From positions 260,241-324,240 of the forward strand of contig NMRA01000375.1 of the NCBI GenBank assembly GCA_002633005.1: DNA of 64,000 nt. Reading direction: 5' to 3'. The position numbers were made by a program, and so were the translations under genes. Below the pieces are notes generated by a model. The model saw nothing but the letters and a program-made list of their open reading frames with translations. It did not search any database and was not told the DNA's origin. Every line of letters begins with the position of its first letter. Positions within the stretch are counted from its first letter, which is position 1. Source of the stretch: Phoronis australis. Lineage: Eukaryota; Animalia; Phoronida. This document shows positions 1-64,000 of this stretch, piece after piece.

Positions 1-540
1 AACTGTCTCCACGAACTCTTCTATACTTCTATGTCAAGTGAATATTGGAACTTGTTTATCTTACTCCTCATACTTTTTATTTAAAAATCATCAATTTTCT
101 TATATGTGTTAACACCAGTTCAGTGTTGCATAACTTTTCAATTCAATAGGAGTGCAGACAAACAGTTGGCTCAAATCAAGTTGCACATGACTTGATTAAT
201 GGCTTAGTGAACATATTGCACTCTGTTCACTGGCAATATGGGCTTTTTGTATTTGGATAAGTTAGGACAGTTGCATTTTTTTTTGAGTTTTTATGGCTGA
301 AGTAACCAACCTATCGACATTAACAGGTCAAAAAAATACCACCCATTTTTAATGCATCTCTTCTTACAGGAACGACCACCCATAATTTGAGTTTTTTTCT
401 GAAGACCACCACCCATGAATTTTTATTTCTAGTGCCGTCCCCCCCCTCCCACACGGATTTTACTGGAACAGCCCATAGTAATTTCAATAAAATAAGAATT
501 GAACATTAAAGATGGGCGTCTGTTTGTTATTGTGCTTCAG

Positions 541-625
541 TGACCTGTCCGACAGTACTAACGACCCTAGCAGTAGTAGTGACGGTGGTTTCATCTTTGG
601 CCAGAACCTATCGGACAGAGTGACG
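541..625 (+). CDS. RANBP3: RanBP3 exon (FxFG motif)
   Basis: ttcag|tgacctg...gtgacg|gtaag; DLSDSTNDPSSSSDGGFIFGQNLSDRVT. Confidence 0.85.
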
Positions 626-3600
626 GTAAGGCAGTCTCACTGACAAGGGTACTTTTGTTTAAAACTGGGAAACTGCTGTTTTTATTCTTGGTAAGTTTAC
701 GCTGATTTTTGTTGCTAGGTCTCAAAAAATTGAATTTTGTGTGCTGTGCTGTGCTGCGCTCTGATTCAGCGGTAGGTAAAATGCAGAATGGCTGATCAAC
801 AGTTCACCTGCCATGGAGAGGGCCCATACGCTATGTTTGGAATGCTCGGATTTACAGCACTAGTTACTTACTGAAATTTTGTCTACCTTATATTTGCTGT
901 CCGGAAGCATTTTCTGTAGGCCTTTGAAACTTTCATCCTGTTTCAAATTTGGGTCAGCACTATTTGATTCCTTTTTTCCTATTTTACACATCCATTTTTC
1001 TGGAATAACTTAACTTAATTATGACAACTTTGTTTTTAGAATTCTGTCTCGCCTGGCAACAGTTTATCAACATCAGATTTTGTGTTTGGTCAGAACCTAG
1101 CTGACCGGGTGACCACCAGCACAGAGGCAGAAAGTATAGGAGACCAGGCGTCGAGTAAGGAAGACGAGAAAAATAACAAAGAGAGCAATGGTTTGTGGTT
1201 TAATGTATTGGAGATTAGAGTTTTGTCACACGGTACTGAAGGCAGAACAAGGGTTGAGAAAGGGGTGGACTTAGAAAATATTGTGTTCAGGAATGCTAGG
1301 CTATGAAAACTTTTCAAGTGCTAATTAAAGCTCTTGGCAGCTGTTCATTGCACCTCCAGAATATTAGTAGACACCCGGTTGTTAAAACAACAAATTGTGT
1401 TACTTTGCCATTGTTTTTATCATTCAGGGCCCTCAATCCCTCGATTTTGGGGCTGAATATCAGCTCCATTCCCCTCTGAAAAGTATTGAAAAAACATGCG
1501 AAATTCATCTCATGAGGCTCAAAAATTCCCCTCAAGTTATTGAAAAATTCCCCTCGAGGTTCGAATCACTTGTAACTCACACAGGTGACAATTTGAAAGA
1601 GCGCAAAAAGTTAGTTTTGGCTACTTGAGGCAGAGCCTTTGAGGTCTTGCAACAGGGTGGGGGATGGTGATCGGGGGCTAGAATTTTCCCCTTACTCCAA
1701 AAAAATCCCCCCTCTCAGAAGGCACAAGCACCTTTGTCCTCGTATGAATGAAGACCCTGTCATTACTGGACATGTAATAGTGTCGCAGTGTTTATTGTAT
1801 ATGTGCGTAGTTAGCCCATGTTCCTATTATACGTCACACATGCCTAAGTCCCTCTTACGTGGCCTGGCTCACCTTAAACTAGATGCTTTTCGTATATTTT
1901 TGTCTTCGTTTGTTTATTAGTGGTATATTCATTACGTGTCTACCGTTTTGTAGTGAACCAGTAAATTTTCTTGCTCATATTTTTAAAGTAGGTTTTACTC
2001 TCATAAAGGAGCAGGGGCCTAATTTCAGTTATAGACACAGCTTCACATGCACATGGGCCTAAATACGTGCATAGGTTACAATAAAATAATCGGACAAAAT
2101 AGCATTTCTAAGTCACAATGGCTCATATAAATGGGTATTTGGTCACATGTTTGTGTGTCAAAAGTTATTTGAATTTCGACATTGTCCTGTTTATTTTAAG
2201 AGCTACACCTGCACTTTGTATACTTTGTATGATATGTGTCCTTTGCATGACAGGTATGTTGGTATGTTATAGGTGTGTCCAGCCCTAACAGTAAAACACT
2301 GGCAGAGTCAGCTAATGAATACCTGGCTAAACACAGTCAGAAACAGGAGTACGAACAGGTGGACGTGGTGACAGGAGAGGAGGGCGAGAAACATGTTTTA
2401 CAGGTGAGCTGGGCAGATTGTCAGTCACTCAGGCATCCAAATATGTAATGCACATGCGAACTGTCCTACGAACAGACTCGGAAGACATTATGTCAGCCGC
2501 TGCTCCTTTCATTGGCTGAACTCTTTAAGCACTGAAGGCAAAATTAAATGTGGTCTTGACTAAAAGTACTGTGACTGGATTCGACTGTGGTTTTGTCTGG
2601 GTCATCTAATCTTCAGCGGTATTGTTACTGAGTTAAGAATTGGAGGTCTAAATAATGATAGTTGTGTACCAACAACAGTGTCGTGGTTACGTCATCAATT
2701 GGATTATTTCAAAGATCTGCAGCTTCGCTACATCTTGTGTATTCATTTTATCATGCCTGCTAGTGTTAGTGTGTGTTACAGATTTCCTGTGCGGCTATCA
2801 TCTGGGATAACAGGTGTGTCTGTGTCGTTGTAGATAAACTGCAAGTTGTTTGTGTTTGATAAGACCACCATGGGGTGGAGTGAGCGGGGCCGTGGGGTGC
2901 TGAGGGTCAATGATAGACTAGCAGCTGTAGACCACTTCCAGTCAAGGATTGGTGAGTAGAGCGACAACTGGTGGCACTTTTCAAATCTGCTCCCTATACA
3001 GGTTATCACAAAAGCAAAACTTTTGATGTAGACCAGTTATGGTTACTGTCCTGATTACTTGTTCTTTACTCTGGTTAGAAGCCACTGTTGGTTATTCTCA
3101 CGTTTGGTTCTGGACCCAGTCGAATAAAATTCAATGGCCAAAAATTAAAAATAACTACAAGCCAGTTTTTGCATAGCGCTTTAAATTTACTAAAATTACT
3201 AAGGGCTTTGAACATTATTACCGAGCTATGGACCTGGTAAATCTCAATCGTTCTCTGGTCCCTGGGTCCATACAGTGGGCACAACCGTTCTCCACGAGCA
3301 CAAATTATTCCAAACACAATTTTGTAGATTCTTTAAGTACTAAAATGTCCCCGTGGTTACGCGGATGGGTAAAATAGCCAAAACCTGCAAAAATTATTGA
3401 CAATGTGATGTGATGTGACTTAGCATTTCTGTTCCTATTTCCGGGTCCAAGTTGTGTCATAATAGTGCCAGACACACCATCACTACAAGATCGATATTAC
3501 TTAAGGCATTGCTTGGTGCAATGATGAGAACATAAAATGACCTGCTGGTCACTCTAGTTATTAGGTCTGGTCTCAAAGATGGTCCTATACCACATCTTCT

Positions 3601-6600
3601 CAAGTCCACATGTCACGTGGCTTCTTGTCTTAACGTTCTGTAAAACCCTGAAAAGTCTTCAGTTTTGGCCAACTTTGGAACATAGTGTCCCAGAAATGTC
3701 TGATCGGATTCACATGGAACTTTCAGATATTTATACAAAATGCTGTTAGGAATTTTTGTTTTTAAAGTGTATCACTTTTGCTTTTTCGTCAGTGTTGATG
3801 GCCATTTCGCAACCGATGAGATAGTATTTTATTTTCTGGGTCCATTTCAGTGAAGTGCTTGTGTGGCAGTTTTTGCAAATTATCCTACTAACCGTGATTA
3901 TTCTCTCTCTCAAATTTAAATTAGTGATGCGAACAGCCGGCAGTCTACGAGTTATCCTGAATACCAAGATCTGGAGTGGAATGTCTGTGGAAAAGGCTAA
4001 CGAACGGAGCGTCAGGCTGTCGGCCATGGACGAGAATAATATTAAAGTGTTCCTCATCATGGTAAGATAATGATTGTGGCTGTGATTTGACCAGATACTC
4101 ACCTGATTTTTTCCAGTGTGCATGGGTGTATTCATTTCAGCCACAAGTCCAGATAATAGTTTCAGTTTAACTTCTTGTTGCAGTCTCATGCTTGTGTAAA
4201 CGTTTGAATCAATATTGAATCTTTGTGGATCGAAGTGTGAATGGTATTCATCAAAAGTGGCCATAAACCCACCAGCGGCTGTCAAAGAACCTACTTTTGA
4301 GTTGGACCGCTTTCCTCTATAAAAGTGCATTATTCACAACTTGTTCTGTACTCAGATGAGTGTCTGATTTCTGTTCTATGGCAGAACTGACAATTTGGTG
4401 GTGCTTGAGATCAAATTTGGCTCATAAACAGATCTCAAGCAAATTGTAACTTGCTCCCAAGCCAACAAATGGTCCAAGGAACAAGTAAAGTCCAGATTTC
4501 AACTGCACCCCAGGTTCCCTATTTTTTGATGTTCATAGCTGCTTTTGTGGCCACCTAGTTTACAGTAATCAGAGAAGCATGCTTGTCATTCTATACAACC
4601 ATTTGATCTCTTGTCACTGCCTGTTCACGGTAGTGCGAAAGACACCAGCCAGCTGTGTGGTGGATTAGGCTGGACATTGATGTTCGTTATTTTACTGCTG
4701 CACCCCCGTGACTGTTGGTGATCACCATCAGTATGGTATAGGGCGCAAAACACTGAGCAGCTGTGGTGGATTAGATTGTACATCGATGCTCATCCGTTTA
4801 CTGCTACATCACTGCTACTGTAAGTGATCAGAGCAGGGTAGTGGGGAAGACACCAACCAGGTTTATGGTAGATTAGACTGGACATTCATACTAATTCTTT
4901 TACTGCTGCACCACCATGACTTGTTGATCACTATCAATGTATTGTAGTGCGATAGACACCAACCAGCTGTATGGTGGATTAGGCTGGACATTGATGCTCT
5001 TTGTTTTACTGCTGCACCTCTGTGCCTGTTGGTGATCATCAAACAAGTACTATAGTGCTAATAAAATGCTGACCTGCTGGTGATCACTGCAGGTAGCGGA
5101 AAGCCACCAGCCTGATGTATAACACAATAGACTAGCAAGTGATGTTGTCATTTATTTCAATCCCTTTTACATGTAGTTCTTGTCCATTACTGTTCAGGGT
5201 AGTGCTAAGGACACAGACCAGCTGTTTGGTGCCATAGAGGGGCGGATACAGCAGTTGAAGATGACTGAAGTTGCAGACAGTGGTTCCAGTTCACCCGAAG
5301 GAGAGGGTTTGGAGAAGAGGCAACGAGAGGACTCGCCCGAGGAATCACCACCCAGGAAGACCATGTAGGGAAGCATGCCAACCATTCTGTATAAATGTTA
5401 TGCATTCTGTTTTTTAAGGAAAACTGTGTGATCCATTTAACTTTTTTATAATATAGTAAGTCAGATCTAACTAGACTGGGGGATTGCATCTGATTGAGAT
5501 AAAAATCCGACTTATCTGAAGGTTTGATGAGTGCAGGAAATAAACTGTGCTACTTAACTTAATCGGACTTCCACACGATTTGCGGTATTTATTTCGTTCA
5601 AATTTTTTATTTGTACTGCTGGTGGCAGTCATACAAAAGCCAATTATTAGGTGATGCAGTCGACTTTGCAAGCCTCAGAGGTTAAAACCTTGCTGGCATT
5701 CCTTTTTGTGGCATTTGAAATAAACTTCAAGAACTTGGCTGGAATTGATTCAGGCAGGTGCCTTTTTTGATTTTTGAGATGCTGGTTTCAAAAGGATTCT
5801 GGAGTACAGACCACAACCAGTTGTACTTTGCTGTTCTTTCATTACGAGTCCATGTGCTTATCACAAAATGCCATTTGTCCTATGGTCCATTTGTCCTGAG
5901 GTCCATTTGTCCTATGGTCCATTTGTCCTGAGGTCCATTTGTCCTGGGGTCCATTTGTCCTGGGGTCCATTTGTCCTGGGGTCCATTTGTCCTGGGGTCC
6001 ATTTGTCCTGGGATCCATTTCATGAAAAATGACGTAAAGGGGAAAGCAACCATTTCTGATGTTATCTGTTGGTGACAATGCAAATCCACGGTTATATTGT
6101 ATGGCATTTTGCTGTGTTACTGTTCACATGACACCTGTTCTTGCCATGGAATAATGGGATGGGACATAAATGGCCTGGCAAAGAGCCTGCATCGTGGTTC
6201 TGTACTCACTTCCATTGCGCAAATCAATGTCCTACACAGACTGTGTCCAGTTGGGAGTAGAACATGGCTTCCTCAGTGGAAGTAAATACAGCAACAAGAT
6301 GTAACTTGTTTGGCTGTTTATGTTGTACTTGGAAAAAGGACCTGCAATTTGTTTACTAAAGGTAACATCCACTTGGAGGAGACTCGTCAGAAATTTGATC
6401 TTCGCAATTACTGAATAAAGGTTTAGCCATGNTGGTAGATTAGACTGGACATTCATGCTAATTCTTTTACTGCTGCACCACCATGACTGTTGGTGATCAC
6501 TGTCAGTGTATTGTAGTGCGATAGACACCAACCAGCTGTATGGTGGATTAGGCTTGACATTGATGCTCTTTGTTTTACTGCTGCACCACTGTGCCTGTTG

Positions 6601-9129
6601 GTGATCATCTGACAAGTACTATAGTGCTAATAAAATGCTGACCTGCTGGTGATCACTGCAGGTAGCGGAAAGATACCAGCCTGATGTATAACACAATAGA
6701 CTAGCAAGTGATGTTGTCATTTATTTCAACCCCTTTTACATGTAGTTCTTGTCCATTACTGTTCAGGGTAGTGCTAAGGACACAGACCAGCTGTTTGGTG
6801 CCATAGAGGGGCGGATACAGCAGTTGAAGATGACTGAAGTTGCAGACAGTGGTTCCAGTTCACCCGAAGGAGAGGGTTTGGAGAAGAGGCAACGAGAGGA
6901 CTCGCCCGAGGAATCACCACCCAGGAAGACAATGTAAGGAAGCATGGCAACCATTCTCTATTAATGTTATGCATTCTGTTTTTTAAGGAAAACTGTGTGA
7001 TCCATTTAACTTTTTTATAATATAGTAAGTCAGATCCTACTAGACTGGGGGATTTCATCTGATTGAGACAAAAATCCGACTTATCTGAAGGTTTGATGAG
7101 TGCAGGAAATAAACTGTGCTACTTAACTTAATCGGACTTCCACACGATTTGCGGTATTTATTTCGTTCATTTTTTTTTATTTGTACTGCTGGTGGCAGTC
7201 GTACAAAAGCCAATTATTAGGTGATGCAGTCGACTTTGCAAGCCACAGAGGTTAAAACCTTGCTGGCATTCCTTTTTGTGGCATTTGAAATAAACTTCAA
7301 GAACTTGGCTGGAATTGATTCAGGCAGGTGTCTTTTTTGATTTTTGAGATGCTGGTTTCAAAAGGATTCTGGAGTACAGACCACAACCAGTTGTACTTTG
7401 CTGTTCTTTCATTACGAGTCCATGTGCTTATCACAAAATGCCATTTGTCCTATGGTCCATTTGTCCTAAGGTCCATTTGTCCTATGGTCCATTTTTCCTA
7501 TGGTCCATTTGTCCTGAGGTCCATTTGTCCTGAGGTCCATTTGTCCTGGGGTCCATTTGTCCTGGGGTCCATTTCATGAAAAGTGACGTAAAGGGGAAAG
7601 CAACCATTTCTGACGTTATCTGTTGGTGAAAATGCAAATCCACGGTTATATTGTATGGCATTTTGCTGTGTTAGTTACTGTTCACATGACACCTGTTCTT
7701 GCCATGGAATAATGGGATGTGACATAAATGGCCTGGCAAACAGCCTGCATCGTGGTTCTGTACTCACTTCCATTGAGCAAATCAATGTCCTACACAGACT
7801 GTGTTCAGTTGGGAGTAGAACATGGCATCCTCAGTGGAAGTAAATACAGAAGCAAGATGTAACTTGTTGGGCTGTTTATGTTGTATTTGGAAAAAGTACC
7901 TGCAATTTGTTTACTAAACGTAACATCCACTTGGAGGAGACTCGCCAGAAATTTGATCTTCGCAATTACTGAATAAAGGTTTAGCCATGTGGTTATTAGC
8001 ACCTGACAGCCTAAAAATAATTGATACAAGTTAGACAGTAATTAGCAGTTATGAGTGTATTCTAAGACTTTGCGCTTAAGTTTGCTAAAGTGAGATTTAA
8101 ATATTTTTCAGAAGTAGTTGTGCGGGGTGTAAGACCAAATTTCTGACTTAAATCTTAAGTCATTTTTCATGAAACAGGCCCCTGGTTGTGTAATGAGAGT
8201 TATGTTTATGGTTGTAGGCGAGGTTGTGAAAGTCACGATCCCCAGCTGAGACGAGACATGAAGGAGGAGTCTAACGACAGTAGTACAGCTGACCCCGAAA
8301 CTGAAGGTGCTACTCTTGAACTGAACGTAATTTGAAAATCACCGATTGGTCCTTTACAAACAGGAGCGTGTTCTGTAACACTAGTCAGTTGTGAGACACC
8401 AGCTGCAAAACATCTGGACTGAAACAATGGGGCTAATCAGACTGATTTTGGGGTTTCCCATTTTTCTTTCGTAATTCATGATTCTGGCATAGCTGTCACT
8501 CACTTTCAGTGTCGGCCTATTTTGCTGCTGTATGCTAATAAGGATGTGGCATTACTCTCAGAACCCTAATGAGGTCTTGCCTGTCTGGTGTGGTCTTGTG
8601 TGATCTTGTACAACCAGATGTAACCCTACTATGGTGTACATCAACTTTACCAGTAGCCGTTTCACGATATCTTGACTAACTTAATACTTTTATCTTTAAG
8701 GGATTGAGGTGCCATTTTTTCCAGAAACATTTCTTCACTACCGAATCCAAATGAAAGGAAATGTCCTATTATAGCAAGCACTTAATAAATAAATGCAACT
8801 ATTGTTTCTAATTTACACTGGGTGTTTTCATCTTTGTCTATTTATTACAAGTTGAATGCTCTTGAAATACTGAGCTTTACAGTCAGCAGACGAGTGCTTT
8901 TTAGCTGTGACTATTTTATGGCCATTCAGTGACATAGCGTTGTACGATGAAGCTAACTCAGTGTTTACTAGTGTCTGTGATACCAAATTCATTTGTACAC
9001 GAACTATGCAATGCCTTTGTAAGTAAAATTGTGGAGGAATCTTTATAGAACTGTCTATCACTGTTTGCAGCGTCCAATGAAAGCTTCACGTCATCGCCTG
9101 CGGTAAGGTCGTCGTCATCCGAGTACTGA
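541..9129 (+). CDS. RANBP3: Ran-binding protein 3-like gene (5' end outside the window), spliced
   Basis: Exons with AG/GT boundaries and consistent phases: 541-625 (GGFIFGQNLSDRVT), 1040-1190 (DFVFGQNLADRV), 2273-2403 (LAESANEY...VVTGEEGEKHVLQ), 2834-2951 (INCKLFVFDK...WSERGRGVLRVND), 3925-4061 (VMRTAGSLRVILNTKIW...KVFLIM), 5198-5364 (duplicate 6767-6933; GSAKDTDQLFGAIEGRI), 8218-8306, 9071-9129 (TGA). FxFGQNL motifs plus this RanBD1 sequence are characteristic of RanBP3. Confidence 0.92.
1040..1190 (+). CDS. RANBP3: RanBP3 exon (FxFG motif)
   Basis: ttttag|aattct...aatg|gtttgt; NSVSPGNSLSTSDFVFGQNLADRVTT...KESN; donor is weak but phase-compatible with the next exon. Confidence 0.8.
1425..1740. 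repeat. Dispersed repeat (degraded TE) with a second copy at about 54930-55200
   Basis: Shared blocks in the same order: ttttggg(gc/a)tgaat, ggtt(c/a)gaatcact, ttgg/tcgg..tacttgagg, gaattttccc..tac.(c)aaaaaa.tcc..ctc..aagg.aca.gcac. Confidence 0.55.
2273..2403 (+). CDS. RANBP3: RanBP3 exon (start of Ran-binding domain)
   Basis: ttatag|gtgtg...ttacag|gtgag; KTLAESANEYLAKHSQKQEYEQVDVVTGEEGEKHVLQ. Confidence 0.9.
2834..2951 (+). CDS. RANBP3: RanBP3 exon (RanBD1)
   Basis: ttgtag|ataaac...gattg|gtgag; INCKLFVFDKTTMGWSERGRGVLRVNDRLAAVDHFQSRI. Confidence 0.92.
3925..4061 (+). CDS. RANBP3: RanBP3 exon (RanBD1)
   Basis: ttag|tgatgcga...catg|gtaag; VMRTAGSLRVILNTKIWSGMSVEKANERSVRLSAMDENNIKVFLIM. Confidence 0.92.
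4641..5060. repeat. Degenerate minisatellite, about 105 bp x4, in a RanBP3 intron
   Basis: Units start near 4641, 4751, 4851 and 4957; core tggtggattaggctggacattgatg...ttttactgctgcacc. Confidence 0.8.
5198..5364 (+). CDS. RANBP3: RanBP3 exon (end of RanBD1), copy 1
   Basis: ttcag|ggtagt...accat|gtaggg; GSAKDTDQLFGAIEGRIQQLKMTE...PPRKT. Confidence 0.85.
5871..6020. repeat. 16-bp minisatellite CCATTTGTCCTRDGGT, about 9.4 copies
   Basis: Direct count; the duplicate block has about 8.4 copies at 7441-7574. Confidence 0.95.
6767..6933 (+). CDS. RANBP3: RanBP3 exon, duplicate copy (probably the second haplotype)
   Basis: Protein-identical to 5198-5364; lies in the block that starts right after the n at 6432; donor at|gtaagg. 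Confidence 0.7.
7441..7574. repeat. 16-bp minisatellite, about 8.4 copies (second copy)
   Basis: Same unit as 5871-6020, one unit fewer. Confidence 0.95.
8218..8306 (+). CDS. RANBP3: RanBP3 penultimate exon (acidic tail)
   Basis: ttgtag|gcga...gaag|gtgct; phase-2 entry matches the upstream donor; RGCESHDPQLRRDMKEESNDSSTADPETE. Confidence 0.65.
9071..9129 (+). CDS. RANBP3: RanBP3 terminal coding exon
   Basis: tttgcag|cgtcc; phase-1 entry matches the donor at 8306; (A)SNESFTSSPAVRSSSSEY*; AATAAA downstream at 9564-9569. Confidence 0.6.
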
Positions 9130-9563
9130 CGTTTGAGGAAAGTTCAAGGTTCGTTTCAGCTTGGAGGTCAGCAAACAAGGGTAATCAAAACTCTAGGGTT
9201 GGTGGACTCAAAGTCACCACACTGCTGTGCAGTTGATGTGTCCTGGCCAAGAGAGATCCAATGACATCATAGACAATGTGCTTACCATGGAGAAGTGCTA
9301 TTCTGAAGTACAAGATGACTTATGAAAAACTCCCTGGTAAACTGTGATGCCGACCCTCGCAAAGGTTTAAAGTAGAGCCTTACTATATTAAGATCTTCTC
9401 AAATCATCTCTAACCTCATTCTTTTTACATTTTTTAAAGTTGATATGTGAAAGTAGAACTTTTTTCTTCAAAACGTTGTTATGGATGTTCACTATCCTGC
9501 ATATTTAAAACTGCATGTCATGTACAAGTGGTATAGATTTGTACCATATTGTAAATAACTAAA

Positions 9564-9569
9564 AATAAA
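9564..9569 (+). terminator. Candidate polyadenylation signal of RanBP3
   Basis: AATAAA about 435 nt after the stop, in an AT-rich UTR-like tract. Confidence 0.4.
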
Positions 9570-11304
9570 GTGTTATCTATGTAACTATAACGCTGCTCAC
9601 TGTAAACACTTCAACGTTGTTTCAGATTTTAATCTTGCAACTTGGGCACTGTTGTCAACATAATAGGTAAAGCAGAAACTTGATTATTGGAGGTATTTTA
9701 TTTAACAATCGATGATACATAATATCGAGTTGTTTCACAATGTTGATTAAAGCTGCGCTCCCTGTCACAAAAATCAATACAGGTTTGGTTTAGACCACTT
9801 AAAGTTATAAAGTTAGTCTTGTCTTGTTCCTTGCTCAGTACAGAAGTGATCGCTGGGCTCAGCTCCTTCCATGCCCAGAAATCATATTTATTTTGACTTG
9901 GGAACAATTTGAGACCAATTTCATAACGGTAAGTGACCCAAGTCAAAACTTGATTTAATGCCTCTTTAACTCGAGGTGTGCTGACATTGGGGATGGATAT
10001 AACTTGATTGGGACTTAAACCCCGTGTACCAGTCAAGAATATTGCACGTTTCATTCAGTAGCACTTCTGAACATCACTTAGCCAGTGACAGAAATTACAC
10101 ATAAATCATACCATAAAGTCACCTGTCTTGATTTCAAAGAGTGTCTTAAGACATATGAGAGAATTGGCAATTTTGTAATAAAATCGCAAAAATGGATATT
10201 AGTATTTTCTAGCTGTCAAAACCAATAATCTCAAAAGTGCTGTTTTTGGCCATGAAAACGATAATATAAGTCATGACTCGCATTAAAAATCTGAATTCTA
10301 TGTAAAATTGCCTGCCAATGCCAACAAAGTAAAACGAAAATTTTATCATCTCTTTGACTAGGAGAAAGTTGAAAATGAAAACTTGGACACGATTCGTGAT
10401 CCAAGTAGACGTAGTCCAAATTTCGCACTCTAGGAGTATCCGTCAAAATCTGGAACCTGTATATGATAATTGCAAATATAAGATGGTTCAGTGACTAGCT
10501 CACAAAATCTCAGTTTGAGACGTGCAAACAGACAAATGCACAATCATTTACAGCGCGATCCATACGTATTCAGACAAAACGACCGCAATTACAACTTGGC
10601 GGAACCCGAATTCATTGTCGGAGTAGTCTTCCCTCACGATTGAAAACGGAATTAACAGGAAAGTTAGTAAGGTGACTAAGCCATTCTGTAATTTGAATTT
10701 AGCAACCATAGTTCTTACCAGTCTATTTGCTGTTAACAGAATTGGCTATCATGATGGGGATAGCGGCATTCTTCCACTTTTGTCTTGTCCTGTATTACAC
10801 AGGTCCATGACAGAGCACCAATCTTTATACAGTATAAAGAATTCATCCACCCTTTAGTCGAGTCTCTAGCTCCTCCACTATTAATAAAGCGCAAAAATGG
10901 TTCCAGGTGATCAGTGAGCACTACACCCCCACCTAGTGAGCAACTTGCGCATGTCTGCAACAATTTTTACAAATTAAAAGGATTCATACAATCTTGGTGT
11001 CTTTAACTTGCTCTTCAACAATTCATGTGGATTTGGCAAATATGCTTGTGGAGAAAGTTGTTTGAACACCAGAACGTTATTTACAGTAGCTTTACGTGAT
11101 TAAGATCTGGGGCCATGATTTACAGTTGGACAAACAACTTTATGACAGGTGTAACATAGGCCAACAGATACGACAAACTAGACCTACAGTGAAATGTCAT
11201 CTCGCACGCATTGAACAGGCCCAAATTACTTCGTGATTGATGGAATAATTTTATTATTTTGCAATTCACTAATAAAAAACCAATGACGAGACTTGTAGAC
11301 TCCA

Positions 11305-11383
11305 TCACCTGTCCATAATTGTTCTGTATTCCTGCTGATGTTCCACCATCTTCAGAAATACTTCATATTTCTTCTCATAGAAT
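11305..11383 (-). CDS. FGGY: FGGY terminal coding exon
   Basis: [25 protein letters not shown]; AATAAA on the minus strand at 11250-11255. Confidence 0.92.
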
Positions 11384-14300
11384 CTGAAAAGACATACAAG
11401 GATACCAAGTTATTTACTCACCAGAAAAACATGATTTAACTATTCCAATATAAACGAACTATAATGCTTTGCAAGCAATGCTACTTAATTACAGAAAATA
11501 AGATAAATTATGGATTCACTTCAACTCTGATAAGACAGCAGATCCCCCATCTTGTCAGACATCTGGAAAATCATGTTATAATTGTAACTTCACCATGTGC
11601 ACTCGCACGAGGAGTTCAGTCGGTGCTCAGTCAGAATTTGCTCAACGCTCAATTGACATGACTGGAAGAATTCTAGGTCATTTTGTCTAATTATAGTTGG
11701 TATGTATTTTGTAGCATTTTCACACAACTGAAATGCAAAGAGTTAGGTCAAATTATTAGATTAGGTGAAAAACGTCCGATACCATGCCTCTGTGAACGAT
11801 CTTTCACGTGGTTGATCCACTGACTGATTCAGATGACCAAAAAGTCAGTTAATGAAAATTCATATGTTGTATAAAGTAATGTTCCTACGACACTTACTGC
11901 CCGACCTTGTCATCTGGTTTAACTACGTCCCCTTCCCCTCCCATGTTCTCCATTGCCTCGTTGATCCCACCTCTGAACTCTCCGGAAGCACACGCTCCCA
12001 AGATGGCTGAACCCAGCAGCACGGATTCAGAGTTGTGTGGCAGGATAATAGGAAGTTCTAAGGAAAAAAGCAGCAAATCATGCTTAGTGTGCAGATAACT
12101 TACTATGCATTCACCACAAGACAGATAACTGACAACTTCCAAGACTTCTAAAACAACCTTTTCATTTGTAAACCCGCTTAAACCCGTTCACTTTTAAAAA
12201 CTTAGAAGTGTACAGAAATAATGCAAGGGGGTTTTAATCCTGTGACCATGTTTTATTTCCAAGAAATCATGATTTTTATGGCAATTGATGTAACTTTCAC
12301 ACGCATATGATTTTTTGAATGGAACCTACAAAATAAATTGTTAGTGGCAGAAGTGTATTTTCTGATTTTCATATTTTCAATTTGTGCTGTCAAAGTCAAG
12401 ATATTCAGTCTTTTCATTGTGAAGTTTTTGATTTTTTACAGCTGATTTCTTGGGGCTTAAAAACCTTGACAAAAATCTAAGATGTATTATTAATGAAGCT
12501 TTGCAAATTTTGTGCCAAAAATCATGAAGTTACAGTGATCTCTGCAAAAAATCATATAAATAATTTTTTAACTAAATATTAAATTAAATGCTAAAATATC
12601 TGTCAAATTAAGGCTAATTGATATCTTTTAATCCGCATTTCCAAAGATTATCATCAGTCACATTATTATTGAATGTTGTAACATGTTGTGAATCATGGCA
12701 AGAGCCAGACGAATGTGTAGCACGTTTAAACCACTCGACAAGTGGACACCTAGTCCAACGTAATGCTTGGACTTCTATACACCTTGGGCCAGGAATGTAC
12801 CCATCACGACATCATAGATCCACCTGAGGGTTAATCACTCTTCCAGCCACTCTATCAGGGAATTTTGGCTGAACTCTGTCGCCATGACAGGGAACGCTGT
12901 GGCATTTTATCCGATTATTTTGTCGTGCACTGGTCAGAATGGTGAGAACTTACTAGTGACATCTGCATGTACTTGAACGTACAGGCTGTTCTTACTCAAT
13001 CCTCCACAAGCACACATCACCTTGATCGTATGACCATGCTCCTGTATGGTGTCAATGATATGCTTTGTGCCGCACTGAAATGAATGTAACATGATGATTC
13101 TAGATCAGATATCTCTAATTGCTTGAATCAACAGGTTGTCTTAGTGTATTCTTGTAGTATGAGAACAAAGTCATAACAAATGAAATGTACAGCCACACTT
13201 CATGATAGTTGCAGGTGGTCTGGTACACTTTGCACCAGACATACTTTATTTACATGGGGTTAAAACTGAGCTGAAAAGCTAGAGACTCGATTCAACGGTC
13301 TTGCAGTGTGCCCCAGTGGGACTCGAACCCATTACCTCCAGTAAAGGATTGAAGCACACTCCTATGCCACAATGTCACACAACCACTTTTCCAATACGTG
13401 TTCAAATTATCAATCCATGAGTGTTCACACTCGACAAGTGGACCTTGGATTGATACTAAAAAGTTATGTCATGCACCTTGAAGAGGAGTGCTACCTTTAT
13501 TCACATGTTGTTTTGTGTCATCAACATAGTACAAATTAGGCAACTAAAATTTTGGTAATTTTATCGAAACATTTGATAAAAAAATTCACTAGTGTAATAA
13601 ATAGATGAAGAACTAAACTCTGACAGTAATTCATTTCACAAGTGCATGCAATGCCTAAATGGACGAATATTGTGTTTATTTATATCATGCGGTAAATATA
13701 TACACAAAACGTACCGAGAGTGGCGTAGATGAATTAATATCACACTCAACATTATTAGTCTCGGCCGATACGTGGATTAATGTCCCGTGGGATATTACTT
13801 CGTCTACACCAATCGAGGTACATTTTGTATTTATCTCATATGCTTCGGCAGATTTTTTAAATACTTCACTCAGACTGTTCACGTGGCGGATCCAACCTAT
13901 ATATATGTACTTGCGCGATAGGTTGCAAGTTTTCTCTAGTAAAAGAAACAGTTTTAAATGTAACGATTTATTACTTGAAAAGAGATAACAAAAATGAAAA
14001 CAACTGTGTATTGAACTTGTAACATCTCCACAAAGTAGTAGATATTGAAGTTACTGAGGAATCGGCGCCGGAGTTGCAGATGATGTAATATTTAGCAATT
14101 GAAAACTGGGACAGAAGTATCATATAATTAACAGTTTTGTAACGGATGTTACGTTTAGAGCCTGATTGCATGTCGAGTGTTATTTATACTGATGTTGCAA
14201 CTGTATTACTTTAAACTGTTTGATGATCAAACTGGCGAACAATGTTGAGTCGACATTGACTTTTTGAACTTTCCATGGCAGAGGTCACTGTTGAAGTAGT

Positions 14301-17300
14301 GCAGGAGGTGAATGTGGAAAACATTTAATTTATTACATAGCCGTATTGCACTTGACAGATTCAACGCGTATGGGATAAAACTACAATTTTAACAGTGTAA
14401 GCCACAGCATGAAGATAATGAACTCAAGGCTAGACGTATTGGTTATACTTACCGCTAGTGCCTGGATCGTAGTCAAGTACAACTTGGCTAAATCTTCAAC
14501 ATCATTAGAAAGTCGCAATCCACATAACTACAACGGGTAAAACTGGATTATTGAACTACACCATGTTTTGAAGACTGTGATGAACCTTTGGCATAAATTA
14601 GAATTAAGCTTACTTCAAATCACGAGGCTGACACTAAAATATGATCTTTAAGACTCAAAACGTTTTTGGATGAACAATCATAAACCAGTATTTTTCAAAT
14701 AAAATAGGAGCAATTAAGCAATGAAAAGAACAAAAACAGTCACTCTAGGGAATAAAGACTAAAGACAAGTTCAATGAAACAAGCCCAGTTGTTTTAACAA
14801 TATTGAAACAAGTGAATGGTCTGATGACACCTTTGACTTCATCTGATAATTAAAAACAATTTTATTCTAAGGAGCACGCAAATCATTTTTAGAATCCACT
14901 GAAATCAAAGGTTTATTCATTTGTTTCTTGTTAAAACAAAGAATTAATAAAATGTTTTTGACAAAATGACCCGGAATTTCCCCGTCATGAACGCTGGGCA
15001 GAAGCGACATTCGTCATCAAAACAGTCCTAGCTAATGACCAAAAATAAATTTAAGGGGAATATTAATAGGAAAGTTTTTTTTAACAGGAAAGTTAGTAAG
15101 GTGGCTAGACCATGTTGTCGTAATGATTGTTACCAGTCAATGTTGCTGTTAACAAAATTAGCCCTCATCTATTTTGTCTGAACCCTTTAATCTGCTTGGG
15201 TCACTTTAACATATTATTGAAAATTTTCCTCGAATTATTTTTAGCTTTCAACTCTTCCTTTTACAGTCATCCATAAGAAATGTGCTTCAAAAAAGACTGT
15301 GTCATTGCCACATGATCTTCATGAAGACGCCATTTTCACTCAAATAACTGAGTGGAAAAACAGAGGTGCAGAAATTGACAAAATCCTTCTGAAAGAAAAA
15401 CAAAATGTTCTTATTTCGGATGAATTTTGAAGCTAACAAATTGACGAGGATGCAGATTTTCAATTGATGAGATTTTGCCTTCTGTTTTTAAAAATGCAAA
15501 AATTACAATTTGTGAAAGATATTTTTACTGCTTGGGTTTTTATTTGGTGGAAGACATCACTTTCCCCTGGCCTGTTCAAAAAACGAACTTGCTATTACGC
15601 TTGTTACCACTGGCAGTGCTACCAACAAGAAACCTCCAAGTTATCCCCTGCCAAGTTATAGCACGTGGAAGTCTACAACATTACCATTCCAGTTAGAGAT
15701 GGGTCAGCTATGGGAGATCGATTTCCATGGTAATCTGGCCACATGTGCAAATGCCTGGTTAACTCTGCCATGTGACAGTTGTGATTTGATGCCATCTCTT
15801 GGAGGAAGTTGTTCAAATAGACGTGGACATGTTGGTTTCTGGAAAAAATTCAATTCAATCTCTACAATTATTCAAATGAAATGCAAGCTACTAACTTTGT
15901 TTTGCAATAATTTTTCATAAAAATCAAAAGTCACAATTAGTCATCATATTTTTTTCAAAAATAGTGAAGGACATCAGCAGATTACCTAAATTTAAAGCTG
16001 CGAACCAACTGAAAAGAACCTAATGGAAGCTATGGATCCTAAAGTATGCTTAGTTTGAAGAAAGAGATTTAAAGTAAATATTTGGAGTCCTGTCCATCAC
16101 AGGTCTTGTTATTTAGGTTGATTGAAAATGCAATAATTGCTGCCTGTAAGCCTTCCCGATGTTTCAGAGTGGGTTACGTAGCCTAACATCCAATATTAAT
16201 AAAGACAAGTTTCAAATTCAAACACAAAATCTTGAGTATGAAAATTCAAAACTCACTTTTTGTCAGCAAGTTGTTTGACTTCACTGTAGGCCACGTGTGT
16301 TGTTACTATGTGATCAATCTAGAAAACAAGATGAAATGCAGTACATTATAGGAGAAATGAAAGAGCAGACGTCAAGATTTATAGCAACACAGAACACACC
16401 AAGTATTCAGACAAAATAATTTGCAATTCCCGTCACGATGACTGGAAGCTGAAAGCATCATTAGAATAGCATTACGACATGACTGAGAGCGAAAGGGAAA
16501 CAACTGGAAAGTTTACTTAATACTAAGGTGGATAAACTATTCTGTAATTAGTAATTGTTACCCTAGTAATTGTTACCCTAGTAATTGTTACCCTAGTAAT
16601 TGTTACCCTAGTAATTGTTACCCTAGTAATTGTTACCCTAGTAATTGTTACCAGTCAGATTCTCTGTTAGCAGAATTAACTGTCATGATGAGACATTGTA
16701 TTTTGTCAGATTACTTTCGTTATGTACTGCAGTTGTTTTAAACATTGCAAATGACAGATTGAAGATTTCCAATTAACGTTTTTGGTGGAAGCATTCGCCA
16801 AAATTTATTTTACAATTGACAAATGACACGAATGTTTAGTTTGATTTCACTATAGATCTAAATGTCTGGCATTCCATTCATGACCGTTCAAAGTTCTGCA
16901 GTGCAAAACACTTTTGGAACAAGACAGAATTGCCTTGAATTGTTCACATTGTATGCGCCTGTGACCTCAAAATTTCAAAATTCCATCTGTATGCCATATT
17001 GTGTCCTAAACAGCAGAATTGTTACCAGTAGTTATAACTGCATGCACAATCAACACATACTCAATAAATTGCTGGGCCCGTTTCACCAAAGCTCATAAAT
17101 CAGGGCTATGTATGACAGTGTCGTAACTGTTTTCATAGCACATAGTTCATTAATGTGCTTACGAATGCAAGTCTCAACATGAAAATTATTAACAGTATGT
17201 CAGCTGCAACATTTTGCTGATGAAAAACAGCATTTTGATGGCAAGTATGTGCTCACAACCATCTTAGCCATGATCATACGCTTTGATAAAACTGGCTTCA

Positions 17301-20300
17301 CATCCCTCAGCAACAACAAAAGAGCAAGGTTGGCAATAAACTACTTTCAGTTTACAACAGACCATAAACATCATTCTGCTGTCAGTGATATTTGCCTGAA
17401 CTGTGTACATGTTCCATTGTTCAACCAGTGTAAAAATGCCTGAATGCAACATGTCAGTAGGGCAAGTCTAGATGTCAGTATAAAGGGGACTTTCTGGCAT
17501 GCATCACTATAAGCAAACTGTTAATTAAGTGTTAAAGAGGTTAAAAATTCCTTGATTTGTATAATAATTTTCACGTCCATTCTGATTATGTATTAAACAT
17601 GTCAGAAAAGGGTAAAACTTTTAAAGACATCAGAATTCACAAAAGGGAAAATTTCCTTCACAAAAGGCAGCAAAGCGCTTCTTATTCATCTCTAATTTAA
17701 GTCACCATAATGTAAAAATAAAACAAATGAATTCTTATTTTTAATTTTGCTAAAAAATGGTAGTTTTTGTTGTACACTGTTTTTACATCTTGAAGAATGA
17801 TCAAGATATCGTTTTCAATCATGCACCAAGTATTTTGTACATGAACATGGACCATTAACTCTATGCAAACCAATTACAAGACAAATTCATAAGGCCGCAT
17901 GCAATATAACGTACAATCATTCACAGCACATTTTCTCAAGGTCAAGATCACATTTTTGGTCATGTGATCTATATTGTGAATATTTAGGACAAAAAATGAA
18001 AGAGAAATAATTGAAGTTTTGGCAATATATTGATATCCAATGTACCATTCATCGGTAACTGTTTCCTAACAACGTTATTTAGCATACTTTATCTTTAATT
18101 ATCAATTAAAAAGTAAATCGGTTGAGCAGCTCCATTACAAGGTCATCGCCTATGACATCAACAGGCGATGTATTGTCTACTCTCTTGTAAGCACAGTTTA
18201 TCACCACCCACTCAACACAAGTTTTGAGCACCACCTGTAGGTGCAAGGAGGTGCCACTATTTTGTGAGAGACCATCAACGGTAGCTTTTAAGTTTTAAAT
18301 AGCTTTAAGTCGCAATAAATCCATGTTCCGTCAAAGAAACTGAATTTTGTTTAGACCCCTTACCGCTCTAAAACAGGTTCCAAACTGTTCCTTACACAGA
18401 TGAAAAGGTAATTTTTGGTCTAGCAAAGAACTGGAATATCACTCTTTCCTCAAGACCATGTTCAACAAACAAAATGATGAGCCATGACAAGTCAACTTGT
18501 AGGGTGTGATCTTCAGCAATAACGGACTGCCACTTCAATCCAAACTCATAAATCACACCCACATTGACTAATAAAAAAAAAATTATGGCCTTGAGTTCCA
18601 TAACAGGAAGTGAAATAAAAAATTGTTGTTCTTTGTGACGGAAGGCAGGCTTGTAGCTGCTTTAATGGATTATCCGAATCTGCCGTAAATATAACTATGA
18701 TGCGCAAGACAATTCCCAGTTCATACTTTATCTAGAGTTGCCCTTACCAGTTTGCCTGCTGCTGACTGGCCTGGCTCAAGTGACCAATAGCCTGGCACTA
18801 TTGACTGATGGTACGGCCCCCACACACCAGGCACAAACAATGATTGGCTACAAGGGGTCATGTGACATGTTGAGGTACCACATATCAGTGCCATCTTTTG
18901 ACCAATATCAGTGTGAGACATAGCAGGCACTGAGCAGCTAAGCACACCTAGAAAATAATGACCAAATTCAAGACATGTTGACTAAAGGTTAAGTTAGTTA
19001 CTAGTTTAAGCTGAGACAAGTCACTTGCAGAAGCCAACTGATCCTCCTGTTGCCGCAGCGATTCTCAAATGCTGGACAAAAGTTCAGGGTTCACTCATTA
19101 ACAAAAGCCAAGGATTTTCATTTGCGAGTTAGCAAGTTACTTTTAACTAACACACACTCACAAAATAGTGACCAAAATAACTGAGGTTGAAAATGTGTTT
19201 CATTACTTGCAGTTGAACAATTTATAAAATCGATACAAATCAACGATCATGAGACGACCAATTTCCAGCTTGAAGGCATAAAGAAATGTGAGAATCGTAC
19301 AACATTTCCCAAGTGATTTGTCCACCAAACTTGTCTTAGGCAACAGCCTGATATGACATGCCCAAATTTTGAAAACCAGTTGATGCCCGTTATTCGGTGG
19401 AGAAAACTGGTTCTCAAAATGCGGGCACATTATATCACGTTACACCTGTCTTACATATTATTATTTACCAGTTTGGCCACAGCTGATTGCCCCGGCTTGG
19501 ACCAGTACCCCGGATGTATGGTGGTATCATAGAATGGACCCCAAATATTGGGCACGTATATGGGCAATGGAGATAGCACCATATAGCACGTGGAGGTTCC
19601 ACAGATGCATGCCAGCTTGCAACTCACAGGGATCTCATCCCACTTGATGTGGTTAGTGGTCACATGACAACACAGAACACCTACAACACCAGACTTATTG
19701 TTGAGGTCACATGACGGCAGTGCTTAAAAGTCACATGATAACTGCAGCACTGGTCGTATGATGGTAGTACTTTGGGTCAATGGTCATTCAACATTAGCTA
19801 GCCCACATAACATCTGCACCACAGGGTCACGGCATAGTTATGTAACAATGGTTACATGACAGTCATAGGGTCACATGACAGCTTTACATGACACACTCCC
19901 CATGCAAATTTCACAGCATTCTTTGGGAGTATTTAAGATCACTCTGATAAGTGGTGGTGTACACAAGTCAAGACGCCTCCTTGTGTTGCTCACACAGGTC
20001 ACACAGTACAGTTTGGGACATATCAACAAATGTGCGTTATTTGTCTTATTTTGGTTGTTGTTAACTGATTTTTGCTGTTCAAACAACGAAAAAGTTAAAT
20101 TTCCAATGATGGATTTAATTTTATAGTCAGGGAAAGAATGTTGCCAAGAATAGGTACGAGTTATCACTGACATCCAGGCATCCTGTTCCCCTATCCACGA
20201 ACAAAAGAAGACAACACATTCAAAAAAGTCCAGGATCGTGGCAGTGCTTATTGTAATCCCAACCGGTAAGAAGCATAATTTCATAGTTGCCTAATGGGAA

Positions 20301-23300
20301 ATGCAAGACAGTGCCTAATGATCAGATGGCCACAAGACAGCAATGGCAATGGTCACATGGTAAACAAATTAGGTCACATCATACATGTAGTGACTAGTGC
20401 TTACAAAAAAAGAGCTACGTATGGCTCTTAATGCATTTTTAACCCACGGAGATATAGAATTACATCAAGATGGCTACCAACTATGAGGTGCTATATTAGT
20501 ACCTAGTCCACCTGCATGAGCATCAATCATTGAGGTAGCCACGGCAACACCAGCACACAGCCCCATCTGTTGAGCAGCTTGTTCTGTCAAATGACCGCAC
20601 AGCTCACCAGGACTTTTGACAACATTACCTAGTGTGAAGATGTGAATAATTATGCAAAATTAATCTTAATTTTAATTAGTTAAAACTGTGAAGAGTAAAT
20701 ATTTTTACTTCAAACAATTACCAATTTAAAGTACAATTACCACAAAAAGGGGCTAAAAACAATAACCAGTACAAAACTAGTGATGAGCAGAAATAATGGA
20801 AAATCAGATAAAATGTATCAAAAAGACATGGGACATCGTATGCANTTACAAAAAAAGAGCTACGTATGGCTCTTAATGCATTTTTAATCCACGGAGATAT
20901 AGAATTACATCAAGATGGCTACCAACTATGAGGTGCTATATTAGTACCTAGTCCACCTGCATGAGCATCAATCATTGAGGTAGCCACGGCAACACCAGCA
21001 CACAGCCCCATCTGTTGAGCAGCTTGTTCTGTCAAATGACCGCACAGCTCACCAGGACTTTTGACAACATTACCTAGTGTGAAGATATGAATAATTATGC
21101 AAAATTAATCTTAATTTTAATTAGTTAAAACTGTGAAGAGTAAATATTTTTACTACAAATAATTACCAATTTAAAGTACAATTACCACAAAAAGAGGCTA
21201 AAAACAATAACCAGTACTAAACTAGTGATAAGCAGAAATAATGGAAAATCAGATAAAATGTGAAAAAGACATGGGACATTGTATGCAATAACACCTGGCT
21301 TCAGCATCAACGTATTCAGATAGGTATAAGCCCAGGTGAGTGACAACTGAACTCACCTAGTCCATAGTAAAGAGTGAAAAGGCGGAAACATTTGGACGAT
21401 CAAATACTTTAAACTTGGTGTCCATGTTAAAACTAACGGCCACACTTCCCGCCATAAACTCACATTCACTACTAACAGAGTAATCTTGTAGGAAAAACAT
21501 TGTCAAAGATTAATCCATTTTTGCTAAAAATGCAGAGAACTTTAATATAGAACCTGTTGTTAGGCTCAACATCTCCAGTAAAACCCTACCTGTGGGTCAT
21601 ATCATGGGGTGTTGACTGGGGTGAGGAAAGAACATAGAATAGAAATATTAAAACATCAGTCGTAGGACTCGTCTAAAATACAGCACATACAACACATTAC
21701 CAATCTTAGAATAGTTGTTGTGCACAAGATCTTCCAAACCAATCAGTTGCAAGAAGTCATCAGGCCAATGAGGCGGGCTGTCATGGCTGGCAAGGTAGTT
21801 CCACTTACACACCAGTGAACACAGTGATCTGCAATATTGAGAAATTACAGTTAACAGGCAACATAGTTCGCATGTATACAAACTCATTAGCCTACAACAA
21901 CTTAATTCCAAAGTAACGTGTGAATAGTCATATCCATTATTTTCCAAAGGCTAGTTGCATGTGAGAGACAGAACGTCAATGACATGCATTTCAAAAAGTT
22001 GACAATAGTTAATTTTTGCCAAGAACCAAAAAAAGAAATTTTAAAGCAAAATTTCATCCAAATTTTCAGTTAGTGCAGTTATTCTTTTTCAGGTTTCACA
22101 TCACATCCTAAGTGAGCACGAAACTTATGCCCTTGCATTAGCACTTAAATAGACCACTAGGGCACACAACAATAAATGACTAGTCTCATACCTGGATAAC
22201 TGGCCAGTACTTTTCCACGTTAGGAAGTCAGGTAGATCAAAGAAATGGCCAGCTTTTGACCAACTCTCAGGCATATTCTAAAACAGACAATTACAGCAGC
22301 TGTGACCTCGCCTTCTATCGTAGACTAACGTGTGATTTAGACCATTTACCGCTGAAACATTTGCCCTATGGCGCTGCTGTGACATCACTGAAAACTTGGT
22401 CTGCATTCCACAGAAGCAAGAACTTAGCAATTAAGATAGTGTGATCACGTGCTTCATTCATGAACTCTTGCGGAATTTTGCGTTCTCGTGATTTTCCTGT
22501 ATTTCTCTGGAATGCAAGACTGACATTTTATCTGGTGATATTTACTTCAGTGTGACTGAATGGTGTGTGCCTCGAGAACCTTCGGCTCAAAAACTTGCTT
22601 AAAGTTCATGTCTTCATTTGTTGCATTTTGAAGCTCACTTTTTAAAAAAAATTATGGTTGTTTTGTCGTACTCGCACCAAAATGCATATTGCAGTGGACC
22701 ATTGCTTTCAACTGTGGTGAGAACATATGACATGTATAGTTTTTCGTTACATTGTTTGCAAGTCACCACATGATGCCTCCAAATGTTTAAGAGCCGACAA
22801 CTGTCCCACATTTTGATAAACGACAAGAAATTAGCTGAGCCCATATATATTTTTCCTTGTTCAGATTGCAAGCAATTTCTGGGCTTAAGAAGAATTAATG
22901 TGTAACACAAGGCTCAATCAGTTGGTTTGGTCCGGCTGGTCAATTTATCAACCAAAAGCATTATGTCCAATGTTTGGACTAGTACATACAGCACACATCA
23001 CGAATTTTTGGCCGACCGGTTGGAAATTGGTCGACGGCCGGCCGTCGACCGGTCGGCAAATTTGCCGACCGGTCGGCTAAAAATTAGCCGACCAGCAGCC
23101 GCCCGCAGTGCCGACTCATAAGGCGACTCCCCAGCCGACCCTTCAGCCGACCGGCCATCAGCCGACCAACTGGTCGGCTGCTATTTTTAGGCTAGAGTAG
23201 CAGTTGCGTAATAGGTTGTCAGGCTGATACCACTTTGCGTGTCGATGCATATTCGTCTTAGCACAGGGTCAAATATATTAACCTAGTTCCACTGTCTCCG

Positions 23301-26300
23301 TTGCATGAGTTTACATCGGTTGTGTAACACCAATAATTCGAAGGTTGAAGGCCAGCGGTAATATTATTGAATTATGGACAGCGCTACAAGTTTTGGTTAA
23401 AAGACGTGAATGTTTTCTTTACATTTGACCTTTAATTTCAATCGTGACGTTAACAAGCTGCATTAGATTGGCTGCTTCCTGGTCAATACAACTCTGTAGT
23501 CATTTTGTAAACGCAGCTATTTTTGACACTCTTCGCCCACAATTGTTTTTTGTTTGTGATACGCAGTACTGCATCTTTTTGCGTTTTTAAAATTCTCCAC
23601 GGTACTCCTATCACGTGCCCATGATGATGGGATAGTGATTGAGTTGTTACACCGCGAAGAGCTCTCACTCCGGGGTTTTTATTTTCATATGATTAACCCT
23701 TGCCGTACAGAAGCAAACTTCACGGTCCAGAATGCCCTAAGCCCACGGACTTCGATGACTATAACTTCATCATAGGGTTACGATTTCCACGAACTTGGAC
23801 AGTGACATCAAACACGGAATAGCCACTGATGAGGCTACAACCAATTCTAGCTTTGCGCATTCCGTTTTTAGGGCATCGGTGACGTTAAAATCAGCGCTAG
23901 TTACATGTATCAGTTCTTCGTTCACGTTGTTCCAAAAATAAATATTTTCTGTCAACAACATATTGAAAAATTATGTATAATAAAACAATTCTGAACGGGA
24001 AGATGTGAATACGTGGTGAAAAGGTATTTGTCTCAACAAGGCATATGTGCGTTAATTTTTTTAAAGCGATTGCGATGTCGAAAAAATGATAGAAAGGTGC
24101 AGAATAACTCTTCTGTGCTCGGCTGTAAGAAGACCTACAACAACTTTTTGAAACTGCGCTCAATTAAAAAAATTCCAGTATGACAGCGCTTCATAAGAAA
24201 TGCCAAGCACACACCGCGTTAAAAGACATCGACGTTGGCATTTGTCTGTTTGTATTCTAATCGGGTGTGCTTCGAATGTACAATTAGCAATCATACTTTT
24301 GCAGTGGTTCATAACAAACAGATTCATTAAACCCGGTAAATATTTTTTCAACTACCTAGTATCTGCATATTAGGCATGCATATTACTTCATACCTCATCA
24401 CAGTAAAACTTGTTATCAATCACACTACAAACAATTATTTTTATCATTGCCACAAGACGTTAACAAAAGTAGTCAGTGTCTGTAACTGTAGTGTCTACAT
24501 TGCTGATCAAGAAATATTGGTCATAATTAATTTTTAGTACACTGATTCATGCCAATGGTTTGAAATTGCGTCCCTTAAGATTTTTGACTTGCATTGGTGA
24601 TCACTAGAATCGATGCAATAAACTTACAGTATACAAGTTGTTTTTTAACCTGTGTCATAGAACTGAAAATTGTGTGCGCTTTCGTTTGCCAGTGTCCTTT
24701 TTGAATCACTGGGTTAGTCATTTTTTACGTTCTACATGAAAACGCAAACTACCTTCTTTAGGATTACATGCTACGAGTTACCCCGAAAACATTATTTTTA
24801 AAGTTTTACGCCTTGGAGTAGACGCGAAACTCTAAGTATTGTGTTCTTACTCCAAAGGGCTCGGCCTTGGTGCGAAGCTGTTTACTAAAATAATATACAA
24901 CTTTGCGCCGTTTTGGGTAAAACTTACCGAATGTAATTTTCGTTGAGTAATCCAAATTACTTACCGGCGTTGCAAAAATTGCTTTTCTACAATTATTCTC
25001 CACCTAAAATTGTGGTGTGATCTTTTGTATCGACTTTCGGCGCAATGAAATATTGCGTCACTTATTAGCCAGTTTCTTTTTCCCAGATTCTTCAATCAAA
25101 CGTTCTCCCTCGAGGTTGCGTAAACGTCACAACAAATGATCAGAATTGGTTTCCTTTCATTATGTGTTTATGGAATTTGATATCTGTAAACCGAATTTTA
25201 GAACAAATTTTGCTGCGATGTTGTCATCATCTAATGGGAGATGTCGAAAAACTTCTGAAAGTGGCGCGTGTCACGAATGTACTACTTTCAAAACGACGAC
25301 ATACATTCTTCGTTACCAATGCAGAGAATTACGCACGAAAATGACGTCGGATATTTTTCGCTTAAACGGCAGTAACGGGCAAGGTGAATGTTAATTGATT
25401 TTGCATGCAACCCCGCCGGTTATTAGCTCATGTTGATGCAAGCTTCACGACGAGGTGATGAGCGTAACTATTCGGGCTGTGTGCAATTTCGATGTATGTC
25501 AGTGCTCACTACACAGTGGCATCTTGTTGTATTTTGACTATAGTCTTCTTAGAGCTAGCTGGCTAGATAGGAAGGTTCGAGCTTCGAAACAATTTTTTAC
25601 TCCGAAAGTGACAACAAATTCAGAATAATGATGGATCGTGGATGAAAATATATGCGATCGCATTCTTCCGTTTTCATGCGCCCATGATCTTAATCTCCGA
25701 GTCAGCGCTATGTTAAAACCATTGTTTATGTTGTTCTTAAAATAAACTTTTGTTATAATGCTGTACTAACATATTAAGAAATTATACAAAAATAAACAAA
25801 AATTATCTGTGGTAAAGCGCATTATACAGCGTGATGAAGTGATGATCAAGAGCAATAACAGATGAGCGCGAATAAGTGCTGTTTGCTAAGCATTCCGCGG
25901 CATGATGACACTTGAGGTCGTAAAACAGCCAGCGTTGTATTCTGAAATTTGGCAATTTTACTGTAAAATTTCAAATTTCTTTCTTGTTTTTATGCATAAT
26001 ATACTGTATAAAAAAGTATTATACTAAGAGACAGAAATTATGCTTCCGCGGTATCACTTAACGTTTGATTTTATCACGCCGTCAGTAATTCAACATAAAA
26101 TTTACGTTGGTGTAATGTCATATATTTGTAGGTTGAGTCGATTTTAACACCTTTCAAAAGTTGAACATAAATTGATAAACCGATGTCAAGACTGGAGTTG
26201 CCGCTGCTGAACGAACAGCGGACTGTTCAATGTTTGTTTGCCAAAATTCACCCGCTAAGTCATAAAATGGTAATTGCCGACCAAGGACATGCTTAATCCG

Positions 26301-27867
26301 AATTGGTCGTCTACGCTAGGCGACCATTTAGCCGACCCAAGTGCCGACCACAGAGGCGACTCAGCAGACGGCTCCTAGCCGACCGTTGTTGGTCAGCTGC
26401 TGGTCGGCTAGACGACCGGTCGACGGCCGGTCGTCGACCAATTTCCGACTGGTCGGCCAAAAATTCGTGATGTGTGCTGTAAAGGATTCATCTAGAAGTT
26501 TGTATCTAAAGGACTTGGCTGCACCTTTGTCAAATCAATTTATTGAGCCTGGTCCATAAAATGCAGCAAAGAAGAGAGAGCAAAATGCCCTAATGAATAA
26601 ACTTGTTAAGTAGAACATTGATGTTTCCACAGCTGAGCCAAAGTCAACTATAGTCCTCAACCTTCTTGCCAAATGTGTACATCAGTTTGAAAATGGCTGC
26701 CGAAACACAGAGATCAAAAACGTTAACAAGATAATGACATTGTCGTTCATGTCCAAAGAATTTAGCTCCCATATGTATTCTGAAAGGATAAATCTTTTTA
26801 GTATTTCATGCCAAGTGACAAGATGACTGGATAAACTAAACGTGCATACCTGCTTCAGCCACATCAACTTGGGCATCTCCATCTCCAAGGAGATGACCCC
26901 ACCAACATAGTCCAGCACCTTGTGTCGTGACCTGTTGATGACCTCGGCCTGCTCATGTGCTCTATGGTCCATCCACATGATAATATTCCTCTCATCAGAA
27001 CCTGAGTAGCGAAAGGTATACTTTAAAATGATATTAACATAAAGGTGAAACGGCTTATATCTAAAATTTGTAATAGACCAAAAGCCCATCAAAAAGGTTT
27101 AACTTAATTATAGTTTCTAGACAGATGTGTTGTTTTACATGATATTCAAAGAAAATTTAGTGTGATCAAAATCTGACTTCATTAGTCTAAAGAATTTTCT
27201 TCTAACTAAACACCAGATGCTAAGTTTTCCCAAGGACGTAGAGACATAAACCTTGCTCAAAATACAGCTGCAAAAACTCTTGCATGAAAATCAAACACTG
27301 TGCTTGACCCCATTAGACAGAATATTACACAATAGGTGAGACGTACCAGAAGGACTGATTGTCAGTGGCTGTCCAACAGTATCCATGACAACCAGAGAAC
27401 ATGTAGCGTCGAACCCAATTCCTTTAACAAGGGTGTTGTCCACAGTATCACTTACTGCCTAAAAACAAGAACAAGTACTAGAACCAACTGAAAATTCAAT
27501 CACATTATCCTCTTCCCATAACATTATTTCTTCAAGCAAAACTGGATGTGTTGCACTGACCAGTCTTCAATGTTCACGGAAAGCTAGCATTAGGAAATCA
27601 GAAAATAAAACATGAGCATTATTTGAAGTGCTCATACTACTCATAGTGCTGCTGTTGTGAATCTTTTAACGCAATACCCGCGCTGATTACCTTGACAACC
27701 AAGCAAACTTTGTTCCATACATCATCCGAAGACTGCTCATAATATCCCAGCTTAGGTTCCCAGATTGTGATTGGCTCAACAGCCGAGGACAACAGCTTTC
27801 CTTTGGCTGAAAACAGTCCAGCACGCACACTGCTTGAACCTACATCCACACCAATGAAGTAAGTCAT
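11305..27867 (-). CDS. FGGY: FGGY carbohydrate kinase domain-containing protein (D-ribulokinase-like), 13 coding exons, about 543 aa
   Basis: Exons in transcript order: 27867-27691, 27458-27347, 27001-26850, 22277-22192, 21828-21701, 21073-20948 (duplicate 20628-20503), 18947-18748 (alternative 19680-19469), 16318-16257, 15838-15685, 14527-14453, 13074-12954, 12057-11898, 11383-11305. Total 1632 nt in frame. Motifs: [101 protein letters not shown]. Confidence 0.96.
11898..12057 (-). CDS. FGGY: FGGY coding exon 12
   Basis: [27 protein letters not shown]...[19 protein letters not shown]. Confidence 0.93.
12954..13074 (-). CDS. FGGY: FGGY coding exon 11
   Basis: [40 protein letters not shown]. 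Confidence 0.93.
13200..13370 (-). mobile_element. Possible tRNA-derived SINE fragment
   Basis: Minus strand reads gtggcatagg...GGTTCGAGTCCcactgggg (B-box-like); no full cloverleaf seen. Confidence 0.4.
14453..14527 (-). CDS. FGGY: FGGY coding exon 10
   Basis: [25 protein letters not shown]. Confidence 0.9.
15685..15838 (-). CDS. FGGY: FGGY coding exon 9
   Basis: [12 protein letters not shown]...[26 protein letters not shown]. Confidence 0.93.
16257..16318 (-). CDS. FGGY: FGGY coding exon 8
   Basis: [20 protein letters not shown]; ttctag / gtgagt. Confidence 0.88.
16551..16652. repeat. 15-bp perfect minisatellite GTAATTGTTACCCTA, about 6.8 copies
   Basis: Direct reading. Confidence 0.95.
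18305..18665. mobile_element. Possible degraded TTAA-flanked MITE
   Basis: Left ttaag..ttccgtcaaagaaac; right-end reverse complement ttaaag..ttccgtcacaaagaac. Confidence 0.35.
18748..18947 (-). CDS. FGGY: FGGY exon 7b (canonical-looking)
   Basis: ttctag|gtgtgc...aaactg|gtaagg; 200 nt, phase 1 to 0; [12 protein letters not shown]...[30 protein letters not shown]. Confidence 0.92.
19469..19680 (-). CDS. FGGY: FGGY exon 7a: divergent paralog of exon 7 (candidate mutually exclusive exon)
   Basis: ttgtag|gtgttc...aaactg|gtaaat; 212 nt, phase 1 to 0, no stops; [70 protein letters not shown]. Confidence 0.6.
20503..20628 (-). CDS. FGGY: FGGY coding exon 6 (identical copy A, across the n at 20845)
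   Basis: Identical to 20948-21073; 445-bp duplication. Confidence 0.75.
20948..21073 (-). CDS. FGGY: FGGY coding exon 6 (copy B)
   Basis: [42 protein letters not shown]. Confidence 0.85.
21701..21828 (-). CDS. FGGY: FGGY coding exon 5
   Basis: [42 protein letters not shown]. Confidence 0.92.
22192..22277 (-). CDS. FGGY: FGGY coding exon 4
   Basis: [28 protein letters not shown]. Confidence 0.92.
22989..26479. mobile_element. Non-autonomous DNA transposon, 3.5 kb, in FGGY intron 3
   Basis: TIRs of about 67 bp (CAGCACACATCACGAATTTTTGGCCGACC...), TA on both flanks (22987-88, 26480-81), subterminal GCCGACC/GGTCGGC arrays, no long ORF. Confidence 0.85.
26850..27001 (-). CDS. FGGY: FGGY coding exon 3
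   Basis: [15 protein letters not shown]...[12 protein letters not shown]. Confidence 0.93.
27347..27458 (-). CDS. FGGY: FGGY coding exon 2
   Basis: [37 protein letters not shown]. Confidence 0.92.
27691..27867 (-). CDS. FGGY: FGGY coding exon 1
   Basis: [19 protein letters not shown]...[17 protein letters not shown]; acceptor ttccag just upstream of the ATG, donor gtaatc. Confidence 0.93.
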
Positions 27868-29379
27868 TCTGGAAGACACGAGAAGTCATTTATAGTCATT
27901 TATAAGTACTTTTTGTACAAAGTGCAAACCTTTAGCTTTATATTGTTCATTTCCTCTTTCTGGCAAACATACAAGATAAAAAGACGTTAATAGCAATAAC
28001 AAACTGTCAGTTCTTTCCCAGCTGCAAATAATTTGAGCGAGGAATTGCCGGGTTGAGGTCATACCATAAGCGATCTTATCTAAAACTATTTTTGATGGAA
28101 AGTGGTTTAAAGCTTCTTTCAGTCTTCTAGACGTCAGACGGCATGTTTGCAAAGAAAAGATGTGTGGAACCTCAAAAAAAGGCAAATCATTACATGATCG
28201 AAGTGGCTACAAAATAAATCAACTTTCTGTCAAAGAAACTAACTTTTGATTTATACCTAAACCCTGTCTATGAAATTGCTCTCAAGACGTTCTTTACTCA
28301 GATGAGAAGTGGTATCCAGGATTGAGAAAAACCAACAAACCATTATTGCTTGAGACCAGGCTCAGCGCATAAAATTAACCACCGTGACAAAGCAATAAGT
28401 TGAGAACGGTCTGAAGCAATGATGAACAAAATGTCACTTATTTCCAAGCCTGCATTTCCTCTGAGAAATAAAGAAGTTGAGTAAGAATCAAGTTGAGAAC
28501 AATTTTAAAATTAGTGAGGGTTTAAATCATATTTTTCTTTGAAATACTGCAGGTTTATAGCAAGTAGTTACTAACTTAAGGCGTGTATACCGTGTTTATA
28601 CTTGTAGATCGAATCATCGAGATAAAAAACTCGGCCACTACCTTATACTGAACAAAACAAGATGTAAACTTTGAGCGTATAATTAGCATCTTAATGACAG
28701 TACGCAACATGTAGCCCCTTGGCTAGCTGGTGAGAGGTCAACACACTCCATCAGTCTCTGTATTAATCTCATCCCCATGTATTTAAAATGGGCAGTAGTC
28801 CAAATCTGGTATGAACAAAGATAAGAGGTTTTTACCTCACCAAAAATATATTTTATAATTGAAATTGTCACATAAAAAGCGCTTACTTTCTTCAGAGATG
28901 GTTATTTGCATATCATCAATGAAGTTTGTCTATGGAAATAAGATGAGTTTGGTAAAGAATTACAACTTCATTTTTTGGTCGCCGTTAAATTTTTCATCCC
29001 GTGCGACAACCACAAAGTATTTCAACTGACCTCATACGAGTTAGGACACAACAAGAGACTGAGCTGAGAGTGGGAGACCTGGCAGCTGACGCTTGCAAAA
29101 AAACAACATGAGAGAATATATCCTGAGGAATTTGTAAGATATGTGTCTCTAATTGAAAGGTCTTTTTGTTTATGAATTAACGTGATTTTGCGTGACTTCC
29201 TTAAACAGCACCCACTGAGTCATGACACGCGTTAATTATAACTCGCTGATTAGTTGCACGCTTCATTTCATGTTATTTGCTATTCTTTGAAATGAGTAAT
29301 TTTTATGGGTATGCTATGGCCTGTGGACGCCTGAATAGGCTTTCAGAGGTGTGATATAGTCAAATAAAGTCTCTTCAAA

Positions 29380-30070
29380 TCGCTACAGGTGGTATGACGT
29401 CATATCCCCTGGCATGCGCACTGTTAAAAATGGGGAACTACCGATTTCGGGAACTGAATGAGAAACTGCTCACAGAAAAAGTTTGATAACGGAAGTATCT
29501 GTTTAGAGTTGGAACCTGTATTAAATACATTGACGGCTTCCCAAGCCAGGTGTCCCTCTATGCGCAAAAGGTATTTATAACAATGTAGCATTGATGTTTC
29601 AGTCAGTGAGTGGCATAATTCGCCAAAAATCTTCCAGCGTATGAAGCGCCTATAGGAGCTACACAGTCTCTACTGCGGAGCCAGTAGAAACTGTGGAGTG
29701 TGGTCACTGTTTACCAGGTAGGCTAGTAGGCTACCGCAACCCGTCTGCGTGAGCGACTGTGACTGCGAGAATGACATGAGGTCAAGGAACGGAGCCAAAG
29801 CACCTGTCGTTCGATAATCACAGCAGTGCAGGAATCACTTAGTTCTAATGACAACACTATTTTTCAGAATAAAAGTTACAAGTAGCAAGTTGCAGGGGAT
29901 ACTCACGCAGGGAGCTGGGAGCTTGGAGCTGTGACCCGATGAACATAACGCTATCTGGTGGTCATTTTAAGAACAATGTTATCCAAAACCGAGGCTTGTT
30001 CCGGTAGCCATATTTGCTTCAGAAACCCGAAAGGCGTATTTTTGGATTTATATTGTTTTTGTAAAAGGTA
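29380..30070. promoter_or_regulatory. Candidate FGGY promoter and 5'UTR exon, possibly bidirectional
   Basis: Minus-strand donor gtgagt below 29907 fits the acceptor before the FGGY ATG; CTCF-like CCACCAGATAGCGT (29948-29961, minus), ETS-like TTCCGG and YY1-like GCCATATT near 30000-30013, CRE TGACGTCA 29395-29402, NRF1-like GCATGCGCA 29412-29420; plus-strand donor aaag|gtaatt near 30067. Confidence 0.45.
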
Positions 30071-33000
30071 ATTGTGTAAACGGCGGTTAAAAGCCATAGC
30101 TCATTAGGTTGCGGATGAGATTTTTATTGAGAGGATGATTAATATAGAAATTTCTTTATTTGAGGGCCCATCTTCAACTGCTTTTCGTTACTAGGTGAAT
30201 TCTAACTTGACAATCAACTACATTGAATTAACCAACTAGGCTACTGAACTAGTAGTACTAACCAGCCAGCTAGTTGAAGCCTATCGTCAAACTATAGCTA
30301 GGTACCACTGTGTGTTGAGCTCTGTTAGATACGGAAATTTCACTCAGCCCGAGTAGGTTCTGCACGTCACCTCAATGACTGTGAAACTTACTTCATCATG
30401 TTTAGCTAACGATGGGTGGGGTAGCCTTGGGCTTGGTGCAAAGGTGTATACTAAAATCTAAATATACAAATTTACGGCCGTCACCTTGCATGTTGCTGCC
30501 ATTTAAGTGAAAAACAATCTAATAAATGTCATTTTCTTGCATAATTCTCTGCCTTTTGTAACAAAAGAAAATTCTGCCATCGTTTTGAAATCAGTACACT
30601 CGTGACAGGTGCCATTTCCTAAAATTTTGGGACATCTCTTGGGAGATGATGACAGCTTCGCAGCAGCAAAATCTTTTTCTGAGATTGGGTTTGGTGGTAT
30701 TGCAATACTAAAAACTTGTAAGGAAATGAAACCAGTAACAATAATTTGTTGTGACATGTATGCAACCTCGTGGAAGAGAAGAACAGTTGATTCGAGAATT
30801 ATGCAATAATTCGTGGTGATGAAAGCCGGCACAAAAGATCGCGGCAGAATAACGCTAGAATGCCAATTTTTCCAACACCGGTAAATAACTTAGTTTACTT
30901 TAGAATGTACTAGGTGTAGTTTTTAATGACACTAATTTTGTGTCAGATTTTATTTGGTCAGTTTTGTATCCACATCGGTGCAAAGCTGTTTATTTAGTAT
31001 ACAGCTTTGCACCAAAGCTAATCAACTAAGTGCAAAGGTGCATAAATAAAAGGGTTTGGCTCAATTTTTGGTCATAAATGAACAAAATAAAAGCTGACAA
31101 ATAAGTGTCATTAAAGACATAACCTCACTTGGCATTGTCGTTGGTTTGGTATCAAGTCCAAAAACAATCTGGAATCTGCTGGAGTTTAGTTTGTTATTCT
31201 TCAGTTAAGTCTGTGGCCTGATCATTTATGTTAACCTTGAAAGCCATGTAGAGTACTAGTTAGTGTCTGTGTTCTATTTTCACTGATTAATCAAAAATAT
31301 TCAACCAAGACAAGTGTTGTTAAGCAGAATTCATAGTAAATTATGAATACTGCCATCTTCAGAGAAATATTTGCATTTCCTTGGCAGTTATGAGTATTCT
31401 GTTACCAGCGAACTGAAGTTCTGAACTTGTTTGGCTTAGCTGTCACCATCTGCCAAAAGATGACACTTTACGAAAACAAAAATCACGCAAATGACACACG
31501 TGTACATGTGGCCCATTTTAAAATTGACATCTGACTTTTCTTCATTGCAATAGCGCCAGTGGGATAGTTGAAGTAAATGACCTGAGGTTGCTTTAATTCT
31601 CTGTAACAGACATGGTATGACAATTCTCCACTTAATAAGCACACTCAGTCATAGAGTGATAGATGATAGTTCCCACCGGTGGTGGCTGGTATTAGACAAA
31701 TTTGTCAACCAAAAAATTTTTGACGAAATTTGCAATGCTAAACCTTCACTGTTGTTCCCTGATATACCTGAATGAAAGAATCATCTGCTTTTATTAAGTA
31801 AGGTGATCTTCAAAACTGTAGTCTCAAATTAAAGAAATCATTAAATCTACAATAAGTTATCCTATTTTAGTAAATGCCATTTATTGCCCCTTGACTCCAT
31901 GTTTTAAGCAAATAGATTATGTGAGTCAATCTATTTCATAGAGAAAAGTACTCACATTTGCTTCATTGGACATTATAGCTAGTATTTTGTTTTTGAAATT
32001 ATATTTTTTTGTCATATTGTGTCCCAAGAAGTTTTTACTAGTGCCTGTAGCTGTGTGTATGAATTAGTGTCAGGAAAAATAATGTGTTTAGGCATACGAT
32101 TGTTCCTCTTGACTTCTGCTTGACCCAGACCCATTCATTGTAAGGTCGTAGCCTCTCTTATCTTGTTGGCTCGTCGGTTGTTTCTCATTTCCAAGATGAA
32201 GCCACTCGTTGTATATTCGAACCCTAACTTACAAGTTCATCTCCCATTTGAAATGGTTCCCCCTTGGAAAGATGTCACTGAAAGTTGTCAAAAATGCTTA
32301 CTGTACTTCAAATTTCTATTAATAATAATTAAAAAGGGGTATTGTGATATGGTAAAACTGGTACCATGAAGGACATTTTACTTGTCTCCTGAGCACAGAA
32401 ATAATAGATACTGCGAGTTGGCATTCTAAGTTACACAATCATGATAATTCCAGGACCAAGAGTACCTTTGCTTCAGTAGGTTAGACTACCACTAAGTTGA
32501 TTTATTCCAGTTTGAATTTTCAACTTCGGCTTCCCTTTTGTAATTACGGTATTACTGCATGGGCATTTTAAAGACCTGAGCATAATATATTGTGCAGTGT
32601 TTGTGGTAAAAATTCTCCAGTTTGGGTCAGTCTCTTGAATTTGAGATAACTCATAAAATTTGAGTATTTTTATTTTGGAATTTGAGGTGAGAATGATTTT
32701 GGCATTCATTATGTTTCTCAAATTTCGGACAACATGATTTCAGTCTACAGAGTGGGTAATTTTGATGTGATTTTTGAATTTCGGACAGCTAATACTGCCT
32801 ATTTTTAGAATTTGGTACAAGCTCCAACCTTGAAGGAAACAATTTACACTGTCTCAAAGTGGAAAATTTTCAGCGTAGTGTTTTTTAGACAATTTGGCAG
32901 TTAGTGTTATGTTTGAGTGATGAATTCCTGTAGGATCTCCATCAGGGCTTTCCTTTGAAGGCTTTTGTCAATACATCCCAAGATTTTTCGGTTGTGTCCT

Positions 33001-33467
33001 ATCATTTTCTCTGGGGATTGCAGGGCTCAACATTAACGATAGTCCGACTGCCCAGGACAACCAATTTGTTGGTCTGGACAAGCTCATGGCCGAGCAGCTT
33101 GTCCGATAGGACAAGTTAATGAATTTTTGGAAACTATAGTAAATATGAACGATCAGAACTTCTTTGTAGGAGTGATAACTCACTTGTTTAGCCATCAGTG
33201 TCGGTAATATGCGGCGCAAATCGGCAAGGTGTTGTTTAAATTATGCAGGAGCTCATGACTGGGCGCGATCCGAGGCACTAGCATTCGAATAGTTCTAACC
33301 AAAGCGACATGTTCTCATTTAAATACCTGGCAGTATCTCATGTAATCTTGCAAAGTTTTGATATTAGTTAGGTCTTAGCGTAGTTCCGAGCGTTTTGAAA
33401 GCTCGCCAGGTTCCCGATGATTCGTCCCATTCGGAGGGCGCCTCAAACCAGTTTGCTCAATGTATTA

Positions 33468-35640
33468 CCATACTCATCCGGGTTATGACCAATGCTCGGC
33501 ATACCGCCCACCCCCGAAAATTTCAATTTTTTATTTTTAAGCGCCCACTTGCTTACCTTTCTGTGACAGTCGATCAGTTTTAGCTTAACCGGGACCTTGC
33601 CTTAGTATGGCGGTAAAATACCCGTTATCTCATGCACTTTACTGAAGGAGACACAATTGTTTCCTTTAGCTCACGCGTGGAACTCATGTCGGCATGTACT
33701 GGTCACTGAGACAGGGCTTGTCGAATGTATTTCATTTGCTGTACTTGACAGGGATATCACGACCGTGGTCAACCTTTCTGTGATTCCCGTGACAGTACAC
33801 GAAACATTGAAATAAGAAAAGACATGGTCCATTGTGACAAGCCAACTTGTGTCGCTGTTCCTGTCTTGGTTCATGTTTTTAATGACTTTCACTCCTGACA
33901 CCAAAATGGAATAGGCAAAAACGCAAAAATCAACTGGTCATTAGGGTAAGTCGAATATTCTGTCCACCTTCGACGTGGTCAAAAACTTATTTTTTTATTT
34001 TTTGAACTTTTCATTTGCCTGATGAATTTTTACATGATGTGTTTTTTGCTACATTATTTTGGCAGATGATCCAATATCCCCATTGCCTAATAGTAGCATC
34101 TTCGATTGTTGAGCACTACTCGGAACAACAGTGGTGTTGTCTTTGAACTCAAAAAAGAAATATACAATGCATATAAAATGTTACATCGTTCAATAAGAAG
34201 ACATGTCAATCATTAGCATGTGTTTGGTTGCCTAGGTAAGTTCAAAGTATTCAGTAAGAGGACCTGTCAAGCATTATTTATTTATTTATTTAAAGTATGG
34301 AAATAATTACATGAAGTACCAAATACAGACAGCTATGTACAATTAGATTGAAAAGATAATAAATAAAATAAATTAGTATAAAATTAGTTAATATGTACAA
34401 TTTGATGAATAAATAACATAAAATAGAGTAAAATAGTGATTAGCTGAGGCCTACAGTAATGAACCACGCACAAAGTCCCAGTACTTCTGTTTGAAGACGT
34501 GGACATTGGGTGTGTTCGCGAAGGCAATCCCCAGCCCGTTGTAAGGGACAGCACCTCTGTAGTTGTTTTTAGGTTTAATTGTTACCAGGCAGCCAGAAAC
34601 ACTCGCTCTAGTATTGTAATTATGAGAATCTTTGACTGCCTTGAATTTAGTAGTAAGGGTAATTAGGTGTGAGGCTATGTGTGGCTTTGTATACCATAAA
34701 GTTTAAATGAAAGGCACGCCTGCTAACTAGGCTGCACCAACCAAGTTTATCTAGGAGTTCAGAAATACGAAAGTCATTATAAAGGCCACTATAGTTGAGT
34801 ATCAGCCTCCCAGCCTTATTTTGTAATTTTTGAAGTCTATCCTAAAGATATGGTGTATAATTACCCCACATAACATCACAGTAATCAAAGTGTGGTGCAA
34901 TTAGATTCCTGTACAGAGTCCGAAGAGTAGCCTGATCAACATAACTCCTGACTGTACAAAAGCCCAATCCGCTGAGAAACTTTTTTGCACACATAATCTA
35001 CATGTTCGTCCCATGATAAGTTATTATCAATCATAACACCCAGATATTTATATTTCTCAGCTCTTGCCAGCTGGGTGCCGTTAATAGTAATGGAAATATT
35101 GCTTGGAGACAACACAGTCAGCCTCTGTCTGCTACCAATAGTCATAACCTTGGTTTTATCAACATTAGCATGTGCTTGGTTGCCTAAGTGTCCAGCGGGA
35201 ATCAAATCGTTATAAAATCAAGTACTTCCCTTAAAAATACATCGCGAACTAGCGTAGGCTTGTTTGATCCGTCTTTTTCTCAAGATACTTGCCCACTGAA
35301 CGCACGCCTATCTGTAGGAATACCTTAGTTCTAAGAGATGACCAGCAGCGACCGAGGTACGTAAAAACCTAATCGCACTCATGATCACGACGCCACTTTA
35401 TCATATGCGCAGGCCATCGAAGTCTGTCACTTCAATCCCCCTACATATATTTTAAGTAATATGCTTGATGTCCGATGTCAGTGTAGCTCCGTCAGGGTAA
35501 AATCGTTCCTTCGGGTAGTACGCAACAACTCCTGACTTTTCAAAAATTTTGATTTTAAGCACCCATGCTCGGCTTACCGCTCACCCTGTTTTTTAGATTC
35601 CCGATTTAAGCGCCCTAGGTGGTAACGCAGACGAGTACGG
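33468..35640 (-). mobile_element. TA-flanked MITE (Tc1/mariner-pogo/Tc2-like ends) nested in the hAT element
   Basis: ta|CCATACTCATCCGGGTTA ... TAACGCAGACGAGTACGG|ta; subterminal TTTAAGCGCCC motifs shared with the 36569 family. Confidence 0.7.
34273..35162 (-). mobile_element. 5'-truncated LINE (CR1/L2-like RT C-terminus plus 3' tail)
   Basis: NVDKTKVMTIGSRQRL...KYKYLGVMIDNNLSWDEHVDYVCKKVSQRIGLL, followed by disrupted LIAPHFDYCDVMWG-type sequence; (TAAA)n tail on the element strand near 34273-34290. Confidence 0.85.
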
Positions 35641-35952
35641 TAAGTCTTAATTTCAGTCATTTGCTCGTCAACACATTTTGACACTTGATCGTTATAATTT
35701 ATGATTTACGTTTAAGAATCGCATGTAGTAGCGATAATTCGCTAGCACGTACTTGTAAAACATTACGACATTCGACTGTCTTACGGTCGTGTGTGGAAAC
35801 TGTCGTCTGTGCTGGTATCTGCAGTTGCAATGTCGAAATAGATACTTAGTTTGCATATGGTCTCAAGTCAAGGAGCTCTAATATTGCAACTGGTAACCAA
35901 ACCAAAGGACGTGAAACCACCAAACAACAGTATGAAATCAGTAAACGAAAAC

Positions 35953-36138
35953 AGGAATTCCCTTCTTAAATGGAAGGAAGATTTTGACTGGTTACGGTAT
36001 GATAGCGACCAGAAATAAAATGTGTCCTGTGTGAAAAATACGCCCACGCAAACAGTTCATCTCTTGCCTCTGGGTCAGATGTGTTCAGGATTGAATCCTT
36101 GAAAAGTCATGAACAGTCGACAGCGCACTCAGCAGCTT
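35953..36138 (+). pseudogene. Degraded TTF-type zinc finger of a hAT (ZNF862-like) transposase
   Basis: RNSLLKWKEDFDWLRYD..(stop/frameshift)..CVLCEKY...LASGSDVFRIESLKSHEQSTAH matches the W..F.WL.Y..C..C..G..F...L..HE.S..H pattern. Confidence 0.7.
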
Positions 36139-36568
36139 ATAAAAATACATTATATAACTTAATTGAAAAGCCAGGGTAAACTTGTAGGTGTTCACTGGTG
36201 AAATCCAAATACAAATACCCACTGTAATGAACTTGTGCAAAATTTCAAAGTTGTGTAATATATGCTCTTACCCATGTTTATTGAGCTTGTGCTAACAGGT
36301 ATAATGTGCGACATTCACATATGTTTGAAAAGTATAATTTGAGTTTAATTACTTTCGGACAAGTGTCTTACAGGTCAGGACAAGTAAATTTCATTTCTAC
36401 TTGTCCGATTGGACAAGTTAAAATAAAAGTTAATGTCGAGCCCTGCCGGTTGAGTGACTGAAACGTGTTGTAGACATTTGGCATTCAAAATTGAGTTTCA
36501 AATTAAGCATTCATTTCAATTCCAAGAATTAACTGATCACGCGATCAGATTACATTTTCTTGTGAATA

Positions 36569-38165
36569 CCATAAACTCGCGGGTTAACGCCCTGGGCACT
36601 TAAATTAGGACACTGAGACGGAGCTGGACGATTACCTAAGCAGTGGGCGCTTAAACCGAAAAATTGGCTAAAAGTCGGGGGTGGGCGATTACCCAAGCAG
36701 AGGCCGTTTACGCCCAACTTTTAGCCGAACTGGGCAAGCTCGCGGGTTGTTCGTTCGAGCGCGGAACTTGATCAAACAGGGGGACCCGACAATCACAAAA
36801 TTTCTCACGGCTCAAACAGAAACAGCATTTTGACTTTGAAAGGGTGATTTCACGAGAACGTTGTTAAAAAGTCTGATGTTTTCAAGTATATTAGCGCGCT
36901 GCAAAATTTCATCACGGAGTTTTATGATACTGGAATGTCAGTCCACTTACTGTATCAGCAAGCACTGTTTTAGATCAGTGAACGGGACTACATGTCGTTT
37001 GTAACGCCATTGTATTGTTAGTGTTGTTCGCACGACTGTGTTTGTTGTTCGCACGACTGTGTTTAGTTGTTACCCGTCTGGCCCTGTCTCGTTAATGTTG
37101 TCCGCGTATTAAACCCAATGAACTTACGTTTCTCTGTTTAGTTTATCTGTCGCTGTATTAAAAACACGAACTATTCGTTCCTGTTCTACACAAACCGTTC
37201 CTGACCTACACAAACCGTTCCTAACCTACACAAACCTTTCCTGACCTACACAAACCATTCCTGACCTACACAAACCATTTGCAATTACAATGAGAGGGGG
37301 GGGGTGAATAATTGTTCAATTCCAATGTGATGTGACCCAGGAAATAAATCTATCAAAATCACGTGGTATATGCGTGCAATTACAACGAGAGGAGGGTGTG
37401 AATAATTGTTCAATTCAAATCTGAGGTGACCCAGGAAATAAATCTATCAAAATCATGTGGTCTATGCGTGCAATTACAATGAGAGGAGGGGGGGGTTAAA
37501 TTAATTGGTCATTTCAAATATAGGTAAAAAATCTAGCAAAGTCAAGAGCTCCGTCTGAAAATACATGGTGATATTTCGAAGTTTTACCTGTTCTCGCCAA
37601 ACAATCAGAAAATATGATCTACTGAACTCGAAAAAGCATCAGAAATGGTAAATGGTGTCTGATACGAAAAAATTTAGACTAGGTAATTCGAAAACTTGTT
37701 ACCTAGACAACCTACATCGGTGACGACTGGGAGGTACGCCTAATCTCGTAGTAGACTAGCGTCACTTCTATGAAAATCTACAGATTAGGCCTATGGCTAC
37801 ATTAATTTAACAAAAGATCAGTTGATAAGTTTAAAAAAGGCGGTTGCAGCACTTGAGTTATTCCACAAATGCCGTCTGAAAAACATACTTTTTGAGACAA
37901 TTGTATGCAGGTGTAAGCACACCGTGTTTCCGCAAACATGGAAGTCTGAGCCCGAGGTGAACCTGTGAACAAAAGCACGAGTTCAAGCGCAGGTTCTGTA
38001 AGCGGTAAGTTGGGGATGGGCGATTACCTTAAAAGTGGACGATTACGTAAAATTAGCACAAAGTAGGATATGGCGATTACCCAAGCAGTGGGCGCTTAAA
38101 CTGAAAATTGACCAAGTTGGGGTGGGCGAATACACGGGCATGGGCATTAACCCGCGAGTTTATGG
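36569..38165 (+). mobile_element. TA-flanked non-autonomous DNA transposon (pogo/Tc2-like ends)
   Basis: TIR of about 23 bp CCATAAACTCGCGGGTTAAYGCCC, TA at 36567-68 and 38166-67, subterminal GGGCGATTACCCAAGCAG/GGGCGCTTAAA repeats; internal 20-bp x5 (37187-37280) and about 90-bp x2.5 (37280-37500) tandem repeats. Confidence 0.88.
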
Positions 38166-41100
38166 TATATTGTTTGCTGTCTTGTTAATCCTGGAATAGG
38201 TGGTGTTATAAACATTTCCTGTTTCATCCATATGTGGACTTAATGTCAATGCGGCTAATCCAGTGTTCTTAGTTGATAAAGTGTATCATGTGACTGGTGC
38301 TGGGTGTTACATCCTAATTATAATGTGAGTCATCAGCCTTCAGATACTGGATATTGATTATTGACTTCAGTTTACGAGTTCATAGAAGCTCAGGTGGAAG
38401 ATATTTGAAAAGCACCTTCAAATTGTACCGGTTGGCTGTGGCCTAGTTATACATCTAAAAGATTCCCATTAATGACGGGCTTCTTCTTTTAGTGAATTTT
38501 ATCTTTTTTTTCAATTTCCCCTTATTTTATTTCCAGTTTCCTCAGTTTTCATCTCGTTTATCGTTATTTTGACTTTATTCGTGCAAATGTTTCTTGCAGT
38601 TAAATTTTACAACAAAAAATATTTCTATCTCACAAGCCTATTTATTTGTAGAACGATACATCACCTGGAAAATTTTCCTCTTTTTTGCCATTGGTCATTC
38701 CAAGCCCTGCATGTTTCACTGAGCTTTGTTTGGACCAAAGTCTTGTCGCCACCATTAAATTAAAACTTTTAGAATTGCAGTGGGTCTTAATAAACAGCTT
38801 ATTATTTCGATTCTCTTTGCAGAGGCAGAAAATGTGCTGTATGATTGACCTAGTTTTTTAAAAGTTGATCCAATAACAAACTTCTAATTATGTTGTATAA
38901 TTATAGTGACTGATAAAAGCAGCTGCAGTTAAACAATTGAGGACCCTGCAGATGTGCAACGTTCTAGGCACTGAATGAAAAGCGCCATTGTGGTATTCCA
39001 GTAACTTACGCTTCCACTTAAACATTTATAAAAATCCACTCTCCATGTATGCACTTACCTTGTGACGAGAGAAATTTTATTTTGCCAAGTTTTCAGTAAT
39101 TTTTTCTTTTATTTTCAGTAAGCTGCCTTTTGAAAAAAATAGAAAACTTTGATAATTGTTTATGAGAGAAGTAACTGGAGAACGACTGTATGAGTATGCC
39201 TTGGTGAATAATTTGAAGATTTTTGTGCTTTAAATAAGACGAAAGTGGAAGTTTTCGTGTGGTAGACATTGTCGGATTTTTTCTGAATTACCCATCTAGA
39301 AAGGAATATCAAATGACATATGAGTGTCCGGTATCTAAACCCCCGCGTAGACTTTAATGTCCAATTGGGGTATTGATTTCTTGCCTTATGAAATATATAA
39401 CCTGCTTTGGAAACCATCTTGATACATTTTTCCAGTGGATCTTTGCAATGTTACTTTGGAGCAATTTTGTACATGCTATGGACCCAATCTCTGTTGAAGA
39501 ACCAGTGCTTGATAATTAATTGAGAGCAAAGCAGGTTAAAGTTAGCCTTGCCAAGCACCAAGCTATAACTAATAACCCCATCTTCTACTGAGAGATTAGC
39601 ACCTATCAGGTGCACTGGCTTTTATTAGGATCTGTTTTGTAACGTTTTCCATGTAGTGCTCATTTCAGAGACATCACTTGTCATGCGAAACAAATGATTT
39701 TTATGTTGCTGGGGTTTGTTGAATTTTAAGGCGATGCATATCACAGGCATTTATTTGATAATGAAATGTGCCTGTGGTGTATTGAATTATCTAATGTACT
39801 TTCTCAAATTAGAATGTGTAATTGATGAACAGCATTCAGAAAAGTCAACTTCTCAATTCCTTGTTGTCGTGTATTGATCGTCTTCTTTTTCTTGATATCA
39901 TTAAGGAGTGTTGACTTGAGTTCTGAGACTTATTTAATGGTGTGAGTATATGTAAATTATTCTCATCTCAATCAGTAGCGTACGCCGAGAGTATTTGACA
40001 CTTTAGAGTTAATGAGGGAACTTTTTTGTAATGAAGATATTTTAGTGTTTGTTTTTTTGTCTGTGCTTAGAAGGGAATCATGAAATAGAATTGGAAGAAA
40101 ACTTGATAGAGTATGTTTTAAGTAATTATATTTTTCCAATTATGGGTTCACGAACAGGACATTTAATTGTTTATTGTGCTACTCTGGTTAAAAAATAATA
40201 TTGATCCATATAAACTGGTCATATTTATTGGAATTGTGTGATTCATGATTCACTGGTGCAGACTCACTTCCAGTCTAGAAAAGCATTATTTGAAACTTAT
40301 ATTTCTCACTGAAAATTACCTTTATCAGTATTGGCATGGGGGATTTGGAAAATATACAAATTTTGTTATAAGGGTGGTCACAGGCTAGTAGTAGACTCAT
40401 TAGTGTATCCTAACTTAACTGCACTTTGGGCTATGAAAATGTTGACATTGAACAAGTATCAAGTAGCCAAACACACAGATAATTCAATAAATTTCCGCTG
40501 CGAAGTCGAAAACAGACGTGGCTTGAAGCTTAAGGATCACTGAGAATAGTCAATTAATGACTTTGAAGGTTAAAATTCAAGTCAATGAGGTAACTGGATG
40601 TGTTGAGTGTCTTTTATTTCTTATCTCCTGTAGGTTTCATGGACCAGCAAGATGAGTAAATATCTTGAAATTTTGATTAAAAAATCTGTAAATTCTGTTG
40701 TGACAAAATTCTCATGATGTATAGCTGAACCTGTGGAACTGATACTGTGAGGATAGACAAGGTACTGGGCCTCCTGTGTGGTCTTCTCAATGCTGTTCTG
40801 TGTGTTCTTTTTGCGTAATTAAGTGACAGTTGTTTTTAGTGACTCCATAGGACTGGTAGTGTCCATCTCCCTCCATAAGTCATGACTGACCAATGATCTA
40901 ATCCCCGCTTGGTGCCATTACAGTGCCATTATGCAGATTAGTGTCTGAAATTGCCCCATTGACCTTACAGTTGTGTGCTGGCGGACGTTAATTTAGTTGA
41001 CATGTTGTCCTAGATAGAAAGATGACAGCTAACATGATCTTACTAATGCTCATATACTCAATCATTCAAAAATTAGCATCAATAATCGTGGAACATGGCC

Positions 41101-42649
41101 ATTATTTCTTCTTGACTTTTTCCCTTGGCAACAGTCCATGGAAAACTAATTAACATTTACCATTCTAGGAAATACTGGTAAAGTGTTTCTTTTTCATGAT
41201 TTTATGATTAGATTTTACGCAGCAGTAATAGAGCAGTCCCTCATCAGATTTACCAGTTTAAGTTAACCAAACATGGGCTCTTGGTTTCTGATGCTTTCAT
41301 CAGTTTCGAACATCCATTTCTCTTTGTTGCATAAAGATTTGATGTGCATGAAATTTTTTATGTACATATTTTATGGTCTATGGCAGATTGAACCATGTGT
41401 CAAAAATTTTCATTCTCCACGGTTTCCTGTGTATAATTTCAACAGAAATGGTGGTCATATGGTTATAAAGGATTTGAAGACATAGATTTAGGTTTTCCAG
41501 TCATCGAAGACTCAGAAAGTTCTACAATCTGAAATGGGAGTTACAAATTTATTTGATAAAGGGTGGCGCAGTACAAAATAATATTGATTAGACAAAACAC
41601 TGTTATTTATATCATGACTGCTTATTTCGTTCACAGTGGAAAGGACTGGTAATAAATATAAGGGTGGTTAAATTGTAATTACGGAAAGGGTTTGGGCACG
41701 GTACTAACTTTTGCTAATTATCCACCTTCGTCCTGGGTCTTGAGGGAAGACTACTCTGTTGATGAAGCCAGCTTCTGCCCAGCCGCCATGATAGGGAAAT
41801 CCGGGTCATTTTGTCTGAATAGTTGTTGTTTGCACTGCACCTTAAAAGGGGTCATACGTAAATCTGTGCACATTTTGTAAAAGATCTACTCAACTTAGGC
41901 CCCGCACTGACTTTAAAATCAGTTTCGTTCCTATGGGTAGGATAGGAATACTGACAGGGAGCTACTGCTTTGTACAAAGACCATGACATTGCTTGTCGTG
42001 ATTGGTTAGTTTCAGTGGCCAGTGTAGTATGACCATAGGAAATTGTCAATGGGAGAAATGATAAGAAGGCAATTTTGTTGTTTTGGACCAGCAAACACGC
42101 CCGTAAAGGAAACTGATGCCTTAACACCAGAACTTGGTTTATAATTGCCATAAATGTGGAATTTTAATAGATTTAGAGGTAGACACTTGAACATGGGTTG
42201 GAATTAAGTTCCGTGTGGCTCTCGGGTTATTCTGCGTAATAATGGAATTTTTTGTACTCTTGTGTTGTTCATTACTGGTAGTTGAACATTACAGTTCAAA
42301 ATTAATCTTTACTGTTTATTGTTGTCTGTTCTGTTAAATAAATTAGTTTACATTTGACGTTTGATAGTTTGCGGTTATGAATTTTTCAGTTGTTTTGCAC
42401 AAAAATAATTGCCAAACATTTTGAAAGCTCTTTTTGACAAAAATCCCCAAATTTTGCCTGTGTACTGACTAACTGTTTAGTTGAGTTATTAGTGCGTCTC
42501 GTTTGACAGCCTCGTCTGCTTTGAGTGGCATTCTGCATGTAGCACAACCCATGGCTCACCATCTCAATGACGAATGCTATTACCAAGGTTTTCAAGTACA
42601 GCCAGACCACAGTGTATGTGTTGTACTCATAGCGTGTTGTCTCTTTCAG

Positions 42650-42706
42650 TGATCATCAATCAGGCCAGTGGTCAGAGGTACCTATTTGCACCAATTAAGA
42701 AGAAAG
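42650..42706 (+). other. Isolated exon-like segment (possible 5'UTR or alternative exon of the G-gamma gene)
   Basis: gtctctttcag| 57 nt |gtgagt; strong acceptor and donor. Confidence 0.35.
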
Positions 42707-42819
42707 GTGAGTAAAATGCCAACATCAGACCAATCTTGGCTGGCAGCTTGAGGGGCACTTACATGCATCTATGTATTATAAATTGGAGCACTGTGACACT
42801 GCTGCCCTTCAGCTTCCCA

Positions 42820-43590
42820 ACCAGAGTCACCAGCATTCACATAGACAGGGTTGTTAAGTTTGCCACCGAGGTGGGTGTCGTGCCATCCATTCCCAGCATG
42901 GATGACGCCCTCCTCACTGTCATCTCGGGGGTTTACCATGCCTCACCTGGGCTGTCACCATCCCCATCAAAATTGGCTCTGTTCTCAGCATCTTTTACTC
43001 TGTCGGCACCAGTTGTTACCACCTTAGCCATGATTGTCCCGATCTTACCATTATTGTCACCATGACACTAGAGTTGTCACTGTCTTCACCTTCATTGTCA
43101 CCATCCTACTGTTAATGTCAAGTTGTCCTCACAAGGTTGTTATCATCTCACCAAGATTGTCACCTATATTGTCGTTTTCTTTTTGGTTGTTATCATCACC
43201 ATTATTGCCACGATCCTTGCCATGGTTGTCATCATCTACCAGGTTGTCACCATCTCATCATTATTGTCACTACTAGTATCTTCGCCATGGTTATCACCAT
43301 CTTTTCCAGAGTTGTCACCATTTCACTAGGATTGTCACCTTCCCTAACAAAGTTGTTGTTTTCTGTCACCTTGGTTGTCATCCCCATTACTGTCACAATC
43401 CTCAGCCCTGATTGTCACCATCTCTACCAGGGTCATCACCATCTCACTATTATTGTCACTACCTACACCGTGATTGTCATCATCTCAACCAGAGGTGTCA
43501 CCTCACCACAGTTGTCACCTTCTCCCAGCCTCGTTAGTCTGAGTGTCTTCCTAATGGTTTTCGCCATCTCGCCATTATTGTCACCGTCCC
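42820..43590. repeat. Degenerate TTGTCACCAT-based minisatellite / low-complexity tract
   Basis: Many ttgtcacc(at) cores spaced about 20-21 bp apart. Confidence 0.8.
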
Positions 43591-46380
43591 CTACAGGGAG
43601 CTGTTGTTTCTTTTTGCTCCATCTGCGTATCGTCAGATGAGCTGAGCATTTTATCAGTTATTCCTTCCTAAAGCAATTGGTAAGAATCTGCGAGCTTTCA
43701 AACAACCTTGTCGGCCATAGTGTGCTCCCAGCTAACCCCTGCAGCTGATCCCTTTTTTCTGTGCTTTCTTTATACAGTTATATGGACTGCCCTGTCCTTG
43801 GTTATCTGAATACTCAGCAGGGTGCAGTTTTGAGCTTATGCATGTTGGTGCCTTTATATTGGCTGTGGATGATGGTGTACTATAGGGGCCGGTAGCTGGC
43901 CAACACATTTCAACAAGACACAAGTCATTTATCTATTTAATGGTTGAACGATCTTTTCCAGGTCCGAGAGTGTTGATATTGTGAAAGTTCTCTGGAATTA
44001 AAAGTTTTTAGCAATACCTTATAATGAATATGAAATGATGATAAAATACCAAAGTAAAATACAACTAATTTTGGCAGTGACTACAAGGTGTAGTCCTGCC
44101 TTTGCTTTGACTCCTAGCAGAATTTATCGTAGCTTAATTATGGGGTGAATATTGCAATTCATCTTGGTAGGTTCAAGGGTTCAAGTTGAAATTTACTCAG
44201 GGCAAACAGTGTTAAAGAAGTACTGGACCACAAAAACTTACAGTTAAACTACCTCAAGCACATGTTTACTTGCCTTGCAACCCAACTTCCAGTTTCAAAG
44301 AGGTGTAACCAGTTGTTAAGCCGGTCATTGAAAACACCTGATACATCATTAGCAATTACGACGCCGTTTTTCCAAACTGAACGATATTTTTTCAAATGTG
44401 TAGTGGGCCATTCAAACATGTCTCAATTTGTAGGGATGTTGAAACAGGTCATGGATATGGATGTTTAAATAAAAATATTCAAGAAGTGGAGTGAACATGA
44501 GCACTTAATCTCAAACCCCAAGTGTCTCCCTGGAACCTCTGAATTCAGTAATATAAATTCATTGACTGGGTGGTGTCTGAACAGTGGGCACTTATAGTTA
44601 TGTAATACTCTAGAAAAACTCCACATTTGGCTAACTTGGGAACATGATATCTCCCAAGTGGCTGATCAGATCCACATGAAACATTCAAACACTATCCTTA
44701 ATTCTCTGTTTTCTGAAAAGCTAGTTGGAATTATCCGTAACACTTGTTTACTTTTGCACGAGGGATAGCAAAAATATCATCCTAATGATTTTAAAGGAAA
44801 ATTCAAGTTGCATATAAAACTAAAGCAAATGATATTTTAGAAAACTGTAACACTGGCGTTTCTCTTGAACATTTATATCAAATGAAATTTGGCATGTTAT
44901 TGCCCAATACTGTTGTTTACTTTTAAATGTCCCTATCTTTTTGCTCAGTTTTGCAAAAAATTGCATTGTCGTGTGACCCGATTAATAACACATTATTCCA
45001 AATTAAATTAAAAATTACAGTCTACAGGCTTTCTTCTTTCAGTAAATATGTTCTTTTTCAGAGCTGATTTGTATAGTTTTTTAGATATTTGACTAAGTGG
45101 CACAGATTTGTCGGTAAGGTCCTAAGTAACCTGAATTAAAAATTGTCAAAGCAGGCGATACAAATGTAAGGGGTGGCCGCTTTGTGACCATGTGCGTTTG
45201 ATGGATTATTTCCGGTCGTACATCCCATAACCTGCCACTGATTTAGTGCATTTGTGAATGATGGTGTGATATTTTCTGCGTGTGTTAGCGTGATACAGCC
45301 TCTCAAACCTCAACAGTTTTTTGAAACTACTTAAGTCATAGCAAGGAAAAATTCAATTTGACAAGAAGTCGAAGGTGAATCGAATATGATGTTCATGGTC
45401 CACTAATTTTGTTGAAAACGACAGTCTGTTATATTTGATCTGCATTTTTGCCACAGGTGATCTGAAACAACACGTGCTCTATAAGCTTGGCCACATTATC
45501 AGTTTTGTTCTTCTAAAGGATAAAACAGTTCACTTGATGATAATTTATTTATTTATTTATTTATTATTGTGATATTTAAAATGAGGGTGGCCTCTTCAGT
45601 GGTAGCACTGCTTTCCAAGAGGGCCCTCAAAAGGAACAAGCGTGATTTTTGATTTGCCATGACACTTTGCTCCAAACGTTGCATCGTTTTTTCACTGTAA
45701 CCAAAGTCATTCTTATTCATAGCTCAGCTTGCTCAAAACACTGCTCGATTTTGACATTATGACTAAATTGTGTATGATACTGAACTTTCCAAGTCCGTGA
45801 TACTCGTTTGTGCGTTGGTGTCGAGATTGTGAGAGTACCTGCCACTTTTAGAACACTCCATTTCTGAGAGTGCGGAGAAGAATGCCCCACAACCAGCTAT
45901 GGTACTGCTGACTCCCCTCTAAGGAGGAATGAGCTATTCCAAGGTTGTCGTGAAATGTCATTAGCAGGTGTCAGTGTGTACTGTGGAAATGTAATTAGAC
46001 GCCAGTTGGTCAGCATGTTCAGACAAGGCCTGCAGCAAGAAGGTTGAGGGTGTGACGAGAGTTGAGTGCACCCCATGCATGTGTTGTTGGATCAAGAGAC
46101 TCGAGGTTCGGTTTGATCCGTGTGTCAGGAGTGAAAAACTAACATTGTCACAGAGTTGACCTTTAAAAGTCCTTTGGCGCAGTTCCAGTGATTATCAACC
46201 TCTCCTGTCGCTGTCATGGCACTCGTGAGCCTGAGCTGGTGCTTGAGTTAGTTTTAGAGGCGTTTTTACACTAAAGCTCTCATTGTGTAGTGTAACTGGA
46301 GTGCGGAGAGAGATAGAGAGATAGAGGCGGAAAGAGAAACGTGTTGTTGTTTCCTGAAGTGACAGCAACATCTAAAGAAG

Positions 46381-46408
46381 ATGGCCTCGTCGTTTGGATA
46401 CTTACCAG
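46381..46408 (+). CDS. Candidate first coding exon of G-gamma (MASSFGYLP-G)
   Basis: aagATGG context, ccag|gtaatg donor in phase 1; splices in frame to the acceptor at 47513 (G-K-M-S-Q). Confidence 0.5.
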
Positions 46409-47518
46409 GTAATGTATTCGTGGATTGCATGTTCGCCTTGAAGTATGTTCTGAAGCCTCATTTCCTGTTTCCTTGACATGTTTATCACCTAGATTGTTGT
46501 TCTGTAGTCATTAACCCCCTGTAGTCTGTTATTGTCGTTGTGATGCCACTGCTGTTGGATGCCTGTTTAAAACCAGTGTAGAGAGTTGGTGACTCTTTGA
46601 TGTTTATCTCAACATGGCTACATAGAACATTCTAGAATGAGTAGGAGTTAGAGCGTTGTCATTGAAAACGGACATTTATGAGATGTCACAGTTCTATGAT
46701 GGAGTCGTCCTTTCTTTACTGTTGTAGTACACTTAGACTCCTTTGAACCACCTAACCATTTGCTAGCACGCTTGCTATAACCTGCTTCTGTCGGCTTGCT
46801 TCACCCTGCGCCCTTCACTTTCAGAAAGGGACACAGTTGTACTTTTGTCATTACAACTTGTCAGTGTAACTTTCCATGTGTTATTCTGTTTGACTGTGTT
46901 GTTAATGTCTTTTTAACATTTTGTTCATGTTCCCCAGCATGACTAGTAATGAAAACGTCGGTCGTTATTAGTGTAAGTGTGTCCTGTACTGCTGTGTTAT
47001 CTGGTTATTTTATTAGAGACGCAAGGCGTTTCCATTGTTGTTCGTAATCACTTTGTTACATTAAACCAATTTCACGGGTTTTGCGCCATTAAATTGAATG
47101 CAGTGTGTGTAATGTTGTTACTGACTTGCTAATTATTAACCTCGAGGTGACTTGGTCAACTTTGAAAATAAAATTAACTTGGTACAAAGAAAGTTTGACT
47201 TAAGGCATTATTCGTTCGAAGGTTTGGCCTTAACAGCTGTCACCGTTAATGCATGGTTTCATTTTGAGCTTTGTACGTACAATCTGGCAAGCCTTCGAAC
47301 AGTGGAAAAACGGCAATTTGGGCCATTCTCTGTTCGAATTTAGTACCAGTAAATGAATTAAACCTCCATTCAATAAATCACTGTCAAGAATTAGAAATGT
47401 TGGACCTGTTATGTGTCATCAGTAAATTATGCTAGGGTTTTAGTCCATTTTCGGTTCCAGTCAGGTCCGTCGCCATGTCCTCGGCTATATCGTGCTATTT
47501 GATCTATTGGCAGGTAAA

Positions 47519-47734
47519 ATGTCTCAGGTGAGCGGTGCCAAACTGGAGGCGCAAAGAAAGTTGAGGCATGAGGTGGAAGAATTGCAGGTGCAGAATAAGT
47601 ACCAGCGCACGCGTCTCTCGAGTACCCTTAGGGAGCTCGTTGAGTACTGCCAACAGAACGTGGAGGAGGACGCACTTGTTTACCCGCGCAAAGAGAACCC
47701 ATTCAAGGAGAAACGATCGTGCTTAATACTGTAA
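47519..47734 (+). CDS. Heterotrimeric G protein gamma subunit
   Basis: MSQVSG...EVEELQVQNKYQRTRLSSTLRELVEYCQQNVEEDALVYPRKENPFKEKRSCLIL: GGL-domain pattern, NPF motif, CaaX CLIL (geranylgeranylation type); acceptor ggcag ends at 47513; AATAAA 47917-47922. Confidence 0.93.
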   Translation: MSQVSGAKLEAQRKLRHEVEELQVQNKYQRTRLSSTLRELVEYCQQNVEEDALVYPRKENPFKEKRSCLIL

Positions 47735-49038
47735 AGAGAGCCACCTGTATTCCGTCTTAAAGCGGCAGTAAACCCGCGTTCCGTCGAAGAAACTTAATTT
47801 TGATTTAGACCTCTCGCTGCTGTAAAATTGGTCTCGCTTGTTTCTTACTCAGATGATGTATTTCTTTGGTCTTGTAGATAATCAGAGTTTGCTATTTAAA
47901 GTCACCGTGCTCCATAAATAAAATGACATGCTACAAGAGAACCTGAAGGGCCTGGTCTCTGGCAATAATCAACTGTCAGTTTTTTGTTAGCCCAAGAAAT
48001 TTACCTATTTTGACTATGCTATAGTTTGAGACCAATTTCCTAACAGTAAGTGGTCTAAATCAAGGTTGTTATGACTTAAAATGATATTAGTAGCCTAAGT
48101 AATACGGACTGTAGTTTCTCTTGATATTGTTAATGTACAAGTTTATTTATGGTGGAGGGTCTTCTTTGCAAGGCCGATGCAGTGTTGTTTAATATTCTTT
48201 GCGGGTTGATGGATTTCAGTGTTTGACGTACTTTGTTAAGGCAACTGTTTTCTCATGTCATGGTTTTGTTTCCAAGGTCAATGGATGTGATCTTGGCGAT
48301 GCTCACATTCCATAGTGACACAGATGGTGCAGCAATGAAATGGTCAAGTGCTGGTGTTTTATTGAATCTTAGATATCAGTCGTCTATGTAAACCGGAGAT
48401 CGTTACAAGACCTAGACATTTTAATGGCTGATTTATGATGACAATGTAGCTACTGAGAAAAGCAATGGAAATTATGTCGTTGTATTGAGATTTTACAGAT
48501 TAGAGTTATGCTAGGGAATAGTAATAGGTTGTAGGTAAATTTAATCTTCGTAATGAAAGTCTCAGCCTGGCTTGGTTAGGATGAACACTTTCTGCTTGGC
48601 ACACGTTATGGTAGTGTATTTCAGTTTTGGCAAATTTCTTAAAAATAATCCTCAAAAATTTTGAGCATTTTGAAGCTCTATGTAATTAGTGCTTGAACTA
48701 TGAAAAGGTTGTTATTTTTGCATTTCACTTTTTATAATGTAATTCCTATACTCTGCCATGAACTGTCCTGAAGTGTGTACTTTGAGGGAGTGTGTTTGAG
48801 ACTAATTCGGGGATTTCATCTATGGTGCTGCTGTCACTTTTTAAATGTATTGTGGGACTTTCTTCATTACCTAAAACGCAAACTATAAATCAGGCGTGCG
48901 TTCAGTAAAGCTAGGACTTAGCTAAAATCTAGTCAAAGTCATATGTTCCATTTCAAAATACACGGCAAAGTCTCGCGTTATCTCGCAGTCTTGCATTTTA
49001 GCGAGGTTCTAGCACTACTGAACGGGAGGCAGGTCTCC

Positions 49039-49203
49039 TGTAATGTCACTGGAGGTTTATGTCCCACAATGCATCCTAACTTTGAAACATCCTCAAACTC
49101 ACACATCCCACTCATCTGTGATGTCACGGGAGGTTTACGAGCCAACGATCGCCCCACAATGCATTCTAACTTTGAAACATCCTCAAACTCGCTCATACCA
49201 CTC
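49039..49203. repeat. Two-copy tandem repeat (about 80-90 bp)
   Basis: atgtcac.ggaggttta...cccacaatgcat.ctaactttgaaacatcctcaaactc repeated. Confidence 0.8.
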
Positions 49204-50016
49204 GTGAAAAGCTGTGCCACGTCAGTGAACAGACTTAAGGATAAAATCACAAGGTGCCTTTGTACTCTCGCATTGATATTCCAATTTAGTTGTTAGCACA
49301 TCACAGTTTTGTAGTGATGTAGTGTACGAGGTAGTAATTAACCAGCAGTGATGGGTATGTTTTTAGAGACTTAGTATGTTGCTGTCCGAAGTGAAATTGA
49401 TTAATTTTCAGAAATAGCCGGAGTGTTTAGACCAAATTTCACTTCAATGAAATGGCCATGGAAAAACTGGAATTTAAAAAAAAAATGAGTTTCTGAAGTT
49501 CATTGAAAGCTAATGGACAATGCAGAACTTGGATTTTTTTCAATTAAGGTGAATGAAATCCTCATTGCTAGTCATATCACAAGTACATGTATTTATTTAC
49601 TCTTAGCAACAATCAGAGTGCTTTCTGCTATGTAAAGAAGCATAACTGGCAAAAAGGGAAATTAAGGCAAAATAGCAGTTTGATTCTGGTTTCTACTCCA
49701 ACTCATTTTGACAAATGCACTCACCTATTCAAAATAGAGAACTTACTGGTGCATAATTAGTCTCTGTTAGAAAAAAACGGACAATTCATTATTCTTTGAT
49801 CACACACAACGCATAAAATGATGTGATGTGATAATCCAACTTGTACAGCCTGGTCTCGATCACTAACTGTTCTTTTGAAGCATTAAAATCATCTGCAGTT
49901 TGACTAAGGAACAGTCGAAGACCAATATTTCATAACTGTAAGTGATCCAAATCATAAGTCGTTATTTGTGGTGGGAGGCGGGATGATGGACACTTAAACA
50001 GATAACTGTTGCTTTT

Positions 50017-53000
50017 GCCATACTAGTGTTAGCTGTTGGCATCTATTCAAATGCTGTCACAAAGTATGCCTATTCTTTTTAACATAGAAAAATCAACCAT
50101 TTACCTTTGAAGGTCAAACATTCAGTTCAAGATTAAGTGTCCTTGAGAAGAAATTAAGTCTGGCTTGAAGACTCTGAATGTCAAGGTTCTGTGGGAATTG
50201 TTAAGTGAATTTAGTTATATATTGGTTGACACGCTCTGCCGCACAGACTGGAGTTGAAAGGCTGTTCTGCGACTTCTCTCAACCACTACCAATATACAGT
50301 CACAATATTGTCGTGTTCTACTAATGACTGAGGTTCCCTTCTCACCAACTGGTTGTTGAAAAAACACCAACACATCAATAACATGAAAAACAATACTATA
50401 GACAGATTGGTTGTCATAGAAACACTTAAAGCATTTGATAACCATTGCATGCTTACTGCTTACAGTAGTTACAGTTAACATATTATTTGAAGCTGTTTTG
50501 TTCTGAGATGTCTGAGTGATGGTACATATTTAAAGGACTGTCCTCAAACTTTTTGTTGGTGTGCGCTTAACGAGGCACTGCATTACCATGGCAACATTTT
50601 TGATTACATGTAGGGCATTTTTACATTCCACCAGGAGTAACTAGTTTTCTGAGAGGTCTACTTTTAGTGAAATTACATCTTATTATCTCAAACATGGGTA
50701 TTGCTGCAACACATATTTAAATCAGTTCACATATTGCTTGGGATTCGAAATAAGGCCACTTTGAGAGTAATAAATGGTATTATTGATTCAAACTTGAGTT
50801 CTTTGATTGTCTTTAGAAAAAGAGAAAGGTAGATATTTACCCAGCCACATGTAGAGTAATTTTTTACCATTTTCCAACAAAAATAGCCGTTTTTTTCATT
50901 TTTGAGAGTATTAGTTCGCATTTTTTTTAAAATACTGTCTGATGGCTATGTAGCAGAACTTGAAATGATAGAACTAATTTGGTTTCATTTAAGAAGTTGG
51001 AAATAGCATTTTACTAGTTGGCCATATTGTGTCTTGTATTTGTAAGATTTTATCGTAACAATACTCCCATCAGCAAAAGAATGAAGGTTGTCTCTTGGTG
51101 ACTGACCCTGATTGACTGGCCCCATCATCGCATAATTGATTCCCTTGGAGACTTTTAAAATTGTCCAAGCTTTCTTGGCTACTGTAAACATGCTTTTACT
51201 TGTGACCATGCCAGTTATTAAATTATATAAACTCTACCCTTTATTTCCATAGAATTGTAGTGCTGAGTAGCAATCTGGTTTTAAGACCATCAAAACATCT
51301 ACGAAATGCCACTGTCTGGTAAAGTTAATTATGGTTATTACCGTAAATGTTTGGGTTAACGCCCTGGGCGGTTAAATTGGGAAACCCAAAAAATCGGGGG
51401 TGGGCGGTTAACCAGACATGGGCGCTTAAACGTGAAACTTCAAAAAATCCAGGGTGGGCGGTTAACCCAACGTGGGCGCTTATTACGACAGGCAAGCGCC
51501 CTGGGCGGTTAATCTTACCTCGTGATCTAAGTTCCCACACCACACACATAGGCCTACTCGGAACGCGTAGCACTTTTCAAAGAGCGTTATCGTCACGTCG
51601 CCACATGACGGGAAAATGTCATAACAGCGGATGATCCTAACAAAGGTTATCATGCCTCAGATTAGTTATTCACTGTTAAATTTATGGAATTGCTGAGTAA
51701 TAGCCCCGTGCCGTCTTGCGGTCTTGTAGAGCGCAGATGACCAGTGACCACGCAGTCTCTACTTGGATTGCAACTATTTCATCTTGCTAAAGTGCGCGCG
51801 TGCAAGCTTCATGTGTTGCAGAGACCATAGCAGACATCAAATTTATGGTTACTAGCTGCCAAGTTCATAGTCAGAGAGCAGTTTTAAAATTGGTTGTAAT
51901 AACGGTTTGAAAACCTTAATTCAGATTTTTTTTGTGTTTGGGATCTTTATAGTCGATACTCCGTGACTCAATGACATTTTCAGCGTATGGTTCTGTGGCT
52001 TGCTGTTTTATCTCGACTGCACGGTATTGCTCACTTGCCGTTGCGCCAAACATGCTCGGCAAAGAAGTAGGCCGAAGACAAGAATCGGGGTTAAGCGGGC
52101 GTGAGCCACTCGTCAATCAAGAATAAAATTTCGAGCCACGGCATAAATATGTGATAAAACGCTACAAAACAGTGATGTTTCAATACATAAATGATCACCT
52201 TACCAAACTTCGTGGTGGAAAAACTTTTTTTTTCATGCAAGATGTCCAGATTAGCCTTGCAATATTGCACTGCGGCACTGTTCGGTCCCGTTGTTAGCGC
52301 GCAATGTCCGCTCAGTCGGCTGACAATCGTGACTTGGAAATGCCGTCAAGTAATATAACGGCCTCTTTCAATATGCATCTCGTTTTTTTATGGCCAAAGA
52401 TAGCGGCGGGATTCAGCACGCGCGTAGGGCCTACGTGCGAGTCACCTGTCCATCACATGTTGGTGTCACGGTAACGTGCACTCCAAAGTGTGGGAACTTG
52501 CGCGCGTGCACCACTACAAGTCACACATCAAAAGAGAATAGCGAGAGTCCTAAGTAACAGAAACGGGCGTGACTATACACTTTTAACCATTGTCTCATTT
52601 TTCTGGCCTGATTTTTTCGAATATATGTTTTCTCAAGTGCACCGCAGACGAAAACTCAGCGCGGCAGACAAAGTCGAGGAAAGCGAAGGTTTTGACGACG
52701 GCGGCGTTCTTAAACTTTGCAAACATGGGAAGAAAATAAAGTGACAAAAACGTTCAAGTATTATATTTTGAAGTGAGTCCATGACCCAAGACAATAACTC
52801 GTTACTTGTATAATTGCAATTCACATTGCTAAACCACCGTCTCGGAGGCCCGGCGTCGTTGCACTCATTGTGGTCATCGATCGTTTTCTAAAAGTCGGGG
52901 AATCTCGCGTTTCCTTAGCACTGGGCGNGCCATACTAGTGTTAGCTGTTGGCATCTATTCAAATGCTGTCACAAAGTATGCCTATTCTTTTTAACATAGA

Positions 53001-54252
53001 AAAATCAACCATTTACCTTTGAAGGTCAAACATTCAGTTCAAGATTAAGTGTCCTTGAGAAGAAATTAAGTCTGGCTTGAAGACTCTGAATGTCAAGGTT
53101 CTGTGGGAATTGTTAAGTGAATTTAGTTGTATATTGGTTGACACGCTCTGCCGCACAGACTGGAGTTGAAAGGCTGTTCTGCGACTTCTCTCAACCACTA
53201 CCAATATACAGTCACAATATTGTCGTGTTCTACTAATGACTGAGGTTCCCTTCTCACCAACTGGTTGTTGAAAAAACACCAACACATCAATAACATGAAA
53301 AACAATACTATAGACAGATTGGTTGTCATAGAAACACTTAAAGCATTTGATAACCATTGCATGCTTACTGCTTACAGTAGTTACAGTTAACATATTATTT
53401 GAAGCTGTTTTGCTCTGAGATGTCTGAGTGATGGTACATATTTAAAGGACTGTCCTCAAACATTTTGTTGGTGTGCGCTTAACGAGGCACTGCATTACCA
53501 TGGCACATTTTTGATTACATGTAGGGCATTTTGACATTCCACCAGGAGTAACTAGTTTTCTGAGAGGTCTACTTTTAGTGAAATTACATCTTATTATCTC
53601 AAACATGGGTATTGCTGCAACACATTATATTTAAATCAGTTCACATATTGCTTGGGATTCGAAATAAGGCCACTTTGAGAGTAATAAATGGTATTATTGA
53701 TTCAAACTTGAGTTCTTTGATTGTCTTTAGAAAAAGAGAAAGGTAGATATTTACCCAGTCACATGTAGAGTAATTTTTTACCATTTTCCAACAAAAATAG
53801 CCGTTTTTTCATTTTTGAGAGTATTAGTTCGCATTTTTTTCAAAATACTGTCTGATGGCTATGTAGCAGAACTTGAAATGATAGAACTAATTTGGTTTCA
53901 TTTAAGATGTTGGAAATAGCATTTTACTAGTTGGCCATATTGTGTCTTGTACTTGTAAGATTTTATCGTAACAATACTCCCAAAAGCAAAAGAATGAAGG
54001 TTGTCTCTTGTTGACTGACCCTGATTGACTGGCCCCATCATCGTATAATTGATTCCCTTGGAGACTTTTAAAATGTCCAAGCTTTTTTGGCTACTGTAAA
54101 CATGCTTTTACTTGTGACCATGCCAGTTATTAAATTTTATAAACTCTACCCTTTATTTCCATAGAATTGTAGTGCTGAGTAGCAATCTGGTTTTAAGACC
54201 TTCAAAACATCCACGAAATGCCACTGTCTGGTAAAGTTAATTATGGTTATTA
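50017..54252. repeat. 1.32 kb duplication (50017-51340 / 52929-54252) separated by a TE and an n
   Basis: Near-identical blocks; n at 52928. Confidence 0.9.
51341..52927 (+). mobile_element. TA-inserted CCGTA-ended DNA transposon (truncated at the n)
   Basis: ta|CCGTAAATGTTTGGGTTAACGCCCTGGGCGG...; the duplicate block shows the empty site ttatta|gtatc at 54252. Confidence 0.85.
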
Positions 54253-57200
54253 GTATCTCCTCTACATGCGTGTGTGGATACCAGGAATCAAGTGATTATA
54301 TCTTCTTTACATTTTGCTGTTATTTTGAAGGGCATTATTGGGTAAACTAGGAATCCTGGGAAACTGCCCCTCTGACGCTCAGACTGGAGGACTTGACTTG
54401 CCGATACTAGTTGAGTGAGCCACTTTTGACAACAAAGTGTTGCAACTGTACAAACAGATAAATCCTCAATAGTGTGACTGTTCTAACAGGATACACAAGA
54501 TAAACTGTTATAACTTTTCACTGCACAGTTTGTGATCTTGTAACTTAATTTGGCCACAGACTATCGCAATCCTCAAATTACAGCAGTGTGTACTGTCTCG
54601 GAATCACAAACTGTTACAATTTTTTTGTTACAAGAGTTTGTGGCCTGTGTTGTTGCACAATCTGTATCCCTCAAACTGCAGTGATCTCGAAACAACAATT
54701 TTATGCTACAAAAGCAGTACCTACGTCATGAAATCTAATGGGCAATGGTCACTGTCATATCTTTACATTGAAGTCATAACCTGCCACCCACGCCATTCTG
54801 TCAACCATGACGCTGTTGTCGTTCAAAATGATTGTTTTTTGTTATTGTTGTTAAATGGTCTATGATACCATGCCCTTCAAGCTCATTGGTCTGGGGGGAA
54901 AGTGGTCTTTTGCCTCGAGTTTCCCTACCTAGACCTCCGATGCTTCAATTTTTGGGATGAATGTTGGCCCCAATTCCTATGGAAAATATTTTAAAATTAC
55001 GTGATGTTCCCCTTATTGTGCCCAAAATTACCTTCCAATGATTAAAAAGTCTCTCAAGGTTAGAATCACTGAAATAATGTGCTAATTTCGGTTACTTGAG
55101 GCCAGTGAGGGGTGGCGACCGCAGGTGGAATTGGTGACCAGGGGAATTTTCCCCTCTACCAAAAAATTCCATCTCCAAAGGTACAGGCACGCTTCCCCTT
55201 GGGTGACAGAGAGGTGAGAGCCCCACCCACTTTCTCTGTCTTCCATTTTCATGGGGAGGTGCTGAATCGCCCATACTTCAAGACTCCAGAGACTTCTGCC
55301 AACCATCACTGCATCCTGATTATGTTGTGACAATTGATGCTTTGAAGGTTTGTACAAAATGTTGTAATTTTAGAGTTACCACAGCTTGCGCAGCCCCTCA
55401 AACCATAATTTGTCATAGCGAAAAACTATGACAACCTGTGATTTATAGGCTTGCAAACATTGTGCCGTTGTGACATTTAATGGTCTAACAAAACACTCAA
55501 GTGATTTGATTCGGGGCTGAAGACCTCTGTTATTCCAGTATCGAAGCATGTCATTTTTTCCATGAAACCTCTGTGTGTGTGCTCAAGTTTTGTGCCATAG
55601 CAACCATCAAACAAAGTTTTGAAAATCTTTGGGCACTTACAATACTATTGGAAACCCTTGAAAAATGAAAAAAGTTCATTTTGGATAATTATTTTTGTCC
55701 AAATTTGTTAAGATTTTGCCGTAATCGTGAAAATAAATGCCGTTAGGTAGACTCGGAGACATTTATGTTCACGGGTTGTTGGTGGATGAGGTGCATTAAG
55801 GATCACTTTAAATAAAACAAATGCCGGGCAGCCAGAACTCAGTTGCTCACACACATTTGCTGATTCCTTGGTACCACTTACAATGTTTCAAAATTTCTGA
55901 AAGAATTTGCAATGTTCTACACTAGGGTATTTATCAACCTTATTGCATTTTTTCAGAATTGAAATGCATACGTATTGTTCGAAATTATATTTTTCTTGCC
56001 ATTGGTATCCATAAGTGTCCGTTGAACACATCATTTATGTGTCAAATATGGGAATTGCTTGAGACGGCTTGATTTCAATTACATGTCTAATCTTTATCAG
56101 CTATTTTCAGGCCTTCTGTTTTTCGATGATTTTAGCAGTTTATAACGTCTGCTTATCATTTAAATTAATGCTGAGATTGATTCCCATGAAATTTTGTTCA
56201 TTAAGTAATTGTATAATTTATTGCCAAGGGAACAGTGTCTCAGATGTTTTATTTCCATCCATACAATGAAGATTCATAGACAATCAAAACTGAAGACTTG
56301 GTATGTTGTTTTGAAAAGGGACTTAAATGGCTAATATCTGTTTTAGGGTAAATCAAAAATCTGAAACAGTTTCCTGCATTTTGACAGTAAGAATATGTAG
56401 TTTGTATTCTATAGTCTCTCGCAGTTTATGTTTTTTGAAATTCATGTTCAAAACAAAAATTGATTTTTCAAAATTGTCAATCTCGTGATTGTAAGCAATT
56501 GTGTGATGTTTTAATGAATGAATTAAGATTTTGCAATCAATGAGGATTTCAAAAGTATATGGGTTGAAAATGGTCTGAAAATTTTGTTTGAGGAAGTGTG
56601 AACGGACTTCACGAAGGTTGACAACTACCTTGTAGCTGTTGACATAGCAAAATTATGGCCTGGATGATAATATAAACTCGCTCTGTTATGCACAGGGATC
56701 CATCAGAAAATTTACAGTCCTAAATCAGTAGGATGTACCAACTAAGGTACATTTTTCACGACAGATTGCTGCTATAGGCCTGGTCACACCAAGTTAAATC
56801 TCTGGGTGGGTGAAGAAACTGTGGGTAGAAGCCTCCGACTCGCAGAGTTGAAGGAGTAGAGAATAAAAGAACACAAAAAATCTGCTGTAGCACTTTGCTG
56901 TCTATGATATGAGGCAAAGGCAACAGTTGGATGACGGAGTGAAGCTGGTGACGACTGGGGAGTGACGTGAAAGTGAAGTCTATTTGTGGGATCTGAAAAA
57001 CCTAGAAGAACAAGAGGCATCGACTTAGCATTGCACTATCTGAATATGAACCCTGTAGATGGTGTCAAATGCAAACAATTTTATGTACTCACATGTATAT
57101 ATAAGGTTGCATATTGCTGTTATTGTGTCCGGTTGATCTCTTGGTATTTCAAAAATTCACGGCCAGAACTTGAAATTTGGAACTATGGTGTAGGTCATCG

Positions 57201-57370
57201 CTGGAGTAGGGCATTCCATTTTCAATGTTTTGCACCCCAGAGCCATTTTGGTCTTAGGAGTCTGTCAGGGGAGAACCGTTTAATGGATTTCATTGAAACT
57301 GGATGTATAGGTCATGTCATTGGGCAATTTCAACTACTGCAGCAATCTTTAATGGCCATTTTGTCTGGTT

Positions 57371-57492
57371 ACTTGGCGGAATTCTTCCGCCAAGTATGTT
57401 GCTCTGACAGCAAGTTTTTTTTTTTACTTGGCGGAATTCTTCGAATTCCGTCAAGTATGTTGCTCTGACAGCAAGTTTTTTTTTTTTTTTTT
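57371..57492 (+). mobile_element. 5' end of a Helentron-associated (HINE/DINE-1-like) element
   Basis: ACTTGGCGGAA-ttc-TTCCGCCAAGT hairpin, repeated twice, then poly-T; sits in a T-run that is uninterrupted in the other copy (58858-58862). Confidence 0.6.
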
Positions 57493-57690
57493 NNNNNNNN
57501 NNNNNNNNNNNNNNNNNNNNNNNNNNNNNNNNNNNNNNNNNNNNNNNNNNNNNNNNNNNNNNNNNNNNNNNNNNNNNNNNNNNNNNNNNNNNNNNNNNNN
57601 NNNNNNNNNNNNNNNNNNNNNNNNNNNNNNNNNNNNNNNNNNNNNNNNNNNNNNNNNNNNNNNNNNNNNNNNNNNNNNNNNNNNNNNNNN

Positions 57691-57810
57691 CCCCCCCCCC
57701 CGATTTCTTGAAATTTCACGTTTAAGCGCCCATGTCTGGTTAACCGCCCACCCCCGATTTTTTGGGTTCGCCAATTTAACCGCCCAGGGCGTTAACCCGA
57801 ACGATTACGG
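57691..57810 (-). mobile_element. Terminal fragment of the same CCGTA-ended family, opposite orientation
   Basis: Reverse complement of the 51341 end; followed by TA; empty site at 56324-56325 in the duplicate block. Confidence 0.85.
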
Positions 57811-60800
57811 TAAATGGCTAGTATCTGTTTTAGGGTAAATCAAAAATCTGAGACAGTTTCCTGCATTTTGACAGTAAGGATATGTAGTTTGTATTCTACA
57901 GTCTCTTGCAGTTTATGTTTTTTGAAATTCATGTTCAAAACAAAAATTGATTTTTCAAAATTGTCAGTCTCGTGATTGTAAGCAATTGTGTGATGTTTTA
58001 ATGAATGAATTAAGATTTTGCAATCATTGAGGATTCCAAAAGTATATGGGTTGAAAATGGACTGTTATAATTTTGTTTGAGGAAGTGTGAATGGACTTCA
58101 CGAAGGTTGACAACTACCTTGTAGCTGTTGACATTGCAAAATTATGGCCTCGATGATAATATAAACTCGCTCTGTTATGCACACCGATCCATCAGAAAAT
58201 TTACAGTCCTAAATCACTAGGATGTGCCAACTAAGGTACATTTTTCACGACAGATTGCTGCTATAGGCCTGGTCACACCAAGTTAATTCTCTGTGCAGTG
58301 GGTAAACAAACTGTGGGTAGAGGCCTCCGACTCACAGAGTTGAAGGAGTAGAGAATAAAAGAACACAAAAAATCTGCTGTAGCACTTTGCTGTCTATGAT
58401 ATGAGGCAAAGGCAACAGTTGGGTGACGAAGTGAAGCTGGTGACGACTGGGGAGTGAGGTGGAAGTGAAGTCTATTTGTGGGATCTGAAAAACCTAGAAC
58501 AAGTGGCATCGACTAAGCATTGTACTGTCTGAGTATGAACCCTGTAGATGGTGTCAAATGCAAACAATTTTATGTACTCACATGTATATATAAGGTTGCA
58601 TATTGCTGTTATCGTGTCCGGTTGATCTCTTGATATTTCAAAAATTCACGGCCAGAACTTGAAATTTGGAATTATGGTGTAGGTCATCGCTGGAGTAGGG
58701 CATTCCACTTTCAATGTTTTGCACCCCGGAGCCATTTTAGTCTTAGGAGTCTTTCAGGGGAGAACCGTTTAACGGATTTCATTGAAACTGGATGTAGAGG
58801 TCATGTCATTGGGCAATTTCAACTACTGCAGCAACCTATAGTGGCCTATTTGTCTGGTTTTTCTGTTGTACGGGTTGCTCGAAATTTCAAAAAAAAACAC
58901 TGGTATTTTCGCGAAATTTGACACAAGGATGTAGGGCACGGATAGAGTGGTTTATGCTAATTAATGGCTGCTAAGTGCGGTGACCCTTTGTGCATGTTTT
59001 ATTTCTTTGTTACACATGTTGAATCTTCATTTTTAAAAACTTTTGACTTGATATTAGTTATAAAAGGTGAGGTGCCTATACCGTTTCAGGTGTGACTATT
59101 GCAGCGACCTCTTGTGGTCGGATTGTTGTCTCGTTGTAGCTTGCATGAAACTGATATGCAGCCCTAGACACATGCAGTTTATGGGTTCCTGTGAGCACAT
59201 ATCAACACTGCATTTCTCTTGCTGACCACTGCTACCCTGTACCGCCCATCCTCTGGCCATTTCATCAGGACCTCATGAAAGAGGTTTCTGGTGTGACTTT
59301 ATAGGATGCGGTTCTATAATCTACTGGTCCTGTTTTAATTATGGTGTTGCATCTTTGCCAGCAATTGCTACACATTTGAATAGCATTTGGCCTGCTTGAT
59401 GTTGGGACTATAACTTCACTATTGTTAACATTATCGTTACACAACTACTGGCTTACAAATTGATTAACAAATGGTGTAAATATGTATTCAAGACTATGTA
59501 ACTGTAAGTACATTTGTAGTTACAGAAAACATCAGCTGCCATATCATTCCAGTGCGTTTGTTGATATTCGCAAACTTCCGACATGCTGGGATTGAACGTT
59601 GCAGTACAGTCTGATTTTGATTGTGATGCCTTAGGGAAAAGACAGTTGCTGGCGAAAAGTTGCACAAAGTATCCACATTGTCTTGTTAACCAAAATGCCT
59701 TAGTGCCGTCTACACACAGTCTTCCCCTTGAACAAGTTACTCCTGGAATAAGTTGCCACTAGGTTTGGAGACTCTGTGGACGCTGTTTAAACTAGTGCAT
59801 GACTTACCCCACTTGTGACAACTAAAGTCCCATCCACACACAGCCTACCCTAGAGCAACTTGCACTAGCGCAACTTACCCTACTTTAGAGTGGAGCGTAC
59901 AGACACACATATTCGATATCTAGGGTAAGGCAGAAGTTGTCGCTCTGTGCGTGGCAATGAATGCCTTATGAGTCATTCCATATGAAATCACCCAGAGGGT
60001 GTCAGGTCACCATCTCAGAATTGGATAAAAATTTTCTGAGAGGTTTATCGTAATACACAATGGTTAGTTGCAACATTTCATTTACCTGCGTCAAAGGGTC
60101 TCTGAGATATGGCCCTTTGAAACATTGGGTGCCATGCTCATTTTTGCCCTCGCGTATTGAAACTGTTTTCTTCTGATTTTGGAGGCTTTTAAGTTCAAAA
60201 TTAAGCATTGCATTGAACTGAAAATTCCTAGATGGATTAACACCATACCAGGCTGTTAGAATTTATCACCAGAATTCACCAAGCAAATGTCATACCTGAA
60301 CTGAGGGGGCCCTAAATGTAAAAAAATTGCGATCACAAATCTTGAATTCGACTTTTGACTAGTCCCAGAATATTAAATGAAAGCAACCAAGACACTTAAA
60401 ATACAAAAAGTATATTCCTTATTAGTACTGTAAACTTTAAAAAGTAAAAAAAAAACAAATTTTGATGGTCAGTGTATAAAGTTAATTGGCACTAAAAGCA
60501 TTTTCAGTTAAATAACACCTTTTATCAGTCATTTCCGGCACGCAAAAGTCAGTGTCTGCAGTTTTCAGTGATATTGTCTTATGTATAATGATTATATTTC
60601 CAAAAATGTTTTGTTTAAAGCATCTTCATTGTTAAATGAGTCTTTGTTAAAGGGAGGTTTATGAAATTTTCTCATATGCAATCCGTTTAGGCCATTACAT
60701 TGATAGTTTTAATGACCTTCAGGCTCAAGTTATTGGATTTATTCTAAAAGACAGTATCATGTTATTTTAAACTTTTTTGACGCAGGCAATTTTTAAGATA

Positions 60801-61189
60801 GGTCATAAAATGACACGATGTTATTAAAAGTTTGCTATGACTTGGTAGTTTGGATTTTCTTGCTGAAGTTAAAGACAATGTCATTGAAGTTGTAATGATT
60901 TTCAGGCTCAAGTTATTGGATTTATTGCAAAAGATACTATCATATTAATGATAATCCAAACTTTACTTTGACTCAGACAGTTTTTAAGTGCGGAATGACA
61001 ATACGACATACAAAGCTAAAAAAATTTGTTATGGCTTAAAGTTCATAAACGGTAGATGCATATTAACTCGAGCACCATCTCGACTTCAGGTACAACTGTG
61101 GAAATTTTTGTCCGAAAAGTTGGGGATTGTTTTGAGTCTGACAACATTTTATTTCTAAAGCACGGTCCAAGTATATTATTGATAAGGTT

Positions 61190-62110
61190 GCAGTAGACAA
61201 AGGAGTTGTTTTGTATATCATCCAGGATGCTGTTCATTGGTTCCATTTGAACAATTCCTAAGCCACATTTCATCCATTTGCGGCTGAAGTGCTCATTGGT
61301 TTAGCTGCATCTGTTATTTCTGAAAGTGTGACGGCACGATACTGTGTCTGTACATACATTTATCACCACTTTGATACCATTACCATACTGGAGGAACGTT
61401 CTGTCATTTGTGAAAATAGAATGTACTTAAGTGATGGAGCAGGTAGTCAATACAAAAACTAGTTTATTAACTAGTGTTATCGCATGGATGATTTTGGGCT
61501 TGACACTGAGTGGGTCTTCCCATGGAAAAAGTCCATGATGGGATAGGACTGGTACTCATTGTCAGAGCAGGCCTCTAGGCTTGAACAACAGCTTATCACA
61601 TTCTCACTCCATTGCAGCCGTGTCAGTGGTCACATTCCTGGCATTAAATTTTGCTATATTTCAGTAGATGACATTTTAAGAAATGAGATTGGTTATGATC
61701 TTTATAAAATATTCGGTAGTGGAAACTCTGTCACAGGCCCTAGGTCACACCAATGTTTCATGCCATTGTGTTAGAATGCATTTAAGATGAAACGAGTATC
61801 AGTGGGTGATCATTTAACACTTATTGGTGAAGAACCTGCAGGTGAGCTAGATCATGAGACACTTCATGCTTTTGTGAATGGCAAGGAATGCTGAATTGGG
61901 TGTAGAGAAGATCATTCTGAAGAAAACAGCGATATATTAGTCACTTTGATGACATAATCGACCATGGCATGGTCATCTGTTTCACAGAAAAATGTATGCT
62001 GGGTTCTTTTTTTAACTTTGAGTGTGTGTGTCGTGTCTGCCCTTGTAATTCAGGGACACCGCGTATACGCTGTTAGACTGTCGCAGCAGAATATTGTTCG
62101 AATTTTATTT
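61190..62110 (+). pseudogene. Degraded DDD-type DNA transposase (Sola-like)
   Basis: Frame-broken motifs IQDAVHWFHLNNS*ATFHPF, HDTVSVHTF, YLSDGAGSQYKN*FIN*C..DDFGLDTEW, SHGKSP/DGIG; inverted subterminal repeats at about 60800-60900 and 62225-62340. Confidence 0.7.
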
Positions 62111-62341
62111 AAGTGAAAGTGTACCTTCAGTATTTAAAAACTGTGTAAAAGTAAAGTTTGTAACAACTTCAGTAACAAATATTGCCTTTAACTTTAGCAA
62201 GAAAATCATAACTCCGATCCATTTTTAAGTCATAGCAAACCTTCGTTAACATTGCGTCATTTTATGTCGTATCTTTCTGTAATGAAATACTGATAAATCA
62301 AAGTAAATTTAAAATGACATTACATTGTCTTTTGGAATAAN

Positions 62342-62990
62342 AGACTGACCCAGCCAGCACTGTCCTACTTTAAAGCATGGCTCGTCCGTCATGTTGCGCC
62401 ATCTATTGTTCTTTATTGTAGTTGATTGTGTGCTCTCTATTTGATTTTTCGCTAGTCACATGAATGTTATCGTGTTTGACAAACTACCACTTTAGATAGA
62501 GTTTTGAACGGGCTTTCAGATGATAATTTTCAGTTTGCGCTACAACGTCTACTTTTTGAATTATTCGAGATTTTCGGATACCGTTGTGCCAATTCGGTCA
62601 CGCAGCTGGCTGGCTTTGTTTTGGTTATGCCTAGTTGACCCAGACTGACCCAGCCAGCAGTGTCCTACTGTGGCATAGCTCTCTGTAGACTGTACAATTC
62701 CAGGGCAAATACTTATTGTAAACATAACTTTGCTTTGCAGACTGTCACATAGCGCCACCTATTTTAGAATATGATAACAGACATGACTCGTCCGTCTTGC
62801 TGGGCCATCTATTGTTCTTTATTGTAGTTGATTGTCTGCTCTCTATTTGATTTCTTCGCTAGTCACATGAATGTTATCGTGTTATCGTCTTATTCATAAT
62901 TGCCGCCGTGATCGTCTTGATTGTCGTCGTCTCCCTCATCGTCGTCTTTTCGATTAGTTCCGCCAAGTGTCGCTCCTCTGAGCGCTCTCG
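62342..62990 (+). mobile_element. 3' part of the HINE-like element
   Basis: TTCCGCCAAGT at 62958-62968 (inverse of the 5' subTIR), stem-loop CGCTC-ctct-GAGCG at 62971-62984, then a T-run and the flank matching 58858 onward; internal direct repeats 62342-62476 / 62643-62883. Confidence 0.6.
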
Positions 62991-64000
62991 TTTTTCTGTT
63001 GCTCGAAATTTCAAAAAAACACTGGTTGTATTTTCGCGAAATTTGACACAATGATGTAGGGCACGGATAGAGTGGTTTATGCTAATTAATGGCTGCTAAG
63101 TGCGGTGACCACCCTTTGTGCATGTTTTATTTCTTTGCTACTCATGTTGAATCTTCATTTTTAAAAACTTTTGACTTGATATTAGTTATAAAAGGTGAGG
63201 TGCCTATACCTTTTCAGGTGTGACTGTTGCAGCGACCTCTTGTGGTCGGATTGTTGTCTCCTTCTACCTTACGTGAAACTGATATGCAGCCCTAGACACA
63301 TGCAGTTTGTGGGTTCCTGTAAGCACATATCAACATTTTGCATTTCTCTTGCTGACCACTGCTACCCTGTACCGCCCATCCTCTGGCCATTTCATCAGGA
63401 CCTCATGAAAGAGGTTTTTTGGTGTGACTTTATGGGATTCGATTCTATAATCTACTGGTCCTGTTATAATTATGGCGTTGCATCTTTGCCAGCAATTGCT
63501 GCACATTTGAATAGCATTTGGCCTGCTTGATGTTGGGACTATAGCTTCACTGTTGTTAACATTATTGTTACACAACTACTGGCTTACAAATTGATTAACA
63601 AATGGTGTAAATATGTATTCAAGACTATGTAACTGTAAGTACATTAGTAGTTACAGAAAACATCAGCTGCCATATCATTCCAGGGCCTTTGTTGATATTC
63701 GCAAACTTCCGACGTGCTGGGATTGAACGCTGCAGTACAGTCTGATTTTGATTGTGATGCCTTAGGGAAAAGACAGTTGCTGGCGAAAAGTTGCACAAAT
63801 TATCCACATTGTCTTGTTAACCAAAATGCCTTAGTGACGTCTACACACAGTCTTCCTCTTGAACAAGTTACTCCTGGAATAAGTTGCCACTAGGTTTGGA
63901 GACTGTGTGGACGCTGTTTAAACTAGTGCATGATTTATCCCACTTGTGACAACTAAAGTCCCGTCCACACACAGCCTACCCTAGAGCAACTTGCACTGGC

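Follow-up and report, generated by a model that had tools for sequence, protein, structure and literature searches.

Tandem diverged copies of a core exon in an FGGY sugar kinase gene: candidate mutually exclusive exons with a predicted change in the sugar pocket

The FGGY sugar kinase gene on the minus strand of the 64,000-nt stretch of DNA analysed here (the window, in whose positions all coordinates are given) has two versions of exon 7, designated 7a and 7b, which would derive from an old tandem duplication. Both versions are spliced into RNA, likely one at a time, and the frame suggests that transcripts with both or neither would run into an early stop, with nonsense-mediated decay as a likely backstop and the choice of exon presumably set by other factors. 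By homology, the 7b form would be a standard pentulose (D-ribulose-type) kinase. The 7a form has Lys in place of a Glu that is predicted to bind the sugar, and its activity is likely lowered or redirected; such a protein would be folded and weak on D-ribulose, either resembling the low-activity KHK-A or acting on another ligand. This full reading, i.e. homologous mutually exclusive exons together with a functionally changed sugar pocket in the 7a form, we consider reasonably likely. The features of the locus are as follows.

27691..27867, minus strand: exon 1 (coding), with the ATG at 27867 and the GVDVGSSS phosphate loop; gene model
27347..27458, minus strand: exon 2; gene model
26850..27001, minus strand: exon 3; gene model and TIGR01315 match
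22192..22277, minus strand: exon 4; gene model, joint to exon 5 in 4 + 0 + 1 reads
21701..21828, minus strand: exon 5, with SLCSLVCKW; gene model, RNA joint and TIGR01315 match
20948..21073, minus strand: second copy of exon 6, identical in exon sequence, inside a 450-nt duplicate of 97% identity; likely an assembly duplicate
20503..20628, minus strand: proximal copy of exon 6, 126 nt, ending DAHAGGL; partner on the upstream side of both exon 7 versions; 6 reads join it to 7a
19469..19680, minus strand: exon 7a, 212 nt, the alternative copy, with ICGTSTCYM, WGPFY and WSKPGQS; open frame, AG/GT ends, RNA joints
19496..19498, minus strand: AAG codon for Lys in 7a, at the position where the sugar-contacting Glu aligns; mapped by column to Glu329 of B. 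halodurans L-ribulokinase (PDB 3QDK)
18948..19468, minus strand: intron between 7a and 7b, 521 nt, ordinary GT-AG, with a palindromic repeat at 19349-19437
18748..18947, minus strand: exon 7b, 200 nt, the standard-type copy, with ICGTSTCHM, WGPYH and WSLEPGQS; joined to exon 8 in 4 + 2 + 5 reads
16257..16318, minus strand: exon 8, 62 nt, the downstream partner; RNA joints to 7b and exon 9
15685..15838, minus strand: exon 9, with PDYHGNRSP; joint to exon 8 in 8 + 6 + 6 reads
14453..14527, minus strand: exon 10; gene model
12954..13074, minus strand: exon 11; gene model
11898..12057, minus strand: exon 12; gene model
11304..11383, minus strand: exon 13, coding part up to the stop codon; gene model

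The gene and its two versions of exon 7

The 13-exon model runs from the ATG at 27867 to the stop codon at 11304 and encodes 543 amino acids with 7b or 547 with 7a. Both exons are 2 modulo 3 in length, are entered in phase 1 and left in phase 0 and are free of stops, and with these shared phases and compatible lengths either one alone gives a full-length FGGY kinase. Inclusion of both brings a stop after amino acid 351, inside 7b, and omission of both a stop after amino acid 261, at the start of exon 8. The coordinates, lengths (212 and 200 nt), AG/GT ends, phases and open frames reported in an earlier note on this DNA were all verified in the sequence, as was its statement that taking both exons or neither breaks the frame. 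Outside exon 7 the protein is 40-57% identical to 30 sampled FGGY homologs and is by sequence a full-length member of the family; in a tree the gene groups with the FGGY proteins of animals and lies beyond the vertebrate clade, with no finer resolution. TIGR01315 is the best match for all four window exons scanned, the scan having been made exon by exon.

The two adjoining exons are homologous to each other. They share 31 identical residues over 65 aligned codons, match the Pfam profile FGGY_C from its position 1 (25.2 bits for 7a and 39.7 bits for 7b, with a cut-off of 27) and cover the same stretch of TIGR01315 (277-327 for 7a, 270-329 for 7b), which bears out the paralogy claimed earlier.

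Other duplicates in the window are 95-98% identical, are located at N joins and are likely to be uncollapsed haplotypes. The one of 450 nt (97%; 20401-21293) contains exon 6 twice, without a difference, on either side of a single N at 20845, and four further ones lie at 4866-7993, 50017-54252, 56324-58859 and 58874-64000. On the plus strand, at 503-1303, the window also contains two open stretches, FIFGQNLSDRV and FVFGQNLADRV, which we take to resemble RanBP3-type repeats.

Splicing of 7a and 7b in RNA

Splicing was followed in three raw-read RNA runs of one study (X1, X2 and X3), found by their species label, of each of which about 18-19% was read; an RNA contig set (X4) had zero depth on every exon. 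Counts are of reads and not of fragments, a joint is listed only from at least three reads, and other junctions were read off the depth table. The orientation of all reads on the exons is that of a minus-strand gene. Both versions of exon 7 are spliced into RNA: the joint of exon 6 to 7a is carried by 0, 0 and 6 reads (the 6 in X3, with four starts) and is listed in one of the three runs, and that of 7b to exon 8 is carried by 4, 2 and 5 reads, 11 in all. These are two of the four junctions that the earlier note had proposed to look for, and 7a, whose presence in RNA it had left to be seen, is read in all three runs.

The other two proposed junctions, 7a to exon 8 and exon 6 to 7b, are not among the listed joints but fit depth arithmetic, with three and two reads, respectively. 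The aligner extends reads over matching intron letters, and 7a, 7b and the introns upstream of them all begin with GT, the intron after 7a among them; in the exon 6 boundary bin each read leaves 10 bases instead of 8 (20 = 2 x 10 in X2; 120 = 12 x 10 in X3). All 14 reads leaving exon 6 enter an exon that starts with GT, and therefore none skips to exon 8. In X2 two reads cover about 73 nt of exon 6 and leave the 5' part of 7a bare, as a junction of exon 6 to 7b would; the remaining six X3 reads that leave exon 6 enter either 7b or, with short overhangs, 7a. At the 7a donor, 17 bases in X1 and 34 in X2 fall into the depth bin 19445-19485, exactly what one and two reads ending at 19469 would leave; these reads have 43, 85 and 52 bases on 7a. 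Because each leaves 17 bases, where 7a to 7b would give 19, all three leave 7a for a partner other than 7b, and 17 is the pattern predicted for exon 8, which starts with AT. Splicing of 7a to exon 8 is thus suggested by the arithmetic on these three reads, and the predicted exon-9 ends of two of them (15793 and 15802) coincide with depth steps, which is consistent with such splicing and not proof of it.

By the same arithmetic 7a is joined to 7b in none of 3 reads and exon 6 to exon 8 in none of 14, although decay could hide such RNA. Of the informative junction reads, at most 28 in number, 9 belong to 7a. The read pattern fits use of one exon at a time, in line with the two isoforms that had been proposed, and we hold mutually exclusive use of 7a and 7b to be very likely. 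Exclusivity may be less than strict, as the reads are few and decay could hide transcripts that include both exons.

Exon 9 differs between RNA and assembly. At six sites between 15721 and 15805, four of them silent and together about 4% of the exon, all three runs depart from the assembly, five of the six in every covering read; the RNA therefore came from another individual or stock. Over the part of 7a covered by at least three reads no such difference is listed, compared with the six in exon 9.

Two other accounts of the paired exons have to be weighed against these data. The pair could be an assembly product in which two haplotypes or gene copies were joined, as in the doubling of exon 6, and the several 95-98% duplicates at N joins, exon 6 among them, speak for this. 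Yet no N lies between 7a and 7b, a blastn comparison of the window with itself gives no match between their regions, their flanks do not align with each other, silent sites are saturated (14 of the 20 four-fold degenerate sites differ) and reads of both exons occur in each of the three RNA runs. The contrast with the haplotype duplicates drawn in the earlier note, of far greater divergence and no intervening N, is upheld, and an assembly origin is hardly credible. Alternatively, 7a could be a poison exon, mainly included with 7b, where the frame shift leads to RNA decay and tunes the level of FGGY. RNA with both exons reaches its stop in 7b, far ahead of the six remaining exons, and would be under-counted, and the joint of 7a to exon 8 is absent from the listed joints, all of which would suit such a role. 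However, none of the three reads leaving the 7a donor fits 7b, and a pN/pS of 0.41 between the copies would not be expected of a poison exon, whose amino acids are free to change. We regard a poison exon as very unlikely and return to mutually exclusive use.

Steric exclusion calls for a short intron or a distant branch point with a long AG-free zone. The 521-nt intron, of ordinary GT-AG type and with the next AG lying 32 nt upstream of the 7b acceptor, argues against such blocking. For docking and selector pairing of the Dscam type, the best scores did not stand out, 9 of 25 and 7 of 10 shuffles doing as well in what is a crude, single-species test, and a search for inverted repeats gave no convincing pair. 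As the intron is long and ordinary, no pairing signal was found and the frames give early stops, nonsense-mediated decay would be the likeliest backstop. Two repeats lie in the introns of this region. The palindromic repeat at 19349-19437, with 33-nt arms, begins 32 nt past the 7a donor, and in each run it collects well over 1,000 RNA reads that stem from elsewhere; a tandem array of about seven copies of a 15-nt unit occupies 16534-16668 in the intron after 7b.

Sugar pocket, selection and relatives

In the L-ribulokinase of B. halodurans (AraB, PDB 3QDK), Ala96, Lys208, Asp274 and Glu329 hold L-ribulose, according to the available part of PMC4880283, and a bacterial D-ribulokinase model keeps all of these contacts but Ala96, Glu329 included, as given in the available part of PMC12307932. 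By counting in the alignment, Asp274 corresponds to the Asp of DAHA in exon 6 and Glu329 to the Glu of EPGQS in 7b. AraB is the source of this residue map; it is bacterial, has another specificity and is without splicing, and its contact geometry is assumed for the animal enzyme. The Glu329-equivalent sugar contact is present in the 7b form (GAG at 18777-18775) and the 7a form is without it, having Lys (AAG, 19498-19496) in the same column. Near this Lys one codon has been lost and one gained, and both cores are 46 residues long. The earlier description of a loss of the E before PGQS is right in that Glu is absent but needs amending, as the residue is not simply lost and Lys stands in its column. 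Similarly, the longer N-terminal loop noted in 7a is real but no oddity of that copy, since its length is that of vertebrate FGGY proteins, and it may be the 7b loop that has been shortened. The change of H to Y in the CHM motif stands as described (TCYM in 7a against TCHM in 7b).

The homolog comparison was an alignment count over 258 distinct segments from 267 proteins. In the column equivalent to Glu329 the homolog segments show Glu 248 times out of 251 and never Lys, and the Gly that follows GQSA, replaced by Ala in 7a, is Ala in none of 243. A Pro precedes GQS in both copies (18772-18774 and 19493-19495) and is shared by a single one of 251 homolog segments and by the metagenome locus described below; in this respect 7b is atypical too. 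In the FGGY family a few pocket positions set specificity, as stated in the available part of PMC3245297. The change in substrate or activity that had been proposed for 7a would now rest on the replacement of Glu by Lys at the predicted Glu329-equivalent contact, and we infer that the 7a protein folds but would handle D-ribulose poorly.

Divergence between the copies is saturated at silent positions (pS 0.79) and lower at replacement positions (pN 0.33), and their ratio of 0.41 (bootstrap 0.28-0.58) overstates dN/dS. The dN/dS near 1 by which the earlier note would recognize a decaying pseudoexon is therefore not what is seen between the copies. Residues conserved in the family core are kept at 21 of 22 positions in 7b and 14 of 22 in 7a; among 20 conserved sites, which leave out the Pro common to both copies and the Pro shifted by one position, 6 are changed in 7a and none in 7b (Fisher p 0.02). 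Four of those six changes (H to Y, G to N, V to I and Y to F) bring in residues used by at least three homologs. When neutral decay of 7b was simulated to an equal number of changes, with a transition bias of 2 and an indel rate of 0.1 per substitution, such conservatism arose in 0.02% of 20,000 simulations (P ~2e-4), the exon stayed stop-free in 29%, and the mean BLOSUM of the 7a changes, 1.5, was reached once in 20,000. In addition, 7a has P, S and P at positions where 75, 89 and 83 of 100 homolog segments do and 7b does not. With silent sites saturated and changes far more conservative than neutral decay would give, a decaying copy is unlikely, and the low pN and conservative changes speak for purifying selection on both copies. 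On a homolog profile 7a scores lowest (65.7 bits, against 91.0 for 7b and 100.6-160.4 for the homologs, which are the training set); this and the asymmetric loss at conserved sites also fit relaxed selection. We take the exon to have diverged as a protein under constraint, probably faster than 7b, a history with which a very recent relaxation would be compatible, and maintenance of the 7a protein by selection is, in our estimation, likely.

A very recent relaxation is the starting point of one further alternative, in which 7a was functional for long, lost constraint lately and is still spliced into a non-functional by-product. It could draw on the asymmetry at the 20 conserved sites, on the Lys and Ala found in none of the homolog segments, on the 7a acceptor, the weakest of 13 compared with 9 pyrimidines in 20 where the others have 11-16, and on the fact that 27% and 7% of simulated exons come through a short neutral spell (0.05-0.1 changes per site) intact. 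Against these stand the single simulation in 20,000 that matched the conservatism of 7a, two compensating 3-nt indels that hold its core at 46 residues, a share of the junction reads too large for a trace, and the lack of any listed RNA/assembly difference over its covered part when exon 9 has six; we think this course of events unlikely. Exclusion could also be real while the 7a enzyme remains an ordinary pentulose kinase whose kinetics or regulation differ only modestly. The catalytic Asp motifs lie outside exon 7, with the equivalent of Asp274 in exon 6; GTS, WGP and GQS are intact in 7a; and a cyanobacterial kinase phosphorylates D-ribulose although it has no counterpart of Glu329, according to the available part of PMC4880283. 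The Glu, however, is nearly invariant in the subfamily and never Lys, and its charge is reversed in 7a, which makes an ordinary enzyme improbable.

The preferred reading remains that of a constrained 7a protein with a changed pocket. Relatives were sought in protein and metagenome searches. The 7a protein search gave no matches among 4 candidates, 7b gave 124 (best identities 44-68%) and exon 6 gave one bacterial match among 15 candidates; a profile of 7a and 7b had 742 matches, considered here as the best 150 of the 742, and of 10 looked up 5 were vertebrate. None of these searches yielded a close relative, and none of the 267 homolog proteins carries two copies of the exon-7 motif. A metagenome scan of 85 candidate stretches gave one locus, L001, with an intronless FGGY-like frame (L001:131-1831) that shares 49% of its residues with the window protein when exon 7 is left aside. 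Its pocket motifs are altered (VEWETPKL, SVCSVHAKW, DAYAG, TCYM and GPFY) with EPGQS present, and one in-frame TAG stands at 689-691 where Trp is expected; it may represent a separate subtype of FGGY or a pseudogene, or contain a sequencing error. The Tyr and Phe seen at those pocket positions in 7a thus co-occur outside it, but with the Glu kept. In a tree of 70 columns 7a joins L001 with support of 81 and a pairing of 7a with 7b is not rejected (p-AU 0.56), and therefore nothing follows on the origin of 7a. A bolder and rather doubtful possibility is that 7a would bind and phosphorylate an acidic ligand (ribonate, gluconate or a sugar phosphate) and not D-ribulose, and that the Tyr/Phe-type pocket recurring in L001 would mark an unrecognized FGGY subtype; if so, the swap of one exon would give an animal a second sugar-kinase activity.

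Comparison with known systems

Homologous mutually exclusive exons are a known kind of event. Substitutions of tandem duplicated exons number 236 catalogued human events in the available part of PMC8373072, and nine such events touch catalytic sites in that of PMC7954323; 7a and 7b are like them in being homologous tandem exons and in their phases, conservative divergence and probable use one at a time. The KHK pair is listed as a tandem duplicated exon event in the available supplement of PMC8373072, and KHK exons 3A and 3C are mutually exclusive, lie in the catalytic domain and give low- and high-activity forms according to the available part of PMC13296549. For FGGY we found no earlier report. 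It is mentioned nowhere in the available text and supplement of PMC8373072 (KHK, as a control, five times), nor in the available texts of PMC7954323 and PMC9741552; the available supplements of PMC7954323 hold no FGGY but no KHK either, which makes for a weak search. A literature search, with most subscription papers outside its coverage, turned up nothing on duplicated exons of FGGY. The human splice variant of FGGY described in the available part of PMC13264262 involves exon 12, a cassette exon of primates that lies away from the active site, and not a duplicated core exon as here.

Among eukaryotic FGGY/pentulose kinases (TIGR01315; PDB 3GG4/3L0Q) the window gene is by sequence a full-length member. 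A pair of isoforms differing in one pocket-lining exon would be a ready-made test of the role of the Glu and of the substrates of this fold. FGGY is a sugar kinase of the metabolite-repair type, and what it does in animals is poorly defined; its human and yeast members are reportedly D-ribulokinases, as Singh et al. are said to have found in 2017. The mechanism itself is well known, so the surprise is moderate, and FGGY would follow ketohexokinase as the second sugar-kinase family whose active site is apparently retuned by a duplicated exon. KHK has another kinase fold, that of the PfkB family. KHK-A/KHK-C and the FGGY gene described here are alike in being sugar kinases with swapped catalytic-domain exons; unlike in KHK, the exons of FGGY, at 200 and 212 nt, are not multiples of three, the charge at a predicted sugar contact is reversed, and the activities of the two forms are predicted ones.
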